From positions 18,401-82,400 of the forward strand of contig CAZQCO010000002.1 of assembly GCA_964592225.1 (NCBI GenBank): a stretch of DNA of 64,000 nucleotides, read 5' to 3'. Both the position numbers and the translations under genes were made by a program. Positions 1-64,000 of the stretch are shown piece by piece. Within the stretch, counting starts at the first letter, position 1; each line of letters begins with the position of its first letter. Source of the DNA: an uncultured Bacteroidales bacterium (GTDB lineage Bacteria; Bacteroidota; Bacteroidia; Bacteroidales; UBA10428). Under the pieces are notes generated by a model. The model made no database searches and had not been told where the DNA came from. It worked only from the letters and a program-made list of their open reading frames with translations.

Positions 1-62
1 TCAAAAAGGACTGGAGAGATGAACCCAGAATGTTGCGAAGTTTTGGATACAATAATACATAA
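1..62 (+). CDS. era: 3' end of GTPase Era (partial, runs off window start)
   Basis: Frame from position 3 reads KKDWRDEPRMLRSFGYNNT*, resembling the Era KH-domain C-terminus; lies directly upstream of der. Confidence 0.7.
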   Translation, partial: KKDWRDEPRMLRSFGYNNT

Positions 63-81
63 CTCATCAAAATTCTGATAA

Positions 82-1386
82 GTGGGAAATATAGTTGCTA
101 TAGTGGGTCGCCCGAATGTCGGTAAATCGACCTTGTTCAACAGGTTAACCGAAACCCGTGATGCCATTGTCGATGAGATCGAAGGAGTAACACGTGATCG
201 ACAATATGGAAAGGCCGTGTGGAATGGAATCGATTTCTCCGTGATCGATACCGGTGGATATATCATGAATTCCGACGATATCTTTGAAACAGAAATCCGA
301 AAACAAGTTATTCTGGCTATCGAAGAAGCCGATGCCATTTTGTTTATGGTTGATGTAACTACGGGAATTACAGGGCTCGATGAATCGGTTGCAGCCTTAC
401 TTCGGAAAGTTAAAAGACCTTCTCTGCTTGTAGTAAATAAGGTCGATAATACTTCAAGACAATACGATGCACAGGAGTTTTATAAATTGGGTATGGGAGA
501 ATTGTATTGTATCTCTTCGGTAAGCGGAAGCGGAACAGGCGACCTACTGGATGCCCTTGTCACAAGTTTCAGGAAAGGTACAGAAAAAAGTATTGATGAT
601 CTGCCGAAATTTGCCATTGTGGGACGACCGAATGTGGGTAAATCATCGCTCGTTAATGCATTGATAGGTGAGGAACGGCATATTGTGACTCCCATTTCAG
701 GTACAACCCGCGATTCGATATATACGCGCTATACTAAATTTAGCCACGATTTTTATCTGGTCGATACAGCCGGTCTGCGAAAAAAAGGAAAAGTACATGA
801 GGACCTGGAATACTATTCGGTTATCCGTTCGGTGCGTGCCATCGAAAACTCAGATGTATGTCTGGTTCTGATCGATGCCATCTCGGGTATTGAATCGCAA
901 GATATCAATATTATCGCTTTGGCGCTCCGTAATAATAAAGGCGTAGTTATTCTGATCAATAAATGGGACCTCATTAAAAAAGAGACCAACACGGCCCGCG
1001 ATTATGAAAAACATTTAAAGGAGAAATTAAAACCTTTCAATGATGTACCGGTCATATTTACTTCGGCAATAACAAAGCAGCGTATCCACAAAGTATTAGA
1101 AACTGCTATCGAAGTTTATGAAAACCGCAAACGCCGTATTAGCACATCGGAATTGAATAGTCTTATGGCTAAAGTTATTGAAAATTATCCTCCGCCGGCA
1201 GTAAAAGGAAAATTTGTCCGCATTAAATATGTAACACAACTACCAAATAAAACCCCTTCGTTTGCGTTTTTCTGTAACCTGCCCCAATATATAAAAGATC
1301 CGTATAAACGCTATCTTGAAAATAAATTGCGCGAAAATTTTAACTTTACAGGAGTCCCTATCCGGATTTATATGAGGAAAAAATAA
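82..1386 (+). CDS. der: Ribosome biogenesis GTPase Der (EngA)
   Basis: Two tandem G-domains, each with GRPNVGKS, DTxG and NKxD motifs, plus KH-like C-terminus; GTG start. Confidence 0.97.
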
Positions 1387-1392
1387 AAGGGT

Positions 1393-1920
1393 ATGAGACG
1401 GCTAATATTTATAGTACCACTACTTACAGTCATTTCAGTATCGTGTGTAAAATTCGATCCGGTATCGCCGGTTCCTGAAATTACATTTACAAGTCTGGAA
1501 CTGGCTTCCATTGTCGATACTTCGCTTGATAATCCAAATCTAATTGTAGGTGTACTGCTATTTGAATTTATTGATGGAGACGCTGATATCGGAGTCGAAG
1601 AAGCAGATGCCAACAATACTGAATTATCCGATTCGATAAGATACAATCTTTTCCTTACACCCTACAGTAAAATTGATGGAGTCTATTCTCCGATTGAATA
1701 CGATACCATTCCTCCCTATTATTCGATTATCCACGATCAGAAACTTGACCGGGTAGGACAAAACAAGACAATTAAAGGTAATATTACTTTGGTGATAATC
1801 GATTTGCCGGACTATGATACCATCCGGTATGATTTCATGTTACGTGACAGGGCCGGCAACAATAGCAATATAGAAATTACAACCGATCTTGGCACTAAGG
1901 CAGATTTCAGCCCCTTCTGA
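1393..1920 (+). CDS. Hypothetical lipoprotein
   Basis: Hydrophobic N-terminus ending in lipobox-like ISVSC; 6 nt after der. Confidence 0.6.
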   Translation: MRRLIFIVPLLTVISVSCVKFDPVSPVPEITFTSLELASIVDTSLDNPNLIVGVLLFEFIDGDADIGVEEADANNTELSDSIRYNLFLTPYSKIDGVYSPIEYDTIPPYYSIIHDQKLDRVGQNKTIKGNITLVIIDLPDYDTIRYDFMLRDRAGNNSNIEITTDLGTKADFSPF

Positions 1921-1940
1921 AACAGGAAATAATTCTGTTT

Positions 1941-3941
1941 CTATTCTTTAAAATCGATACTTAAAACTTTAAATTCAGTACGCCGGTTCAGGAAATGAGC
2001 CAGTTCCTGAAGGTCTTCGTCTTCAATGGAATTGATATATTGTTCGGTGAGTACCTGACCTTCACGAAGAAAAGGATAAGCCTCACTGTCTCGCCTATCA
2101 ACGGTTTTCGGAAGAGTTTCGCCATAACCTTTCGTTACCAGGCGTGAAGAATTAATGCCTTTAGTAATCAAATAATTCACCACCGATTGAGCTCTCCGTT
2201 CTGACAAATCGAGGTTAAAATCGTCATTACCCCTGTTATCAGTATGCGATCCGAGCTCAATAACTATGTTTGGATTATTGTTCAGGGTTTCTACTAACTT
2301 ATCAAGCGCTACTGTCGATTCGGGACGCAGGTCAGCACTGGCAAAGTCGAAGAAAATATTTTCTATGCGAATAGGTTCATCGATGGGTGGCAGATATATT
2401 GTGGCCGAGAATTCAGTACTGGTTTCTTTACCTTTAGTGGTTTCTCTTTCCTTACCTTTCAGAAAACCTTCTTTCTCTGCAAGGAAGACATAATCAGTAT
2501 TAGGTTTCAGAAGGAATTTAAATGTTCCATCAGTTCCGGTTGTCGATTCCAGGGTAATTCCATCACTGCTAATTGATTTAATAATAGCCCCGGAAATGGG
2601 TTCGTTAGTATTTTCATTTTTTACAATTCCGGTTATCGAAAATTTAATTGGAGGCAGTATGAACATATAAATATCATCACTTCTGCCCTTTCTCGATGAG
2701 CTAAAAAATCCTGCCTCACGCTCATTCTCGAAACAGATTCCAAAATCGTCGGCTGAGGAATTCATGGGATATTTCATATTAACAATATCCCAGTTACCCC
2801 CTGGAGCCTGAGTAGCCTTAAAAATATCCAGCCCTCCCATACCTAAATGGCCGTTGGAAGAAAAATAAAGGGTTCCGTCTCTGTGTACATAAGGAAATAG
2901 TTCATCCTCCGGTGTGTTGACAGGCTCTCCTAAATTCACAGGAGCACTCCAACTCCCGGAACCTGCCGAACGAGTTACCATCCATATATCTTTACTGTTT
3001 TTACCTGTACCATCCTTTATACTTCCATCCATATCCGAAACAAAGTAAATTGTATTTTCATCGGGGCTGATAGCCGGGTGCGCAATAACCATACTATCGC
3101 TGCCAAGGTTCAATGATTCAGGCTTTCCCCAATTGTCGCCACTTCTTGTTGAAACCATTATCTGGCAACCCATAGTTTTATTTTTACTTGATTCACAGCG
3201 TGTGAAGTACATTCGTGAATAATCACTGTTAATTATAGGAGTTCCTTCTTCATCCTCCGTATTAATTTCCTCTGAAAGAGGTAACGGAGTACTCCATGCG
3301 CCCTTTCTGTCCATTGTCGACAGAAAAATGTCGGAGAAATTCTGTCCTGTCCCTCCATGCTCTTTTTTTCCATAGGTTTCTTCGCGCGAGGAAGTAAAAT
3401 ATACTTCCCTGTAGTCGCCACTGGCATAGGTTGGGCTAAAATCATTCATTTTCGAATTAAAGTATTTCATTTCTTCAACAACATACCCGGTGGGAAATTC
3501 TAACCATTCCAAAGCCAAATCGCAGGATAAAATTCCATCAGTTGCACGGGAATCTCCTGGTACAAGTTCTTTGTAATTGCTGAACTGCTCCTTGGCCTCT
3601 TCATATTCGCCAATCATTTTGAGCATTTCGGCATAGTAAAGCGTAGCAATAGGATCTTCGTAATTTTTGTTAAGTACCTTTTTATACCACATGGCAGCTT
3701 GCTTGGGTTCGTTGATGTGTCTGTAACATTCCCCGATAAAAAAAGTAATGCGGACTTTTTCCTTTTTATCTGTAATCTTCTGGTAGGCATCCTTAAAAAT
3801 ATCTATCGCCTGAAAATATTCACCGGCTTCGTATGTTTCATAAGCCCGCTGAAGTCTTTTGTTTTGCGCATCTACTTCGAATGTCGAAATCAACATCAAA
3901 CCAAAAACAGCAATTATTATTGAAATTTTCATATTTCTCAT
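1941..3941 (-). CDS. PorE-like OmpA-family protein (TPR, PD40 propeller, carboxypeptidase-regulatory-like, OmpA_C)
   Basis: N-terminal TPRs, PD40 repeats (VNTPEDELFPY, SSNGHLGMGGLDIF), C-terminal OmpA motif (SHTDNRG, LSERRAQSV, NRRTEF). Confidence 0.85.
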   Translation of the reverse strand: MRNMKISIIIAVFGLMLISTFEVDAQNKRLQRAYETYEAGEYFQAIDIFKDAYQKITDKKEKVRITFFIGECYRHINEPKQAAMWYKKVLNKNYEDPIATLYYAEMLKMIGEYEEAKEQFSNYKELVPGDSRATDGILSCDLALEWLEFPTGYVVEEMKYFNSKMNDFSPTYASGDYREVYFTSSREETYGKKEHGGTGQNFSDIFLSTMDRKGAWSTPLPLSEEINTEDEEGTPIINSDYSRMYFTRCESSKNKTMGCQIMVSTRSGDNWGKPESLNLGSDSMVIAHPAISPDENTIYFVSDMDGSIKDGTGKNSKDIWMVTRSAGSGSWSAPVNLGEPVNTPEDELFPYVHRDGTLYFSSNGHLGMGGLDIFKATQAPGGNWDIVNMKYPMNSSADDFGICFENEREAGFFSSSRKGRSDDIYMFILPPIKFSITGIVKNENTNEPISGAIIKSISSDGITLESTTGTDGTFKFLLKPNTDYVFLAEKEGFLKGKERETTKGKETSTEFSATIYLPPIDEPIRIENIFFDFASADLRPESTVALDKLVETLNNNPNIVIELGSHTDNRGNDDFNLDLSERRAQSVVNYLITKGINSSRLVTKGYGETLPKTVDRRDSEAYPFLREGQVLTEQYINSIEDEDLQELAHFLNRRTEFKVLSIDFKE

Positions 3942-4179
3942 GCTTAGTGATGATTCGTGTAAAAATAAGTTAAATTGTCTAATATACGGAAATGAAAAAC
4001 TAACACCTTATTCTTAATTAACTGAATAAACAACAATATATTTTATACTGCTTATTAATCAAAATCAAAGAATAAGTAAGTGATTATGTAAGCTTAATAA
4101 AATTACACTTTTTTATAGCATCTCCTCTTTTATCCGGAAATCTTAAAGATCATGTGTTTTAAATCCCTCTTGTCTTTTA

Positions 4180-4187
4180 TACATTTG
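4180..4187 (+). promoter_or_regulatory. Bacteroidota sigmaA -7 element for the HTCS gene
   Basis: TACATTTG matches TAnnTTTG, 45 nt before the ATG. Confidence 0.55.
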
Positions 4188-4232
4188 TATTATTAAGTTC
4201 CAGTTTGTTGATCTCACTTTCATAGACACCCA

Positions 4233-7200
4233 ATGTATATAAGACTAAAAGTGATTAAGTGGAGCGTGTTTATAATATTTCTTCTGCAAGTTTTTATCAG
4301 TTATGGAATATCTCCTGATAAACTACGATTTAAGTATCTGACTGAAGAAAATGGACTAACCAACAGCTATATATACAGTATAGATCAGGACCGAAATGGT
4401 TTTATCTGGATAGGTACAGAAAACGGATTGTACCGTTACGACGGGTATCGTTTTAAGCATTACCTCAATTTTCCGGGCGATACAACAAGTATAAATTCCA
4501 ATGTTGTATTTAAACTTTATACTGATACTCACTATAATATATGGGTTGGTACCTTTATGGGAATCATGAGATATAATGAAGAAAATGACAGCTTTTATGA
4601 TTTTAATTTTCCCACAAACTACCGAAACGGATTACCTGTTCCTATTAAGGGTATAACCGAAAATACTGATAGTACCGTTATTGTATCAACCGATTTGGGG
4701 ATTGTCCTGATAGATCCGGTTAATTATAATACAAGGTTCATCCGATCTGGTTCCTCTGAATGCAATTATATCGGAAATAATATTACAACCTATTATGTTG
4801 ACCGACAAGGAAATCATTGGATTGCCACGGAAGCCGGAATTACCAAAATCGATGCTATAACATCTAAAATAAAATATTACAGACTAAATGAATATGCACT
4901 TAAGAAATTCTCTACTACTTACATACATGATATTTACCAGGATAGTCAATCTAACATCTGGATAGCAACACGTGAAGAAGGAGTCTTTATGAAATCCGGG
5001 TCATCGGAAATATTCAGGCAATATTATTATATAGAGAATGATAAAAATAGTCTGGGAAGTAATGAGACCTATGAAATATATGAAGATAAGGAAGAGCAGA
5101 TATGGATTAGCACAAATGGTGGCGGACTTAATTTATACAACCGTTTTACTAAAGATTTTATCAGAATAAAGCATGCTGCCAGTGAAAAGAACAGTCTACT
5201 CAATAATAATGTACGAACTATATTCGAGGACTTCCAGGGTAATCTATGGATTGCTTCATTTCAGGCAGGTGTTAATATTTATATCAACCATCCCCAATTA
5301 TTCAGATACTATGATATTAGTACTGATCAGCCCATCGATTATCAAAGTTCCACGGTTTGTTCAATATGTCAGTACGATGATACCAAACTATGGATTGGCA
5401 CCGATGGTGGAGGATTAAAACTACTGGACAGAAACAAGGGTACATTAAAAACATTCCTGCCTGAAAAAAACGTTTCCGGGAGTTTTCCTGATAAGGTTGT
5501 AATGACCATATACAAAGACAGATATAACGACTACTGGTTTGGAACCTACCAGGGAGGACTGGTGAAATATGATAAAAAGAGTCGAAATTTTTATTCTTAT
5601 CAAAACAATCCTTCTAATCCGTATAGCATCGGGAGCAATTTCGTTACTTCCATCATTGAGGATCAGAGGGGTAATTTCTGGGTTGGCACCAATGGCGGGG
5701 GTTTAAATCTCTATGATAGAAATACCAAAGAATTCAGGGCCTTTTTATACAATCCTGATGATACGAATTCATTGGTTGATAATTTCATAAATGATATAAT
5801 TGAAGATCACCAGGGAAACCTCTGGATAGGTACTTTTTGGGGTTTAAGCCGCTATGACATTCAGAAGTTTCGATTTTTTAACTATCACAGCGAAAAAACA
5901 AAAAGCTATTCACTTAGTCATAATACCGTTTTCTGTCTTTATAAAGACTCAAAGGATCGTTTATGGATAGGAACCCGGAATGGTTTAAATCTGTACAATT
6001 ACGAAGAAGATCGTTTTTACTATTTTTCTTTAGAAGGATTGTCGGGATGTTCTATATACGGCATATTGGAAGATGATCAGAATAATCTTTGGATCAGCAG
6101 TAACAGAGGACTAACAAAGTTTAATCCCGAAACACAGCAAATCCTCAATTTTTCAGAGTCTGATGGTCTCCAGGGCAATGAATTCTTCAGAAATTCATGT
6201 TATAGAGGAACACATGGAGAATTATTCTTTGGTGGAATTAATGGATTCAATGCGTTTTTTCCTGAAAAAGTCAAACAAAGAGAGTTTATACCCAATGTTG
6301 TAATTACTAATTTCAGAATATTCGATGAGGTAGTCCCGGTTGGCAAGCTTGACGACGGAAGAATAATTCTTGATCGTTCAATAAGTAAAACTTCAGCGAT
6401 TTTGCTTCGGTATTCCGATAAGGTTTTCTCCTTTGAGGTTGCCGCTCTCGATTTTATCACTCACGAAAACATGGTATATGCATACAAAATGGATGGATTC
6501 GATGAAGGATGGAATTATACCAATGCTGAGTATCCTGTAATTACCTATACAAATCTGAGTGCCGGTGATTATACGCTACTTATCAAAGCAGCCAATAGAA
6601 ATATTGTCGATCAGATCAATCAGTATACCCAGCTACGGATTAAAATTACTCCACCTTTCTGGAAATCATGGTGGGCCTATCTTCTCTATGTTTTCGCGTT
6701 ATTGATTTTATCTTATTATTTCTGGCGATTGACCCTTCAGCGAATTAAGGAAAGAGAACAAGTACGGCTTGAAATCATTAAGCGAGAGAAAGCTGAAGAG
6801 TTGAATCAGGCGAAACTTCGTTTCTTTACTAATATATCACACGAATTCCGAACACCTCTCACACTTATTCTCGGACCGCTTGAGCAATTGCTCAGGAAAG
6901 GAGTAGAAATTCAACCTTTTCAAAAGCAATTAAATATTATGCTTAAGAACGCTCGTCGCATGCTACGCCTTATTAATCAATTGCTCGACTTTCGTAAAAT
7001 TGAGGGAGGAAAAATGAGGCTGAAAGCGGAATATACTGATATAGTAAAATTCATACATGATATCATTCATTCCTTCGAGGAATATGCTATTGAGAAGCAA
7101 ATCAATTTTAAACTCCTGACACCGGTTGATAGTTATATGCTCTGGTTCGATCCTGATAAAATGGATAAAATACTATTTAATCTTCTCTCCAATGCATTCA

Positions 7201-8399
7201 AATTCACTTCTCAAAAAGATTCCATTACTATTGAAATAAAAACTGGGGTGAAATCCAGCGAATCTCAACCGGAAATAAACGAATACCTGCAAATAACAGT
7301 AAGAGATACTGGCAAAGGAATTCCCGAAAAAGAACTCCCCTATCTTTTCGAACGATTTTATCAGGCAGGTAATACCAGCTCACTATTTCAGGGCAGTGGT
7401 TTAGGTCTTTCGCTTACAAAAAATCTTATTGAAATACACCAGGGAAAAATCGCTGTTGATACTTCTCCTAGAGGAACCAGTTTTATTATTCTGTTACCGG
7501 TTGGCGATGCACACCTCAGTGATGAACAAAAAGTTATTCCCGAAAGTCCCGGAGTGAATAAATATATTCATCATAGTCCCGAAACTGCAGCAATCCAAAG
7601 CGAATTAAAAAAAGATAAACCGATTCAATATTTGCACAATAAACCAACAGTATTGCTTGTTGAAGACAACCTCGATCTGCGGCAATATATTGAAGAAGAA
7701 TTTCGCGATTACTATAATTTTTATAGTGCTTCCGATGGTGTCGAAGGTTATGAAATGGCTGTTGAAATACTCCCCGACCTTATAATTTCAGATATTATGA
7801 TGCCTGCGATGAATGGATTCGAGTTCTGTCAGAAAATAAAACAAAACATGGTTACCAGTCATATACCTGTAATTCTTCTTACCGCTAAAACATCAATGGA
7901 AAGTCAGATAAAAGGCTTTGAATCAGGTGCCGATTCCTATATCCCAAAACCATTTAATATTGAACAGCTAATTGCCACTACAAATTCACTAATCGAAAAT
8001 CGGAACAGACTCCGTGAAAAATTCAATATCGAAAAAGTACTATCCGATTTGCCTGTTAAAAATACTGCCGATGATAAGTTCATTCAAAAAGTTAATGATA
8101 CGGTAAATAATAATATCAGCGAAGTTGAATTTGGGGTACTTGAATTGAGTAAAGAACTCGGAATTAGCAGAGTTCATCTGCATCGAAAACTAAAATCTAT
8201 TGCCAACGTGAGCCCGAATGAGTTCATTAAAAACATACGTCTGCAAAAGTCCAGGGAATTACTATTACAATTGGAATTCACTATTTCGGAAGTTTGCTAT
8301 AAGGTTGGATTTAATTCACCGGCCTATTTTTCTAGCTGTTTTAAATCCTATTATCAAATGTCGCCTTCTGAATTTGTTGAACGCAATACACAGAAATAA
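4233..8399 (+). CDS. Hybrid two-component sensor/regulator (propeller, Y_Y_Y, HisKA, HATPase, REC, AraC HTH)
   Basis: Repeated GNLWIGT-type propeller motifs, TM helix, FFTNISHEFRTPLTLI H-box, receiver domain with DIMMP, AraC-type C-terminus. Confidence 0.95.
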   Translation: MYIRLKVIKWSVFIIFLLQVFISYGISPDKLRFKYLTEENGLTNSYIYSIDQDRNGFIWIGTENGLYRYDGYRFKHYLNFPGDTTSINSNVVFKLYTDTHYNIWVGTFMGIMRYNEENDSFYDFNFPTNYRNGLPVPIKGITENTDSTVIVSTDLGIVLIDPVNYNTRFIRSGSSECNYIGNNITTYYVDRQGNHWIATEAGITKIDAITSKIKYYRLNEYALKKFSTTYIHDIYQDSQSNIWIATREEGVFMKSGSSEIFRQYYYIENDKNSLGSNETYEIYEDKEEQIWISTNGGGLNLYNRFTKDFIRIKHAASEKNSLLNNNVRTIFEDFQGNLWIASFQAGVNIYINHPQLFRYYDISTDQPIDYQSSTVCSICQYDDTKLWIGTDGGGLKLLDRNKGTLKTFLPEKNVSGSFPDKVVMTIYKDRYNDYWFGTYQGGLVKYDKKSRNFYSYQNNPSNPYSIGSNFVTSIIEDQRGNFWVGTNGGGLNLYDRNTKEFRAFLYNPDDTNSLVDNFINDIIEDHQGNLWIGTFWGLSRYDIQKFRFFNYHSEKTKSYSLSHNTVFCLYKDSKDRLWIGTRNGLNLYNYEEDRFYYFSLEGLSGCSIYGILEDDQNNLWISSNRGLTKFNPETQQILNFSESDGLQGNEFFRNSCYRGTHGELFFGGINGFNAFFPEKVKQREFIPNVVITNFRIFDEVVPVGKLDDGRIILDRSISKTSAILLRYSDKVFSFEVAALDFITHENMVYAYKMDGFDEGWNYTNAEYPVITYTNLSAGDYTLLIKAANRNIVDQINQYTQLRIKITPPFWKSWWAYLLYVFALLILSYYFWRLTLQRIKEREQVRLEIIKREKAEELNQAKLRFFTNISHEFRTPLTLILGPLEQLLRKGVEIQPFQKQLNIMLKNARRMLRLINQLLDFRKIEGGKMRLKAEYTDIVKFIHDIIHSFEEYAIEKQINFKLLTPVDSYMLWFDPDKMDKILFNLLSNAFKFTSQKDSITIEIKTGVKSSESQPEINEYLQITVRDTGKGIPEKELPYLFERFYQAGNTSSLFQGSGLGLSLTKNLIEIHQGKIAVDTSPRGTSFIILLPVGDAHLSDEQKVIPESPGVNKYIHHSPETAAIQSELKKDKPIQYLHNKPTVLLVEDNLDLRQYIEEEFRDYYNFYSASDGVEGYEMAVEILPDLIISDIMMPAMNGFEFCQKIKQNMVTSHIPVILLTAKTSMESQIKGFESGADSYIPKPFNIEQLIATTNSLIENRNRLREKFNIEKVLSDLPVKNTADDKFIQKVNDTVNNNISEVEFGVLELSKELGISRVHLHRKLKSIANVSPNEFIKNIRLQKSRELLLQLEFTISEVCYKVGFNSPAYFSSCFKSYYQMSPSEFVERNTQK

Positions 8400-8548
8400 A
8401 TTTTAAATCAGCTATTCTTGTGCAGAAAATTATTTTATATCAAATTAATATTAAAATAATCTTGGCATGATTATTCGTAATATTTATTAATTTAAGTGAG
8501 CATTGTTTCCTCTTAGAATAAAGCGTATAAATTTTATAAGACATCCAT

Positions 8549-9160
8549 ATGAGTAAGATCCTACTTATTATAATTGGAAGCCTGGTCATTTTTTCAGCTA
8601 TTGGTTACTTTCTCTATTCCTTATTCATCAGGGAAGCTGATCTTTCTGTATACTGGCGTAAAAGACAAATCAGAAATAAAGAAAGTAATCAAATTAAAAA
8701 AGACATATATTTAAAAGAATTACAATTGAAAGCATATCAGGAATTAATTATACTGACGGTTAAATGCAGAAATCTTGTACAAAAGATTTCCCTGGAAATA
8801 AATAATCAATTAACTCAGCGATCGGCAACAAATCCCATACAGACTATTGAATTGCTTTTTCTGGATATGTTCCTTAAAGAGATTGACCAACTGGTGACAG
8901 ATTTGAATAATTTTAAAATAAAGCTGGAAATTGAATTACCTGAAAAAACAAACAACTACTTAAACCAACTCACCAAATGTATGTCTGAAATTCATGAGAT
9001 TATCAGTAAAATAATAAGTTCACTCCCGGATCAACAATTAAATTCAGAGAATCTATCAGATTTCAATCGACAAATAACCGATAAATACACGCTACTCATA
9101 AATCTTCATAAATGGATAATAAATCATTTTCAGGGAGTATTCACAACCATGCAAATTTAA
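8549..9160 (+). CDS. Hypothetical membrane-anchored helical protein
   Basis: 203-aa ORF with one N-terminal TM segment; no recognised motif. Confidence 0.55.
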   Translation: MSKILLIIIGSLVIFSAIGYFLYSLFIREADLSVYWRKRQIRNKESNQIKKDIYLKELQLKAYQELIILTVKCRNLVQKISLEINNQLTQRSATNPIQTIELLFLDMFLKEIDQLVTDLNNFKIKLEIELPEKTNNYLNQLTKCMSEIHEIISKIISSLPDQQLNSENLSDFNRQITDKYTLLINLHKWIINHFQGVFTTMQI

Positions 9161-9565
9161 TAAAGCAACCACCCATAACTAATATCCAGTGCATCATCAG
9201 AATTAAAATAAGCTTCTGCCAGTATTTAAACAAAATGTTGGTTACTAAGTAAATAGATTCTTCAAATCAGAACTAAATCTTCAAATCGAATTTCTTACTA
9301 CCAATAATCCTCCTTAGAAAAACATGTTTTTTTATTATAGGTATAAATTGCTTTACCTTTTTCAATGTTACCAAAATGATACAATAGGATACATGGCTTA
9401 AAGTAATTACCAGATTTTATTTTGTCTATTAACACGCTCTTACTTAAATTGGCGGCTGCTTTTCTGAGTTGTTGTATCGATTATTTTAGTCAAGTCGATA
9501 GTTTAATGTTCTGATAAGGGAATTTCTAACTTTACGTGTATTATTAATTACCAGCTGGGCTTAGC

Positions 9566-10738
9566 ATGAAAACATTTGATGAACGATTAAAATACCTCCA
9601 AAAGAATCACGAAACTCTTATAAAGAGAAAGAACGAACCTATTGAATATACAAATGGGATTATTCAACGCTATAAATACCCGGTACTTACAGCCGCGCAT
9701 GCACCTATACACTGGCGTTACGACCTAAATCCCAAGACAAATCCTTTCCTGATGGAACGCATAGGGATAAACGCCACATTCAATGCCGGAGCTATAAAAC
9801 TCAATAACAAATACCTGTTAATAGTACGTGTAGAGGCCGTTGATCGCAAATCGTTCTTTGCAGTGGCCGAAAGCAGTAATGGTATTGATAATTTTCGTTT
9901 CTGGGAACGTCCCATCACCATGCCTGAAACTAACAAACCGGATACGAATGTTTACGATATGCGTATTATTCAACACGAAGATGGCTGGATGTACGGACTA
10001 TTCTGTGCCGAACGACACGATCCTGCATACCCCGATGATCCATCAGCAGCGATTGCCAGTTGTGGTATAACCCGCACAAAGGATCTTTTAAACTGGGAAC
10101 GATTACCTGACTTAATAAGTCATTCAGGGCAACAAAGGAACGTTGTACTTCATCCTGAATTCATAAATGGAAAATATGCGCTTTACACGCGTCCACAGGA
10201 TGGATTTATAGAGACCGGTTCGGGTGGAGGAATTGGTTTTGGATTTACCGATAGAATGGAAAAGGCTGAAGTACAAGAAGAGGTAGTAATCGACCCGAAA
10301 GTCTATCATACCATAACTGAAGTTAAAAACGGACTGGGCTCTGCTCCGATAAAAACTTCTAAAGGCTGGCTACAGTTGGCACATGGTGTGCGCAACACTG
10401 CTGCCGGTCTGCGATATGTGTTATATGCATTTATGACCGATCTGAATAATCCTTCGAAAGTAATTCATCGTCCGGCAGGATATTTACTGGCACCTGAAAA
10501 TGAAGAACGTGTTGGCGACGTATCAAATGTCCTATTTGGAAATGGCTGGATTTGTGACGATGATAATACAATCTATTTATACTATGCCAGTTCCGACACA
10601 CGCTTACATGTTGCCACCACCTCTGTCGACCGCCTTATTGATTATTGTAAAAATACACCCGAAGATGGATTGCGATCGGCCAAAACTGTTGAAACAATCA
10701 CTAAGATGATAGATAAAAACAAGGCTTTTCTTAAGTAA
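9566..10738 (+). CDS. GH130 4-O-beta-D-mannosyl-D-glucose phosphorylase
   Basis: [41 protein letters not shown] motifs of the MGP-type GH130 subfamily. Confidence 0.9.
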
Positions 10739-10793
10739 AATAAAATAATATGAATAACTATTTAGTAATCCTAATTAATTTAAATCCACAACT

Positions 10794-13700
10794 ATGAATG
10801 TACCATGTAAAAAACTGTTCAAGTTCCTGTTATTGTTAGGTATATTTATGTTCTCTTCTGTTGCCATTTTTGCACAGCAGGGAACCATTACCGGAACGAT
10901 AACAGATGTAAATGGCGACCCTATTATTGGTGCCAATGTATTCATTGAAGGTACTGCACAGGGTACTGTAAGCGATGTGAATGGCCATTTCACATTGCCG
11001 AACGTGCCTGCGGGCAATGTCTCATTATCGGTAAGTTTTATTGGTTACCTTACCGAAACTCAGACCATAGCAGTTACCGCTGGAGTCAGCGCAGTAAGTG
11101 ATTTTATGCTGATTGAGGATCTGCAGCAACTATCTGAGGTTGTTGTTATCGGGTATGGAACCCAGAAAAAAAGCGACCTGACAGGTGCAATTGCTTCAGT
11201 CAGACCTGAGGAACTTACAAAACTTTCTACTACCAATGTACAACAAGCCATTCAGGGCCGGGTTGCCGGGGTAATGGTAACTTCCAACTCAGGTGCGCCA
11301 GGCGATGATGTTACTGTTCGTATCAGAGGTATTAGTACTGTCAACAATTCCGATCCTCTGTATGTAGTTGATGGTTTCCCCACCGGAAACATTTCCTACC
11401 TGAACCCTTCCGATATTGAATCGATGGAAGTTTTAAAGGATGCTTCAGCAACCGCCATTTATGGTAACAGGGGGGCAAATGGTGTTATACTTATCACTAC
11501 TAAAAAAGGTAAGGAGCAAAAGACATTAGTTAGCTTTAATATGTATATGGGAATTCAGCAAGCCAATAAAAGAGTTCCACTGCTCAATGCCATGGAATAT
11601 GCCGAAGCTAAATATATTGCCTACGACAATGCGGCTGAAATCAGGAACAGGCCTAATCAGGCCCTGACAGGAGCCGGTAACTATCTTGATGATACATTAC
11701 AATGGGTTTTGGCCAATAATTATGAAGGTACCGACTGGCAGGACGAAGTCCTTCGTCAGGGTAGTATACAGAACTACGAATTGGGAGTCAGCGGAGGAAG
11801 TGATAAATACACTTTTAATGCTTCGGGAAGCTATAACCGTGATGATGGAATTGTAATTAATTCCTGGCAGAAAAGGTATCTTTTACGTTATGCCGGACAA
11901 ATTGAGGTAAATAAATATATTAACACCAGCATAAGTCTTTCGTACAGAAATATTGAACGAATTAATTACGACCGTGACCTTTACGGACAGGGAGTTTTAC
12001 CTAATGCTTTTACGGGTGATCCCGTATCACCGGTTTATTTGCGTGATACTAACTGGTATGCTCCTGTGGATCTCAGCCAGACATGGAATCCTGTTGCGGC
12101 CGCCGATCGTGCAAAAAATAATATTTTCAAAGTCGATCAGTTTGTCGGGAATATTGGTGTCGATATCGAACCCTTTAAAGGTCTTGTTATCTCCTCAAAA
12201 GTAGGAGGTGATATCAACTGGAACCGGACTAAACGGTATATTCCGGTTTATACGATTGGTGCAAAAGATTTATCGCCGCAATCTTCATTAGACGAGATCT
12301 ATCAGCGTACTTTTGCCTGGAATAATTCCAACTACGTTAATTATAGTAAGACTTTTGGTGTACATAATCTGAATATTATGATTGGGCAGGAATGGTCGGC
12401 CTATGAACACTTCAGGTTAAGGTATGTTGTTTATGATGTACCGAATAATCCGAATCTATATTATCCTCACTTTATGGGGACTAATATGCCTTCATTTAAT
12501 GGAGATTTTTCGCCTTCTAACCGACCTGCATATACTACCAAGTTATTATCCTTTTTCGGACGTGTCTTTTATAGCTATAATAACCTGATTTTGGCTACAA
12601 TGAATATTCGTCGTGATGCAGCTTCACAAATTGCCGAAGAATACCGGTGGGGAACTTTCCCTTCATTCTCAGTCGGACTGAATTTAAAGAAATTCGGATT
12701 CATGGAGGATATTGAATTACTATCTGCTTTGAAACTCAGGTATGGATGGGGTAAAACAGGTAATATTGGCAGTTTATACGATCCCTATTCACTCTATGCT
12801 GTTGTCACTCCCGGTCTGGATATGGTGGGTGAAGGTGGTTTACCACTGACCGGTACAATGCAGACAGTAAATCCGAATCCAAGTCTGCAATGGGAAGAAG
12901 TTGTACAATCGAACTATGCTGTGGATTTCGGATTAATGGGCAATAAACTTAACGGTACTATCGATTTCTTTATGAAAACTACCACCGGTATGATTGTTAC
13001 TATTGATCCTCCTTACTTTGCCGGTTCGCTTGCTTCAGCAGGGAATTTCGGAGAAATGGAAAACAAAGGTGTTGAAATTGCATTGAACTATCGAAATTTT
13101 GATCGCGAATTCAAGTATGAAATCGGAGGCAACTTCACCTGGCTCGATCATCCCTTAATCACAAAGTGGATTGATCCATACATAACCGGTTCTGCTACAA
13201 AAATTCCAAACATCACCCGCACTGCAGAAGACGAGGAAATGGCTCATTTTTACGGACATCAAACCGATGGATTGTTAACCCAGGAAGATATTGACAATAC
13301 TTATACAATTACCGGTGGAGACACAATATTTACTTACGATCCTGAAGAAAGCTGGCTCTGGTATCCTGGTCAGCTAAAGATTGTTGATCTGAACGGTGAT
13401 GGCATTATTGATGATGAAGATAAAACGAATTTAGGTAGTGCCAATCCCGATTTCTTTTATGGCTTGAATATTAGCCTTATGTATAAGGGATTCGACCTGG
13501 TTATGTTTTTCCAGGGAGTTTATGGTAATGAACTGATCAATGGTATCAACGTATGGTCAAAATTCCCTGATGAGGGAGATAACAATCTCAACAGAGAGGT
13601 ATTAGATGGCTGGACACCTGAAAATCCGAATACTGATATACCTCGTCTGGTGCAGGGTAATGGCATTATGACACTTTATTTCAACGATTACATTATAGAA

Positions 13701-13970
13701 GATGCCAGTTATTTCAGATTAAAGAATATACAGTTGGGATATACTTTACCTAAAAATCTTCTGAGTAAGGTAGGAATTGAGAGTTTACGAATATATGTTT
13801 CTGCCGAAAATCTGTTTACCCTCACTCAATATTCTGGTTTCGATCCTGAAGTGGGACTTATTCAGTATAATAATGCCCTGCAAAGAAATGATCCCTTATC
13901 GCAGGGAGTTGATCAGGCTACATATCCTGTATCGAAGAAATTCTTATTCGGATTAAATGTTAGTTTCTAA
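10794..13970 (+). CDS. SusC-like TonB-dependent transporter
   Basis: Plug motifs (LKDASATAIYGNRGANGVILITTK), C-terminal YFRLKNIQLGY and GLNVSF. Confidence 0.95.
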   Translation: MNVPCKKLFKFLLLLGIFMFSSVAIFAQQGTITGTITDVNGDPIIGANVFIEGTAQGTVSDVNGHFTLPNVPAGNVSLSVSFIGYLTETQTIAVTAGVSAVSDFMLIEDLQQLSEVVVIGYGTQKKSDLTGAIASVRPEELTKLSTTNVQQAIQGRVAGVMVTSNSGAPGDDVTVRIRGISTVNNSDPLYVVDGFPTGNISYLNPSDIESMEVLKDASATAIYGNRGANGVILITTKKGKEQKTLVSFNMYMGIQQANKRVPLLNAMEYAEAKYIAYDNAAEIRNRPNQALTGAGNYLDDTLQWVLANNYEGTDWQDEVLRQGSIQNYELGVSGGSDKYTFNASGSYNRDDGIVINSWQKRYLLRYAGQIEVNKYINTSISLSYRNIERINYDRDLYGQGVLPNAFTGDPVSPVYLRDTNWYAPVDLSQTWNPVAAADRAKNNIFKVDQFVGNIGVDIEPFKGLVISSKVGGDINWNRTKRYIPVYTIGAKDLSPQSSLDEIYQRTFAWNNSNYVNYSKTFGVHNLNIMIGQEWSAYEHFRLRYVVYDVPNNPNLYYPHFMGTNMPSFNGDFSPSNRPAYTTKLLSFFGRVFYSYNNLILATMNIRRDAASQIAEEYRWGTFPSFSVGLNLKKFGFMEDIELLSALKLRYGWGKTGNIGSLYDPYSLYAVVTPGLDMVGEGGLPLTGTMQTVNPNPSLQWEEVVQSNYAVDFGLMGNKLNGTIDFFMKTTTGMIVTIDPPYFAGSLASAGNFGEMENKGVEIALNYRNFDREFKYEIGGNFTWLDHPLITKWIDPYITGSATKIPNITRTAEDEEMAHFYGHQTDGLLTQEDIDNTYTITGGDTIFTYDPEESWLWYPGQLKIVDLNGDGIIDDEDKTNLGSANPDFFYGLNISLMYKGFDLVMFFQGVYGNELINGINVWSKFPDEGDNNLNREVLDGWTPENPNTDIPRLVQGNGIMTLYFNDYIIEDASYFRLKNIQLGYTLPKNLLSKVGIESLRIYVSAENLFTLTQYSGFDPEVGLIQYNNALQRNDPLSQGVDQATYPVSKKFLFGLNVSF

Positions 13971-15666
13971 AATAATAATGAAATATATTATGAAAAAACA
14001 AGTATATATCATTGCATTGATCGCCTTCGTCCTTTCATTAGGCGGATGCGAAGAATTCCTGGAAGAAAAACCTGTTGCACAGGAAACAACGGACAGTTTT
14101 TTAGGTGACCCAGCAACAACATTTGAAAACTTTGAGCAAATGTTGCATGCCGCCTATAGTGTATTCACAGTTTCAGAAGCTACTTGGAGAAACAACAGGC
14201 ACTATTTTGAAAATATGATCCCTGACTGGTTATCGGATGATTGCCAGAAAGGTGGAAATGGAACCAGTGATATGCCTGAGATGCTGGATATGAGGTCGTG
14301 GACCGCCGTACCCCAAGCTGCCTCTACCTCTCATTACGAAACACCATGGATAGTTGGATATCTGGGAGCCAATCGGGCTAATACAATCCTTCAGTTGCTC
14401 GAACAATACAAAGATAATCTTTCAACAGCTGATTATAACAGGATTAAAGGTGAGTGTCTTTTCATCAGAGGTCATTTTTATTTTCTGCTAGCCAAAGTTT
14501 TTGGGAGTGTTCCTTATTATTCTGAACCTGTAACAACCGATCAATATTATGATCAGCCAAAAGTAACACCTGAAGAACTTTACGCTCTTGTTGAAGCTGA
14601 CCTGACAGAAGCCGTCAGCCTGGTACCCGAGAAAAGCAATTGGGGTGCTATATGGTGGGGTGGAAGAGGTACAAAGGGTGCTGCACGAGCTACACTTGCA
14701 AGAGTAATTACCATGGAAATCGGCTTTGGTTTTAACGGAAAAACCTGGCAGGATGTATATGATCAAACAAACGCCATAATCAGTTCTGGTCAGTACTCTT
14801 TGCTTCCCAATTATGCCACCATCTTTGAAGAAGAAGGTGAAATGGGTTCCGAGTCGGTTTTCGAAGTTCCTTGTGCCGATCTGGGAAGTAGTGCTTATGG
14901 TGCAGTTGGAGGAAATATGGAGCAAAGAATGACCACACTGCGCCCCGATCCGGGATTGACCTACGGCCCAAATACGCCTACGGGAGGGTGGGGGTTCTCT
15001 ACTCCTACAAATAATCTTTACAACCAGTTTGAATCCGGAGATTTCCGTAGAGAGTGTACTATAATATCAGATGGTGATTATTTTATGGGAGATGAAATAC
15101 CAACCACAGATTCGGATATCTGTCCGGATGGCCACTGGCTGAGAAAATATGCAGGCCCTGATCCCAGAACAAACACTACCGGCTCCAAAAACTATCGTAA
15201 TATTCGGTATGCTGAAGTATTGCTTACACATGCCGAAGCTGCGTACCATATTGGAGTAGAAGCTGAGGCATTGACTACTGTAAATATTGTCCGTGCAAGA
15301 GCACAGGCTAGTACAGGTCCAAAAGGTTCGGTACCGGGTGAAATTGATACCTATCCTACTGATGTAAGTACATTAGGCTCTATCACTGCAACAGGAGGCC
15401 AGGCACTCCTCGATGCTATCAAGCACGAACGCAGGGTTGAACTAGGTGTTGAAGGTGTGCGTACCTGGGATCTGATTCGTTGGGGAGAATTTGAAGACGT
15501 ACTCAGGAATGTAATAATTCCGGGAGATCACTTCCTCGGTAGTATGGATCCGGGAGTAGCAGTAAATAATTACCGAAGTCACCTGATTGATGGTATCGTA
15601 CCCTGTTTGCCTATTCCTTCAGACGAAGTAGAGAATTATGGCTTAGAGCAAAATCCGGGTTATTAG
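13957..15666 (+). CDS. SusD/RagB-like surface lipoprotein (likely start ATG 13990)
   Basis: Lipobox LGGC, GECLFIRGHFYF, IRYAEVLLTHAEA, ERRVELGVEG; follows SusC. Confidence 0.92.
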   Translation: MLVSKIIMKYIMKKQVYIIALIAFVLSLGGCEEFLEEKPVAQETTDSFLGDPATTFENFEQMLHAAYSVFTVSEATWRNNRHYFENMIPDWLSDDCQKGGNGTSDMPEMLDMRSWTAVPQAASTSHYETPWIVGYLGANRANTILQLLEQYKDNLSTADYNRIKGECLFIRGHFYFLLAKVFGSVPYYSEPVTTDQYYDQPKVTPEELYALVEADLTEAVSLVPEKSNWGAIWWGGRGTKGAARATLARVITMEIGFGFNGKTWQDVYDQTNAIISSGQYSLLPNYATIFEEEGEMGSESVFEVPCADLGSSAYGAVGGNMEQRMTTLRPDPGLTYGPNTPTGGWGFSTPTNNLYNQFESGDFRRECTIISDGDYFMGDEIPTTDSDICPDGHWLRKYAGPDPRTNTTGSKNYRNIRYAEVLLTHAEAAYHIGVEAEALTTVNIVRARAQASTGPKGSVPGEIDTYPTDVSTLGSITATGGQALLDAIKHERRVELGVEGVRTWDLIRWGEFEDVLRNVIIPGDHFLGSMDPGVAVNNYRSHLIDGIVPCLPIPSDEVENYGLEQNPGY

Positions 15667-15712
15667 AAACCTTGATTATGTATATACTAAATAAAACTTA
15701 AATTCTATACTG

Positions 15713-15745
15713 GGGTGTCTCGTAAAGTACGGGACACCCTTTTAT
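15713..15745 (+). terminator. Intrinsic terminator after susD
   Basis: GGGTGTCTCG-taaagta-CGGGACACCC hairpin followed by a T run. Confidence 0.75.
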
Positions 15746-15916
15746 TCTTTTATCACACTTGCTTCCTTTGAAGTTTCATTTATAAAATTGCATTTTTATA
15801 ATTCATCTTCAGGAATTGCAGGTAAAAATGTTTGAGAATTTCGATGAATTGAACCCTTACCCTCAAATCCTATTACTTACTTTTTAAAACTGATCTGAAG
15901 GTTATTTTAGTTAATC

Positions 15917-17128
15917 ATGACAAGTAAAGATAAGCTGGATTACCTGGAACAATTCGCCCGAATACAACTGAATGAGATCATTCTACCTTTCTGGCGTGAA
16001 TATTCTGTTGATAATAAGTTGGGGGGATTTCATGGGCAGATCAATAATGATATGTCTATTGTTAGTGGAGCAGAAAAAGGGCTGGTTCTCAATGCGCGCA
16101 TCCTCTGGACATTTTCAGCTATATACCGGAAGTACCAAAATTCCGCTGACCTCGAACTTGCTCAGCGGGCCTATAATTATATAATTCACTATTTCTACGA
16201 TACCAGGAACGGGGGCTATTACTGGTCGCTTAACCCTGACGGTTTGCCAAAAGACACAAAAAAACAGATTTATGCTCAGGCCTTTGTAATATATAGCCTG
16301 TCAGAATATTATAAAATAACTAAGGATCCTGCAGTACTTAGGATAGCTATTGAATTGTTCCATCTTATCGAGGATAACTCGTTCGACAAAGTGAAGAACG
16401 GCTATGTGGAAGCCCGAAACCGGGAATGGAAAGAAATGCCCGATATTCGGCTTAGCGAAAAGGATATGAACGAAAAAAAATCGATGAATACCCATCTGCA
16501 TGTTCTGGAAGCCTATTCAAACCTTTACCTGGTATGGAAAGATCCGTTCCTGAAGCAACAACTGGAAAATCTGATCCGGCTTTTTACCGATAAAATCATT
16601 GACAATAACGACTTCCATCAGATCCTTTTTTTCGATGATGACTGGAACTCTCGATCCTCTTTAATATCCTTCGGTCACGATATAGAAACCAGTTGGTTGC
16701 TCCATGAAGCAGCGCTTATTTCAGAAAATACAGTACTGATTAACTTAATATCCGAATTGAGTATTAAAATGTGTGAAGCAGTTAAACAAGGACTTTCAAA
16801 AAAAGGAGCCCTATATTATGAAAGTGACCGTGCCGGAAAACATGAGGAGCATGAAATTGAATGGTGGGCACAGGCAGAAGGAATTGTTGGATACCTGAAT
16901 GCTTACGTACTTACCCGAAATCCGGAATATTTAGATATCGCATTGAATATTACACGATTCATTGAAAATTATATAGTGGATAAACAATATGGCGAGTGGT
17001 TTTTCAGGGTTACGGAAAATGGTGAACCCATTCTGTCGCATGAAAAAGCCGGCTTCTGGAAATGTCCTTACCATAATGCCAGAATGTGCCTGGAAATATT
17101 GCATCGTATCGATTTACTTAAAAAATAA
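15917..17128 (+). CDS. Cellobiose 2-epimerase (AGE family; mannobiose 2-epimerase)
   Basis: LNARILWTFS, KQIYAQAF, MNTHLHVLEAY, GHDIETSWLL, WWAQAE, WKCPYHNAR. Confidence 0.9.
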   Translation: MTSKDKLDYLEQFARIQLNEIILPFWREYSVDNKLGGFHGQINNDMSIVSGAEKGLVLNARILWTFSAIYRKYQNSADLELAQRAYNYIIHYFYDTRNGGYYWSLNPDGLPKDTKKQIYAQAFVIYSLSEYYKITKDPAVLRIAIELFHLIEDNSFDKVKNGYVEARNREWKEMPDIRLSEKDMNEKKSMNTHLHVLEAYSNLYLVWKDPFLKQQLENLIRLFTDKIIDNNDFHQILFFDDDWNSRSSLISFGHDIETSWLLHEAALISENTVLINLISELSIKMCEAVKQGLSKKGALYYESDRAGKHEEHEIEWWAQAEGIVGYLNAYVLTRNPEYLDIALNITRFIENYIVDKQYGEWFFRVTENGEPILSHEKAGFWKCPYHNARMCLEILHRIDLLKK

Positions 17129-17137
17129 AATTGAACT

Positions 17138-19753
17138 ATGAGAAAATCGGCCCTATTATTCAATCTGATCATCCTGACACTTTTTGTACTGAACAATTCG
17201 TGTAAAACTCCTTCAGAATATAATATCAATAAATGTATGGAACTAAAAGAGAATTGGAGCTTTCAGATGAGAGGAGATAATGAATGGTTACCCGCTGAGG
17301 TTCCAGGATGCGTTCATACCGACCTTTTAAAAAACGATAGAATACCTCAACCCTTCTATCGCAATAACGAAAAACAGTTGCAATGGATCGATAAAAACGA
17401 TTGGATTTATCGCTGTACATTCCGATTGGATAGCCTCCAATTGGAGCATAATAAAATACTTCTGGACCTGAAAGGTTTGGATACTTATACTAAAATCTTT
17501 CTGAATAATCAGCTTGTACTTGAAACTGAAAACATGTTCAGAAATTATCAGAAAAATGTTTCACACTACCTTGTAACTGGCGATAATCTTCTGGAGATAG
17601 AATTTATTTCTCCCGTCACTGAAGGCCTTCGAAAACTTGAAGCCCAGGGATATGGTCTGCCCGCTGTGAATGACTTATCGGAAATAGGTGGACTGGATGA
17701 GAAGAAAGTAAGCGTTTTTACCCGTAAGGCCCCTTATCATTTCGGCTGGGACTGGGGCCCTCGTTTTGTTACTTCAGGTATCTGGAGACCCATCGAATTG
17801 ATTTTCATTGATAACGCCCGGATTAATGATATTTTTTACAGGCAAAGTCTGGTAAATAACGAGGAGGCTATAATTGATGCTATCTTCGAAATTGATGCAA
17901 TTGTTGCGGGTAAATATAAGATTGACATCTATCAGGGAGAAGAAGAAAATGCCATTGCTACAACTTCTGTCAATCTTGAAAATGGCATAAACAGTATCAC
18001 TATTCCTTTCTCCATAGCACAACCTGAACTTTGGTGGCCTAATGGTTTGGGCCAGCAACACAGGTATAATTTTAAAGCACAACTAAGCATTGAAAATGTA
18101 ATTATCGATACAGTTGCCCGGCAGATCGGACTCCGATCGATAGAATTGATTCGTGAACCTGACTCATTGGGGAAGAGTTTTTACTTCAGAGTGAACGGTA
18201 AAAATGTGTTTGCCAAAGGAGCCAATTACATTCCCAACGATAATTTCCTCAATCGCGTAACGACAGAGAAATATGAAAACATTATACAATCGGCTGTCGA
18301 ATCGAACATGAACATGTTGCGTGTTTGGGGCGGAGGCATTTATGAAAATGACATTTTTTATGAGTTGTGCGACCGGTATGGAATTTTAATATGGCAGGAT
18401 TTCATGTTTGCATGCAGTATGTACCCGGGCGACGATGCATTTCTGGAGAACGTGAAACAGGAAGCAATTGATAATATCAAACGCCTGCGTAACTTTGCCT
18501 CTATAGCACTGTGGTGTGGAAATAATGAAATTGATGTTGCCTGGTGCGAAGGAGATATGAACTGTGGCTGGAGCTGGAAACAACACTATACGCCTAAACA
18601 ACGGGAAATTATCTGGCACAGCTACGATACACTGTTCAAGAAGATATTGCCTGATATTATTGAAACCTACGACCATACCAGGGCTTACTGGCCTTCTTCG
18701 CCGCAAGCCGATTGGAATATACATGCCACTTATACTACAACAATGGGCGATATGCACTACTGGGGAGTATGGCATGGCAATGAACCATTCAGCAACTATT
18801 ATAAACATATTGGCCGCTTCATGAGTGAGTATGGTTTCCAGTCGCTGCCAGATATGCAAAGCATTAAAAAATTTACACTTCCATACGACTGGGATTTTGA
18901 ATCGGAAGTTTTATTGGCCCATCAAAGAAGTAGCTACGGGAATAGCCGGATTATAGATTACATGAAGAAACTTTACCCGATACCTGACGATTTTAGTCAA
19001 TTACTCTATGTTGGACAGATAATGCAGGCCGAAGCCATAAAATCAGCTATCCTGGCTCACCGGGCCAATAAACCCTATTGCATGGGAACCCTGTACTGGC
19101 AATTAAACGATTGCTGGCCGGGCGCTTCGTGGTCAAGTATGGATTACTATATGTCATGGAAGGCATTACAATATTTTGCTAAAAAAGCCTATGCCCCGGT
19201 AGCAATCTCTTTCTTCCCCGATGGAGATACTGTAAGAGTATATATCAACAGCGATCTGAACAGCAATAAACAAATTCAGGTAAGCCTTGCAATCAAAGAT
19301 TTCTCAGGAAAAGTGTTATCCGAAGAAATAATAAATACGACCATGAAATATGATCGAGCCGTTGAGATCATAAAAATGGATGAAAGAAAGATAGGTAAAA
19401 GCTATAAAATTGGTGACATCTTTCTTCAGGTTGATCTGACTGAGGGGGAACAGATACTTGCTTCTGATTGTTATTTCTTTGATATTCCTAAGAACCTCAA
19501 CTTGCCTGAAATCCATATTGCCACTAAAATAGAAACCAAGGATGATAAACTGTTTATCGAGCTTTCCTCTGAGAAACTAGCCAAGAATGTTTACTTATGG
19601 GTTGAAAACTGCAATTCCCGCTTTAGTGATAATTATTTCGACTTACTTCCGGGAGATAAAAAAATCGTTACACTGCCGCTTTGTAGCCAGGAAATTAATG
19701 AGAATGAATTGCATATACTGACACTGAATTCGATCCTCAACCAAAATAACTAA
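17138..19753 (+). CDS. GH2 beta-mannosidase
   Basis: RKAPYHFGWDWGP, NMLRVWGGG, LWCGNNE, RFMSEYGFQS, LYWQLNDCWP. Confidence 0.92.
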   Translation: MRKSALLFNLIILTLFVLNNSCKTPSEYNINKCMELKENWSFQMRGDNEWLPAEVPGCVHTDLLKNDRIPQPFYRNNEKQLQWIDKNDWIYRCTFRLDSLQLEHNKILLDLKGLDTYTKIFLNNQLVLETENMFRNYQKNVSHYLVTGDNLLEIEFISPVTEGLRKLEAQGYGLPAVNDLSEIGGLDEKKVSVFTRKAPYHFGWDWGPRFVTSGIWRPIELIFIDNARINDIFYRQSLVNNEEAIIDAIFEIDAIVAGKYKIDIYQGEEENAIATTSVNLENGINSITIPFSIAQPELWWPNGLGQQHRYNFKAQLSIENVIIDTVARQIGLRSIELIREPDSLGKSFYFRVNGKNVFAKGANYIPNDNFLNRVTTEKYENIIQSAVESNMNMLRVWGGGIYENDIFYELCDRYGILIWQDFMFACSMYPGDDAFLENVKQEAIDNIKRLRNFASIALWCGNNEIDVAWCEGDMNCGWSWKQHYTPKQREIIWHSYDTLFKKILPDIIETYDHTRAYWPSSPQADWNIHATYTTTMGDMHYWGVWHGNEPFSNYYKHIGRFMSEYGFQSLPDMQSIKKFTLPYDWDFESEVLLAHQRSSYGNSRIIDYMKKLYPIPDDFSQLLYVGQIMQAEAIKSAILAHRANKPYCMGTLYWQLNDCWPGASWSSMDYYMSWKALQYFAKKAYAPVAISFFPDGDTVRVYINSDLNSNKQIQVSLAIKDFSGKVLSEEIINTTMKYDRAVEIIKMDERKIGKSYKIGDIFLQVDLTEGEQILASDCYFFDIPKNLNLPEIHIATKIETKDDKLFIELSSEKLAKNVYLWVENCNSRFSDNYFDLLPGDKKIVTLPLCSQEINENELHILTLNSILNQNN

Positions 19754-19860
19754 GAAAAGAGCAACTTAAATAATATATCACTAAACCTCATAAACAGAAA
19801 AAAAAATAAATCATTGTATCGCCTGCTCTCCGTATTTATTGCATTTTAAGCAAATATTAA

Positions 19861-19886
19861 AAGGAGCTTCATCTGAAGCTCCTTGA
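19861..19886 (-). terminator. Hairpin terminator between GH2 and the convergent GSI remnant
   Basis: AAGGAGCTTC-atct-GAAGCTCCTT perfect 10-bp stem; A run on its left gives a U-tail on the minus strand. Confidence 0.7.
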
Positions 19887-19923
19887 CTTCTAACCCAACG
19901 ATTATTGCTTAAATAAGCAACTT

Positions 19924-20211
19924 TCAATTATCGTAATAAAGTTCAAATTTAAATGGATGAGGACGGAAAGCCATAGGAGCCAATTCGTTTTCACGCTGGT
20001 ATTCAATATAAAATGAAATAATACCGGGTGTAAAAACGTCTCCTTTTAGCAGGAATTTACTATCGGATTCGAGAGCATCTAATAATTCTCCAAGCGAACC
20101 GGGAACTGATTTATTCTTTGAATACTCTTTGGGTATCAATGCATATATGTTTTTATCTAACGGCTGGCCCGAATTGATTTTGTTTTCAATTCCATCGAGA
20201 GCAATCATCAA
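19924..20211 (-). pseudogene. glnA: C-terminal remnant of type I glutamine synthetase
   Basis: LMIALDGIENKI..PLDKNIY..VPGSLGELLDALESD..GDVFT..RPHPFKFELYY resembles the last ~95 aa of GSI; in-frame stop immediately upstream, no catalytic domain. Confidence 0.8.
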
Positions 20212-20304
20212 TATTGATCTTGATATGATTTAATCCAATTATCTTCTTTACATATTTTTAAAAATTCGCATAAATCTTATTAAAATATATAATAATATAC
20301 ATAG

Positions 20305-20325
20305 TACCCTAAATATTTTAGGGTA
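20305..20325. promoter_or_regulatory. Perfect 21-bp palindrome upstream of GSII
   Basis: TACCCTAAA-TAT-TTTAGGGTA; related site at 20358-20378. Confidence 0.5.
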
Positions 20326-20414
20326 TAAATTATTATTCATAATATATTTTAAGTTATTACCCTATTTTTTTGATAGTATCATGTAATTTTAAATGAATTA
20401 TTGAAATATTTTTT

Positions 20415-20422
20415 TAAATTTG
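20415..20422 (+). promoter_or_regulatory. -7 element for GSII
   Basis: TAAATTTG about 48 nt before the ATG. Confidence 0.5.
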
Positions 20423-20470
20423 CTGAAATATTTGAAAAACATTAATCATTAACTTATTAAAAGCGAGTTT

Positions 20471-21481
20471 ATGAAAGCAAAACTTGAGTATATCTTTTTA
20501 GATGGTTACAAGCCTACTCAGACCATGAGAAGCAAAACATTGATTGTATCGGATTTCGATGGTACTCTGGAAGGCTGCCCCATGTGGTCGTTCGATGGTT
20601 CATCAACTGACCAGGCGGCTGGTAATAAATCTGATTGCCTTCTGAAACCGGTGTTTCTATGCAAAGATCCAGTGAGGAAAGATGGATGGATGGTGATGAC
20701 TGAAGTTATGAATGCCGATGGCACACCACATATCTCCAATGGAAGAGCTACAATTGACGATGATGATGAAGATTTCTGGTTTGGTTTTGAACAGGAATAT
20801 GTTCTCTGGGATCTTGACCATCATACTCCACTCGGATTTCCGGCTCCCGGTTATTTTCCTCCCCCACAGGGACCATTTTATTGTTCTGTAGGTGCTGAAT
20901 ATAATGTCGGAAGAAACCTGGTTGAAGAACACCTGGAAAACTGTATTGATGCTGGGCTGAATATTGAGGGTATTAATGCCGAAGTGATGAAGGGACAGTG
21001 GGAGTACCAGGTTTTTGCAAAAGGAGCCAAAGCAGCAGGCGATCAGGTATGGGTAGCCCGATATATTGCCGAACGGGTTGGTGAAAAATATGGAGTGCGT
21101 ATTAATCTGCACCCCAAACCGGTGGATGGAGACTGGAATGGATCAGGTATGCACGCCAACTTTTCGAATGCTCCCATGCGGAATGAAGGTAAGGAAGAAA
21201 TCTTTATTAAAATTTGCAAAGAATTTGGTAAAAAAATCCCGGAACATATTGCTGTATATGGTGCCGATAATGATAAGCGACTTACCGGAAGACATGAAAC
21301 TCAATCGATTGATAAATTCAGTTACGGTATTTCCGATCGGGGCGCTTCTATACGAATTCCGATAAGTACTATTGAAAAAGGCTGGAAGGGACGCCTCGAA
21401 GACAGGAGACCAGCTTCAAATGCTGATCCATATAAGGTTGCAGCGATTATTATTAAAACTACTAAAGCTGCACTTAAATAA
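20471..21481 (+). CDS. glnII: Glutamine synthetase type II
   Basis: 336 aa; WSFDGSST, FGFEQEY, GINAEVMKGQWEYQV, DWNGSGMHANFS, RGASIRIP, LEDRRPASNADPY. Confidence 0.9.
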   Translation: MKAKLEYIFLDGYKPTQTMRSKTLIVSDFDGTLEGCPMWSFDGSSTDQAAGNKSDCLLKPVFLCKDPVRKDGWMVMTEVMNADGTPHISNGRATIDDDDEDFWFGFEQEYVLWDLDHHTPLGFPAPGYFPPPQGPFYCSVGAEYNVGRNLVEEHLENCIDAGLNIEGINAEVMKGQWEYQVFAKGAKAAGDQVWVARYIAERVGEKYGVRINLHPKPVDGDWNGSGMHANFSNAPMRNEGKEEIFIKICKEFGKKIPEHIAVYGADNDKRLTGRHETQSIDKFSYGISDRGASIRIPISTIEKGWKGRLEDRRPASNADPYKVAAIIIKTTKAALK

Positions 21482-21504
21482 AAGGTTTTTCTGTAGAAAA
21501 ATAT

Positions 21505-21555
21505 AAAACCGCGAATGAACCAACTTTAACTTTGGTGATATTTGCGGTTTTTTTT
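21505..21555. terminator. Bidirectional terminator between convergent GSII and GSIII
   Basis: AAAACCGCGAAT...ATTTGCGGTTTT inverted repeat with A/T runs on both sides. Confidence 0.65.
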
Positions 21556-21572
21556 ATTATCCTTCCAATTAA

Positions 21573-23795
21573 TTACCTGCTAAATAATAATTCCCGGTAT
21601 TTAGGCAAGGGCCATAACTCATTATCCACAATCTCTTCCAATTTATCGATATGGTAACGGATAGTATCGATATAGGGAAAAACAGAAGTAGTATATTCCA
21701 TGGCCCTTTCACGGGCAACGGTTATTCTATTTGCAATTTTTCTGGCCTCTGTCATCTCATTAACCTTTGCTTTGATGGTAGTAACATGCTCAGATATTTC
21801 CCTGATAATTTCCAAACGACCGCGGGAGAGATCTTTATATTCTGTTTCACCAAAAATCTCCTTAAGTCCCCTAACATTCTCCAGTAGGCGGGTCTGATAA
21901 TTAAGAGCTGTAGGAATTATCTGGCCTAATGCAATATCACCGATCACACGAGATTCTATTTGTATCTTTTTAGTATAATTATTATAGCGGACATCCGTTC
22001 TGCCCTCAAGTTCTTTTTCATTCAAAATCTTCAGCGCTTTGAAGAACCTTTTTGACTTTGTGGTAAGATAAGCATCCAGAGCTTCAATGACATTAGGAGC
22101 ATTAGCTAAACCACGTTTTTTGGCTTCCTTATGCCATTCATCGCCATAACTGTTTCCTTCGAAACGAATTTTTTTTGAATCGATAATGTATTTACGTATG
22201 ATCTGGAAAATTGCCTCATCTTTTTTAACCCCATTAATAATCAGCACATCTACCTCCTTTTTAAACTGGATTAACTGCTGTGCTACAGCGCTATTTAACA
22301 CTGTCATGGATGCAGCGCTGTTTGCCGATGATCCGACAGCCCTGAATTCAAAACGATTTCCTGTGAATGCAAAGGGCGATGTGCGGTTACGATCGGTATT
22401 ATCGAGTAAAATTTCCGGAATTTTCCCGACATCAAGCTTAAGCTCAGTTTTTTCGTCGGGAGTCATTTTCTTGCTTGTTACCCTTACTTCAAGTTCGTCG
22501 AGCATTTCAGAAATTTTATTTCCGACAAAAACCGACATAATCAAAGGCGGAGCTTCGTTAGCTCCCAGCCGTAAAGAATTGCTGGCCGAAACGATACTGG
22601 CCTGTAATAAATCCTGATGTAGATAAACTGCTTTTAAGGTGCAAACTAAAAAGCTCAGAAATTGCATATTTGTCTTTGGTTTATGTCCGGGTGATAACAA
22701 GTTAACTCCAGTATTGGTCATTAACGACCAGTTGTTATGTTTCCCTGAGCCATTGATCCCTTTAAAAGGTTTTTCATGAAATAGTACCACAAAGTGATGA
22801 TGACGGGCTATCCTCTTCATTATATCCATTAAAAGCACATTATGATCGATTGCCAGGTTACACTCTTCGAATAAAGGAGCTATCTCATACTGATTTGGGG
22901 CTACTTCATTATGCTTTGTACGTAAGGGTATACCCAATTTATAAGCCTCAATCTCGAATTCACGTTTAAAAGCTTCAACTCTTTCAGGAATGGATGAAAA
23001 ATAATGATCTTCGAGCTGTTGGTCTTTTTCAGAAGCATGCCCTACAAGTGTTCTGTCAGTCATAATCAGATCAGGTCGTGCATAATACAAGGCCTCATCA
23101 ACTAAAAAATATTCCTGTTCCAAACCCAGTGTAGCTAATACTTTGTTTACGTTTTTATCGAAGTACTCGCATACAGCAACTGCAGCACTATCAATGGCCG
23201 ACAGAGCCTTAAGCAAAGGAGTTTTATGATCGAGTGCTTCACCGGTATAAGAAACAAAAACTGTAGGAATGCTTAAAGTGTTCCCAACAATAAAGGCAGG
23301 CGAAGATGGATCCCATGCCGTATAGCCACGAGCTTCAAAAGTGTTGCGAATACCACCACTTGGAAAGCTGCTCGCATCAGGTTCTTGTTGAGCTAAATGC
23401 TGACCGGAGAATTTCTCAATGACACTGCCATCATCTGAGTATTCAATGAAGGCATCATGTTTTTCAGCAGTTCCATCAGTTAGTGGATGAAACCAGTGGG
23501 AGAAATGTGTAACTCCCATTTCAAGGGCCCATAATTTCATACCTGCTGCAACTTTATCAGCCAGCTTTCTATCAACTTTCATGCCCTTTTCAATACAATC
23601 CACAACACCTTCGTATGCTTCCTGCGAAAGGTATCGTTGCATTTTAAGCCTGTCAAATACGTTAATTCCAAAGTATCTTGAAGTCAAATTAGCCGGAGCC
23701 TCACAATGTACTGGACAACGTGAATTTGCTAATTGTAATGCCTGAAATCTTATTATGGCCATTTTATAAATACATTTGATGAATATCTTATACAA
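21573..23795 (-). CDS. glnN: Glutamine synthetase type III (likely start ATG 23762)
   Basis: About 730 aa; HWFHPLT, QEPDASSFPSGG, LEQEYFL, HNEVAPNQYE, HEKPFKGINGSGKHNNWS, DRNRTSPFAFTGNRFEFR. Confidence 0.93.
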   Translation of the reverse strand: MYKIFIKCIYKMAIIRFQALQLANSRCPVHCEAPANLTSRYFGINVFDRLKMQRYLSQEAYEGVVDCIEKGMKVDRKLADKVAAGMKLWALEMGVTHFSHWFHPLTDGTAEKHDAFIEYSDDGSVIEKFSGQHLAQQEPDASSFPSGGIRNTFEARGYTAWDPSSPAFIVGNTLSIPTVFVSYTGEALDHKTPLLKALSAIDSAAVAVCEYFDKNVNKVLATLGLEQEYFLVDEALYYARPDLIMTDRTLVGHASEKDQQLEDHYFSSIPERVEAFKREFEIEAYKLGIPLRTKHNEVAPNQYEIAPLFEECNLAIDHNVLLMDIMKRIARHHHFVVLFHEKPFKGINGSGKHNNWSLMTNTGVNLLSPGHKPKTNMQFLSFLVCTLKAVYLHQDLLQASIVSASNSLRLGANEAPPLIMSVFVGNKISEMLDELEVRVTSKKMTPDEKTELKLDVGKIPEILLDNTDRNRTSPFAFTGNRFEFRAVGSSANSAASMTVLNSAVAQQLIQFKKEVDVLIINGVKKDEAIFQIIRKYIIDSKKIRFEGNSYGDEWHKEAKKRGLANAPNVIEALDAYLTTKSKRFFKALKILNEKELEGRTDVRYNNYTKKIQIESRVIGDIALGQIIPTALNYQTRLLENVRGLKEIFGETEYKDLSRGRLEIIREISEHVTTIKAKVNEMTEARKIANRITVARERAMEYTTSVFPYIDTIRYHIDKLEEIVDNELWPLPKYRELLFSR

Positions 23796-23800
23796 AGATA
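23793..23800 (-). promoter_or_regulatory. -7 element for GSIII
   Basis: TATCTTTG on the minus strand, 30 nt before ATG 23762. Confidence 0.55.
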
Positions 23801-23899
23801 AAGTTTCCCTCTATCCTACCTAAAATATAGTTAACATTCAAAGAAGAAGAGTGAATTTTTCATTACTCGACCCTTCAATTATCAATGTGATGAAAAATA

Positions 23900-25264
23900 T
23901 TATGCTTTGCTGTAGAAATAATAAAACCAGGGCAGTGTTTCTATGCCTTTATAGAAATTTTCCAGTGGAAAATTTTCATTCGGTGAATGAATAGCATCTG
24001 TTTCCAATCCAAAGCCCATAAGAACTGCTTTTATCCCTAGGATTTCTTCAAAATCGGCTATTACAGGTATACTACCACCTCCACGAACAGGCAAGGGCTT
24101 TTTATTGAAAGTTTTTTCTATAGCAGCTATAGCAGCATTCATTTCTTTCGAATTCCAGGATAATACATAAGGATTCCCTCCGTGTAATACATCCAACTTG
24201 TATGTAACACTTGGCGGCATTACATTTTTAAGATAGGTCTGAAAAATATTTGCGATTTTATCGGGAGTCTGATCCGGAACGAGTCGCATAGAAATTTTGG
24301 CCGTAGCTTTTGACGGAAGAATAGTTTTTGCACCCTGACCTGTATACCCGCTCCACAAGCCATTAACATCAAGAGAAGGCCTGATACCCAAACGCTCAAT
24401 TGTTGTATACTGTTTTTCACCAAAAAGTTTTTGTACAGCTATTTTACCGGCAAAATCTTCTTCATTTAAAGGTAATGCGTTTAGAAGTTTACGCTCATCC
24501 TCGCGTAAGTTCTGTACATCATCATAAAAGCCGGGGATTGAAATGTGTCCGTTTTTATCCTTCATGCCGGCAATTAAATCAGAGAGTACATTTGCCGGAT
24601 TATCCACTGCCCCTCCATACAGTCCGGAGTGTAAATCTCGATCAGGACCTTTGATGGTTAACTCAAAATATGCTATTCCGCGTAAGCCAACTGCCAGTGC
24701 AGGTGTTGATAACGACAAGATGGTTGTATCCGACACTAAAATTATATCAGCACTTAGCATATCCTTGTTATCAATACAAAATTGTTTTAAGGAAGGAGAG
24801 CTGATTTCCTCCTCCCCCTCAATTAAGAACTTCACATTACAGGGCAGTCTGTTCTCAGCAACCATATATTCGAAAGCCTTAATTTGCATGAATAATTGTC
24901 CCTTGTCGTCATCGGCTCCACGTGCGAAAATTTTACCTTCTCTTATCTCAGGCTCAAAGGGAGGCGACTTCCATTCATCAAGCGGTTCAGGCGGCTGAAC
25001 ATCATAATGTCCGTATACGAGTATTGTGGGCCCATCGGGATTTACTATCTTCTCGGCATATATAACCGGCCACCCTGAAGTATCCATCACTTTTGCGAAA
25101 GTGACACCTGAAGAAAGGAGATTATTTTTAATATAATGTGCTGCCGTATGCATTACTTCTTTATTCTCGCTTAAGGCACTAACCGAGGGAATTCGGATCA
25201 GTTCGAAGAGTTCGTGCAGAAATCTTTCCCTATGTTGTTCAATATAAGCATTAATAGTATCCAT
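23900..25264 (-). CDS. M20 family dipeptidase
   Basis: YGHYDVQP, ARGADDDKGQ, EGEEE, DLHSGLYGG, IHSPNE. Confidence 0.9.
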   Translation of the reverse strand: MDTINAYIEQHRERFLHELFELIRIPSVSALSENKEVMHTAAHYIKNNLLSSGVTFAKVMDTSGWPVIYAEKIVNPDGPTILVYGHYDVQPPEPLDEWKSPPFEPEIREGKIFARGADDDKGQLFMQIKAFEYMVAENRLPCNVKFLIEGEEEISSPSLKQFCIDNKDMLSADIILVSDTTILSLSTPALAVGLRGIAYFELTIKGPDRDLHSGLYGGAVDNPANVLSDLIAGMKDKNGHISIPGFYDDVQNLREDERKLLNALPLNEEDFAGKIAVQKLFGEKQYTTIERLGIRPSLDVNGLWSGYTGQGAKTILPSKATAKISMRLVPDQTPDKIANIFQTYLKNVMPPSVTYKLDVLHGGNPYVLSWNSKEMNAAIAAIEKTFNKKPLPVRGGGSIPVIADFEEILGIKAVLMGFGLETDAIHSPNENFPLENFYKGIETLPWFYYFYSKA

Positions 25265-26950
25265 GTTCCAGGCTTTTTGCCGAAAGTACTAAACCTTGGG
25301 CAGATTAAAAATGAGAAAGTAGTACCTGGTTTGAAATTTCACTTTAAGAAGCCTGTAAAAATGCCTACTTTTATCCTAATCAATTATTTATTTCTCATGT
25401 TTAAATCGTTGAAAAAATCGATAGTTCTTATTTTGATCATTCTCATATTACCCACTATTATTTTTTCAGTTTATGAAATTGGCACACTACGAAAAAACGA
25501 ACAGGTAATTGAATCAATTTACACCAATCAGCTCGATGCAATTCTATATTCTATAAATCAGTATTCGGAAGATGTTATGAATGGATGGGCAAGCAGCCTC
25601 ATTTCAATATTTGATCAACCTGAAACAGCAGCTTTAAATGAATTAGATGAATTCTTCTCCACTGCACCTGTTGCTAACTGTTTGTTTCTGTACAGTGAAG
25701 AAACCAGGCAATTGGGTTCATTTGGCCAGGATTGTGAACGTCTGTATTTACAGGACCTTATCCTTAAGCTCATACAAGATCAGGATTCTGTACTAACCAA
25801 ACTCAAGACATATCTTCGGGGAGGTTACCGGAAAATCGAAACATTCATTCTACCTTCATCAAATTATCAGGTTTTTGCGTTTGCTCAATATTTTCAAGAT
25901 TCTACACAATATATTTTTGTTGTACATAATCCTGAACGTTTTATAAACGAAGTACTCGATCCGAAAATTCAGGAAATAGCCATGGAGAAATTCGATATTG
26001 CAATTTCAAATTCAGGTAATGATTCTGTAATTTATAATTCCGACCGAAAGAATATACCACTGACCATACTTCATAAAAAACCTTTATGGCTTATCAAGAA
26101 TTATGATATCGGGATAGAACTGAAGGATCAAACAATATCCGATCTGGCAAAATCGCGTACACGCAAAAACCTTATCCTCATTGGAATTATCGATCTGGTG
26201 TTGCTGCTGAGTATCTGGTTCATATTCCGTAACATAAACCAGCAGATGGAGCTGGCAAAATTAAAAACTGATTTTGTATCCAATGTATCGCACGAGATAC
26301 GCACCCCTCTTGCCCTGATACAGATGTATATCGAGAGCCTTGAAATGGGAAGAGTAAGCTCAAAAGAAAAGATAAAAGAATATTATACAGTAATTTTACA
26401 GGAAACACAGCGACTCACAGGTATCATAAATAAAATATTAAACTTTTCTCAGATTGAAAGCGGGAAAAGACAATACTCATTTACTGAGGTACAACTTAAT
26501 GAGGTGATCGACACAGTTCTCAGATCGTTTACTCTTGTCTTGGAAAAAAAAGGTTTCAAAACCGAACTGAATTTAGCTCCTAATCTGCCTTTAATGTGGG
26601 CAGACAGGGAATCGATCGCTGATATTCTTGTCAACCTGATAGATAACTCGATGAAATACAGCAACTCGGAAAAATACATACAGATACAAACTCAATGGAA
26701 TGACAGATTTGTTATACTCCGGGTAATGGATAAGGGAATTGGCATTGCCCAGAAGGACCAAAGGAATATATTCGATAAATTTTACCGCGTAACCGAAAAA
26801 GATCTTGCTTTAAAAGCCAAAGGTTCCGGGTTGGGACTTACTATAGTGAAGCATATTGTCGATGCTCATAATGGTAATATCGAGGTGAAAAGCGAAAGTG
26901 GAGCGGGTACGGAATTCATGTTGTATTTTCCATTCAACCAAAACATGTGA
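25214..26950 (+). CDS. Sensor histidine kinase (likely start ATG 25397)
   Basis: Two TM segments around a periplasmic domain, FVSNVSHEIRTPL H-box, DKGIGI and GSGLGL G-boxes. Confidence 0.9.
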   Translation: MQKSFPMLFNISINSIHVPGFLPKVLNLGQIKNEKVVPGLKFHFKKPVKMPTFILINYLFLMFKSLKKSIVLILIILILPTIIFSVYEIGTLRKNEQVIESIYTNQLDAILYSINQYSEDVMNGWASSLISIFDQPETAALNELDEFFSTAPVANCLFLYSEETRQLGSFGQDCERLYLQDLILKLIQDQDSVLTKLKTYLRGGYRKIETFILPSSNYQVFAFAQYFQDSTQYIFVVHNPERFINEVLDPKIQEIAMEKFDIAISNSGNDSVIYNSDRKNIPLTILHKKPLWLIKNYDIGIELKDQTISDLAKSRTRKNLILIGIIDLVLLLSIWFIFRNINQQMELAKLKTDFVSNVSHEIRTPLALIQMYIESLEMGRVSSKEKIKEYYTVILQETQRLTGIINKILNFSQIESGKRQYSFTEVQLNEVIDTVLRSFTLVLEKKGFKTELNLAPNLPLMWADRESIADILVNLIDNSMKYSNSEKYIQIQTQWNDRFVILRVMDKGIGIAQKDQRNIFDKFYRVTEKDLALKAKGSGLGLTIVKHIVDAHNGNIEVKSESGAGTEFMLYFPFNQNM

Positions 26951-27642
26951 TGATGAAAAAAATACTAATTGTTGAAGATGAAGCCCCTATGCTTCAGGGA
27001 TTAAAGGATAACCTCGAATTTGAGGGTTACACAGTTGATACAGCTGCCGATGGCAATACCGGCCAGGATAAAATTCTGAATAATTCCTACGATCTGGTGC
27101 TTCTTGATGTAATGTTACCTCATATATCGGGTTTCGATATATGTAAAAATGCCCGGAATGCAGGAATTACAATACCTATTATACTCTTAACCGCAAAAGG
27201 TGAAGAAATTGACAAAGTAGTGGGACTGGAACTGGGTGCCGATGATTATATCACCAAACCATTTAGTCTTCGAGAGTTGCTAGCCCGAATAAAAGCCATT
27301 CTGCGAAGAGTTCCTTCGAATCAGGATTACAAGCATGAAGAGAAAGATATCACACTGGGGAAACTTACGCTTAACTTTAAAAATTATGAGGCATTTGAAA
27401 ATGGTAAACCGGTTAAACTAACCCATAAAGAATTTGAAATACTCTCCTATCTCTTTAATAACGCCAATAAAACTGTCGAGCGTGATGAACTAATGAGTGA
27501 AGTATGGGGTATTGATTATGACATTACTACCCGCACAGTAGATAACTTTATATTAAAGTTGAGGCAAAAAATTGAAAAGGACTTGAATAATCCTAAGCTA
27601 ATTCTGACAGTGCATGGAGTTGGCTACAAATTGATACTTTAG
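26947..27642 (+). CDS. OmpR/PhoB-family response regulator
   Basis: Receiver (VEDE, DVMLP, KPF) plus winged helix ([22 protein letters not shown]); overlaps the kinase stop. Confidence 0.95.
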
Positions 27643-27860
27643 GTTAGTGTTACCTTGCGGAAGTGAAAAATGAAACGCACTTCCTTTATTCAATTCACTT
27701 TCAATCCAGATTTTTCCATTGTTTTTTACAATATATTCTTTACATAAAATTAATCCCAGTCCGGTTCCCGCTTCACCTTCTGTTGCTTCTCCGGTAATGT
27801 ACATCGACCCTGATAAGTTCCCAACCGAAGAATTCCCTAGTCATCTTTAAATATACTCTG
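27640..27860 (-). pseudogene. Eroded histidine kinase HATPase C-terminal fragment
   Basis: [37 protein letters not shown] in one frame; the preceding LIRVDVHY segment is in another frame; no H-box or start. Confidence 0.7.
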
Positions 27861-28098
27861 AACGGAATTATGATTAATTGAATAAGTATTATAGTTATTT
27901 TTTAAAAAGTCATAAATAAGATTTTCATTTCTACAGAAGTATTTCTATGCAATTAAATATCACTTATCGAATAGTATTAAGGAATAGTATATCTCTTTTC
28001 CATATCTTCTTTTAAAAAATAAGCTGTAACTATCCCATAATTTAATCCCTGAAAAAAGAATGCTTTAAAAACGAGTTTTAGGAACGATACAATATAAT

Positions 28099-28173
28099 TT
28101 ACATTCTGGTGACATTTCATGACAATCTTTTACCTGTGTGTGACAGCGACACTATTTGACTCCCGTATATTTG
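28099..28173 (+). promoter_or_regulatory. Phased T(G/T)ACA direct repeats plus -7 element
   Basis: TTACA 28099, TGACA 28110, TGACA 28120, TTACC 28130, TGACA 28141; TATATTTG at 28166-28173. Confidence 0.5.
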
Positions 28174-28198
28174 TGTCAGATATTTAAACAACCAGACA

Positions 28199-28600
28199 AT
28201 GAAAACAACCCTATTACTGCTATGTCTTTTTGTTGGAATGATAAGCAATAATCTTCTGAAAACTAATGAGGCTGTATTCGAAAATAGTAAGATCAGTAAA
28301 ATGAAAAGTGAGTTTGAAATTAGCACTTCCCCACGTCCCGTTTTATGGAAATCCGAATTACTGGCTAAAGCAGATAGTTCCAATCAATATATCTATATCG
28401 TTGGGAAACACGATCTTTCAACTGACAGTCAATTATTTTCTGAGAACTATCTCAATTTTAATAAATGTCAAATAAAGTATCAGAATGTTGACAAAAATTT
28501 TAACAATTGCTGGACAGGAAACCCTATTGCGGATTATCTTGATGAAAAATATTTGACCATTAATGTATTTTGTAAATCAGAAACAAATAATATAGTGTAA
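28199..28600 (+). CDS. Hypothetical exported protein
   Basis: Signal-peptide-like N-terminus; 1 nt before the next ORF. Confidence 0.5.
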   Translation: MKTTLLLLCLFVGMISNNLLKTNEAVFENSKISKMKSEFEISTSPRPVLWKSELLAKADSSNQYIYIVGKHDLSTDSQLFSENYLNFNKCQIKYQNVDKNFNNCWTGNPIADYLDEKYLTINVFCKSETNNIV

Positions 28601-28601
28601 A

Positions 28602-29684
28602 ATGAGAAAACGAATATTACATATCGTGATCATACACTTTGTATTAATAGTTGTATTTCTTTTAACTTCCCAAAAAGCAGGTGCAGAAGACTTAAAAAGG
28701 ATTATGTATCTCTCAGGGAACTGGAAATTTTCAATTGGGGATAATGCTAACTGGGCCAATCCGGGATTTAATGATAATGATTGGGATGTAATACGAGTGC
28801 CGGGTAAATGGGAAGACAATGGTTATTCAGAGTATAATGGATATGCCTGGTACAGGAAAGATTTTACAATTAAAAATATTTCTGATAATACTCCGCTCTA
28901 CCTGGTACTTGGCAGGATCGACGATGCCGACGAAGTTTTTCTGAATGGTAAAAAAATAGGTGAAAGCGGAAGTTTTCCGCCTGATTACATAACTGCTTAT
29001 AATAAAACAAGAAAATATCTGATCCCGGTAGAGTATCTGAATTTCTCCGGCACCAATACACTGGCCATAAGAGTGTATGACAGCTATCTCGAAGGAGGTA
29101 TAATTAGTGGCCCCATTGGAATATATACAGATGAGGATGACAATTTGCTTGATCTTAATCTTTCAGGAAAGTGGAAATTTCATCTGGGTGATAATAAGCA
29201 ATGGAAAAATACTTCTTTCGACGATGATTTATGGTCAAAAATTGATGTGCCCTCAGAATGGGAACAGCAAGGTTATTCCAATTACGATGGAGTTGCCTGG
29301 TATAGAACTACATTCAGGATACCATCACACCTGAAAAATAAAACATTATACCTGATTCTGGGTAAAATTGACGATTATGACTATGTATACCTTAATGGAG
29401 AACGCATAGGAACAGTATTTGAACTTGACAAAGATGGCGAATACAGAAGGAGAGGCTATGAGTATAATGCTAGAAGAATATATGAGATACCCAATGATCT
29501 TCTGAGACAGAATGGTGAAAATACTCTTGCAATCAGGGTGTTTGACGAGCGTATACGCGGAGGAATATATGAAGGCCCCATTGGTTTGATGACTGAAGAA
29601 AATTGTCGTATCTATCGACGAAAACATTATGAGAACCGACCGTTTTGGGACTTTATTTTAGAAGAATTTTTGATTGACTATTGA
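28602..29684 (+). CDS. Exported protein of two tandem galactose-binding-like jelly-roll domains (GH2_N / sialate O-acetylesterase accessory type)
   Basis: Two internal repeats LSGxWKF..W..I.VP..WE..GY..Y.G.AWYR..F..LY L.LG.IDD.D.V.LNG..IG..N.LAIRV.D..GGI..GP; no catalytic domain. Confidence 0.75.
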   Translation: MRKRILHIVIIHFVLIVVFLLTSQKAGAEDLKRIMYLSGNWKFSIGDNANWANPGFNDNDWDVIRVPGKWEDNGYSEYNGYAWYRKDFTIKNISDNTPLYLVLGRIDDADEVFLNGKKIGESGSFPPDYITAYNKTRKYLIPVEYLNFSGTNTLAIRVYDSYLEGGIISGPIGIYTDEDDNLLDLNLSGKWKFHLGDNKQWKNTSFDDDLWSKIDVPSEWEQQGYSNYDGVAWYRTTFRIPSHLKNKTLYLILGKIDDYDYVYLNGERIGTVFELDKDGEYRRRGYEYNARRIYEIPNDLLRQNGENTLAIRVFDERIRGGIYEGPIGLMTEENCRIYRRKHYENRPFWDFILEEFLIDY

Positions 29685-29699
29685 GTGGAATAGCATATT

Positions 29700-30749
29700 A
29701 TGAGAACAAATTACACATTTTGGAAATTTACATTAATCAGCCTGATATTAAATGTATTGATTGTAACAGGGCTAATTGCTTCTGATTATAATTTAATCCG
29801 GATTAAAAATCTTTCAGGCAGTTGGAAATTTTCTATCGGAGAACGTGAAGAATGGGTATCAGCAGCCTACAATGATACTGATTGGGAAACCATCATGGTA
29901 CCTTCACCATGGGAAAATCAAGGATTTTATGGTTATAACGGTTTTGGATTTTACCGTAAAACCTTTACAATATCCAATGAATACAAGGATAAAACTCTTT
30001 ATCTCGTTCTGGGTTATATCGACGATGTTGATGAAACCTATCTGAATGGTAAAAAAATCGGCTCTACCGGTACCTTTCCCCCCAATTACAATACAGCTTA
30101 TAATGCAAAAAGGATTTACAGGGTACCAAAGAAACTTATAAATTTTAACGGGCCTAACATTCTTGCGGTGAAAGTATATGATTCCTACCAGGCCGGAGGA
30201 ATAGTAAGTGGCAATATCGGAATTTATATAAATCCTTTCGAAATACCATTAGATGCAAGTCTGGAGGGAGAATGGAAATTTCAGACAGGTGATGATCTGG
30301 AAAGAAAATCGATTAATTATAACGACAGTAAGTGGGACAAAATTTTAGTGCCGGCCAAGTGGGAAGATCAGGGTTACAGAGACTACGACGGATATGCCTG
30401 GTATAGGAAGAATTTTTACTACCGGGGTAGCTTTAAAGAAGAGACCTTAGTATTACTTCTTGGGAAAATCGATGATGTCGATGAAGTATACCTGAACGGA
30501 GTAAAAATAGGTATGACGGGAGATTTTGTCGACCGGGAGGGTCAGCGAATATCAACCGGGCAGCATTACCAGGCCTTGAGGGGATACTTTTTCCCGGCGA
30601 ACCTGCTTAAGAAAGATCAGAAAAACACTATTGCTATTCGGGTTTACGACTCGGGAGGTGATGGAGGAATTTATGAAGGACCGGTCGGATTCGTATCTCA
30701 AACACGATATATCGAGTACTGGAGGGAACGCAAAAGAATGAAACATTAA
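29700..30749 (+). CDS. Paralogous exported tandem jelly-roll domain protein
   Basis: Same two-repeat architecture as 28602-29684. Confidence 0.75.
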   Translation: MRTNYTFWKFTLISLILNVLIVTGLIASDYNLIRIKNLSGSWKFSIGEREEWVSAAYNDTDWETIMVPSPWENQGFYGYNGFGFYRKTFTISNEYKDKTLYLVLGYIDDVDETYLNGKKIGSTGTFPPNYNTAYNAKRIYRVPKKLINFNGPNILAVKVYDSYQAGGIVSGNIGIYINPFEIPLDASLEGEWKFQTGDDLERKSINYNDSKWDKILVPAKWEDQGYRDYDGYAWYRKNFYYRGSFKEETLVLLLGKIDDVDEVYLNGVKIGMTGDFVDREGQRISTGQHYQALRGYFFPANLLKKDQKNTIAIRVYDSGGDGGIYEGPVGFVSQTRYIEYWRERKRMKH

Positions 30750-30847
30750 AGATTTTAATATAGTCTTATTGATTTCTGGTTAGGGTTTTTGTTTTATGCT
30801 GGTGATTTGGATTAATGATCAATAACATCCGAGTCATCAGCTGTTTT

Positions 30848-31426
30848 TTATGATCTTATCTTATTCAAACGTTGACCAATGATAGTAAGAAGGTTACGAT
30901 ACCAGGTATTTCCAAATCGCCTGATTAAAGCGTCTTTAACAAACTCATACAAAGGAATGCCATCCTTTTCCCCCTTTTGCCGGGCAGGTTCACAAATAGT
31001 CCATTTATCATAATTAACAGCAATAAATTGCTCATATTTTCTAATACGAATAGGATAAAGATGGCATGATACGGGTTTTCGAAAAGTAATGGCCCCATCT
31101 ATATAGGCTTTTTCGATACCACACATGGCAATACCTTTTTCAAAAACCACATAGGCACATTCCTTACCTTGAATTAAAGGTGTAACTGTTTCATTTTCAG
31201 CATCCAGAATATGTGTACCCTGTTGTTCAATAGCCTCTATACCTTCTTTTCGCAGGAAAGGTTTTATTTTATCTATTATTTCAGGCAATAAAAGCACTTC
31301 TTCGACAGAAAGTGGAGCCCCTGCATCCCCCTTCACGCAACAGGCACCTTTACATTTACTCAGATCACAGAAGAAATGCTTTTCTGCCAGATCATCGCTT
31401 AGCAGTGTATTCCCGATTTGAATCAT
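30848..31426 (-). CDS. DUF3109-family Cys-rich protein
   Basis: FFCDLSKCKGACCVKGDAGAPL, ECAY, KPVSCHLYPIR. Confidence 0.8.
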   Translation of the reverse strand: MIQIGNTLLSDDLAEKHFFCDLSKCKGACCVKGDAGAPLSVEEVLLLPEIIDKIKPFLRKEGIEAIEQQGTHILDAENETVTPLIQGKECAYVVFEKGIAMCGIEKAYIDGAITFRKPVSCHLYPIRIRKYEQFIAVNYDKWTICEPARQKGEKDGIPLYEFVKDALIRRFGNTWYRNLLTIIGQRLNKIRS

Positions 31427-31530
31427 TTTTATTTGCTATTCCGATTTGTAAATATAATGAAATCAGAAAACCATATTCTCTTCAGAAATCAATCTGAAAA
31501 TCCGAATAACTACTGACTCTTTTAAAATCT

Positions 31531-31562
31531 GAAAGGGGCTGCATCAAAACACAACCCCTCTC
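31531..31562 (-). terminator. Terminator after the fasciclin gene
   Basis: GAGAGGGGTTG...CAGCCCCTTTC stem on the minus strand. Confidence 0.6.
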
Positions 31563-31593
31563 ATTTCTAATCAACCTTAAGTAAACTGGAATT

Positions 31594-32739
31594 CTACTGT
31601 ACAATTAGTTTTTCAGTGAATCCAAGTTCATTGGATGTAATAACCATATTGTATATTCCAACATCTAATCCGGTAATATCCAGGCTGTATGTTTGATCTT
31701 CGATCACAAATTCTGTAACTTTCAATCCGGCAGCATTAATTATACTTACCCGTGACTTATTAAAGCGATCGTCGCGAATAACCAGATTTACATAGCCTGT
31801 AGCAGGATTGGGATAGACTTCCATACCAGTCGATTCAACAAATGAAAAAAAGGCTGAAGGTGCAAAAGGAATCAATACAGCATCGAGTACATGTACAACA
31901 CCATTATCAGCTTCAATATCGGCAATAATCACTTCGGCATCGTTGATAAATATGCCGTCCATATTTATAGTCACCGCGATATCTTTTCCAAGCAAGGTTG
32001 TAGCTGTCATCCCATCCGATAGATCACCTGACATTACTGAGCCACTAAGAACATGATATAGTAGAATGTCAGCCAGGTCACCTGTCGGGTCAGCCAGCAG
32101 AGCATCGAGTACATCTGCAGGAAGAGCAGCAAAAGCAGCATCGGTTGGTGCAAATACGGTAAAGGGACCTTCACCCGACAGATCGTCAGCCAGTTCTGCA
32201 GCTATTACTGCAGCCTCAAGAGTATTATGATCTGGGCTGTTTACTATAATATCCACCACAGTTATAACCGGTGGTATCAGAACAGCATCGATAACATGTA
32301 CAACACCGTTATCAGCTATGATATCGGCAACAATCACTCCGGCACCGTTGATAAATATGCCGTCCATATTTATAGTCACCGCGATATCTTTTCCAAGCAA
32401 GGTTGTAGCTGTCATCCCATCCGATAGATCACCTGACATTACTGAGCCACTAAGAACATGATATAGTAGAATGTCAGCCAGGTCACCTGTCGGGTCAGCC
32501 AGCAGAGCATCGAGTACATCTGCAGGAAGAGCAGCAAAAGCAGCATCGGTTGGTGCAAATACGGTAAAGGGACCTTCACCCGACAGATCGTCAGCCAGTT
32601 CTGCAGCTATTACTGCAGCCTCAAGAGTATTATGATCTGGGCTGTTTACGATAATTTCGACCACAGTTTCACCCTTCACTATCAATGTTGACATAGACAG
32701 AAAAAGAGAAGTAAAAATAAAAAGTCCTAATTTCTTCAT
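31594..32739 (-). CDS. Two-fasciclin (FAS1) domain protein with T9SS type A C-terminal domain
   Basis: Two GPFTVFAPTDAAF and NGVVHV(I/L)DAVL repeats; C-terminal VYPNPA...GIYNMVI...KLIVQ. Confidence 0.9.
   Translation of the reverse strand: MKKLGLFIFTSLFLSMSTLIVKGETVVEIIVNSPDHNTLEAAVIAAELADDLSGEGPFTVFAPTDAAFAALPADVLDALLADPTGDLADILLYHVLSGSVMSGDLSDGMTATTLLGKDIAVTINMDGIFINGAGVIVADIIADNGVVHVIDAVLIPPVITVVDIIVNSPDHNTLEAAVIAAELADDLSGEGPFTVFAPTDAAFAALPADVLDALLADPTGDLADILLYHVLSGSVMSGDLSDGMTATTLLGKDIAVTINMDGIFINDAEVIIADIEADNGVVHVLDAVLIPFAPSAFFSFVESTGMEVYPNPATGYVNLVIRDDRFNKSRVSIINAAGLKVTEFVIEDQTYSLDITGLDVGIYNMVITSNELGFTEKLIVQ
31941..32649. repeat. 304-bp identical direct repeat (31941-32244 = 32346-32649), period 405 nt
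   Basis: Base-by-base comparison found no mismatch. Confidence 0.92.
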
Positions 32740-32789
32740 GATTTTATAATTTAATTAAACATGAAACTGAAACGCAGACATTACTATTT

Positions 32790-32819
32790 TGTTTAATATT
32801 TATATTTAATTATTAAACA
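32790..32819. promoter_or_regulatory. 30-bp palindromic operator, copy 1
   Basis: TGTTTAATA-N12-TATTAAACA, 50 nt upstream of the fasciclin ATG. Confidence 0.65.
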
Positions 32820-32919
32820 TTTATTATCATATATAAAATAATTCAAAATATTATTATCTTGTTATATAGACATTTAAGGAAATATTATATAAATAGTATA
32901 AAAATAATAAATTGAACAA

Positions 32920-32949
32920 TGTTTAATATTAATTATAATTTATTAAACA
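32920..32949. promoter_or_regulatory. 30-bp palindromic operator, copy 2
   Basis: TGTTTAATA-N12-TATTAAACA, 130 nt from copy 1. Confidence 0.65.
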
Positions 32950-33365
32950 TTTAATGATCCTTAAAGAGTTTCTTTCTTTCTCTTAAAATCAATTTTATGA
33001 TATTACTCTGGTGATTATTTTAAAAAATCTAATAAAAGAAATATCTGATTAAGTACTATTCCCTTTCGTTTAACGACTGTATTGATCTTGAAGTTTTTTG
33101 CAGAATGACAATAATATTAATATGTCTATAACCTGAAATTGGATGAAAAAATTATTTTTTAAATTTTTTAATAGATAATAACCAAATATTGGTAATGAAA
33201 GTCAATGCTTTGGTCGATTTCCTTTAATTATTATACGAGGACTGATTAATTTTAGCCTGATTTGGACACTAATGAAATTAAAAATAAGCATGAGCTGATT
33301 TTATTCAGTATAATAAACAATAGTTATCTTCACGGGTTTATTTAATAGTCCACAATTATTTTTAT

Positions 33366-35828
33366 ATGATCTCTTTACAGCAAAAAATTATCTTACTGTC
33401 TTATATCATTTTACCCGTATTCCTGCAGGGACAGTCAGCTCCTCTATTGAATGAAGGAACAATTACAGGAAAGGTTATCGATAAACAGGCAAATTTACCC
33501 CTGGAATATGCAACCATTAGTCTTTTTACATCAGATTCGGTGCTTGTTGATGGTACTATCACCTCATCCGATGGGACCTTCTTCCTGAAGGTAAGTCCTG
33601 GAAATTATTTCGCTGAAGTACAATTTATTTCCTATGAAAAACTGGTTATAAATAATGTTTCTATAACCGCACAGAACAGAAATATTGATTTAGGTACAAT
33701 AGCACTTGAACTGGAGTCCACATCACTCAATGAGGTCACTGTTATTGGTGAGCGAAGTGAAATGGTTATTAATCTCGATAAAAAAATATTCAATGTCGGG
33801 AAGGATCTCAGCAATACAGGAAAAACTGCCCTTGATATACTAGACAATATACCTTCTGTAGCTGTCGATATGGAGGGTAATATTACACTCAGAGGCAGTG
33901 AAAATATCCAGATCCTGATTGACGGAAAACCTTCAGGCATGGTAAATTCCAGCAATACCAATGCGCTGCAAAGTTTACAGGGTTCGATGATTGAAAGAGT
34001 GGAAATAATTACCAATCCCAGCGCCCGTTACGAGGCCGAAGGTATGGCGGGTATCATTAATATCGTATTACGAAAGGACGCTAATAAAGGAGTAAATGGC
34101 ACATTCGAAGTCACTGCCGGTTATCCGCAGCAGTATTCTTTAGGCGTCAATGTCAATTTTCGAAAGGAAAAGATCAATTATTTTCTGAATTATAACATCC
34201 GGTATAATGAGCGGCCGGGAATGGGAAAATCGTACCAGGAATTTACACTGTCCGACACAAGTTACATCACCCGTTTGGAAAGGGAACGCTTACGAACCGG
34301 CCTCTCAAACCGTATCCGTGGAGGCGCCGATTATTACATTAATTCAAAAAATACAATTACTACCTCCTTTTTGTTTGGTATTGATGATCAGTTGAATACT
34401 ACCCGGCTCTCGTACAATGATTTTACATTTTCCAACCCACCTGTTCCTATTGCCAGTTCCTATAGAATTGACAAAGAAGAAGAAGATGAAAAAGACATTG
34501 AGATTTCAATGAACTATGAAAAGAAATTTGAAAAGGAAGATCACAAGCTTACATTTTTGACCCAATTCATGGAAAACAGTGAAACGGAAAAATCCTCGAT
34601 TGAAGAAGAAATTATTCCCTCCAATGAGGATGTAGGGAGTACAATTATTCAGCGATCCTATAATAATGAGAGTGAAAAGAATTTTTTATTGCAGGCCGAT
34701 TATATTTATCCATTTGGGAACGATGGCAAATTTGAAGCCGGTTACCGGAGCGAATTCAGGAATATCGCAAATCCTTATTATGTTGAAGAGCAAGACGACA
34801 ATAACAATTGGATGAGACTTGAAGAATTTTCAAATAATTTCAAGTATATCGAAAACATTCATGCGCTCTACCTTCAGGGCGGAAATAATTTCGGCAAAAT
34901 AGGGCTTCAGTTTGGATTAAGAACCGAACTCTCCGATGTGCGAACCTTCCTTCATGAAACGAACGAAAAAAACGAAAGACTATACCTTGACTTTTTCCCT
35001 ACGTTCCATAGTTCATTTCAATTCAGTAAGGTTCATTCGATGCAGTTAAGTTATAGCCGGAGAATTCAGCGCCCACGTTTCTGGTTTCTGAATCCTTTTC
35101 ACAGTTATAGTGATTCCCGAAATATCCGTAGCGGAAATCCCAACCTTAATCCTGAATACACACATTCTCTCGAAGCCGGATACCTGGCAAATCTGACTGT
35201 ATTTAATTTTTATTCGGGAGTTTACTACAGATATTCAACCGATGTCATGGAGCGTGTAAATTTTGTTGACGATTCTACAGGTATTACATTAACGATGCCG
35301 CTTAACCTGTCAGAGAGACAATCCTTCGGTTTCGAGAGTAATATTACATTACGTGTACAGAAATGGTGGACTCTCTCGGCCAATTTCGACTTCTTCCGTT
35401 CCATTACAGATGGACATTTCGAAGAAGAGAACCTTCACAGCGACGATTATTCATGGAACACACGTTTAAATTCACGGATACGTCTGCCAAAAAACTTCGA
35501 TATCCAGACCATATTCTTTTATCGCGCCCCCCAGGAAACAACTCAGGGTCTTAGAAAAGCCTTCTATATGTTAAACCTGGGCATAAGCAAAGATTTGTTA
35601 AAAGGAAACGGCACCTTAACCTTCAATATACATGATGTACTGAACAGTCGCAAATTCAGGTTTATTATCGATCAACCCGATCTGTATTCTGAAAATGAGT
35701 TTCGCTGGTCGAAACCTAATTATACTCTAACTTTCATCTATCGTCTCAATCAGAACAATCGAATGACAAGGAATGGTCGTAATAATGGAAGTAACAACGA
35801 TTTTGGAGGCGATGAGATGGTATTCTAG
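33366..35828 (+). CDS. TonB-dependent receptor (outer-membrane beta-barrel family)
   Basis: Carboxypeptidase-regulatory-like N-terminus, plug motif IERVEIITNPSARYEAEGMAGIINIVL, beta-barrel. Confidence 0.88.
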   Translation: MISLQQKIILLSYIILPVFLQGQSAPLLNEGTITGKVIDKQANLPLEYATISLFTSDSVLVDGTITSSDGTFFLKVSPGNYFAEVQFISYEKLVINNVSITAQNRNIDLGTIALELESTSLNEVTVIGERSEMVINLDKKIFNVGKDLSNTGKTALDILDNIPSVAVDMEGNITLRGSENIQILIDGKPSGMVNSSNTNALQSLQGSMIERVEIITNPSARYEAEGMAGIINIVLRKDANKGVNGTFEVTAGYPQQYSLGVNVNFRKEKINYFLNYNIRYNERPGMGKSYQEFTLSDTSYITRLERERLRTGLSNRIRGGADYYINSKNTITTSFLFGIDDQLNTTRLSYNDFTFSNPPVPIASSYRIDKEEEDEKDIEISMNYEKKFEKEDHKLTFLTQFMENSETEKSSIEEEIIPSNEDVGSTIIQRSYNNESEKNFLLQADYIYPFGNDGKFEAGYRSEFRNIANPYYVEEQDDNNNWMRLEEFSNNFKYIENIHALYLQGGNNFGKIGLQFGLRTELSDVRTFLHETNEKNERLYLDFFPTFHSSFQFSKVHSMQLSYSRRIQRPRFWFLNPFHSYSDSRNIRSGNPNLNPEYTHSLEAGYLANLTVFNFYSGVYYRYSTDVMERVNFVDDSTGITLTMPLNLSERQSFGFESNITLRVQKWWTLSANFDFFRSITDGHFEEENLHSDDYSWNTRLNSRIRLPKNFDIQTIFFYRAPQETTQGLRKAFYMLNLGISKDLLKGNGTLTFNIHDVLNSRKFRFIIDQPDLYSENEFRWSKPNYTLTFIYRLNQNNRMTRNGRNNGSNNDFGGDEMVF

Positions 35829-36021
35829 AATTCTCAATTCAACCAGTACTCTTTTATAAAAACAATAAAACCCAGGTGAAGTTGGATAACCTAAAACACC
35901 GATAGATGTTATGAAGTTAAAAAATATACATTCCCACTCTACCGGGGCATTAATTATTTTCTGAAGAAAAGTGAATTAAGAACAGTCTCAACTTATAAAA
36001 CTCAGGACAAACAGTAAACAA

Positions 36022-36663
36022 TTATTTTTTTGATGGTTTAAGCGTCCCACTTGTTGTAGAGGTTGTTCTGGGTTTTTTTACCGGTTTGCTGCTTGCTGGT
36101 TTTACTACCTTAAGATCAGCGTTGATTCTCTTGGCTTCTTCCTTCAATTCTTCAAGCTTTTCCAGGGCGACAACAAAATCATTCTCGTTAAGCATAGTTT
36201 TAATTTCTTCAAGGGCAGCATCAACCGCATAGGCATCTTTCCTTAAAACCAGTTGCTGAGAACTAATGCTTCCCGTTTTTGGGATCATGTTTTTGCTGTC
36301 ATTATTAATAGTCCCGATTTCTGCCATTAACTCACTCGCCTCGCCTGATAATTCAGCTTTTTTCTCATCATTTTTTTCTTCCAGTTCTGTTGCATCTTCC
36401 ACAACACCTGCAAGTTTGTCTTTAGCCTCTCCAAAACTTTTAAACATTTTCGAACCTTGCTTTTCTACCAGTTCTAAAACTTCATCTAATTTTTCCTGTA
36501 AATCCTTAAAATCATCCGCTAATATTTTGTCTGCTCCGTGGGCAACAAGAGAGTCGAGAGCAGCTTTGGCTGTATCAACTTCTGCCTGCGGCATTTTTCC
36601 ACAACCAGTAATCAAGGCAAAAACAAGTATTGCCAAACCTAAAAAGTTCCTGTTTTTTTTCAT
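36022..36663 (-). CDS. Helical lipoprotein, DUF4398-like
   Basis: Lipobox LITGC, MPQAEVDTAKAAL start, coiled-coil body, basic low-complexity tail. Confidence 0.6.
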   Translation of the reverse strand: MKKNRNFLGLAILVFALITGCGKMPQAEVDTAKAALDSLVAHGADKILADDFKDLQEKLDEVLELVEKQGSKMFKSFGEAKDKLAGVVEDATELEEKNDEKKAELSGEASELMAEIGTINNDSKNMIPKTGSISSQQLVLRKDAYAVDAALEEIKTMLNENDFVVALEKLEELKEEAKRINADLKVVKPASSKPVKKPRTTSTTSGTLKPSKK

Positions 36664-36893
36664 AATTAGATAGTTTGATTTTTAATTACGAACTATTGAA
36701 GTTTATACTCTATTACAATTCGTTAATTGAAAGATATTATACAAAATCTGATAATTTCCTGATTTTTTTATCCGTTAATGTTCTATACTGAAAGATACAA
36801 CAATTATTATTACTGTAAATATTTTATTTTCCATAATGCTTATTCAATAATTGATGGAGTAAATTCCAATTTCAAAAGACTTCAACTATTTTA

Positions 36894-37910
36894 TTGAAGA
36901 ATTTTTTTACGGAATGTTACTTTAACGTAAATTTCAGTCATAATAAGAAAAAGTTCATGACCGTACATATCCTTCTGATAATTTTAGGATTTGTTTTGCT
37001 AATTAAGGGCGCCGACTGGCTGGTAACAGGTTCTGTTTCGCTGGCGAAACAGTATAATATATCGGAATTGGCCATTGGTTTAACCGTTGTTGCTTTTGGA
37101 ACTTCAGCTCCGGAACTCCTGGTAAACGTTCTTTCATCGATAAAAGGATATAATGATGTTGCAGTGGGTAATGTTGTAGGCAGTAATATCTTTAATCTGC
37201 TACTGATCCTAGGTATTTCCGGTATGATCTATCCTCTTACAGTACAAACCAAAACTGTCTGGAAAGAAATACCCATATCATTGCTGGCAACTGCCTTACT
37301 CATTTTATTAGCGAATAACTGGTTAACTCCTAGTTCTGCTGCTCTGTTCAGTAGAATGGACGGACTGATCTTCATTGGTATATTTCTGCTCTTCCTTCTC
37401 TATATGGCTTTCTCAATGAAAACAGAAAAAACCGATACAGATTCGGAATATCAAACATATAAGATTTCATGGACCATACTCTATATTGCAATTGGTTTGA
37501 TTACACTTATTGTGGGTAGTAAATTAGTTGTAGATAAAGCCGTAAAAATAGCTCAGCTACTTCATGTTAGTGAAAAATTTATCGGGCTCACTATAATTTC
37601 AGCCGGAACTTCACTTCCTGAACTTTTTACTTCCGTTGTGGCTGCCATCCGCAGAAGAAGTGATATAGCTGTAGGAAACGTAATAGGTTCCAATATTTTT
37701 AATATTTTCCTTATCCTTGGAGTCAGTGCTATAATAAAACCCATCAAATACAATTTACAGTTTAATCTCGATATCCTGGTTCTGATTGGCGCAACAATCT
37801 TACTTTTTATTGCCATGTTTAGCGGTAAGAAGTACAAACTGGATAGATGGGAGGCAGCCCTTTTTACAGCAGGTTACCTGGTTTATATCATCTATTTAAT
37901 AAGACATTAA
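36894..37910 (+). CDS. Calcium/sodium antiporter, YrbG family (likely start ATG 36957)
   Basis: Two alpha repeats GTSAPE and GTSLPE with GNVVGSNIFN / GNVIGSNIFN. Confidence 0.9.
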   Translation: MKNFFTECYFNVNFSHNKKKFMTVHILLIILGFVLLIKGADWLVTGSVSLAKQYNISELAIGLTVVAFGTSAPELLVNVLSSIKGYNDVAVGNVVGSNIFNLLLILGISGMIYPLTVQTKTVWKEIPISLLATALLILLANNWLTPSSAALFSRMDGLIFIGIFLLFLLYMAFSMKTEKTDTDSEYQTYKISWTILYIAIGLITLIVGSKLVVDKAVKIAQLLHVSEKFIGLTIISAGTSLPELFTSVVAAIRRRSDIAVGNVIGSNIFNIFLILGVSAIIKPIKYNLQFNLDILVLIGATILLFIAMFSGKKYKLDRWEAALFTAGYLVYIIYLIRH

Positions 37911-37935
37911 TGAATATCCAACTACTGATATCCAA

Positions 37936-39963
37936 ATGATAAGTTCTATCTATACTGGCATATTGAATCTCCCTCTGAAGGAACCTGTATTTGTTTTCGC
38001 TGTCCTTATACTTTCAATTCTTCTGGCCCCTATTGTTTTTAAAATTATCAGAATTCCCGATATAGCTTCCTATCTGCTGGCAGGCATCATTATTGGCCCC
38101 TATGGTTTTCACCTCTTAGAGCGCGATACCAGCATTGTGTTACTTGGAACTGTCGGATTACTATACCTTATGTTTGTTGCCGGATTAGAACTAAACCTCA
38201 GGGATTTTAATAAAAGCCGGAATACAAGTATACTTTTTGGATTATTGACTTTTATTTTCCCCTTTTTAATAGGCTATATTATTTGCCATTTTATTCTGCA
38301 ATTAAATATTGTGGCAACTATACTCGTATCTATTATGTTTTCAACACACACTCTCGTGGCCTATCCAATTGCAAGGAAACTGGGAATTACAAAAGATGGT
38401 TCAGTAATGGCGGCTGTCGGAGGTACTATTATTACTGATACTCTTGTATTGCTTGTATTGTCAATAATTACCGGAATTTCTGTTAAAAATAATATACCCT
38501 GGGAAATAATCAGGCTAGTGGGATTATTTACAATTTATCTGCTGGTAATATTTTTCAGTTTTCCACGCCTGGCTACATGGTTTTTCAGCAATGTAAAAAG
38601 AGACAGACCCGTTCACTTTATTTTTCTTCTTGGATTGGTTTTTATTTCAGCAAGTATCGCAAAATTAGTTGGAGTAGAACCTATTATCGGAGCATTTGTT
38701 GCCGGACTTGCCTTAAATAAAGTTATCCCAAAAAACTCCATGCTCCTGCAGCATGTCGATTTTGTCGGGAATATTCTTTTTATACCTCTCTTTCTGATTA
38801 GTATTGGCATGCTCATCGATCTTCGTATTCTTTTTCAGGGAATTCACCTGTGGTATGTAGCAGCTTTATTGGTTATTTCAGCCCTTCTTGGTAAATGGTT
38901 AGCCGCTTTTACTACGCAGAAAATCTCAGGTTATTCTAAGGCACAGCGTAATGTACTTTTTGGTCTGACCTGCTCCCACGCTGCAGCCACAATAGCCGTT
39001 ATTCTTATCGGGTATGAACAGAACCTCATCGATAATGTCATTTTTAATGCTGTTATAGTTATCATTCTGGTAACAAGTCTGACTGCCTCACTGGTTACGG
39101 AATGGGGAGGAAAAAAACTTGCAAAAGAAAGAATCACATTTCAGAGCCTGGAACGAAAACTAACACGGAGAATCCTCGTCTCTATAGCAAATCCGTCAAC
39201 TATGAGTGAATTGGTTAGCCTCGCCATCCAAATGAATACCCACAATACTGAAGAACCGGTTTATGCCGTAAGTGTAGTGAAAGATGATACGGAAGCAAGA
39301 AGTAATTTGGAATATATAAGAGAATGTCTGGAAATGAATCTCGCTCCCTATAATGTGCTATCAGAAAAAATAAAAATTATTACCCGTATCGATCTGAATA
39401 TAACTAATGGCATTCTGCGGGCAGCAAAAGAACTTTCTGCCACAGATATTGTAATTGGATGGGCCGAAAAAACCAATCGCGTACAAAAAATTATGGGCAA
39501 CATTTTCGATCATCTGCTAAAAAGCACCATCACACTATATGCCTGCTATATAAACGATACGGTTCAGAATTTTGGGCAAATCAATATTTTTGCTCCAAGA
39601 AATACTGAAATTGAACCTTCATTTTCAGGATGCATGAATAATATTACAGGATTACCAGCAAAAAAAAATATACCCATTTCCATCTATTCCGACTCCGAAT
39701 TATCTGTTCAGAGTATTACCAAATCTTTTCAGGAAAAGAAATATAAAAATCTGAATCATAACATACTTCATGATGTCTCTGAGATGAAAGCTATTTTATC
39801 ATCACAGCATTCAAATACCCTGACTATCTTTTTTGTAGGTAGAAAACATCATATCTCCTACGACCCAACATATGAGAAAAAAGTCAAAAATATTCCATTC
39901 CAGTTTCGTGATGGAAATTTTATTTTAATAGTCCCCGGATTGGAAGAAATCGTTAAAACTTAA
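37936..39963 (+). CDS. Cation:proton antiporter (CPA2) with USP-like C-terminal domain
   Basis: 12-13 TM segments, GLLYLMFVAGLE, IIGAFVAGLAL, RILVSIANP. Confidence 0.85.
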   Translation: MISSIYTGILNLPLKEPVFVFAVLILSILLAPIVFKIIRIPDIASYLLAGIIIGPYGFHLLERDTSIVLLGTVGLLYLMFVAGLELNLRDFNKSRNTSILFGLLTFIFPFLIGYIICHFILQLNIVATILVSIMFSTHTLVAYPIARKLGITKDGSVMAAVGGTIITDTLVLLVLSIITGISVKNNIPWEIIRLVGLFTIYLLVIFFSFPRLATWFFSNVKRDRPVHFIFLLGLVFISASIAKLVGVEPIIGAFVAGLALNKVIPKNSMLLQHVDFVGNILFIPLFLISIGMLIDLRILFQGIHLWYVAALLVISALLGKWLAAFTTQKISGYSKAQRNVLFGLTCSHAAATIAVILIGYEQNLIDNVIFNAVIVIILVTSLTASLVTEWGGKKLAKERITFQSLERKLTRRILVSIANPSTMSELVSLAIQMNTHNTEEPVYAVSVVKDDTEARSNLEYIRECLEMNLAPYNVLSEKIKIITRIDLNITNGILRAAKELSATDIVIGWAEKTNRVQKIMGNIFDHLLKSTITLYACYINDTVQNFGQINIFAPRNTEIEPSFSGCMNNITGLPAKKNIPISIYSDSELSVQSITKSFQEKKYKNLNHNILHDVSEMKAILSSQHSNTLTIFFVGRKHHISYDPTYEKKVKNIPFQFRDGNFILIVPGLEEIVKT

Positions 39964-40094
39964 TTTGCTCCCGTTAAAAAATCAAGTAAATATTTCAGGA
40001 GGATCATTAAGATAATCAGTCCTATTGCCATTAAAAAGACCGGCCAAGTCCCATTGCTGCATGGTGTTGTTGACTTAATATGTGCTGCTTTCAT
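39960..40094 (-). CDS. Putative 44-aa single-TM small protein (absent from the ORF track)
   Basis: MKAAHIKSTTPCSNGTWPVFLMAIGLIILMILLKYLLDFLTGAN; stop overlaps the convergent antiporter stop (TTAA). Confidence 0.35.
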   Translation of the reverse strand: MKAAHIKSTTPCSNGTWPVFLMAIGLIILMILLKYLLDFLTGAN

Positions 40095-40225
40095 ACCATT
40101 ATTGGGTTTTTAAATTGAAATATCCAGCAATTTTATAGGAATTAATAGGTACAGGTTTCCCTTTACTCAATAACTGACATCGACAGAATCATTAAATTAT
40201 GCAGGTAAATTTTCCAACTGAAGCA

Positions 40226-40645
40226 TTACTTATCTTGTAACTGTTTTACTATGTCTTCCAATACATGTGTCCAATAATGCTTCATTTCATCCCTTTGTTT
40301 TGCATCAAGCAATTTTTCCTGATGAATACTAAGTGTTGTTTTTCCTGCATTGGGAATGGTCCTGATCTGAAGAATGGAATCATGGGCCCAGTCTTTTCGT
40401 CGCCAGGACAACCGTATGTGTGAGAATATTTTAAAAACCCTGATCATTCCCTGTGTGCCTTCCTCCGTAAGATATTCGATACCTGTTTCCCATTTATCAA
40501 ACGCCCATGTTCCCAGCCAGACAGACATGCCTTTTTTTGATAAAAGAAATTTCCATACATCTTCCACCGGAAGATTGACAGTACGACTAACGCCAACCTG
40601 GTAACCGTAATCTTTTGTAAATCCGATGAAATCACCTTTCGACAT
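40226..40645 (-). CDS. SRPBCC/AHSA1-like domain protein
   Basis: VSRTVNLPVEDVWKFL..W, IRLSW, TTLSIHQE, final helix with W. Confidence 0.75.
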   Translation of the reverse strand: MSKGDFIGFTKDYGYQVGVSRTVNLPVEDVWKFLLSKKGMSVWLGTWAFDKWETGIEYLTEEGTQGMIRVFKIFSHIRLSWRRKDWAHDSILQIRTIPNAGKTTLSIHQEKLLDAKQRDEMKHYWTHVLEDIVKQLQDK

Positions 40646-40728
40646 ATTACAAATATACTCTTTAGTTGATGTTAATCAGAGTATCAGAAAATAATTATGG
40701 AACTCACAGTTTATGCTTAAAGGTTTTA

Positions 40729-42264
40729 CTATTTCATCCGGATTGGAATAGTAAAGCAGAACCTGCTGCCTTCATCGGGATTGCTTTCTGCCCATATTCT
40801 GCCACCATTCAACTCAACAAAATTCTTGCACAGGATCAACCCTAATCCGCTTCCTTTCTCGGAGCTTGATCCTATTGATGTAGTATCGACTTCGATTTTA
40901 AATAATTTTCCTATATCCTCCCGGGAAAGACCGATTCCTGTATCAATCACTTTTAAAATTATGGAATCATCATGTTTTTCAGATTCTATTGTGATTTTAC
41001 CGCTTTCGGTAAATTTTATCGCATTCCCTAATAGATTCCGGAGTACTGTACCTATCATATTTTTATCGGCAAATACCATCAGGTCCTGACCTGAGTAATT
41101 AACTGATATAGATTTTTGACGGGCGGCTTCACAGTATAACTCTATATTTTCAGTAATATTATCTTTCATATTAAAATATTCGGGAGTAACTTTTACCCGA
41201 CCGGTTTGTAATTTTGACCACTCAAGAAGGTTCTGCAACAGATTATAAGTCCGCCTTGCAGAGAATTCGATTGCAAAGATATTCTCTTCGATTAAAGAAA
41301 AATCTTTTTTACTAAAAGCTTCGTTTAATAGTTCGAATAGGTTGAGCAACGATACAAAGGGACTTCTCAGATCATGAGCAATTATTGAGAAAAACATATC
41401 TTTCGACCAGTTGATTCGTTTCAATTCCTCGGAATATTGCAATATTTCTTTTTCCGATCTCCTTCGGGCGCGGTTTTCAAGTAGCAATTGTGTGAATACG
41501 TATAGAATAATGAGTAACCCGATACTAAAACCTACTATTAGTGTAACGATCATAGATCGGATGTCCCTCTCAATTTTAGATTTAAAGGATTTCTGGATTA
41601 ATTCCAGTTTGGTTGAATGACCCTCTGCCAGATTTCGAATCACTTTTAAGAGAGGATATACCTTGCTAACAACTAACTGAGTGGCTGCCTTTTTATCATT
41701 ATGCTTATAAAAGACTAAAATCTCATCCATCAATTGAGTCTCTTGATTTATAAGCATCTCAAGCGAATCACCTTGTGCTTTCGACATAAAAAGCCGGTAG
41801 TCTGTTTTTCTAAAATTCTCTAAACTAACTCGTAGTTCTTCTTTGAAATAAAAATAATCAACAAGATAATCATCTTTGGAAGTCAACATAAAATAGCTAT
41901 GTGATGTAATTAACGCACGCAGGTTTATCCTTAACTCATCAAGAGATGTAAATACTTCAGCAACTTCAATAATCTTTCTATCTTCCTTGAAAATATCATG
42001 AGTATACCAGGTAACTGATATACTTGTTACCACAAAAATTATTATGGATATAATAAACAGGGAAAAAACCTTTTTTCTGCTCATTGCGCTAAAAATCTGC
42101 CTGAAATTACAAATTACTTTACAGATTAAATAAGCCACGGCATAATATTGAATATTCAACCAATAATTTTTATACAGAATGCTTTGTCTTCCGATATACT
42201 TCTTAGTCGCAAGAATCAAATATCCTAGAACTTCATTATGTGTAAAGTGATTTTGAGTGTGCAT
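40729..42264 (-). CDS. Sensor histidine kinase with CHASE3-like sensor (likely start ATG 42084)
   Basis: Two TM segments, FFSIIAHDLRSPF H-box, DTGIG and [11 protein letters not shown]-boxes; no adjacent regulator. Confidence 0.85.
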   Translation of the reverse strand: MHTQNHFTHNEVLGYLILATKKYIGRQSILYKNYWLNIQYYAVAYLICKVICNFRQIFSAMSRKKVFSLFIISIIIFVVTSISVTWYTHDIFKEDRKIIEVAEVFTSLDELRINLRALITSHSYFMLTSKDDYLVDYFYFKEELRVSLENFRKTDYRLFMSKAQGDSLEMLINQETQLMDEILVFYKHNDKKAATQLVVSKVYPLLKVIRNLAEGHSTKLELIQKSFKSKIERDIRSMIVTLIVGFSIGLLIILYVFTQLLLENRARRRSEKEILQYSEELKRINWSKDMFFSIIAHDLRSPFVSLLNLFELLNEAFSKKDFSLIEENIFAIEFSARRTYNLLQNLLEWSKLQTGRVKVTPEYFNMKDNITENIELYCEAARQKSISVNYSGQDLMVFADKNMIGTVLRNLLGNAIKFTESGKITIESEKHDDSIILKVIDTGIGLSREDIGKLFKIEVDTTSIGSSSEKGSGLGLILCKNFVELNGGRIWAESNPDEGSRFCFTIPIRMK

Positions 42265-42269
42265 CCAAA

Positions 42270-42317
42270 AAAAACAGAGTGACGCTCATTCATCGATTCC
42301 GCTCTCACTCTGTTTTT
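42270..42317 (-). terminator. Terminator after the displaced tRNA 3' half
   Basis: AAAAACAGAGTGA...TCACTCTGTTTTT 13-bp perfect stem, T run on the minus strand. Confidence 0.7.
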
Positions 42318-42319
42318 AA

Positions 42320-42396
42320 GTAGTACCACCTGGAATCCCTGCCTGTCCTGCTGAAGCAGTCAGTCAGGCAGGGAACCAGGGACACTCGGATTTTCA
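42320..42396 (-). repeat. Duplicated 3' half of tRNA-Phe with 35-nt insertion
   Basis: Without 42338-42372 it matches 42698-42739 at 40 of 42 nt. Confidence 0.92.
42338..42372. repeat. Nested palindromic (REP-like) insertion
   Basis: CCTGCCTG-TC-CTGCTGAAGCAG-TCAGT-CAGGCAGG; outer 8-bp inverted repeat, inner hairpin. Confidence 0.8.
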
Positions 42397-42771
<375 letters not shown>

Positions 42772-42788
42772 TTTATTTATTGGCGCTG

Positions 42789-42818
42789 CAAATCTAATAA
42801 AAATTGTTGTTTAACAAA
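42789..42818 (-). promoter_or_regulatory. sigmaA promoter of tRNA-Phe
   Basis: Minus strand TTTG-N18-TAGATTTG. Confidence 0.65.
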
Positions 42819-42969
42819 AAAGGATGCATTATTAATTCTTACTCTATCTGACATTCCATATTTTATAATGGTAACGGTTCAATAATGTCAATTTCCCTAC
42901 ACATAATAAATTTAAAATTAGATGGTTTAAGTGGGAAATAAATGATCATTTTTTACTTTTGCAGGACTT

Positions 42970-44214
42970 TTGAGAGGAGATGCGAAGATGGAATTAAATA
43001 CCTTTACGTTAGATAACGGAATCCGACTTATTCACCAGCCTACTAATTCACCTGTTACTCATTGTGGTATTATTATTAATACAGGTTCGCGCGATGAACT
43101 GGATCATCAGCACGGGATGGCTCATTTCATTGAACATCTTATTTTCAAGGGTACAAAAAAACGTAAAGCACACCATATATTAAGTCGGATGGAAGATGTT
43201 GGGGGAGAGATGAATGCATTCACAACCAAGGAGGAAACCTGCATCCAGATATCCTTCTTCAATAATTTTTATGACAGGGCATTTGAAATTCTGACTGACA
43301 TTTTAATCCGTTCGACATTTCCTGAGAAGGAAATACATAAAGAAAAAGATGTAATTATAGATGAAATTAATTCCTATAAGGACTCTCCCGTCGAACAGCT
43401 CTATGACGATTTTGAAGAACTGATATTTCAAAACAATCCGATCGCCAGAAATATTTTGGGAACTCAGGCAGCACTTAATACTTATTCCCGCCAGGACATT
43501 ATTGAGTTTTTTGCATCCAATTATTATACCACCGAAATGGTTGTGTCCAGTGCCGGAAATATTTCCTACAAACGTATACTGGGATATTTTAAGAAATACT
43601 TCTCGGAATTTGAAAAAAAAGAGCCTTTCTCTGCGAGAACAGTTTATGATGCTTCATCGTATGTAGCAAAAACAATAAAACAAGAACATAATACTTATCA
43701 GGCACATTGTATAACCGGAAACCTTGCTTACAGTAATCGCGAAGAAAAACGCCTCGTACTTCATTTGTTGAATAATCTGTTAGGTGGTCCGAGCATGAAC
43801 TCCCGTCTTAATATGGCACTGAGGGAGAATAATGGCTTAGCATACAATGTAGAATCGAATTATAATACATACAGCGATATAGGAATAGTAAATATATATT
43901 TTGGTACTGATAAAGAAGATATTAATAAATGTTTGGAGCTTATACAAAAAGAACTTAAAAGAATCAGAGAAGTCAGGCTTGGAACTATACAGCTTACCAG
44001 AGCCAAGCGACAGCTTATTGGACAGCTTGCAATGGCGGCTGATAATAACGAGCATCAGATGATTTCTAACGGAAGAAGTATGTTGTTGTTCAACAGAGTT
44101 GATACCCTGAAGGAACTGAGCGATAAAATAAACAATATCTCAGCGGGCGAATTACTGGACGTTTCAAATGAGATATTCGATCCAAAAATTCTAACCCAAT
44201 TAATTTTTTATTAA
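42970..44214 (+). CDS. M16 (pitrilysin-family) zinc peptidase (likely start ATG 42988)
   Basis: HFIEH inverted zinc motif, NAFTTKEET, SRLNMALRE. Confidence 0.9.
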   Translation: MRGDAKMELNTFTLDNGIRLIHQPTNSPVTHCGIIINTGSRDELDHQHGMAHFIEHLIFKGTKKRKAHHILSRMEDVGGEMNAFTTKEETCIQISFFNNFYDRAFEILTDILIRSTFPEKEIHKEKDVIIDEINSYKDSPVEQLYDDFEELIFQNNPIARNILGTQAALNTYSRQDIIEFFASNYYTTEMVVSSAGNISYKRILGYFKKYFSEFEKKEPFSARTVYDASSYVAKTIKQEHNTYQAHCITGNLAYSNREEKRLVLHLLNNLLGGPSMNSRLNMALRENNGLAYNVESNYNTYSDIGIVNIYFGTDKEDINKCLELIQKELKRIREVRLGTIQLTRAKRQLIGQLAMAADNNEHQMISNGRSMLLFNRVDTLKELSDKINNISAGELLDVSNEIFDPKILTQLIFY

Positions 44215-44224
44215 TACCTCAAAA

Positions 44225-44866
44225 ATGACCGACAAATCGGAACAAATCACCAACTATATCACCAGTCATTCGACATTGGAAGATCCTGTCCTGGCGAAAC
44301 TCAATAGGGAAACACATCTTAAAATGATCTATCCGCGAATGATTTCCGGTCCGCTGCAGGGAAAACTTCTTCAATTTATCAGCCAAATGATCCAACCGAA
44401 TTATATTCTTGAAATTGGAACATTTACAGGATATTCAGCCATTTGTCTTGCAAAAGGACTGGCAGAAAATGGGAAATTAATAACCATTGATATAAATGAT
44501 GAATTAACCCTCTTTTCTCAGAAATACTTCAAAGAGGCAGGGTTATCCTCAAAAATCGAACTGCTGACAGGAAATGCCATCGATATTATCCCAACACTTC
44601 CCTATACTTTCGACCTGATATTTATCGACGCTGATAAAAAAGAATATGTAAGCTATTACAACACCGGTTTTGACAAGCTTGCTCAGGGGGGATTTGTTAT
44701 TGTAGACAATGCACTCTGGGGTAATAAAGTTGTTAATGAATCAAAGAACTCCGATCAGGAAACTCAAGCCATTAAGAAACTAAACGACTTAATTTTTAAC
44801 GATCCGAGAGTTGAAAATATTATTCTCCCAATTAGGGACGGAATTAATTTGATTCGAAAAATCTAG
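44225..44866 (+). CDS. SAM-dependent O-methyltransferase (class I)
   Basis: ILEIGTFTGYS, FDLIFIDADK, IVDNALW, RDG. Confidence 0.9.
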   Translation: MTDKSEQITNYITSHSTLEDPVLAKLNRETHLKMIYPRMISGPLQGKLLQFISQMIQPNYILEIGTFTGYSAICLAKGLAENGKLITIDINDELTLFSQKYFKEAGLSSKIELLTGNAIDIIPTLPYTFDLIFIDADKKEYVSYYNTGFDKLAQGGFVIVDNALWGNKVVNESKNSDQETQAIKKLNDLIFNDPRVENIILPIRDGINLIRKI

Positions 44867-45007
44867 ATTGCAAACAAACAAAATGTCATTTGCCTTGTTA
44901 ATTATTACAACCCTTAGGATCATATGTATACTACTTATTGATCCTTAAATTAATTAGTTATATTTAATCCTTCAACTAATCGCTACTAACTACAAAACAG
45001 GAAATTA

Positions 45008-45898
45008 ATGAGTCATTATTCAATACGTGATCTTGAAAGGCTAACCGGAATAAAGGCACATACAATTCGAATCTGGGAAAAGCGTTATGGACTCATTGAA
45101 CCTGAGCGGACCAATACAAATATCAGAGCTTATTGTGATGCCGAGTTAAAAAAACTATTAAATATTTCCATCCTTAACAGGAATGGAGTTAAAATATCCA
45201 AATTAGTCAATCTGTCTCCAGAAGAGATAGCTCAGAATATCAGTAAACTTAACGATAGTCCTGCTGACACCGAAAGTTATCTCGAAAACCTGGTATTGGC
45301 AATGATTGAATTCGATGAACAAAAATTTGAAAAAATACTCTCCCATGCCATAATACAAATGGGATTTGAAGATACAATTATACATATAGTAAGTCCTTTC
45401 TTTATCCGTGTAGGAATTATGTGGCAAACGGGTACAATTAATCCTGCACAGGAGCATTTCGTCTCTAATCTCATCCGCCAAAAATTGTTTGTTGCCATCG
45501 ATAGTCAAATGTCTGGGGACTCAACAAATATGAAAACCTTTTTATTGTACCTTCCCGAAGGTGAATTGCATGAACTTAATTTGATCTTTTCAAATTATAT
45601 GATCCGAAAAAGAGGGCACAGAGTTATTTATCTCGGACCCAATGTGCCTTTTAATGATTTGGTTGAGATTGATCGGTTCAAACCTTCGGATTACCTGATG
45701 ACTTCAATTGTAACAGCAATTTCTCAGATTGATTTAAAAAAATACTTGCAGAAACTCTCTCTATCTTTCCCGGAAAAAACTATCTATGTTTCAGGAGAAC
45801 AACTTTCACTTTATACTGATAAATTTCCTGAGAATATCAAATATCTGGCGTCACCTCAAAATTTGGCCGCCGAACTAAATTATATAGCCTCTTCATAA
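45008..45898 (+). CDS. MerR-family regulator with cobalamin-binding domains (CarH/LitR type)
   Basis: MerR HTH (TIRIWEKRYG), W-x9-EH (WQTGTINPAQEH), B12-binding region ELHELN and YLGPNVP. Confidence 0.88.
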   Translation: MSHYSIRDLERLTGIKAHTIRIWEKRYGLIEPERTNTNIRAYCDAELKKLLNISILNRNGVKISKLVNLSPEEIAQNISKLNDSPADTESYLENLVLAMIEFDEQKFEKILSHAIIQMGFEDTIIHIVSPFFIRVGIMWQTGTINPAQEHFVSNLIRQKLFVAIDSQMSGDSTNMKTFLLYLPEGELHELNLIFSNYMIRKRGHRVIYLGPNVPFNDLVEIDRFKPSDYLMTSIVTAISQIDLKKYLQKLSLSFPEKTIYVSGEQLSLYTDKFPENIKYLASPQNLAAELNYIASS

Positions 45899-46096
45899 AA
45901 TGTCGACTAATATATTCTCATTTATGTATTCAATCTAATTGAAGCTCCGTGCTGCAAACTTTCGGGAATGCGGTCCCAAGGATTCAATTTACAAACTTCG
46001 TTTTTTATATCCTTTCTTATTCAACTCCTGCTCCCATCATCTGTATAAAGATTTACAATGAGAATAAAGGATGTTATTGTCTCATTTTCAATATTT

Positions 46097-46126
46097 TGTT
46101 TACTTTTATAATTTTATTGTTAAACA
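46097..46126. promoter_or_regulatory. 30-bp palindromic operator, copy 3
   Basis: TGTTTAC-N16-TTAAACA. Confidence 0.6.
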
Positions 46127-46276
46127 GTATGAAAGACGTTATTCATTATTTATAACTTATTTAGAATCATTCGGAATAATCGTCTATTAGGCCTAATAAT
46201 TGCCCATTATTTCATTTTTTCTTATTTAAAAAAGACTTAAAAAGAGCTGTCTGGACTAGGTTTCAGGTTTGGTTAA

Positions 46277-46306
46277 TGTTTAACTTTTAATTATTTTTGT
46301 TAAACA
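46277..46306. promoter_or_regulatory. 30-bp palindromic operator, copy 4
   Basis: TGTTTAAC-N14-GTTAAACA, 34 nt before the ECF sigma ATG. Confidence 0.65.
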
Positions 46307-46340
46307 TTTTGTATAGATAAATTTTTAAAAATCAAACGAT

Positions 46341-46850
46341 ATGACAGCAGTTGAATTTAACTACCAGTTAACTAATCTTTCAAGCAATCTTGAAAGATTT
46401 GCTTTGAGTCTTACATCGAATATGGAAGATGCAAAGGATCTTCTTCAGGAAACATTTGTAAAAGCTATCACATACAGAGATAAATTTGAAGAGAATACCA
46501 ATCTGAAGGCCTGGACATTTACAATCATGAAAAATACTTTTATAAATAATTACAGGCGTAATGTAAAAGCCAATACAACGTTCGATCATACTGATGATTT
46601 GTATTACCTGAATATAAATACCGAATCGAAATCGACTACACCTGATAGCGAATATTCCGTAAAAGAAATTCAAAAGAGTATTGCGGAATTGACGGATGAA
46701 TTTCGACTTCCTTTTGTTATGCATACACAGGGATATAAGTATAAAGAAATTGCGGATATACTTGACCTGAAAATTGGTACCGTAAAAAGCCGTATTTTTT
46801 TCACACGGAAAAAGCTTATGGAAAAGCTTAAAGGTTATGATATGAATTAA
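46341..46850 (+). CDS. ECF sigma-70 factor
   Basis: DAKDLLQETFVKA, LKAWTFTIMKNTFIN, GYKYKEIADIL..IGTVKSRIF. Confidence 0.92.
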   Translation: MTAVEFNYQLTNLSSNLERFALSLTSNMEDAKDLLQETFVKAITYRDKFEENTNLKAWTFTIMKNTFINNYRRNVKANTTFDHTDDLYYLNINTESKSTTPDSEYSVKEIQKSIAELTDEFRLPFVMHTQGYKYKEIADILDLKIGTVKSRIFFTRKKLMEKLKGYDMN

Positions 46851-46917
46851 GTTATGTTTCCGATCTGTATGATGACAAACTTCTAAAAGAAAAACCTGAA
46901 TTAAAATCAATTATTTA

Positions 46918-47631
46918 GTGATACCACGCGATACTATATTAAAAACAAGAATAAACGGTAACTCTGAAAAAAATAACAAATTTCTCAGAATAATCGACGA
47001 TGATAATAATGCGAACAATAAAGAAACACCATTACGTGTCGATGCATTCGATCTTGATGACCAGGCAAAAATCGATAAAATAGCTATGCATTTTCAGAAA
47101 ATAGTTGAGACACTCGGCCTCGATCTGAATGATGATAGCATAAAAGGAACTCCGCAACGTGTAGCAAAAATGTTTGTCAGCGAAATATTTAGCGGGCTTA
47201 ATCCTGAAAATAAACCCAGGGTAACTCTTTTCGAGAATAAATTCCGGTATAATCAAATGCTGGTAGAAAAGAATATTAAAGTTCATTCATACTGTGAACA
47301 TCATTTTGTGCCAATAATTGGTAAAGCACATGTTGCATACATTTCAGACGGATATGTGATAGGACTATCCAAAATAAACCGGATCGTCGATTACTATGCC
47401 AAACGGCCACAAATTCAGGAGCGTCTTACAGAACAAATAGCCCAGGAGCTAAAAAATGTAATGAAAACTGAAGATGTTGCAGTGCTCATCGAGGCCAATC
47501 ATATGTGCGTAACCATGCGGGGAATAAAAGATCAGGACAGCTCTACTACAACAAGCAGCTATTACGGAAAATTCCTTGAACGTGAATACAGGAATGAATT
47601 TCTTACATACGTTTACAACAAAAAACATTAA
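46918..47631 (+). CDS. folE: GTP cyclohydrolase I
   Basis: [41 protein letters not shown]. Confidence 0.95.
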
Positions 47632-47664
47632 TTCCGTATTCTGTTATAATTAGGTTAATGGATT

Positions 47665-47698
47665 GAAAGCTGTGATATAAATCACAGCTTTCTTTTTT
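47665..47698 (+). terminator. Terminator after folE
   Basis: GAAAGCTGTGAT-ataa-ATCACAGCTTTC followed by a T run. Confidence 0.8.
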
Positions 47699-49007
47699 GT
47701 CAGATAAATATTTAAAGCAAATCCTAGAATTAAGAATTAGTATTTCATTTAAGCAAATGAAAATACTCTGTTATGGCTCATTTCCGTTTAACGTATGTTC
47801 CGTAATTATTTATATTTTTGCAGCACAAAAGCAGAAATTGATGAATTCAGATTCCAGGTATGGCCGGAGAGGAGTATCTACTCAAAAAGAAGACGTTCAT
47901 AAGGCAATTGAAGAATTTGATAAGGGTCTTTATCCAAATGCTTTTTGTAAGATACTACCCGATTTCATGACCGGAGATCCGCTTTACTGTACGGTAATGC
48001 ATGCTGATGGCGCTGGGACAAAATCGTCGCTGGCCTATATTTATTGGTGCGAAACCCACGACCTGTCTGTCTGGAAAGGTATTGCTAAAGACGCGGTTAT
48101 CATGAATATTGATGATCTGTTGTGTGTCGGGGCAACAGATAACATAATGCTGTCGTCAACCATCGGGCGGAATAAGTTAAAAATTCCTGGTGATATAATT
48201 ATGTACCTTCTGAAGGGATTTGACGAGTTGATTTCACAATTGGCAGACTATGGCATGAACATTTTTCTTACAGGAGGTGAAACAGCCGATATCGGTGATT
48301 TGGTAAGAACAATCGTGGTTGACTCGACTGTAGCCTGCCGGATGAAACGCAAAGAAGTAATTGAGAATAATATTCAATCGGGTGATGTTATAGTAGGCCT
48401 GGCATCCTATGGAAAAGCCAGCTATGAGAGTGAATATAACAGTGGTATTGGGAGCAACGGTCTTACTTCGGCCCGGCATGATTTATTCCATAATCATCTT
48501 GCTACAAAATATCCTGAAAGTTACGATGATTTAATCCCAAAATCACTGGTCTATACCGGGAAACTGAGTCTTCAAGAGAAAATTCCTGATTTAGATATCG
48601 ATGCCGGAAAGTTACTGCTTTCAACAACGCGCACCTACGCCCCGATTATTATACCTGTGCTCAAAGAGCTCAAACCTTATATTCACGGTATGATACATTG
48701 TTCAGGTGGTGCACAAACAAAAGTGATGAAATTTGTTAAAAATCTTCATATTATTAAGGATAATCTCCTGCCTGTCCCTCCTATTTTTAAAATGATTCAG
48801 GAACAATCCGGAACAAGATGGGTTGAAATGTACGAAGTTTTTAACATGGGGCACCGATTCGAAATATATCTTCCGGCAGAATTTGCACAGATTGTTATCG
48901 ATATCTCTAAAAGTTTTAATGTCGATGCCCGGATAATAGGACATGTAGAAGCAGCTAATTCAAATAAGCTGACTATAAAAAGTGAATACGGTGACTTTAT
49001 TTATTGA
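47697..49007 (+). CDS. purM: AIR synthase-related protein, PurM-like (likely start ATG 47841)
   Basis: [44 protein letters not shown]; TATTTTTG -7 element at 47813-47820 lies inside the longer ORF call. Confidence 0.85.
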
Positions 49008-50107
49008 ATGATTCGTTTATGGCAACAAATCTGATTCTTGATAAACTGGAAGGAGTAAAAAAACGCTTCGAGGAAGTCGGAAACCTTCTGACAGAGGAAA
49101 ATATTGTGAAAGATATGAAGCGTTACATAAAGCTTAATAGGGAATATAAAGAGCTGGATCCCGTTGTAGTTGCTTATAAAGAATATAAAGACCTATTGAG
49201 CAATATCGACGATGCTAAAAAAATACTGGCTACAGAGAAAGATGAAGAAATGCGTTCCATGGCAAAAGAGGAATTGGATATGCTCTTTGAAAAAGTGGCG
49301 CCACTGGAAGAAGAAATTAAAATACTCTTATTACCTGCCGATCCTGAAGATGAAAAAAATGCAGTTCTTGAAATCCGTGCAGGAACAGGTGGCGATGAAG
49401 CCAGTATTTTTGCAGGTGACTTATACCGTATGTATGGTAAGTATTGCGAATGGAAAGGATGGAAAATGGAAATCAATACATTCACGGAAGGAACTGTTGG
49501 AGGATATAAGGAAATTATTCTGAATGTCACAGGTGAGGGAGTTTACGGCATATTAAAATATGAATCAGGGGTACACAGAGTTCAGCGGGTACCTCAGACA
49601 GAAACACAAGGCAGGGTTCATACTTCGGCAGCCACAGTAGCTGTGCTACCTGAGGCAGATGAGTTTGATGTCGATATGAAACTGGATGATATCAGGAAGG
49701 ACACGTATTGTTCTTCCGGACCTGGTGGCCAATCAGTTAACACTACCTATTCAGCCATACGCCTTACCCATGTTCCTACCGGAGTGGTTGTTACCTGTCA
49801 GGATGAAAAGTCACAACTGAAAAATCTGGATAAGGCGATGAAAGAATTGCGTACCCGTTTGTACAACCTTGAATACCAGAAGCGTCTCGATGCCCTGGCA
49901 GCAAAACGTAAAACAATGGTTTCTTCCGGTGACCGGTCAGCAAAAATCCGTACCTACAATTATCCACAGGGTCGGGTAACCGACCATAGGATAAATCATA
50001 CAATGTATAATCTGCAAGCGGTTATGAATGGAGATATTGAGGAAATTATCGATAAGTTGCAGATGGCTGAAAATGCGGAGCGTCTGAAAGAAAGCGGACT
50101 AAAATAA
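49004..50107 (+). CDS. prfA: Peptide chain release factor 1 (likely start ATG 49019)
   Basis: [11 protein letters not shown] (PxT motif), [18 protein letters not shown]. Confidence 0.96.
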
Positions 50108-50114
50108 CTCTGAA

Positions 50115-50945
50115 ATGAAAAGTGAAAACCTCTTTTCGAATATCCGGCGTAAAAAGAGTTACCTGTGTATAGGACTCGATAGTGCCATCGAGAAAATTCC
50201 CGAACACCTTAGATACTATAAAAATCCGGTTTTTGAGTTCAACAAACAGATAATTGACGCAACAGCCAGCTATGCAGTAGCCTATAAACCCAACCTTGCC
50301 TTTTACGAGTGCAGAGGGATTGAAGGATGGAGAGATCTTGAACTAACTGCTGAATATATTAAAAAGAACTATCCGGAAATCTTTCTCATTGCCGATGCCA
50401 AAAGAGGTGATATTGGCAATACATCAAAAATGTATGCCAGAGCATTTTTTGAAAACATGAATTTCGATGCAGTTACTGTTGCACCCTACATGGGAGAAGA
50501 TTCCGTTGTGCCATTCCTTAATTACGAGGGAAAATACATTATAATCCTCGCTCTAACCTCCAACCAGGGAGCTTCCGATTTTCAATATTTTGCATCAAAA
50601 GACAACAAAACCTTATTTACCGAGGTAATCGATAAATCGAAAACCTGGGGCAATACCGACAATATCATGTATGTTGTAGGAGCCACAAAAGCTTCTATGC
50701 TGGTTTCCATTCGGGAGCATATCCCGGATCATTTCCTTCTGGTGCCTGGTGTTGGTGCACAGGGAGGAAGCCTGGAAGATGTCACCAGGTATGGAATAAA
50801 TCAAAAATGCGGGCTCCTTGTCAATGCTTCCCGATCGATAATCTTTGCCAGTAACGGAACAAATTTTGCCGAAAAAGCTGCAAAAGAAAGTCATATATTA
50901 CAAGAACAAATGGAAAAACTACTTAAAGAATCAGACTTGCTCTGA
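50115..50945 (+). CDS. pyrF: Orotidine 5'-phosphate decarboxylase
   Basis: LCIGLD, YKPNLAF, DAKRGDIGNT, LVPGVGAQGG, VNASRSII. Confidence 0.95.
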   Translation: MKSENLFSNIRRKKSYLCIGLDSAIEKIPEHLRYYKNPVFEFNKQIIDATASYAVAYKPNLAFYECRGIEGWRDLELTAEYIKKNYPEIFLIADAKRGDIGNTSKMYARAFFENMNFDAVTVAPYMGEDSVVPFLNYEGKYIIILALTSNQGASDFQYFASKDNKTLFTEVIDKSKTWGNTDNIMYVVGATKASMLVSIREHIPDHFLLVPGVGAQGGSLEDVTRYGINQKCGLLVNASRSIIFASNGTNFAEKAAKESHILQEQMEKLLKESDLL

Positions 50946-50996
50946 TATTTTCATTTTCTCCTGTATTTCTTATCTTTAAAAATAAACCTGAAACAA

Positions 50997-52265
50997 ATGC
51001 AGGAAGCGTTATTACATTACCTCTGGAAAAATTCGTTATTCAAACCAAAAGAATATACTGCCGACACGGGTGAATTAATTAAAATTATCGAACCCGGATT
51101 ACATAACCATGACGGAGGACCTGATTTTACGAATGCCAGGGTTGAAATAGACGGTACGGTTTGGGCCGGGAATATTGAAATTCATTCACAAGCTTCCGAA
51201 TGGTACAACCATAATCACGATTCGGATCGAAGCTACGATAATGTTATCCTTCATGTGGTTACCGTTAACAACCGTATATGTTACAACTCTCAGGGGCGAC
51301 AAATCCCATGTATCAACCTTTCCATTGATGAAATAATCCAAAATCGCTATAATGAACTGTTTCGTAGTAAGAACACCATTCCGTGCAGCCATTCAGTTAA
51401 TAAAATTGATCCAACAAGGAAATCTTTCTGGTTAAATGCTCTAACCATCAAGCGATTAGAAAAGAAAAGCTCCTATTTTCAGGAATTACTCTCTTTTACA
51501 AAAAACAACTGGGAAGAAACCCTATTCATTCATTTGGCTCGGAGTATTGGCTTGAAAACCAATGCCTTACCCTTTGAATTATTAGCAAAGTCAATCTCAC
51601 TAAAGTTCATAAACTCACAACCGGGTAATATTTTCCGAACGGAGGCCATACTTTTCGGACAGGCCGGATTTCTTGAAGAAGATGCTATAGATGAATACCA
51701 TCGTGATCTGAAAAAAGAATATGAATATCATAGGAAAAAGTATAGGCTTAAACCCATAGATAAGCATCTCTGGAAATTTCTGCGTCTTCGCCCATTGAAT
51801 TTCCCTACAATTCGAATTGCGCAATTAAGCGATCTGCTTTCAAAGAATTCCAATTTATTATCGCAAACTTTGAGTTGTTCGAAAATAGAGGAAGTATATT
51901 CAATTTATTCCTGTGGTGTCAGTAAATACTGGAATAACCATTATACATTTGGAAATCAATCAACCGAAACAAAGAAATATATTGGCAGTAATGCTCTTAA
52001 TAGCATAATTATCAATACTTTAGTACCATTAATGTTTGTATACGGCGAAATGAAAAATCATAATGAATTGAAAGAAAGGGCCATTTACTACCTTGAGCAT
52101 ATGCCTCCTGAAAAAAATCACATCACACGGATGTGGAAAAAATTGAACTTCGTACCTGAAAATGCTGCAGATAGCCAGGCTTTAATTGAATTAACGGAAA
52201 GCTATTGCTTAAAAAAACATTGTCTCGATTGTCAGATAGGTCATTTAATTCTTAATTTGGAATAA
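50997..52265 (+). CDS. DUF2851 family protein
   Basis: EALLHYLWK, GPDFTNA, GNIEIH..SEW..H.H.D..YDNVILHVV, RPLNFPTIRIAQ. Confidence 0.85.
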   Translation: MQEALLHYLWKNSLFKPKEYTADTGELIKIIEPGLHNHDGGPDFTNARVEIDGTVWAGNIEIHSQASEWYNHNHDSDRSYDNVILHVVTVNNRICYNSQGRQIPCINLSIDEIIQNRYNELFRSKNTIPCSHSVNKIDPTRKSFWLNALTIKRLEKKSSYFQELLSFTKNNWEETLFIHLARSIGLKTNALPFELLAKSISLKFINSQPGNIFRTEAILFGQAGFLEEDAIDEYHRDLKKEYEYHRKKYRLKPIDKHLWKFLRLRPLNFPTIRIAQLSDLLSKNSNLLSQTLSCSKIEEVYSIYSCGVSKYWNNHYTFGNQSTETKKYIGSNALNSIIINTLVPLMFVYGEMKNHNELKERAIYYLEHMPPEKNHITRMWKKLNFVPENAADSQALIELTESYCLKKHCLDCQIGHLILNLE

Positions 52266-52267
52266 GT

Positions 52268-53290
52268 ATGAAACGTGTCAGCTTTAAAAATGCGTATATA
52301 GCCCTGGGCCTCTTATTTGGGATTATACTGGTCGGAGTGATAGGTTTTATGATCCTCGAGAATTTTAATTTTACCGATGCCTTCTTTATGACAATTATTA
52401 CAATTGCCACTGTAGGTTTCCGGGAAGTTCATCCACTCTCAAATGCAGGTATGTATTTCACTGCATTTCTTATTGTATTCAGTTTTGGTATATTTGCTTA
52501 TGCAGTAACCACTTTTACGCGATACATTATCGATGGTGCTTTGGGACATTACTATAAAAGCAGACTTGTGAGAAATAAGATTCAAAAAATAAAAGACCAT
52601 GTTGTTATTTGTGGTTATGGCCGTAATGGCCGCCAGGCAGTTCAGGAATTGCTCGATCACCATGTAAAAATTGTTGTTATTGAACGTGATGAGCAAGTGA
52701 TGGAAAATATTTTAGAAAATCCTGAATTGTTATATATACACGGTGATGCTACACGCGATGAAACGCTGGAAATGTGCCGGATTGATCGTGCCAAGGCATT
52801 ATTGGCAACACTACCTGTAGATGCCGATAATTTGTTTGTTGTCCTTACTGCCCGTGAAATGAATCCGGGTCTTAAAATTATCAGTCGTGCTTCCGATGAA
52901 CATTCCGACACTAAACTTAAACGTGCTGGGGCAACAAACATTATCATGCCCGACCGTATTGGTGGTCAGCGTATGGCAAAACTAGTAACTCAGCCCGATG
53001 TTGTTGAATTTCTCGATTTCCTAATGCTTCAAAGTACTGAAAACGTAGTGCTCGAAGAAATTAGCTGCAGCCGGCTTCATAGTTGTTTCGAGGGTAAATC
53101 GATTCGAGAACTGGATATACGTAATGAGTCAGGTGCCAATATTATTGGATTAAAAAGATCGGACAATTCATATATAATCAATCCATTACCTGAAATACTG
53201 TTATTAAGTAATGACAAACTTTTTGCACTAGGTACTAAAAATCAATTGGCCCGGTTAAGAAAAATACTAATTGAAGGTGAGAATACTTAA
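52268..53290 (+). CDS. Potassium channel protein with TrkA-N/TrkA-C (RCK) domains
   Basis: TIATVGFREV selectivity-filter region, VICGYGRNG Rossmann motif. Confidence 0.88.
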   Translation: MKRVSFKNAYIALGLLFGIILVGVIGFMILENFNFTDAFFMTIITIATVGFREVHPLSNAGMYFTAFLIVFSFGIFAYAVTTFTRYIIDGALGHYYKSRLVRNKIQKIKDHVVICGYGRNGRQAVQELLDHHVKIVVIERDEQVMENILENPELLYIHGDATRDETLEMCRIDRAKALLATLPVDADNLFVVLTAREMNPGLKIISRASDEHSDTKLKRAGATNIIMPDRIGGQRMAKLVTQPDVVEFLDFLMLQSTENVVLEEISCSRLHSCFEGKSIRELDIRNESGANIIGLKRSDNSYIINPLPEILLLSNDKLFALGTKNQLARLRKILIEGENT

Positions 53291-53447
53291 GGAAGTTCAT
53301 AATTTTTGAATTGAGAATAGCATGAACTGAAATAAGAATCGTTTGATGAAATTTAAAACCTGAGGCTTATATCTCTTATCCCATATCTATCAGTAACTTT
53401 AGGTTAAAAGAAATTAGCCAATTCTTGCTAAATAATAAAAATTACAT

Positions 53448-53455
53448 ACCTTTGC
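53448..53455 (+). promoter_or_regulatory. -7 element for rpsO
   Basis: TACCTTTG about 37 nt before the ATG. Confidence 0.55.
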
Positions 53456-53492
53456 ATTTCTGTTTTTTAGGGATAAATTATTTTAAATAAAT

Positions 53493-53762
53493 ATGTATTT
53501 AACAGCAGAATCGAAAGAAAAAATTTTCGGAAAATACGGAAAGTCTAATAAGGACACTGGGTCTCCCGAAAGCCAGATTGCCCTGTTTTCCCACCGTATT
53601 CGCCACCTTACTGAACATCTGAAAAAGAACGCTAAAGATTTTAGTACACAGCGTGCACTTCTAAAACTGGTAGGTAAGCGCAGGAGATTACTGGATTATT
53701 TGAGAAACAAGGATATAGAAAGATATAGGGCAGTTCTAAAGGCACTTGATCTGAGAAAGTAA
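53493..53762 (+). CDS. rpsO: 30S ribosomal protein S15
   Basis: DTGSPESQIAL, HLKKNAKDFST, VGKRRRLLDYL. Confidence 0.98.
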   Translation: MYLTAESKEKIFGKYGKSNKDTGSPESQIALFSHRIRHLTEHLKKNAKDFSTQRALLKLVGKRRRLLDYLRNKDIERYRAVLKALDLRK

Positions 53763-53774
53763 TTGAATCATAAG

Positions 53775-53798
53775 GGCAATTGAACAAATTGCCTTTTT
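53775..53798 (+). terminator. Terminator or attenuator after rpsO
   Basis: GGCAATT-gaaca-AATTGCC followed by a T run. Confidence 0.6.
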
Positions 53799-53905
53799 CA
53801 TTTTTTTAAAAGAGGGGTAATTTAATCAGAGACTATCGGGCGGTAATTAATAGATTCCAGCCCCATAATTGCCTCTTTATGTAAAATTATAATTATCAAA
53901 AATAT

Positions 53906-56089
53906 ATGTACAAATCAGTCATTAAAACTATTGATCTTGGCGACGGTAGAACAATAGAAATTGAAACAGGTAAACTGGCAAAACAAGCCGATGGAGCTGT
54001 TGTAGTTAAACAAGGAAATACCATGTTATTAGGTACTGTAACTTGTTCGAAAGAGGCAAAAGAAGATGTCGATTATATGCCATTGCAGGTTGAATACAAA
54101 GAGAAATATGCATCGGCAGGAAGATTCCCCGGTGGATTTCTTAAACGCGAATCCCGGCCCGATGATTATGAAATCCTTATCTCCCGTTTGGTTGACAGGG
54201 CTCTTCGTCCATTATTCCCCGACAATTTTCATGCGGAAGTCTTTGTAAATGTATTTCTTATTTCAGCAGAAAAAGATATTATGCCCGATGCACTGGCAGG
54301 TTTGGCAGCATCGGCAGCACTTTCCGTATCCGATATCCCGTTTAACGGACCTATCTCTGAGGTACGCGTTGCGCGTATCGATGGAAAACTTGTTCTTAAT
54401 CCTTCATTCTCAGAACTAGTAAAAGCAGATATTGATATCATGGTTGGTGCCACCCTCGATAATATACTCATGGTTGAAGGTGAAATGGATGAAGTCTCAG
54501 AAGAAGAAATGCTTGAGGCAATTAAATTTGCCCATGAAGAAATTAAAAAGCACTGTAAAATTCAAATAGAACTTACAAAAGAAGTCGGTAAAGAAAATAA
54601 GAGAGAATACTCGCATGAAGTCAATGATGAAGAACTTCAGAAATTAGCGCATGAAAAGACCTATGATAAAGTATACAAAATAGTGAAATCTACACCTGGA
54701 AAACAGGATAGACATAATGCCCTTGACGAAGTCAAACAAGAATTTTCCGAATGGTATACATCAACACTCACAGAGGGAGAAGAGCCTAACGAATCACTTA
54801 TCGAGCGGTATTTTCATGAAGTGGAAAAAAAAGCTGTACGATCACTAATACTTAATGAAAAAATTAGAGTCGATGGTCGAAAAACCGACGAAATCCGACC
54901 TATTTGGTGCGAAGTAGATTATCTTCCTGCTGCCCATGGTTCATCAGTATTTACGCGTGGCGAAACACAGTCTCTCACAACCATTACTCTAGGTACCAAA
55001 CTCGATGAAAAAATTATTGATGAAGTTCTAATAAAGGGAAGTGAAAAGTTTGTCCTTCATTATAATTTCCCGCCCTTTTCGACAGGTGATGCCAGACCTT
55101 TGAGAGGTATTGGGCGACGAGAAATTGGACATGGTAATCTGGCACACAGGGCTTTGAAAAGGATGATCCCTGAAGATAATGCTTATGCTATAAGGGTTGT
55201 GTCTGATATTCTCGAGTCGAACGGTTCTTCCTCAATGGCTACTGTATGTGCAGGTACTTTAGCTCTTATGGATTCAGGCATTCAGATCAGAAAACCAGTA
55301 TCGGGCATAGCCATGGGATTGATTACCGATACCGAATCATCAAAATACGCCATCCTCTCTGATATTCTCGGCGATGAAGATCATTTAGGCGATATGGATT
55401 TTAAAGTTGCCGGAACAAAAGACGGAATTACTGCAACTCAAATGGACATAAAAGTCGAGGGCTTATCCTATGAAGTGCTGACTGAGGCCCTGAAGCAAGC
55501 TAAACAAGGCAGATTGCATATTCTCAGCAAGATGACGGAAACCCTTGACAAACCCCGTGCTGATTATAAGCCACATGTTCCCCGAATTGAAAAGATAATT
55601 ATACCAAAAGAAATGATCGGAGCACTCATTGGTCCGGGAGGAAAGGTTATTCAGGAAATACAAAATACGACAGGTTCAACCATCGTAATCGAAGAGGTAG
55701 ATAATGTTGGTGTTGTCGATGTTTTTGCTGTTGATAAGGAATCGATCGAAGCTGCCATGATGCGAATTAAGGCTATTGTTGAAGTTCCTGAAATAGGTAA
55801 AATCTATAAGGGTAAAGTTAAATCAATTGTGAACTTTGGTGCTTTTATCGAAATCCTGCCAAATAAAGATGGTTTATTACATATCTCAGAAATTGAGTGG
55901 CGCCGGATACAGAATGTCGAAGAGGTTTTAAAAGTGGGTGATACTATCGAGGTTAAGTTAATTGATGTAGATGCTAAAACCGGAAATTTGAAATTGTCAA
56001 GAAAAATTCTTTTACCTAAACCTGAGAATTCTGACAAACCTGATCGGCCAAGGGAAGGTGGAGAACGGAGACCTTACCAGGATAAATAG
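53906..56089 (+). CDS. pnp: Polyribonucleotide nucleotidyltransferase
   Basis: [47 protein letters not shown] and S1 domains. Confidence 0.98.
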
Positions 56090-56096
56090 AATAAAC

Positions 56097-56119
56097 AGCC
56101 CTTTCTAAGGGCTTTTTTT
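56097..56119 (+). terminator. Terminator after pnp
   Basis: AGCCCTT-tct-AAGGGCT followed by a T run. Confidence 0.75.
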
Positions 56120-56134
56120 ATCTTCCAATAGGCT

Positions 56135-56617
56135 ATGAATTCATGGAGTAAAGACTACCTTACTAAATTGGAAAAAATACGAGATCAGATTTCTTCATCA
56201 GATTTTCGTTTTTACAACATTGGGCGTCTGCCATTGATTGCCAAAAAAACTGAAGAATTCTCAAAAAAATGTGGCACCTGCAAATCAAACCTGCAGATAC
56301 TTACTGATCTTGCCGAAATGTTGCCCGGATGTCTTCTTAAACCCGATACAAGAAAAAAATTTGAAGTTGAAAAATCCCGAATAGAAATACACCTTCATAA
56401 AGATCACCATATTCAATATGCTAACTTCTATTATTCCTACTATAGCTTTTTCGGTATTCTATCAGGGCTTATTGCAGGAAGTTCTCTCAGCATCGCCATT
56501 TTGGGAGCAATAAATTTAAATTATCTCCTTATTTCGGGCATTCTTGGATTATTATCGGGTCAGATAATCGGAAAAAGACTTGATCGAAAAAAATATCAAA
56601 ATAAAGATCAGATTTAG
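56135..56617 (+). CDS. Hypothetical protein with two C-terminal TM helices
   Basis: 160-aa ORF, CxxC (CGTC), two hydrophobic segments. Confidence 0.55.
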   Translation: MNSWSKDYLTKLEKIRDQISSSDFRFYNIGRLPLIAKKTEEFSKKCGTCKSNLQILTDLAEMLPGCLLKPDTRKKFEVEKSRIEIHLHKDHHIQYANFYYSYYSFFGILSGLIAGSSLSIAILGAINLNYLLISGILGLLSGQIIGKRLDRKKYQNKDQI

Positions 56618-56906
56618 TAAATCCCTTATTAATTGAATCTATATTGTTAATTCACTTATATATAATGTGTTAAGAGAGTTAAAAATCAATAAATCGATAC
56701 TTCGTATTATTGTTAACAAAATATTCTTAATAATTTATACTGTTGATATCTAAGCGGTTTCCTAATTTTTCTTAATTTAGCATAAAGTTAAAACCTCTCT
56801 AATGGTTTTGCTTTTTTAATATTGAAAACATTGCTATGTTTGTATGTAAGCATTATTTGAAATTCAAACCAGCATCATTAAACTTAAATTAAATAATTAT
56901 TAAAAC

Positions 56907-58628
56907 ATGAAAAAACTTACGCTGAACCTATTAACACTTGGTATTGCTGCCATCGTGCTTAGCAGTTGTGGAGGTCTTTCAAAAATGGTTGAAAACTCCA
57001 GCACAGTTAAATACGTGGTCACTCCGTCTCCACTTGAAACTCATGGTGGTGAAATTGAAGTAACCATTAAAACAACTTTTCCAGAAAAATATTTTAACAA
57101 AAAGGCTGTTGTTATTGCCACACCTGTGTTAAAATATGAAGGAGGACAAACTGAATTCGAATCAACTACACTTCAGGGCGAAAAGGTAGAAGCAAATAAT
57201 AAAGTTATCCCCTATCTGGGTGGAGAATACTCATTCACTGGAAAAATTCCCTACCTGCCCGAGATGTTGAAATCGGAATTGGTTGTGGAAATGAGTGCTC
57301 AAATTAAGGATAAAACTCCTGTTCCTATCCCAGGGATTAAAATTGCCGATGGAGTTATTGCTACTTCAACCCTGGTAAAAATTGATCCTATGACAATCCT
57401 TATGGGTGATAAATTCCAAAGGATCACTTCAGAATCATACGATGCTGAGATTCTATATGTAATCAATAAATATGATGTACGTAATACAGAATTAAAGAAA
57501 GCAGAAATTAAAGCTTTCCAGGAAAAAATTGCTCAGGCTGCCGGTGATTCAAACATTCAAATCAAGGGTTCAACTATTGCTTCCTATGCATCACCCGATG
57601 GTGAATATGATCTGAATGAAAAACTTTCCGGTAATCGTGGAACTTCAGCCGAAAGATTCCTGACTCGTCAGCTTAAAAAGATGAAAGTTGAAGGTTATGA
57701 TGTTGAAGGATTCCTGAAATCAATAGAAACAGCTGAAGACTGGGATGGTTTCAAAGAACTCATGGAAGGTTCTGATATTCAGGATAAGGAACTTATTTTA
57801 CGGGTTCTCTCAATGTATTCCGATCCTGCCGTAAGAGAGAAAGAAATCAAAAATATTGCTCAGGCATTTGAAGAAATTAAAGTGAAGATATTACCGCTAC
57901 TGCGTCGCTCACAATTGGCAGTGAATGTTGATAATATCGGATACTCCGATGAAGAAATCACAGCACTGGCTCAAAGCAATATTGATACTTTAAAGCTAGA
58001 AGAAGTGCTTTATGCAGCAACTTTAACTGATGATGTTAAAGAAAAACTCAGAATTTATCAGGCTGCAGCCAAGAAGTTTCCTGCTTGTATAAGAGCTATA
58101 AATAATGTTGGTTATATATACATGCAAATGGGTAAACTGGCGGAAGCAAAAGCTGCATTCCAGCAAGCTCAAGCAATAAAAGATATCGACATTGTTAAAA
58201 ACAACCTGGGAGCTGTGGCTCTAGCAGAAGGTGATATGGCTACTGCTGAAAAATTATTTACCTCAGCAATGGGAGCCGGTGATGTAGTAAACTACAACCT
58301 GGGAATTATAAAAATTAAGCAAGGTGATTATACTGCTGCTGTAAATTACTTCGGAAATAAACCTTCATTCAATGCCGCTTTAGCTCAACTGCTCAATGGT
58401 AATGTTGACAAGTGTTTAACTACACTGGGTGAACTTGGTGATGTTGACGATGCTATGGTTTACTACCTGAAAGCTGTTGCCGGTGCTCGTGGCAATAAAC
58501 AAGAAGTAATGATCAACAACCTGCGCAAAGCTGTTGAAAAAGATGCCGCTCTTAAAGCATACGCTAAAAAAGATGCCGAATTCCTGAAATTTGCATCAAA
58601 TGAAGCATTTGCCGGTATTGTAGAATAA
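56907..58628 (+). CDS. TPR-containing lipoprotein
   Basis: Lipobox LSSC, OmpA-like YASPDGEYDLN segment, C-terminal TPRs. Confidence 0.8.
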   Translation: MKKLTLNLLTLGIAAIVLSSCGGLSKMVENSSTVKYVVTPSPLETHGGEIEVTIKTTFPEKYFNKKAVVIATPVLKYEGGQTEFESTTLQGEKVEANNKVIPYLGGEYSFTGKIPYLPEMLKSELVVEMSAQIKDKTPVPIPGIKIADGVIATSTLVKIDPMTILMGDKFQRITSESYDAEILYVINKYDVRNTELKKAEIKAFQEKIAQAAGDSNIQIKGSTIASYASPDGEYDLNEKLSGNRGTSAERFLTRQLKKMKVEGYDVEGFLKSIETAEDWDGFKELMEGSDIQDKELILRVLSMYSDPAVREKEIKNIAQAFEEIKVKILPLLRRSQLAVNVDNIGYSDEEITALAQSNIDTLKLEEVLYAATLTDDVKEKLRIYQAAAKKFPACIRAINNVGYIYMQMGKLAEAKAAFQQAQAIKDIDIVKNNLGAVALAEGDMATAEKLFTSAMGAGDVVNYNLGIIKIKQGDYTAAVNYFGNKPSFNAALAQLLNGNVDKCLTTLGELGDVDDAMVYYLKAVAGARGNKQEVMINNLRKAVEKDAALKAYAKKDAEFLKFASNEAFAGIVE

Positions 58629-58645
58629 AAAGAATTATTCAATAT

Positions 58646-58677
58646 AAAAAAACGGCCTGCTTTACAGGCCGTTTTTT
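58646..58677. terminator. Bidirectional terminator
   Basis: AAAAAAACGGCCTG-cttta-CAGGCCGTTTTTT between convergent genes. Confidence 0.85.
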
Positions 58678-59251
58678 ATTTGATAGAAGTGTAATTTAAT
58701 TTCTGGAAAAAATTCCAAATTATTATTCCCGCACACACTGAAATATTCAATGAATGCTTCGTGCCGAACTGAGGAATTTCGATTGTGAAATCACATTGAT
58801 TGACAATCTCCTGTTTCACTCCCCTTACTTCATGCCCAAATACTACAGCATAATGTTGATCGCTTACAGGATTAAAATTCTGAAGCAATATACTATTCTC
58901 AGTCTGCTCAATGGCCACCAACCGATATCCTTTAATTTTCAGTTCCTGTATTGCTTGCAGGGTTTCTTTGTAATAAACCCACTCAACTGAATCGGTCGAA
59001 CCAAGTGCAGTTTTATGAATATCCTTTTTTGGAGGTATAGCGGTTATTCCGCAGAGATAAATTTTTTCAACCAGGAATGCATCTGATGTACGAAATATCG
59101 ACCCGATATTGTGCATACTCCTTACATTATCAAGAACAATCACCAGTGGAGTTTTTTTCTTGTTTTTGAATTCTTCCACATTGAGGCGATCCAGTTCATC
59201 ATTTCGAAGCTTTCTCATCACTCGCAGTTTATGATCAGTACAAATCAACAA
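58676..59251 (-). CDS. SpoU/TrmH-family RNA methyltransferase (likely start ATG 59218)
   Basis: VLDNVRSMHNIGSIFRTSDA, FGHEVRG, IPQFGTKHSLNISV. Confidence 0.9.
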   Translation of the reverse strand: MLICTDHKLRVMRKLRNDELDRLNVEEFKNKKKTPLVIVLDNVRSMHNIGSIFRTSDAFLVEKIYLCGITAIPPKKDIHKTALGSTDSVEWVYYKETLQAIQELKIKGYRLVAIEQTENSILLQNFNPVSDQHYAVVFGHEVRGVKQEIVNQCDFTIEIPQFGTKHSLNISVCAGIIIWNFFQKLNYTSIK

Positions 59252-59368
59252 AAAAAAAATATCTAATTAAAGTCATTAACCAAGAAGACACGATTCGTAA
59301 AGTGTTTTATTTGTTGTACTAAAAAAAATGGATATTTTCGTAGCCCATTAGTTTAATCGCTGATTGTT

Positions 59369-60559
59369 ATGAATATTCACGAATATCAGGGAAAGTCGAT
59401 CTTACTGAAATATGGTGTACAAATACCAGCAGGTAAAGTAGTATTTACGCCAGATGAAGCAAGAAAAGCTGCATTAGAAATACAGAAATCAACCGGAACT
59501 GATACATGGGCTGTAAAAGCTCAGATCCACGCTGGAGGAAGAGGAAAAGGAGGTGGTGTCAAAATAGCCAGATCGCTTGATGAAGTTGAAAAATATTCGA
59601 ATGAGATAATAGGAATGAACCTGGTAACACATCAAACAGGTCCGGAAGGTAAAAAAGTACAGAAAGTATTGATCGAGCAAGGCATTTATTATCCCGGAGA
59701 AAGCCCTGTTAAAGAGTATTATATGAGTATCCTGCTCAACAGGAATACTTGCAGGAATAGTATCATATATTCAATTGAAGGAGGAATGGACATTGAGACA
59801 GTGGCAGAGAAAACTCCTCACTTAATCTTCAGGGAAGAGATAGATCCGGGGATTGGACTACAAGCTTACCAGGCAAGAAATATTGCATTCAATCTGAAGT
59901 TAACAGGTAAAGCATTTAAGGAAATGACAAAATTTGTACATTCTCTTTACAGTGCTTACCTGGGAAGCGATGCTTCACTGTTTGAGATCAACCCGGTAGT
60001 AAAAACATCCGACAACAGGATAATTGCAGCCGATGCAAAAGTAAATCTAGATGACAATGCGCTGATCCGTCATCCGGAATATCTGGAGATGAGAGATCAT
60101 GCCGAAGAAGACCCTTCCGAGGTGGAAGCCTCAGAGTTTGGGCTTAATTTTATTAAACTTGATGGGAATGTAGGATGTATGGTCAATGGAGCAGGCCTGG
60201 CCATGGCCACAATGGATATAATTAAATTATCAGGTGGATATCCCGCCAATTTTCTGGATGTAGGGGGCTCGGCTAATGCACAAACTGTAGAAGCTGGTTT
60301 TAGAATCATCCTGAAGGACCCTCAGGTTAAAGCCATCCTTATCAATATTTTCGGAGGAATTGTCCGCTGCGACAGGGTTGCACAAGGAGTCGTCGATGCC
60401 TATAATCTTATAGGTGATATCAAGATACCTGTAATAGTGAGACTTCAGGGAACTAATGCTGAAGAAGGTATAAAACTGATAGACGACTCAGGATTAAAAG
60501 TTTATTCAGCTATTACTTTGCAAGAAGCTGCCGATCTGGTTAAAACTGTTGTGAAATAG
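59369..60559 (+). CDS. sucC: Succinyl-CoA ligase beta subunit
   Basis: MNIHEYQGK, VKAQIHAGGRGKGGG, GCMVNGAGLAMATMD, NIFGGIVRCD. Confidence 0.97.
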   Translation: MNIHEYQGKSILLKYGVQIPAGKVVFTPDEARKAALEIQKSTGTDTWAVKAQIHAGGRGKGGGVKIARSLDEVEKYSNEIIGMNLVTHQTGPEGKKVQKVLIEQGIYYPGESPVKEYYMSILLNRNTCRNSIIYSIEGGMDIETVAEKTPHLIFREEIDPGIGLQAYQARNIAFNLKLTGKAFKEMTKFVHSLYSAYLGSDASLFEINPVVKTSDNRIIAADAKVNLDDNALIRHPEYLEMRDHAEEDPSEVEASEFGLNFIKLDGNVGCMVNGAGLAMATMDIIKLSGGYPANFLDVGGSANAQTVEAGFRIILKDPQVKAILINIFGGIVRCDRVAQGVVDAYNLIGDIKIPVIVRLQGTNAEEGIKLIDDSGLKVYSAITLQEAADLVKTVVK

Positions 60560-61014
60560 ACTAAGGAGTAAGGAAAAAAACCTAAATGAATAAATTATCC
60601 TCAGTTTATGTTAAAGCATTTATTTTGTATTCTTCTCTTCTTAAAAGACTTATTATTTTATCTGCTATCTTTGTTTTAGTGTACTGAATAAATTGGATAA
60701 TTTCTTAACCAGATATTATCTGCTAGGATACGTCATGAAAAAGTTACATAAACTCATTTTATACCATAGCATCTTTCCGTTTGGATATACATAAATTACC
60801 GGGATATATTCCCTATATAATAATTTTCATGGCCTGATAGGATCAATATTGTCGTAGATAATATTCACTAAGTGCCTTATCCATAAATCTCATTTATAAT
60901 GATCCTGTTTGTGCTAATCTTTATCATATATTATTTTATCGAATCTATTTACTTTAGAGTATTATATGGCTTAAGATATTACATGTAAATAAAAAATATT
61001 TAAACAGAAAAACA

Positions 61015-62355
61015 ATGAATAAAAGAAATATTATCATCATTGGGGCTGCAGGCCGTGATTTTCACAATTTTAATACTTATTTCAGAAATAATAATAATTA
61101 TAATGTGGTGGCTTTTACAGCTGCTCAAATACCTGATATAGAAGAAAGAAAATATCCTGCAGAGTTAGCCGGAAAATTATACCAGAATGGTATATCCATT
61201 TATAATGAAGAAGAACTGCCAAGACTAATTAAGGAGTATGATGTGCATGAATGTGTTTTTTCGTACAGTGACATACCCTATACCAGAGTTATGGCAGTAA
61301 GCGCTGTTGTAAATGCTGCCGGAGCAAATTTTGTGCTTTTAGGATGGAAAGAAACCATGATTAAAAGCACTAAACCTTTAATTGCGGTTGGAGCGGTCAG
61401 AACAGGTTGTGGTAAAAGCCAGACATCGAGAAGAATAATTGAGATATTAATGCAAAAAGGATTAAAAGTAGTGGCTATAAGGCATCCGATGCCTTATGGA
61501 AATCTTATTGACCAAAAAGTACAGCGTTTTGCCGAGGTTGGTGATCTGAAAAAACACCATTGCACAATAGAAGAAATGGAGGAATATGAGCCACACATTG
61601 TAAGAGGAAATGTTATATATGCAGGTGTGGATTATGAAGCCATTTTAAAAGCTGCTGAGAACGATCCTAAAGGATGTGATATTATTTTATGGGATGGAGG
61701 AAACAACGATTTCCCGTTTTATAAACCTGATCTGATGGTAACTGTTGTTGATCCGCATCGTGCCGGCCATGAATTAAAATATTATCCCGGTGAAGTCACA
61801 CTAAGACTTGCTGACGTAACGATCATAAATAAAATTGATAGTGCAGACTCAGACGCAATAGAACTCGTCAGGAAAAATATTGAAAAAGTAAATCCTCATT
61901 CTATAATAATTGATGGTGCATCACCCATTAAGGTCGATGATCCTTCGGTCATAAGAAATAAACGGGTTTTAGTAGTAGAAGATGGACCCACCCTTACCCA
62001 TGGAGAGATGAAAATTGGTGCAGGTACAGTAGCTGCTAAAAAGTTTGGCGCTTCAGAATTAGTTGATCCCAGACCATTTACCATAGGTAAACTATCAGAA
62101 ACTTTTAGGTTGTATCCGGAAATAGGGACTTTACTTCCTGCAATGGGCTATGGAAAAGAACAATTACAGGATTTGGAAACTACCATAAATAATACTGATT
62201 GTGATAGTGTGATAATAGGAACTCCAATTGATCTGAACAGGATTATAAAAATTACCAAACCCAATACGAGAGTTTATTACGACTTACAGGAGATAGGAGA
62301 GCCCGATCTGAATAGCATTCTTGATGAATTTATTTCAAAATACAAACTAGGATAA
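61015..62355 (+). CDS. Cyclic 2,3-diphosphoglycerate synthetase-like P-loop GTPase
   Basis: GAAGRDFHNFN, AVRTGCGKSQT, RHPMPYG, EEMEEYEPH, WDGGNND, EDGPTLTHG. Confidence 0.8.
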   Translation: MNKRNIIIIGAAGRDFHNFNTYFRNNNNYNVVAFTAAQIPDIEERKYPAELAGKLYQNGISIYNEEELPRLIKEYDVHECVFSYSDIPYTRVMAVSAVVNAAGANFVLLGWKETMIKSTKPLIAVGAVRTGCGKSQTSRRIIEILMQKGLKVVAIRHPMPYGNLIDQKVQRFAEVGDLKKHHCTIEEMEEYEPHIVRGNVIYAGVDYEAILKAAENDPKGCDIILWDGGNNDFPFYKPDLMVTVVDPHRAGHELKYYPGEVTLRLADVTIINKIDSADSDAIELVRKNIEKVNPHSIIIDGASPIKVDDPSVIRNKRVLVVEDGPTLTHGEMKIGAGTVAAKKFGASELVDPRPFTIGKLSETFRLYPEIGTLLPAMGYGKEQLQDLETTINNTDCDSVIIGTPIDLNRIIKITKPNTRVYYDLQEIGEPDLNSILDEFISKYKLG

Positions 62356-62680
62356 TTCTTTCAGCGGCTAGCTTTAAAGTGTGTTATTTTACAGGGCGTT
62401 GGATATTTTATACTTATTGTAACTCATTCCATAGGCCATTTGTTTATTATTTCACAGACCACTTCTGCTGAAGCAGACGAAGATTTGTGCTTGAATCTGA
62501 CAAGAAATAACCAGGAATCCGGAAAGTGTCTCAGATCAGTCATCTCAGGCTTGTCAACTAAATAATGATGTGGATTATTGCTTTCAGACAAGTATAAAAT
62601 TCTGGCATATAATTTCGAACTTGCCTGAAAAAGTCCTTGTCAGGATCTTAATGCATCTTAATCATAGAACAGTATCTGAC

Positions 62681-63169
62681 TTAATCGGCTTTAAAATTAA
62701 TCTTTCGGTGCGTTCCATCGCAAAACGGCAATTTTTTCGAATGCCCGCAACGACAAAAGGTAGCTATCTTCATTTGTTTAAGAGTCCCCCCTGTTGAACT
62801 TTTGATAGAAAAATTTCCTTTTATCACTAATGGCCCGTCTTTCATGACTTTCACCTCAGTTTCAGGTTCAGTAATTTCTTCGGTACTCTCTTGTTTGCTA
62901 CTTCCGGTTTCTGCTTCTTCCGACTTTTTGTCGTCATTATATTTAAATGAAAGAGCCCCGGTCGGACATAGATTCACCACTCTGATTATTTCATCAGTTG
63001 GTGCCCCATTCATGTCAACCCAGGGACGATTCCTGGGATTAAATACTTCAATAAGTTCTCTGTAACAAGTTGTTACATGAATACATTTTAAGGGTTTCCA
63101 GAAAACTGTGATTTCACCATTTGTGTATTCCCTGTTATTCTTCCCGTGTCTGTCATCTTCCATTACCAA
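62681..63169 (-). CDS. Divergent 4Fe-4S domain plus CDGSH Fe-S domain protein
   Basis: WKPLKCIHVTTC, CPTGALS, CRCGHSKKLPFCDGTH. Confidence 0.85.
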   Translation of the reverse strand: MVMEDDRHGKNNREYTNGEITVFWKPLKCIHVTTCYRELIEVFNPRNRPWVDMNGAPTDEIIRVVNLCPTGALSFKYNDDKKSEEAETGSSKQESTEEITEPETEVKVMKDGPLVIKGNFSIKSSTGGTLKQMKIATFCRCGHSKKLPFCDGTHRKINFKAD

Positions 63170-63281
63170 TCCGATTTATTATTCCTTGACAAAATTCAGA
63201 AATCTGAATTAAAAAAGTAACAAGAATTTCAAACTAATAATACGTAAATTCGTTTAATCTACATGAAAAATGGTATAGAAA

Positions 63282-63908
63282 TTGAGTAATAGTCGAATAA
63301 ATCATAGTATGACCTTTAAGCTTTTCATTGGATTGATAATCACTTTTCTTATTTCTGGCACTATTTTTAGTCAGGATACACTGGTACTTTCAGAATCGGA
63401 AGTTCTGTATGGAGTAATAACTGACGGTGATACTCTGCTATTTTCATATATTGAACCTATACATATTTTTCCCGGCCATAAATTTAATTCAAGAAGAGAA
63501 TGGCGACGTTATGACCGCCTTATTAGAAATGTTAAAAAGGTGTATCCATATGCTAAATTGGCAGGTGCTGAATATGATACATTAGCAAAACGTATGTTAA
63601 GCTTGGAAACTGAAAAAGAGAGGAGGCAGTATATTAAGCAGGTGGAATCGGAAATTATGAATGAGTACGAGGACGATCTGAAAAAACTCACCATTACACA
63701 AGGAAGAATTCTCCTGAAACTTATTGATAGAGAAATCGGTGAAACATCGTACGATCTTTTAAAAGAGTTGAAAGGGTCGTTCAGTGCGTTTTTCTGGCAA
63801 ACTCTTGCACGTATTTTCGGACATAATCTCAAAAGTGAGTTCGATCCGACTGGTGAGGATAAACTGTTGAATGAAATTATGATCCTTATCGAAAACGGCC
63901 AACTCTGA
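63282..63908 (+). CDS. DUF4294 family protein (likely start ATG 63309)
   Basis: RNVKKVYPYAK, LKKLTITQGRILLKLIDRE, AFFWQTLARIFG. Confidence 0.8.
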   Translation: MSNSRINHSMTFKLFIGLIITFLISGTIFSQDTLVLSESEVLYGVITDGDTLLFSYIEPIHIFPGHKFNSRREWRRYDRLIRNVKKVYPYAKLAGAEYDTLAKRMLSLETEKERRQYIKQVESEIMNEYEDDLKKLTITQGRILLKLIDREIGETSYDLLKELKGSFSAFFWQTLARIFGHNLKSEFDPTGEDKLLNEIMILIENGQL

Positions 63909-64000
63909 TCACTCATTATTCTGTAAAATGATCCGACTTTTTATAGGCATAAAAATAAAACCACTTCCTGTTTTAAAAGAACTTCGATCAAATCTGATTG

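Follow-up and report, generated by a model that had tools for sequence, protein, structure and literature searches.

CarH serves as a model for photoreception based on B12 and is in wide use as a green-light part in optogenetics. The operators of class I CarH are tandem 11-bp direct repeats of the form nnnnTnnACAn (PMC9304148). A precedent in the wider family is class II LitR of Pseudomonas, which binds TGTACA-N12-TGTACA; two sites are present per promoter, overlapping the -35 element and the leader, and among the regulated genes are phrB, folE and a cryptochrome gene (PMC9758184). In Streptomyces, LitR was proposed to activate litS in the light (PMC11519972). In green algae, AstaP is a secreted FAS1-domain carotenoid-binding protein that is induced by photo-oxidative stress (PMC10147662, PMC7477208), while a cyanobacterial AstaP homologue did not bind carotenoids (PMC10147662).

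Here, a stretch of 64,000 nucleotides from an uncultured Bacteroidales bacterium (the window) was analyzed, in which a carH/litR gene is followed by an extracytoplasmic function (ECF) sigma factor gene. Based on sequence comparison, the 30-bp dyad TGTTTAA-N16-TTAAACA is probably the operator of the adjacent AdoCbl-dependent CarH/LitR repressor, and we assign this reading a probability of roughly 0.8. The four boxes of the window most likely mark genes that would be kept off in the dark through CarH. No description of a palindromic CarH operator of Bacteroidota was found in the searched literature, and an uncultured Bacteroidales lineage with a complete predicted light and B12 switch is an unexpected host.

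Boxes and candidate target genes in the window

An earlier note on this DNA had listed four copies of the box, all intergenic and paired before the fasciclin and ECF sigma genes at spacings of 130 and 180 bp, had seen no other copy by eye, and had held that a background frequency of the spaced motif would speak against its reading. The motif TGTTTA(A/C)-N16-TTAAACA had exactly four matches in the window, with 0.00 expected from dinucleotide shuffles. The positions and both spacings were the same when re-measured, and the gene map placed all four boxes between genes. Allowing two mismatches yielded no extra site in the window. With a position weight matrix (PWM) derived from related loci, the four boxes scored 24.5-32.4 and no other position of the window reached 12.

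The fasciclin gene (31594..32739, minus strand) encodes two FAS1 domains and a C-terminal sorting domain of the type IX secretion system (T9SS) (Pfam Fasciclin, E 3.2e-72; Por_Secre_tail, E 2.9e-11; NCBIfam T9SS type A sorting domain). Its proximal putative operator, TGTTTAATATTTATATTTAATTATTAAACA (32790..32819, PWM 32.4), lies 51 bp upstream of the ATG (32739). The distal one, TGTTTAATATTAATTATAATTTATTAAACA (32920..32949, PWM 24.5), lies 181 bp upstream of the ATG and 416 bp from a divergent gene for a TonB-like outer membrane protein. In 17 further loci, homologues of the fasciclin gene had the same box upstream. In the relative L001 the DUF3109 and outer membrane protein genes adjoin, and both the fasciclin gene and the boxes are missing from the interval, which argues that the boxes go with fasciclin. 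In the window, the DUF3109 gene (30848..31426, minus strand; Pfam DUF3109, E 1.8e-75) is located downstream of the fasciclin gene on the same strand and is possibly co-regulated with it; at one metagenome locus a DUF3109 homologue had two boxes directly upstream.

The second pair occupies the spacer between the carH stop (45898) and the ATG (46341) of the ECF sigma factor gene (46341..46850, plus strand), the proposed primary target. The distal putative operator TGTTTACTTTTATAATTTTATTGTTAAACA (46097..46126, PWM 26.5) lies 215 bp upstream of this ATG, and the proximal one, TGTTTAACTTTTAATTATTTTTGTTAAACA (46277..46306, PWM 29.1), ends 35 bp before it. Two relatives, L201 and L001, have kept the distal box, with distances of 179 and 181 bp to the proximal copy. 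In three relatives the two boxes before the ECF gene were spaced 179-181 bp apart. In 57 of the 80 loci, carH was followed at +1 by the ECF gene; the window ECF sigma factor scored below every named NCBIfam family cut-off. It is followed after 67 bp by folE, encoding GTP cyclohydrolase I (46918..47631, plus strand), which is probably co-transcribed with it. In five other loci the box was directly at folE or PTPS-folE operons. No crt genes were found in the window.

Box conservation and promoter overlap among Bacteroidota

Across 80 carH loci of Bacteroidota, 59 copies of the core TGTTTA-N18-TAAACA were counted in 47 loci, while other spacings gave 0-1 matches each, apart from N+1 with 10. A PWM scan located 102 sites in 133 kb around carH/ECF genes vs 27 in 1151 kb elsewhere, a ∼33-fold higher density, and the majority of the 27 remote sites preceded fasciclin, crtI or folE. 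The half-site TAAACA fits TnnACA, and the two hexamers form an inverted pair separated by 18 bp. The half-site centers are ∼24 bp apart, which is a non-integral 2.3 helical turns. Paired sites were common and showed preferred spacings, often 34-190 bp.

An unbiased scan of metagenomes placed 110 of 127 sites between genes. The genes flanking the metagenome sites encoded ECF sigma factors (13 loci), fasciclins (10), crtI (4), PTPS-folE (3) and SRPBCC proteins (3), and further included carH, DUF3109, photolyase, rhodopsin, and AhpC (peroxiredoxin) with a base-excision glycosylase. Clusters of carH-ECF-crtI-crtB-idi-lycopene cyclase were found in 16-18 loci, photolyase genes were present in 14, and some Bacteroidota crt genes carried boxes of their own. 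In flavobacteria, boxes preceded rhodopsin, photolyase, carotenoid and pterin genes. Boxes thus stood before photolyase, carotenoid and fasciclin genes, kinds of genes that the earlier note had envisaged, and additionally before rhodopsin and folE/PTPS genes.

At the ECF gene the proximal boxes ended 0-67 bp before the ATG in 62 of 65 loci, and in 45 of the 65 they overlapped a perfect Bacteroidota -7 box, TAnnTTTG, in three discrete registers. The -33/-7 consensus is established for Bacteroides and Flavobacterium promoters. The ECF-proximal box of the window contains a putative -7 box, TATTTTTG (46292-46299), in register +16, which is common to 18 loci. A putative -33 element, TTTG (46268..46271, plus strand), is located 20 bp upstream of it, and this TTTG column was conserved in the alignment (A2).

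The CarH-like protein and alternative readings of the box

The carH/litR gene (45008..45898, plus strand) encodes the proposed box-binding repressor with MerR-type DNA-binding and AdoCbl-binding domains. Pfam detected MerR_1 (E 5.5e-12), MerR (E 3.3e-09) and B12-binding_2 in this protein, and PF02310 was not detected. The sequence matched CarH of Thermus thermophilus (TtCarH) with E 5.6e-20 and the DNA-binding domains aligned. The predicted fold matched 5c8d/5c8e (E 8.5e-15), with a TM of 0.78-0.80 and an rmsd of 3.2 Å to the TtCarH B12 domain. The Wx9EH motif, which defines class I CarH/LitR (PMC8156234), is present as W139-x9-E149-H150; it was invariant in 19 homologues and its segment aligns to AWHRGEIGVAEEH of TtCarH. 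In the B12 loop, E186-L-H188-E-L-N191, Glu and His were invariant among homologues; the Gly of E/DxHxxG is replaced by Asn in the window protein and was G, S, N or T among homologues. With its MerR domains, Wx9EH, putative axial His and matches to TtCarH in sequence and fold, the B12-type MerR protein is CarH-like, as the earlier note had assumed. The best NCBIfam match, NF052513, reached 113.7 bits, far below the CarH equivalog cut-off of 400. Judged from its sequence, the window CarH represents a distant subfamily and falls outside the curated equivalogs.

CarH oligomers carrying B12 would occupy the boxes in the dark. The box at the ECF promoter would cover the sigma-A -7 element (TAnnTTTG) and block RNA polymerase, and the fasciclin boxes would act likewise. 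Light would photolyse the cofactor and the oligomer would dissociate, freeing both the ECF sigma-folE operon and the fasciclin gene for transcription. The ECF sigma factor would presumably spread the response to further promoters in a cascade of the LitR-to-LitS type, and the crt genes behind the ECF gene in 16-18 loci would be compatible with this. The inverted TAAACA copies would suit two DNA-binding domains arranged with two-fold symmetry, unlike the head-to-tail array of Thermus. The analysis shows the boxes themselves, their conservation, their promoter positions, the genes that they precede and the CarH signatures of the protein. From these we infer binding by CarH, repression, control by light and B12, and cooperation of the paired sites. 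Looping between paired sites, which the earlier note had raised, may be indirectly supported by the frequent pairs, their preferred spacings and the 179-181 bp distance before the ECF gene in three relatives.

A more far-reaching combination of these elements is, in our estimation, unlikely to hold as a whole. The CarH of Bacteroidota would be the first dyad-reading AdoCbl photoreceptor, with a head-to-tail dimer on each palindrome and a tetramer bridging the pairs. The T9SS-secreted fasciclin, as a conserved direct target, would be a light-induced, carotenoid-binding or photoprotective protein of the cell surface and the bacterial counterpart of AstaP; we know of no bacterial fasciclin for which carotenoid binding has been described. 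Because the window lacks crt genes, the switch would act on the surface and on folE pterins rather than on pigment.

Several observations weigh against a CarH operator, namely the non-integral half-site spacing, Asn in place of Gly and the 113.7-bit score. In addition, all characterized class I CarH proteins bind tandem direct repeats, and a second conserved element in the carH-ECF spacer could be the true CarH site. This TTATTTAGAA element partly takes the form of 11-bp tandem repeats; the window has the tandem repeat TTATTTATAAC/TTATTTAGAA (46146..46166, plus strand) and a third copy at 46222-46231.

The palindrome might then belong to a different, unlinked transcription factor that serves a regulon of light or photo-oxidative stress, with CarH bound elsewhere, e.g., at the TTATTTAGAA repeats. 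Their 11-bp periodicity is typical of CarH operators, the reverse complement of TTATTTAGAA, TAAATA, is one base off TAAACA, and dyad operators are not known for class I CarH. However, the element was limited to Bacteroidales-type carH-ECF spacers and was missing from Cytophagales and Chitinophagales loci, despite a nearly identical CarH DNA-binding domain, and it was not found upstream of the window fasciclin gene. The palindrome accompanied carH in all lineages sampled across Bacteroidota and was also located upstream of carH itself in seven loci. Among the neighboring genes of the carH loci and metagenome sites, no other DNA-binding regulator was consistently linked to the box. An unlinked factor is on these grounds improbable.

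Nearly all loci have the motif directly 5' of the ECF gene, a position that would also fit an autoregulated -35/-10 promoter read by this sigma factor. Autoregulation is frequent among ECF sigma factors and their promoter elements are 16-17 bp apart, a habit and a spacing that favor such a promoter. The position matrix, however, showed a perfect dyad with symmetric conservation, including complementary Y/R at positions 8 and 23, and promoters lack such symmetry. The sigma-A -7 box is overlapped in three registers, and therefore the motif cannot have a fixed promoter geometry itself. In many loci it covers ∼+1 to +30 and ends 0-3 bp before the ATG, and it also occurs upstream of carH genes without an adjacent ECF gene, which makes an ECF promoter very improbable. 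A hairpin of RNA or DNA that acts as terminator, attenuator or mobile repeat, in place of a protein operator, is hardly credible. In its favor, RNA folding gave -7.3 to -7.7 kcal/mol (z-scores -3 to -3.9) for three of the four sites, and a metagenome subfamily shares one whole sequence with the spacer GATGCGAACGAGCAT, resembling a repeat element. However, the arms are invariant across orders without compensatory changes while the interior carries little information, which is the signature of a protein-binding site. Site 46097 folds no better than its shuffles, no T-tract terminators or Rfam matches were found, and the left arm of boxes in register +16 is located 5' of the likely transcription start.

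Comparison with known light-responsive systems

If CarH binds the boxes as proposed, the phylum-wide 30-bp dyad would imply that one DNA-binding domain with its TnnACA hexamer can serve more than one operator geometry. Such an operator offers a direct test of the flexibility of the DNA-binding domains in the CarH tetramer. The box further provides a sequence tag to predict light regulons of Bacteroidota, including abundant marine and freshwater flavobacteria, and it nominates fasciclin, DUF3109 and SRPBCC proteins as new, previously uncharacterized candidate photoprotection genes.

The fasciclin of the window resembles AstaP in being a secreted FAS1 protein, here under a putative light-sensor operator, a link by analogy only. 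With class II LitR (PplR1, PmlR2) the box shares a bipartite operator with TGT...ACA ends, the Pseudomonas box being T(G/A)TACA-N12-TGTA(C/T)A (PMC9758184). The hexamer spacing differs, N12 vs N18 here, and class II LitR lacks the Rossmann B12 domain and senses light via a partner LOV protein.

As in the LitR-LitS system of Streptomyces, carH/litR adjoins an ECF sigma gene without an anti-sigma gene, and a regulator acting on the sigma promoter in a two-tier light cascade to carotenoid genes is proposed here as well (PMC11519972). The gene order is tandem, carH then ECF, whereas it is divergent in Streptomyces, and unlike there, many Bacteroidota have crt genes after the ECF gene in the same cluster. 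The geometry of the Bacteroidota box argues for simple repression, unlike the activation by LitR in Streptomyces.

In protein architecture the window CarH resembles class I CarH of Thermus thermophilus, Bacillus megaterium and Myxococcales, in the order of a MerR winged helix, a Wx9EH-bearing four-helix bundle and a predicted Rossmann-type B12 domain that contains the putative axial His. The TnnACA hexamer, the overlap with the core promoter, and carotenoid and photolyase genes as candidate targets are shared as well. The interdomain linker of the window CarH is ∼11 residues longer than that of TtCarH, the promoter proposed to be occluded is of the Bacteroidota -33/-7 type, and the sites are often paired, 34-190 bp apart. 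Class I operators consist of 3-5 tandem 11-bp repeats, in contrast to the 30-bp dyad of Bacteroidota. The earlier note had already contrasted the inverted arrangement with 11-bp direct repeats; known class I operators are tandem nnnnTnnACAn repeats (PMC9304148), and no CarH operator studied to date has the layout of the Bacteroidota box.

The palindromic box in the window and its conservation

The 30-bp palindrome TGTTTAM-N16-TTAAACA has exactly four matches in the 64-kb window, at 32790, 32920, 46097 and 46277. No match was found in 100 dinucleotide-preserving shuffles of the window, which shows that the motif does not occur at background frequency. Allowing two mismatches yielded no additional site in the whole window. 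With a position weight matrix (PWM) derived from related loci, the four sites scored 24.5-32.4 and no other position in the window scored 12 or more, so that no weak extra sites stood above background. Both scans confirmed the earlier note, in which no further copy had been seen by eye. Its description of four intergenic sites, paired upstream of a fasciclin and an ECF sigma gene, was accurate in every detail according to the pattern scan, the ORF listing and Pfam annotation. The boxes at 32790 and 32920 are located 51 and 181 bp upstream of the fasciclin gene (31594-32739, minus strand), which encodes two fasciclin domains and a T9SS sorting tail. The boxes at 46277 and 46097 are located 35 and 215 bp upstream of the ECF sigma gene (46341-46850), which directly follows the MerR/B12-binding_2 gene (45008-45898), here called carH.

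The conservation of the box was investigated in relatives of carH, using one genome per species. This resulted in 80 Bacteroidota loci, including Bacteroidales MAGs, Lentimicrobium, Cyclobacteriaceae, Adhaeribacter, Pontibacter, Chitinophaga and Carboxylicivirga; genes in the fetched loci were our own simple ORF calls. The core TGTTTA-N18-TAAACA occurred 59 times, in 47 of the 80 loci. The half-site spacing was specific, as the alternative spacings (N12-N21) were essentially empty (0-1 matches each) with the exception of N+1 (N17), which had 10. The PWM detected 102 sites within 133 kb around carH/ECF versus 27 in the remaining 1151 kb, and most of these 27 precede same-cluster fasciclin, crtI or folE genes. 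The matrix was dyad-symmetric as far as TTnTGTTTAAyTTT...AAArTTAAACAnAA, with complementary Y/R at positions 8 and 23 and an AT-rich, uninformative center. In several loci the box was also present upstream of carH itself, and these copies are candidate autoregulation sites. Co-variation of half-site variants (TGTTCAA/TTGAACA) with CarH was ruled out; variant and consensus boxes occur together in the same locus, which points to affinity tuning.

Five unrelated metagenome contigs (L109, L110, L111, L168 and L179) shared an identical whole 30-mer, TGTTTAA-GATGCGAACGAGCAT(T/C)-TTAAACA, whose spacer is rich in GC and internally palindromic. It has the appearance of a distinct conserved hairpin or repeat that has only the outer arms in common with the operator.

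Genes associated with the box

The ECF gene directly followed carH in 57 of the 80 loci. The genes crtI-crtB-idi-lycopene cyclase followed carH-ECF in 16-18 genome loci, and a photolyase was encoded near carH-ECF in 14. An exact-pattern scan of metagenome contigs resulted in 120 loci, of which the flanking genes were clustered and annotated with Pfam; 110 of the 127 sites were intergenic. The flanking genes encoded ECF sigma factors (13), fasciclins (10), phytoene desaturases (4) and SRPBCC proteins (3), and in three loci 6-pyruvoyl-tetrahydropterin synthase (PTPS) followed by folE. Single cases were DUF3109 (with two boxes), folE, a DNA photolyase divergent from a flavin monooxygenase, and a peroxiredoxin divergent from a base-excision glycosylase. 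Boxes preceding photolyase, carotenoid and fasciclin genes, as anticipated in the earlier note, were thus found outside the window. One contig (L166) contained a rhodopsin gene (940-1683, minus strand; Bac_rhodopsin, E 1.8e-45) at 91 bp from an exact box at 1777; in some Bacteroidota, proteorhodopsin may therefore be expressed under CarH control. Pterin synthesis seems to belong to the core of the regulon, since PTPS-folE operons of other Bacteroidota bear paired boxes. These are located at 4797/4831 (L126) and 768/803 (L143), almost abutting at 34-35 bp and much tighter than the 130-180 bp pairs of the window, and at 3067/3615 in a third operon (L105).

Nine loci (Carboxylicivirga, Saccharicrinis, Mariniphaga, Prolixibacteraceae) had a fasciclin gene immediately upstream of carH, and in seven of them this gene was preceded by a box. 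As the same box precedes fasciclin and ECF genes in other loci, the link across 13 kb proposed in the earlier note is real and is maintained across orders. The distal fasciclin box could instead have served the divergent TonB-like OMP gene, and two TonB-like genes do adjoin boxes elsewhere (L092 and L099). This is less likely, because in L001 the DUF3109 and OMP genes are adjacent with neither a fasciclin gene nor a box between them; the boxes at 32790 and 32920 are thus assigned to the fasciclin gene. Among fasciclins, a small-molecule function is, to our knowledge, established only for the algal AstaP. Photo-oxidative stress induces AstaP, which is secreted and binds carotenoids; no carotenoid binding was seen for a cyanobacterial homologue (PMC10147662, PMC7477208). 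Given the function of AstaP, the proposed light control, the T9SS export and the conservation in the regulon, the fasciclin is an attractive candidate for a bacterial carotenoprotein or for a surface protein that is photoprotective in another way.

Elsewhere in the window, two adjacent paralogous genes of ∼350 aa each (28602-29684 and 29700-30749) encoded proteins in which all domains were galactose-binding-like (Glyco_hydro_2_N, BetaGal_ABD2) and a catalytic glycosidase domain was lacking. The segment that separates a GIY-YIG gene and its tRNA (42699-42771, minus strand) from the genes upstream differed between the window (40226-42771) and L201 (3833-7479). It encoded a histidine kinase and an AHSA1/SRPBCC protein in the window, and a TIR_2 protein, an HTH_26 protein and a 509-aa protein without Pfam domain in L201 and L202. 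This is a variable island adjoining the tRNA, which may be defence-related in the relatives.

The CarH-type protein and the reading of the box

The carH product is a 296-aa protein with MerR and B12-binding_2 domains (Pfam). Its closest relatives (∼8000 at E < 1e-10) were mostly from uncultured Bacteroidales, and some sources label such relatives ‘light-induced transcriptional regulator’ or CarH. W139-x9-E149-H150, E186 and H188 were invariant in the 19 homologues compared. In the E/DxHxxG cobalamin loop, Gly is replaced by Asn at residue 191, a position occupied by G, S, N or T in close homologues. The alignment with Thermus CarH spanned both domains (E 5.6e-20), with a linker that is ∼11 residues longer in the window protein. 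The best PDB matches of the AlphaFold model (pLDDT 80) were TtCarH 5c8d/5c8e (E 8.5e-15), on which its B12 domain superposed with a TM of 0.78-0.80. The NCBI CarH equivalog model was the top match, yet far under its cut-off. Domains, motif residues, alignment and fold thus bear out the earlier assignment of the B12-type MerR at 45008 to the CarH type, and we take the protein to be a true, though divergent, class I CarH/LitR.

Besides the palindrome, another conserved element, TTATTTAGAA, was present in the window at 46146-46166 and 46222-46231, in the carH-ECF spacers of L001-L003, L005, L006, L013, L015, L016, L023, L031, L032, L034, L047, L048 and L071, and upstream of fasciclin in L070 and L076. 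It always lay between the distal and the proximal palindrome, on the strand that codes for the ECF factor, often as two tandem 11-bp repeats with a third copy ∼60 bp further on; in L048 the element made up an inverted repeat by itself. The reverse complement of the element includes TAAATA, which differs from the half-site TAAACA in one base. The element may represent auxiliary CarH pseudo-repeats or be bound by another factor; TTATTTAGAA/GGAAC as an ECF-type promoter was rejected, as no -10 element was conserved at a constant distance. The converse arrangement, with CarH on the TTATTTAGAA repeats and a different factor on the dyad, is disfavoured because TTATTTAGAA is lineage-restricted and absent at the window fasciclin, whereas the dyad follows carH everywhere.

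The distance from the end of the nearest box to the ECF start codon was 0-67 bp in 62 of 65 loci, and in 45 of the 65 the box was overlapped by a perfect TAnnTTTG, the -7 element of sigma-A promoters in Bacteroides and Flavobacterium; promoter elements here are consensus matches. TAnnTTTG started at -5 (9 loci), +5 (18 loci) or +16 (18 loci) relative to the box. The ECF box of the window is in the +16 class, with a putative -7 element, TATTTTTG, at 46292-46299 within the spacer and a TTTG consensus match 20 bp upstream of it (46268-46271). The site is dyad-symmetric and overlaps the core promoter in any of three registers, and thus looks like a repressor operator; the same symmetry and the three -7 registers argue against an autoregulated ECF promoter. 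The 47 box pairs within 400 bp clustered at spacings of 61-64 bp (12 pairs) and 40-46 bp (9 pairs), and some were only 34-35 bp apart. The pair upstream of the ECF gene was spaced by 180 bp in the window, 179 bp in L201 (CarH 76% identical) and 181 bp in L001. These spacings would fit cooperative binding or looping by a tetramer. The 130 bp of the fasciclin pair is a non-integral number of helical turns.

An RNA hairpin or repeat element is argued against by invariant arms without covariation, by the non-folding copy at 46097, and by the lack of intrinsic terminators and of Rfam matches (one tRNA only in the window, and no riboswitch or RNA element in the two box-bearing spacers). Hairpin energies of the boxes were discarded as a trivial outcome of the palindrome.

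Proposed mechanism and comparison with known systems

The sites, their conservation, their promoter overlap, the light and photo-oxidative-stress gene set and the adjacent CarH-type protein are direct observations. In the mechanism that we propose, AdoCbl-CarH would occupy the dyad in the dark and occlude the promoter, and would be released from it in the light. The ECF sigma factor would then be made and widen the response, by analogy with LitR-LitS of Streptomyces (PMC11519972); there was no anti-sigma gene beside the ECF gene. The presence of folE downstream of the ECF gene would be consistent with known light regulons, as Pseudomonas folE is light-induced via a class II LitR (PMC9758184).

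The literature searched contained no account of a CarH operator or regulon in Bacteroidota, and as far as that literature goes the putative inverted CarH box has not been described before. The characterised class I CarH proteins of Thermus, Bacillus and Myxococcales bind 3-5 tandem 11-bp direct repeats, nnnnTnnACAn, and the palindromes proposed earlier for CarA were later revised to direct repeats (PMC9304148). The hexamer TAAACA also fits the TnnACA of these operators. In contrast to their tandem arrangement, and in line with the different architecture put forward in the earlier note, the Bacteroidota box is an inverted TAAACA pair with 18 bp between the half-sites. In architecture, the known site that comes nearest is the class II LitR box, TGTACA-N12-TGTACA, although class II LitR proteins are devoid of the B12 Rossmann domain and depend on a LOV partner (PMC9758184).

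Follow-up and report, generated by a model that had tools for sequence, protein, structure and literature searches.

The locus described here lies on the minus strand of a 64,000-nucleotide stretch of DNA (hereafter “the window”) from an uncultured Bacteroidales bacterium. Read 5′ to 3′ on that strand, it begins with an intact tRNA-Phe(GAA) gene (42698–42771) that is recognized by ARAGORN and by the Rfam tRNA model (73.6 bits), and whose T-loop is uninterrupted. By sequence, a 46-nt spacer (42652–42697) separates this tRNA from the start codon of a gene (42394–42651) encoding an 85-amino-acid, minimal GIY-YIG nuclease of the UPF0213/Slx1-like type that comprises only the catalytic domain (PF01541, E=4.8e-12). 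A redundant copy of the tRNA-Phe follows (42396–42320), identified by tRNA alignment and covering the anticodon loop and everything 3′ of it. Its ORF-proximal part, TGAAAATCCGAGTGTCCCTGGTTC (42373–42396, minus strand), extends from the anticodon loop into the T-loop, of which it includes the first half, and overlaps the GIY-YIG stop codon; its distal part, GATTCCAGGTGGTACTAC (42320–42337, minus strand), contains the second half of the T-loop, the T-stem and the 3′ strand of the acceptor stem. Compared with the intact tRNA-Phe, the redundant copy has three substitutions in the aligned stretch and one 35-nt insertion. The 41-nt direct repeat formed by the tRNA and the spare piece is therefore broken into stretches of 23 and 18 nt in the window. 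The neighbors of the locus, which alone were covered by a Pfam scan, include a histidine kinase, an M16 peptidase, a methyltransferase and a MerR regulator.

The inserted sequence is a 35-nt imperfect palindrome (42338–42372, minus strand), a member of a CCTGCC...GGCAGG family with arms CCTGCCTG/CAGGCAGG. In gene orientation its center is ACTGACTGCTTCAGCAGGA, and the redundant tRNA piece as a whole reads ...GAGTGTCCCTGGTTC/CCTGCCTGACTGACTGCTTCAGCAGGACAGGCAGG/GATTCCAGGTGGTACTAC. Alignment with the intact tRNA-Phe(GAA) (42698–42771) confirmed the original observation that the palindrome splits the T-loop cleanly, as TTC/GATT, with no target-site duplication. The outer inverted repeat, with arms of 8 bp, and the inner hairpin that had been described are both found in the 35-mer, which folds with −19.9 kcal/mol (z = −4.5 vs shuffles); stacked on the T-stem, the palindrome gives a fold of −39.8 kcal/mol. 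It had also rightly been called GC-rich in an AT-rich setting, with a local GC content of 0.60 vs 0.37 for the whole window and 0.20–0.40 in most nearby 40-nt bins. The closeness to the nuclease gene holds in that the palindrome adjoins the stop codon (42394–42396), the gap being 21 nt rather than 22 nt. In the 64-kb window, the pattern CCTGCCTG-N(4-30)-CAGGCAGG has one match, with none in 100 shuffles, and no other CCTGCC-type hairpin was found elsewhere in the window or in the flanks of GIY-YIG loci. With one copy in 64 kb, the palindrome does not look like a proliferating REP here, and a high-copy REP in this genome is not supported.

A 12-mer from the palindrome, CTGCTGAAGCAG, does recur at 62465–62476, as noted earlier, but without the CCTGCCTG arms. 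Because the inner hairpin is not kept in relatives, this recurrence is probably unrelated, and the second site was rejected as a member of the family. No T-run follows the palindrome (GATTCCAGG comes next) and a terminator scan found no terminator; lacking a T-run, the palindrome is not a terminator. In this respect it differs from the separate terminator-like hairpin at 42270–42317 on the minus strand, in which an inverted-repeat search and the sequence reveal a perfect inverted repeat of 13 bp with a T-run after it, and which a simple terminator scan missed because its loop is 22 nt long. This second hairpin, 3′ of the redundant tRNA piece, resembles the post-tRNA hairpins of two related loci, L020 and L022. 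The palindrome matches none of the curated covariance models of Rfam 15, tRNA being the sole match in the window region at E≤1.

Domain-only GIY-YIG proteins (UPF0213/YhbQ/Slx1-like) are very frequent in bacteria. In the window protein, whose start codon is the ATG at 42651, the catalytic-motif residues Y7, Y18, G20, R28, H32 and E64 are invariant in an alignment of 17 homologues. A profile built from these 17 homologues matches the UPF0213 structures 1ZG2 and 1YWL and, more weakly, an SLX1 homologue (7WME) and the I-TevI catalytic domain. The 85 amino acids amount to the catalytic domain only, with no separate DNA-binding domain of the I-TevI or Seg type. The NCBIfam and PHROG libraries gave weak matches to the catalytic domains of intron and homing endonucleases and no specific family, and PADLOC gave no match. 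Together, these comparisons group the protein with the minimal GIY-YIG proteins of the Slx1-like type. In eukaryotes, the relative Slx1 acts as a structure-specific endonuclease; no role has been assigned to the bacterial Slx1-like members (PMC7017083, PMC1564403).

The same protein is encoded on three other contigs, two from JGI and one from Logan, which confirms the ORF, and all three (3/3) carry two tandem palindromes at the same point. On these contigs, a C>T substitution is present in the arm of the second tandem copy. On one of them (L003), the first copy forms a perfect 14-bp stem, and on two (L001 and L003) the left flank has changed from TCCCTGGTTC to TTCCTGGAATC, which is exactly complementary to the right flank GATTCCAGG. 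This multi-base change looks like the product expected of hairpin-templated (quasipalindrome) correction, as such a process would make it. When contigs from eight salt-marsh runs were compared at the locus, the joint of the tandem form, at which the sequence goes back 35 nt, was found in runs X1–X3, and single-copy contigs cross the site in runs X4 and X7. Since both forms occur in salt-marsh contigs, the state seen in the window is real and copy number is naturally polymorphic; the agreement of independent contigs from X4 and X7 lends support to the assembled single-copy state. Co-occurring strains carry one or two tandem copies. One short salt-marsh contig runs on into GAACCTGAATT where the palindrome is expected. 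No allele lacking the cassette was recovered at this locus.

The association between palindrome and nuclease extends far beyond these strains. We traced homologues from protein searches in Bacteroidota, a Dojkabacteria metagenome-assembled genome (MAG) and viral contigs, at tRNA-Phe, -Arg, -Met and -Pro genes. In 15 of 16 GIY-YIG lineages, with 39–70% protein identity, one or more CCTGCC-type palindromes lie in the adjoining redundant tRNA copy; in these 15 lineages the ORF is flanked by an intact tRNA and a partial copy, and the sole exception, L062, has neither tRNA nor palindrome. The original suggestion of an association with GIY-YIG genes is strongly supported by this comparison. The arms are mostly CCTGCCTG/CAGGCAGG, the others being related CCTGCC-type sequences. 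In the closest relatives (L015/16, L017–19, L020 and L022; 62–70% identity), the same 8-bp arms occupy the same TTC/GATT point in the T-arm of a redundant tRNA-Phe just past the ORF, and the asymmetric center has two opposite orientations, one shared by the window, L015 and L022 and the other by L017 and L020. In L020 the cassette is present as two tandem units, both of them with a palindrome, reflecting tandem re-insertion or duplication. Two homologues (P0007 and P0043) have C-termini ending in ...PGSLPD, the translation of the junction cctggttc/cctgcctgac, indicating that their genes read into the same junction.

Other lineages carry the palindrome in different tRNAs and different loops. 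In tRNA-Arg(CCT) lineages (49–54% identity), a 20-nt perfect palindrome, CCTGCCTGCCGGCAGGCAGG, lies in the D-loop (L021 and L023) or between positions 26 and 27 of the redundant tRNA-Arg piece (L024), and a further tRNA-Arg locus (L083) has the same arms around a 20-nt non-palindromic center. The most distant lineages (L057, L061, L063 and L064) have 39–44% protein identity. L057 has a palindrome in the D-loop of its redundant tRNA piece. L061 carries the palindrome three times, and in one of these copies a compensatory G8A/C13T pair keeps the symmetry perfect. In the tRNA-Met fragment of L064, the anticodon loop holds the canonical 20-mer and the D-loop another palindrome; in L063, which lies in the Dojkabacteria MAG, a tRNA-Pro D-loop contains a tandem array of three 52-nt copies whose arms are related. 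Because some loci hold two to three palindromes spread over different loops of a single fragment, the idea that a palindrome marks the single junction between cassette and target is weakened.

Across the family, the arms follow the form CCTGCC(TGCC)...(GGCA)GGCAGG, and the centers range in length from 4 to ~30 nt: CCGG in the 20-mer, a 19-nt center of repeat units in the window, 20 nt in L083 and ~30 nt, AT-rich, in L063. Expanded centers are built of CTGC/CTGA//GCAG/TCAG units. The longer forms seem to consist of conserved arms that enclose a variable or expanded center, rather than one hairpin inserted in another as had been proposed. There are ~10 independent insertion points in tRNA sequence, all at unpaired positions of the cloverleaf, and they lie at most ~35 nt from the end of the ORF (types A/B) or from its start (type C). 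The cassette is always within the tRNA transcription unit, in the same orientation as the tRNA. At GIY-YIG loci the working tRNA is interrupted in no case. L050 limits this rule of “never in a working tRNA” to GIY-YIG loci, since ARAGORN still calls a full-length tRNA-Met there whose variable loop holds the palindrome.

The conservation of the palindrome can be set against the divergence of its surroundings. The order M16 peptidase, tRNA-Phe, GIY-YIG is common to the window, L020 and L022, among which the M16 peptidases are 50–51% identical and the GIY-YIG proteins 62–65% identical; the methyltransferases of the window and L020 are 54% identical. Despite that divergence, the arms and the insertion point are identical in all three loci. 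Neutral DNA at such divergence would be expected to be unrecognizable, which suggests that the palindrome is maintained and not decaying. The tRNA-derived sequences flanking the palindromes have 0–3 mismatches to the local working tRNA in each lineage, implying gene conversion or recent re-insertion. L024 retains 76 nt of uninterrupted repeat, so any effect of the insertion in breaking the repeat is incomplete there.

Palindromes of the family are also found away from the nuclease gene. A scan that used the loop and the right arm found the exact 35-mer, again with GATT after it, on at least seven other metagenome contigs. There, the 35-mer occupies the middle of a MITE-like repeat of ~170 nt, which has GAGGCTGTCTCAAAAGCC as its terminal inverted repeats; this repeat also exists in copies that lack the 35-mer and have a different small hairpin, CCCGAAAGCTTTCGGG. 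At these MITE-type loci, neither tRNA nor GIY-YIG was found in the DNA examined, and Rfam gave no match. The 20-mer CCTGCCTGCCGGCAGGCAGG is present on 35 uncultured viral contig stretches; allowing for transitions in the center, the count rises to 53 viral stretches and 58 non-redundant sites with unrelated flanks, in hosts of 33–70% GC. Up to six copies occur on one 29.5-kb viral contig, and L032 has three to four copies within 1.2 kb. Some viral copies are clustered or form mosaics with other repeats. The 35-mer-type arm was not found in viral contigs, and the exact 20-mer was not found among cultured phage genomes (INPHARED). A 22-mer, CTGCTTCAGCAGGACAGGCAGG, searched in representative genomes among which the source species evidently is not, gave two unrelated matches in high-GC Clostridia MAGs, seemingly in ordinary sequence. 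These occurrences of the 35-mer in unrelated contexts, the 58 viral sites and the copy-number polymorphism bear out the earlier view that the palindrome is a discrete REP-like unit rather than a product of random decay.

The viral solo copies lie mostly between phage structural genes, and their only recurrent neighbors are ordinary genes of that kind (portal, cement, tail tube). Within the DNA fetched, a GIY-YIG gene of this family was absent from 34 of 35 viral loci at E≤1e-3, L057 being the only match, and relaxing the search to E≤50 near solo copies gave no convincing GIY-YIG. In two cases (L050 and L027), the palindrome lies in tRNA-Met sequence with no GIY-YIG gene in the DNA examined. 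Most solo copies have no target-site duplication; a few have variable direct repeats, in repetitive contexts. Nor is there a consensus in the flanking target at solo copies, the only trend being a depletion of A at the first flanking base (6/84); the Bacteroidota-type sites have only ^GA in common. Solo copies are not enriched in predicted hairpin loops (18/39 vs 406/1,035 at random, p = 0.41).

Of the known systems that invite comparison, REP palindromes and their RAYT enzymes are the closest in logic. In both cases there is a 20–40-nt, GC-rich imperfect palindrome (here 35 nt, GC 0.60, with a stable stem-loop), an enzyme gene with the palindrome alongside, and solo copies dispersed in intergenic DNA; clusters, tandem arrays, BIME-like mosaics and the lack of target-site duplication are further points in common with REPs and REPINs. 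However, the analogy does not amount to family membership. One end of a REP palindrome bears a conserved tetranucleotide tag, GTAG or CGTC (PMC3733652), whereas no such tag is present here, every copy instead having the ends CCTG.../...CAGG with variable flanks. The adjoining gene encodes a GIY-YIG protein (PF01541), not a Y1 (HUH) transposase; the arm sequence is common to phyla and phages, whereas REPs are species-specific; and copy number ranges from one in the 64-kb window to the six on the viral contig.

Free-standing GIY-YIG homing cassettes, such as the mobile ORF of Allomyces mitochondrial atp6 and phage T4 SegB in a tRNA cluster, replace the end of a gene. The present cassettes resemble them in having an ORF in a conserved gene whose end is replaced and whose function is kept, with a redundant fragment left behind, and in their tRNA gene neighborhood and conserved catalytic residues of the catalytic domain; they differ in that the 85-amino-acid protein lacks a DNA-binding domain. 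We know of no conserved palindrome described in the displaced fragment of a GIY-YIG homing cassette. The GC clusters and double-hairpin elements of fungal mitochondria are mobile, GC-rich palindromes of AT-rich genomes that are polymorphic for presence and absence, and whose mobilizing enzyme is not known. They too are often adjoining or inside mobile endonuclease ORFs, but they are organellar and unrelated in sequence, usually have short target duplications and have no tie to tRNA fragments.

Less close are several other classes of element. PATEs, derived from IS200/IS605, and other MITEs are likewise short and non-autonomous, their ends being hairpins or inverted repeats and their interior variable, and the IS200/IS605 type inserts without duplication; however, the sites described here have no conserved tetra- or pentanucleotide target, and no TnpA or TnpB was found in the ORFs scanned. 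The arms could serve as the inverted repeats of a DDE-type MITE, but the target duplication is absent at the tRNA sites. In Thermoproteales, mobile non-canonical tRNA introns are found in functional tRNAs and are spliced via a bulge-helix-bulge by the archaeal endonuclease. These introns are also short, related insertions in several loops (D-, anticodon-, variable- and T-), sometimes several per gene, whereas the present carriers are truncated, redundant copies in bacteria and phages. Lastly, in type III toxin-antitoxin systems (ToxIN-like), a tandem array of ~36-nt RNA repeats precedes the toxin gene, with a terminator between; here, there are one to three copies, upstream or downstream of the ORF and inside tRNA sequence, and the protein is without a match in PADLOC.

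The best reading of these observations is that of a mobile, REP-like palindrome family whose partner appears to be a minimal GIY-YIG cassette of the Slx1/UPF0213 type. The conserved arms, free center, symmetric compensatory change and identity of the arms across base compositions indicate a sequence-specific partner; a hairpin needing only stability would not be expected to give such conservation of the arms. Because REP/RAYT logic is the closest match and the nuclease gene is the sole constant neighbor, we take the palindrome as a putative cis substrate of the GIY-YIG nuclease. We are therefore inclined, by a little, to regard the family as a constant cis-partner of domain-only GIY-YIG cassettes in tRNA units, the nuclease probably recognizing or nicking the hairpin and the palindrome thereby being mobile. 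A possible sequence of events is as follows. The cassette would duplicate part of a tRNA, such that the working tRNA and a redundant piece come to flank the nuclease gene. The arms would then form a hairpin or cruciform that the structure-selective nuclease could recognize and nick, as RAYT acts on REP hairpins, and nicking would let the palindrome be copied, flipped and tandemly duplicated. Occasionally, the palindrome may be seeded elsewhere, giving the solo copies in phage genomes and the MITE-like repeats. Insertion into the redundant tRNA piece would break the direct repeat or target, such that the cassette should escape precise deletion or re-cutting, and would disrupt the tRNA-like fold, such that the spare piece should stop behaving as a tRNA. 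We infer the action of the nuclease on the palindrome, and these consequences, from sequence comparison; the anatomy, conservation, association and dispersal of the palindrome, and its variation in copy number, in orientation and by quasipalindrome change, are directly visible in the DNA.

Several other explanations have to be weighed. The redundant tRNA might simply be a safe haven, i.e., neutral DNA in which a REP-like element of independent standing, mobilized by a different enzyme of the host or of a phage, accumulates passively because insertions into a working tRNA are lethal. Most copies, including those in viral contigs and in the MITE-like repeat, do lie without a GIY-YIG gene nearby, as do the tRNA-Met copies of L050 and L027. 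Passive accumulation sits poorly, however, with the fact that 15 of 16 cassettes were hit in a target of only 30–90 nt, when kilobases of other intergenic DNA and the rest of the 64-kb window carry none, and it would not be expected to keep arms and position over ~50% protein divergence; we regard it as unlikely. A role for the hairpin in RNA or host fitness strikes us as equally improbable. In the transcript made from the tRNA promoter, it could disable the spare tRNA, which would then form no T-loop/D-loop elbow and would neither be misprocessed nor mispair with the real tRNA, or stabilize the end of the nuclease mRNA, or both, and the nuclease may bind RNA in an autoregulatory manner. Such a role would fit the constant, co-oriented placement of the cassette in a tRNA transcription unit, the restriction of insertions to loops within the short distance from the ORF end or start given above, the stable fold that lengthens the T-stem (−39.8 kcal/mol), and the positions of solo copies between highly expressed phage structural genes. 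For these purposes, though, any hairpin would do, yet the arm sequence is the same in genomes of 33% to 70% GC. The palindrome also lacks the T-run of a terminator and is found now 5′, now 3′ of the ORF.

Two further accounts need no sequence-specific partner. The insertion may persist purely by interrupting the direct repeat that would otherwise delete the cassette, with sequence identity among loci reflecting common descent. The division of the 41-nt repeat in the window agrees with this, as do the loci with two to three insertions or tandem copies; the spare pieces are so nearly identical to the local tRNA (0–3 mismatches) that recombination between them is plausible. We nevertheless consider this explanation distinctly unlikely, because the repeat of L024 is left with 76 nt intact, and because common descent does not account for the different loops and tRNAs, the flipped orientation or the phage solo copies. 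The least likely possibility, to which we give hardly any weight, is a local accident or artefact, either slippage or template switching of the T-stem (CCTGG/CCAGG) or an assembly error. The arms do resemble the T-stem motif, the center is made of tetranucleotide units, and hairpin-templated changes and tandem duplication do happen at the site. However, fragments of tRNA-Arg, -Met and -Pro carry these arms too, as do 58 viral sites whose flanks are unrelated, which excludes local slippage or artefact as the origin. Assemblies from JGI, ENA, NCBI and Logan all contain the palindrome, as do several runs. Local slippage holds only as an account of the step from one copy to two.

The reading that we favor, in which the GIY-YIG nuclease acts on the palindrome, may extend to a more ambitious one that we hold tentatively and think rather doubtful. 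By analogy with REP and RAYT, the Slx1-like nuclease and its cognate hairpin, with conserved 10-bp arms, could be a new mobile system, a nuclease-driven “hairpin transposon/homing” pair that colonizes tRNA units across phyla, seeds solo copies in phages and possibly inserts into single-stranded loops of folded tRNA-gene DNA. If true, such a pair would reproduce the REP/RAYT logic by entirely different chemistry. As far as we know, GIY-YIG enzymes are hydrolytic, and we are aware of none with strand-transfer chemistry. Within the searchable literature, we found the palindrome sequence in no paper and no description of cassettes combining GIY-YIG, tRNA and palindrome; an earlier account in subscription journals may exist. 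What appears new is the theme of an enzyme plus a palindrome in GIY-YIG form, with a real chance that it represents a new kind of mobile system.

For annotation, the cassettes are a caution, since they give rise to tRNA fragments and “tRNAs with odd insertions”, both of which gene finders can misread. To our knowledge, the enzyme that mobilizes small palindromic repeats other than REPs is mostly not known. A phylum-spanning link between a nuclease clade, tRNA duplication and a palindrome family gives both of these orphans a testable partner: the palindrome is a candidate for a defined oligonucleotide substrate (20 nt) of the 85-amino-acid enzyme, and the enzyme is a candidate mover of the repeat. 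As both orphans are common and the idea can be put directly to the test, the association is of high interest. If the nuclease does recognize or move the hairpin, it would represent a new route of DNA mobility, as well as a compact nuclease, specific for both sequence and structure, that may find practical use.

The window palindrome, a GC-rich 35-mer in the T-loop of the spare tRNA-Phe piece, varies between strains. In L001 and L003, close strains with an identical GIY-YIG protein, its left flank is changed from TCCCTGGTTC to TTCCTGGAATC (L001:4100-4112 and the same site in L003, corresponding to window 42373-42382). TTCCTGGAATC is the exact complement of the palindrome's right flank. The change looks like a hairpin-templated (quasipalindrome) correction that makes the palindrome longer. 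Salt-marsh sequencing runs X1 and X5 contain a short contig that matches the 3' end of the spare tRNA and the start of the terminator (window 42302-42337), with GAACCTGAATT in place of the start of the palindrome and a divergent terminator loop. The depth of this contig is similar to that of the main strain, and it may represent a palindrome-free or recombinant allele of a co-occurring strain. Elsewhere in the window, 110 nt past the end of an ORF at 62355, the small hairpin cttCTGCTGAAGCAGacgaag (62460-62481) has a 12-mer in common with the palindrome centre, against a chance expectation of ~0.01 exact matches; this hairpin has neither the CCTGCCTG arms nor a T-run.

In a locus of a related tRNA-Phe lineage (L020:2960-3845), one tRNA-Phe is followed by the whole cassette twice in tandem, each unit consisting of a spacer with a terminator hairpin, the GIY-YIG ORF, and a T-arm piece with the palindrome. 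The first of these ORFs is annotated at 124 aa because the reading frame enters from the tRNA. Several GIY-YIG ORFs extend into the adjoining tRNA and have their stop codon within the tRNA sequence (the homologues P0046 and P0051; the tRNA-Arg loci L023:1739-1776 and L083:1240-1249; the tRNA-Met locus L064:1231-1267), and in several cases this codon falls in the anticodon loop. Such proteins end in C-terminal tails of translated tRNA, e.g., SSMDRMEVS.

An intergenic, MITE-like repeat of ~170 nt was observed in AT-rich metagenome contigs (L006:11325-11500; L007:1144-1316; L009:166-299 and 6855-6962; L010:12349-12511 and 10507-10633; L012:5542-5731; L013:203-301; L014:114-301). It has GAGGCTGTCTCAAAAGCC as terminal inverted repeats and CCCCCTAAAGGGGG hairpins inside. 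The copies are mosaic, with small hairpin modules interchangeable between them; some carry the exact 35-mer, and others carry CCCGAAAGCTTTCGGG or GTCCCGCTGAAGCGGGAC. The palindrome variant CCTGCCTGCCGGTAGGCAGG occurs at 14 non-redundant viral sites, and recurs three times on one contig, within another composite repeat (variant at L072:977 and at L074:332 and 4512) that reads CTCCCCTCTCC..GAGAGGG, then the palindrome, then G.TGGGGGTGAGG.

At L057:820-1100, the 5' part of the tRNA occurs again 3' of the GIY-YIG ORF; what comes next is not the remainder of a tRNA but sequence that looks structured and a further ORF. A tRNA gene interrupted by an intron is one possible explanation; ARAGORN found no tRNA in this region. 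In a phage contig (L050:2239-2330), the 20-mer core palindrome sits in the variable loop of a full-length tRNA-Met(CAT). ARAGORN still calls this tRNA, and therefore the 20-mer may be tolerated there as a long variable arm. The same insertion occurs in a truncated tRNA-Met copy (L027:8570-8660), and a portal gene lies immediately downstream at both sites. Lastly, the D-loop of a spare tRNA-Pro piece in a Candidatus Dojkabacteria MAG (L063:800-980) contains a 52-nt unit three times in tandem. The unit, CCTGCCCGAC...AT-rich centre...GTCGTTCAGGCGGG, is related to the palindrome but larger, and its outer stem includes a T:G pair.
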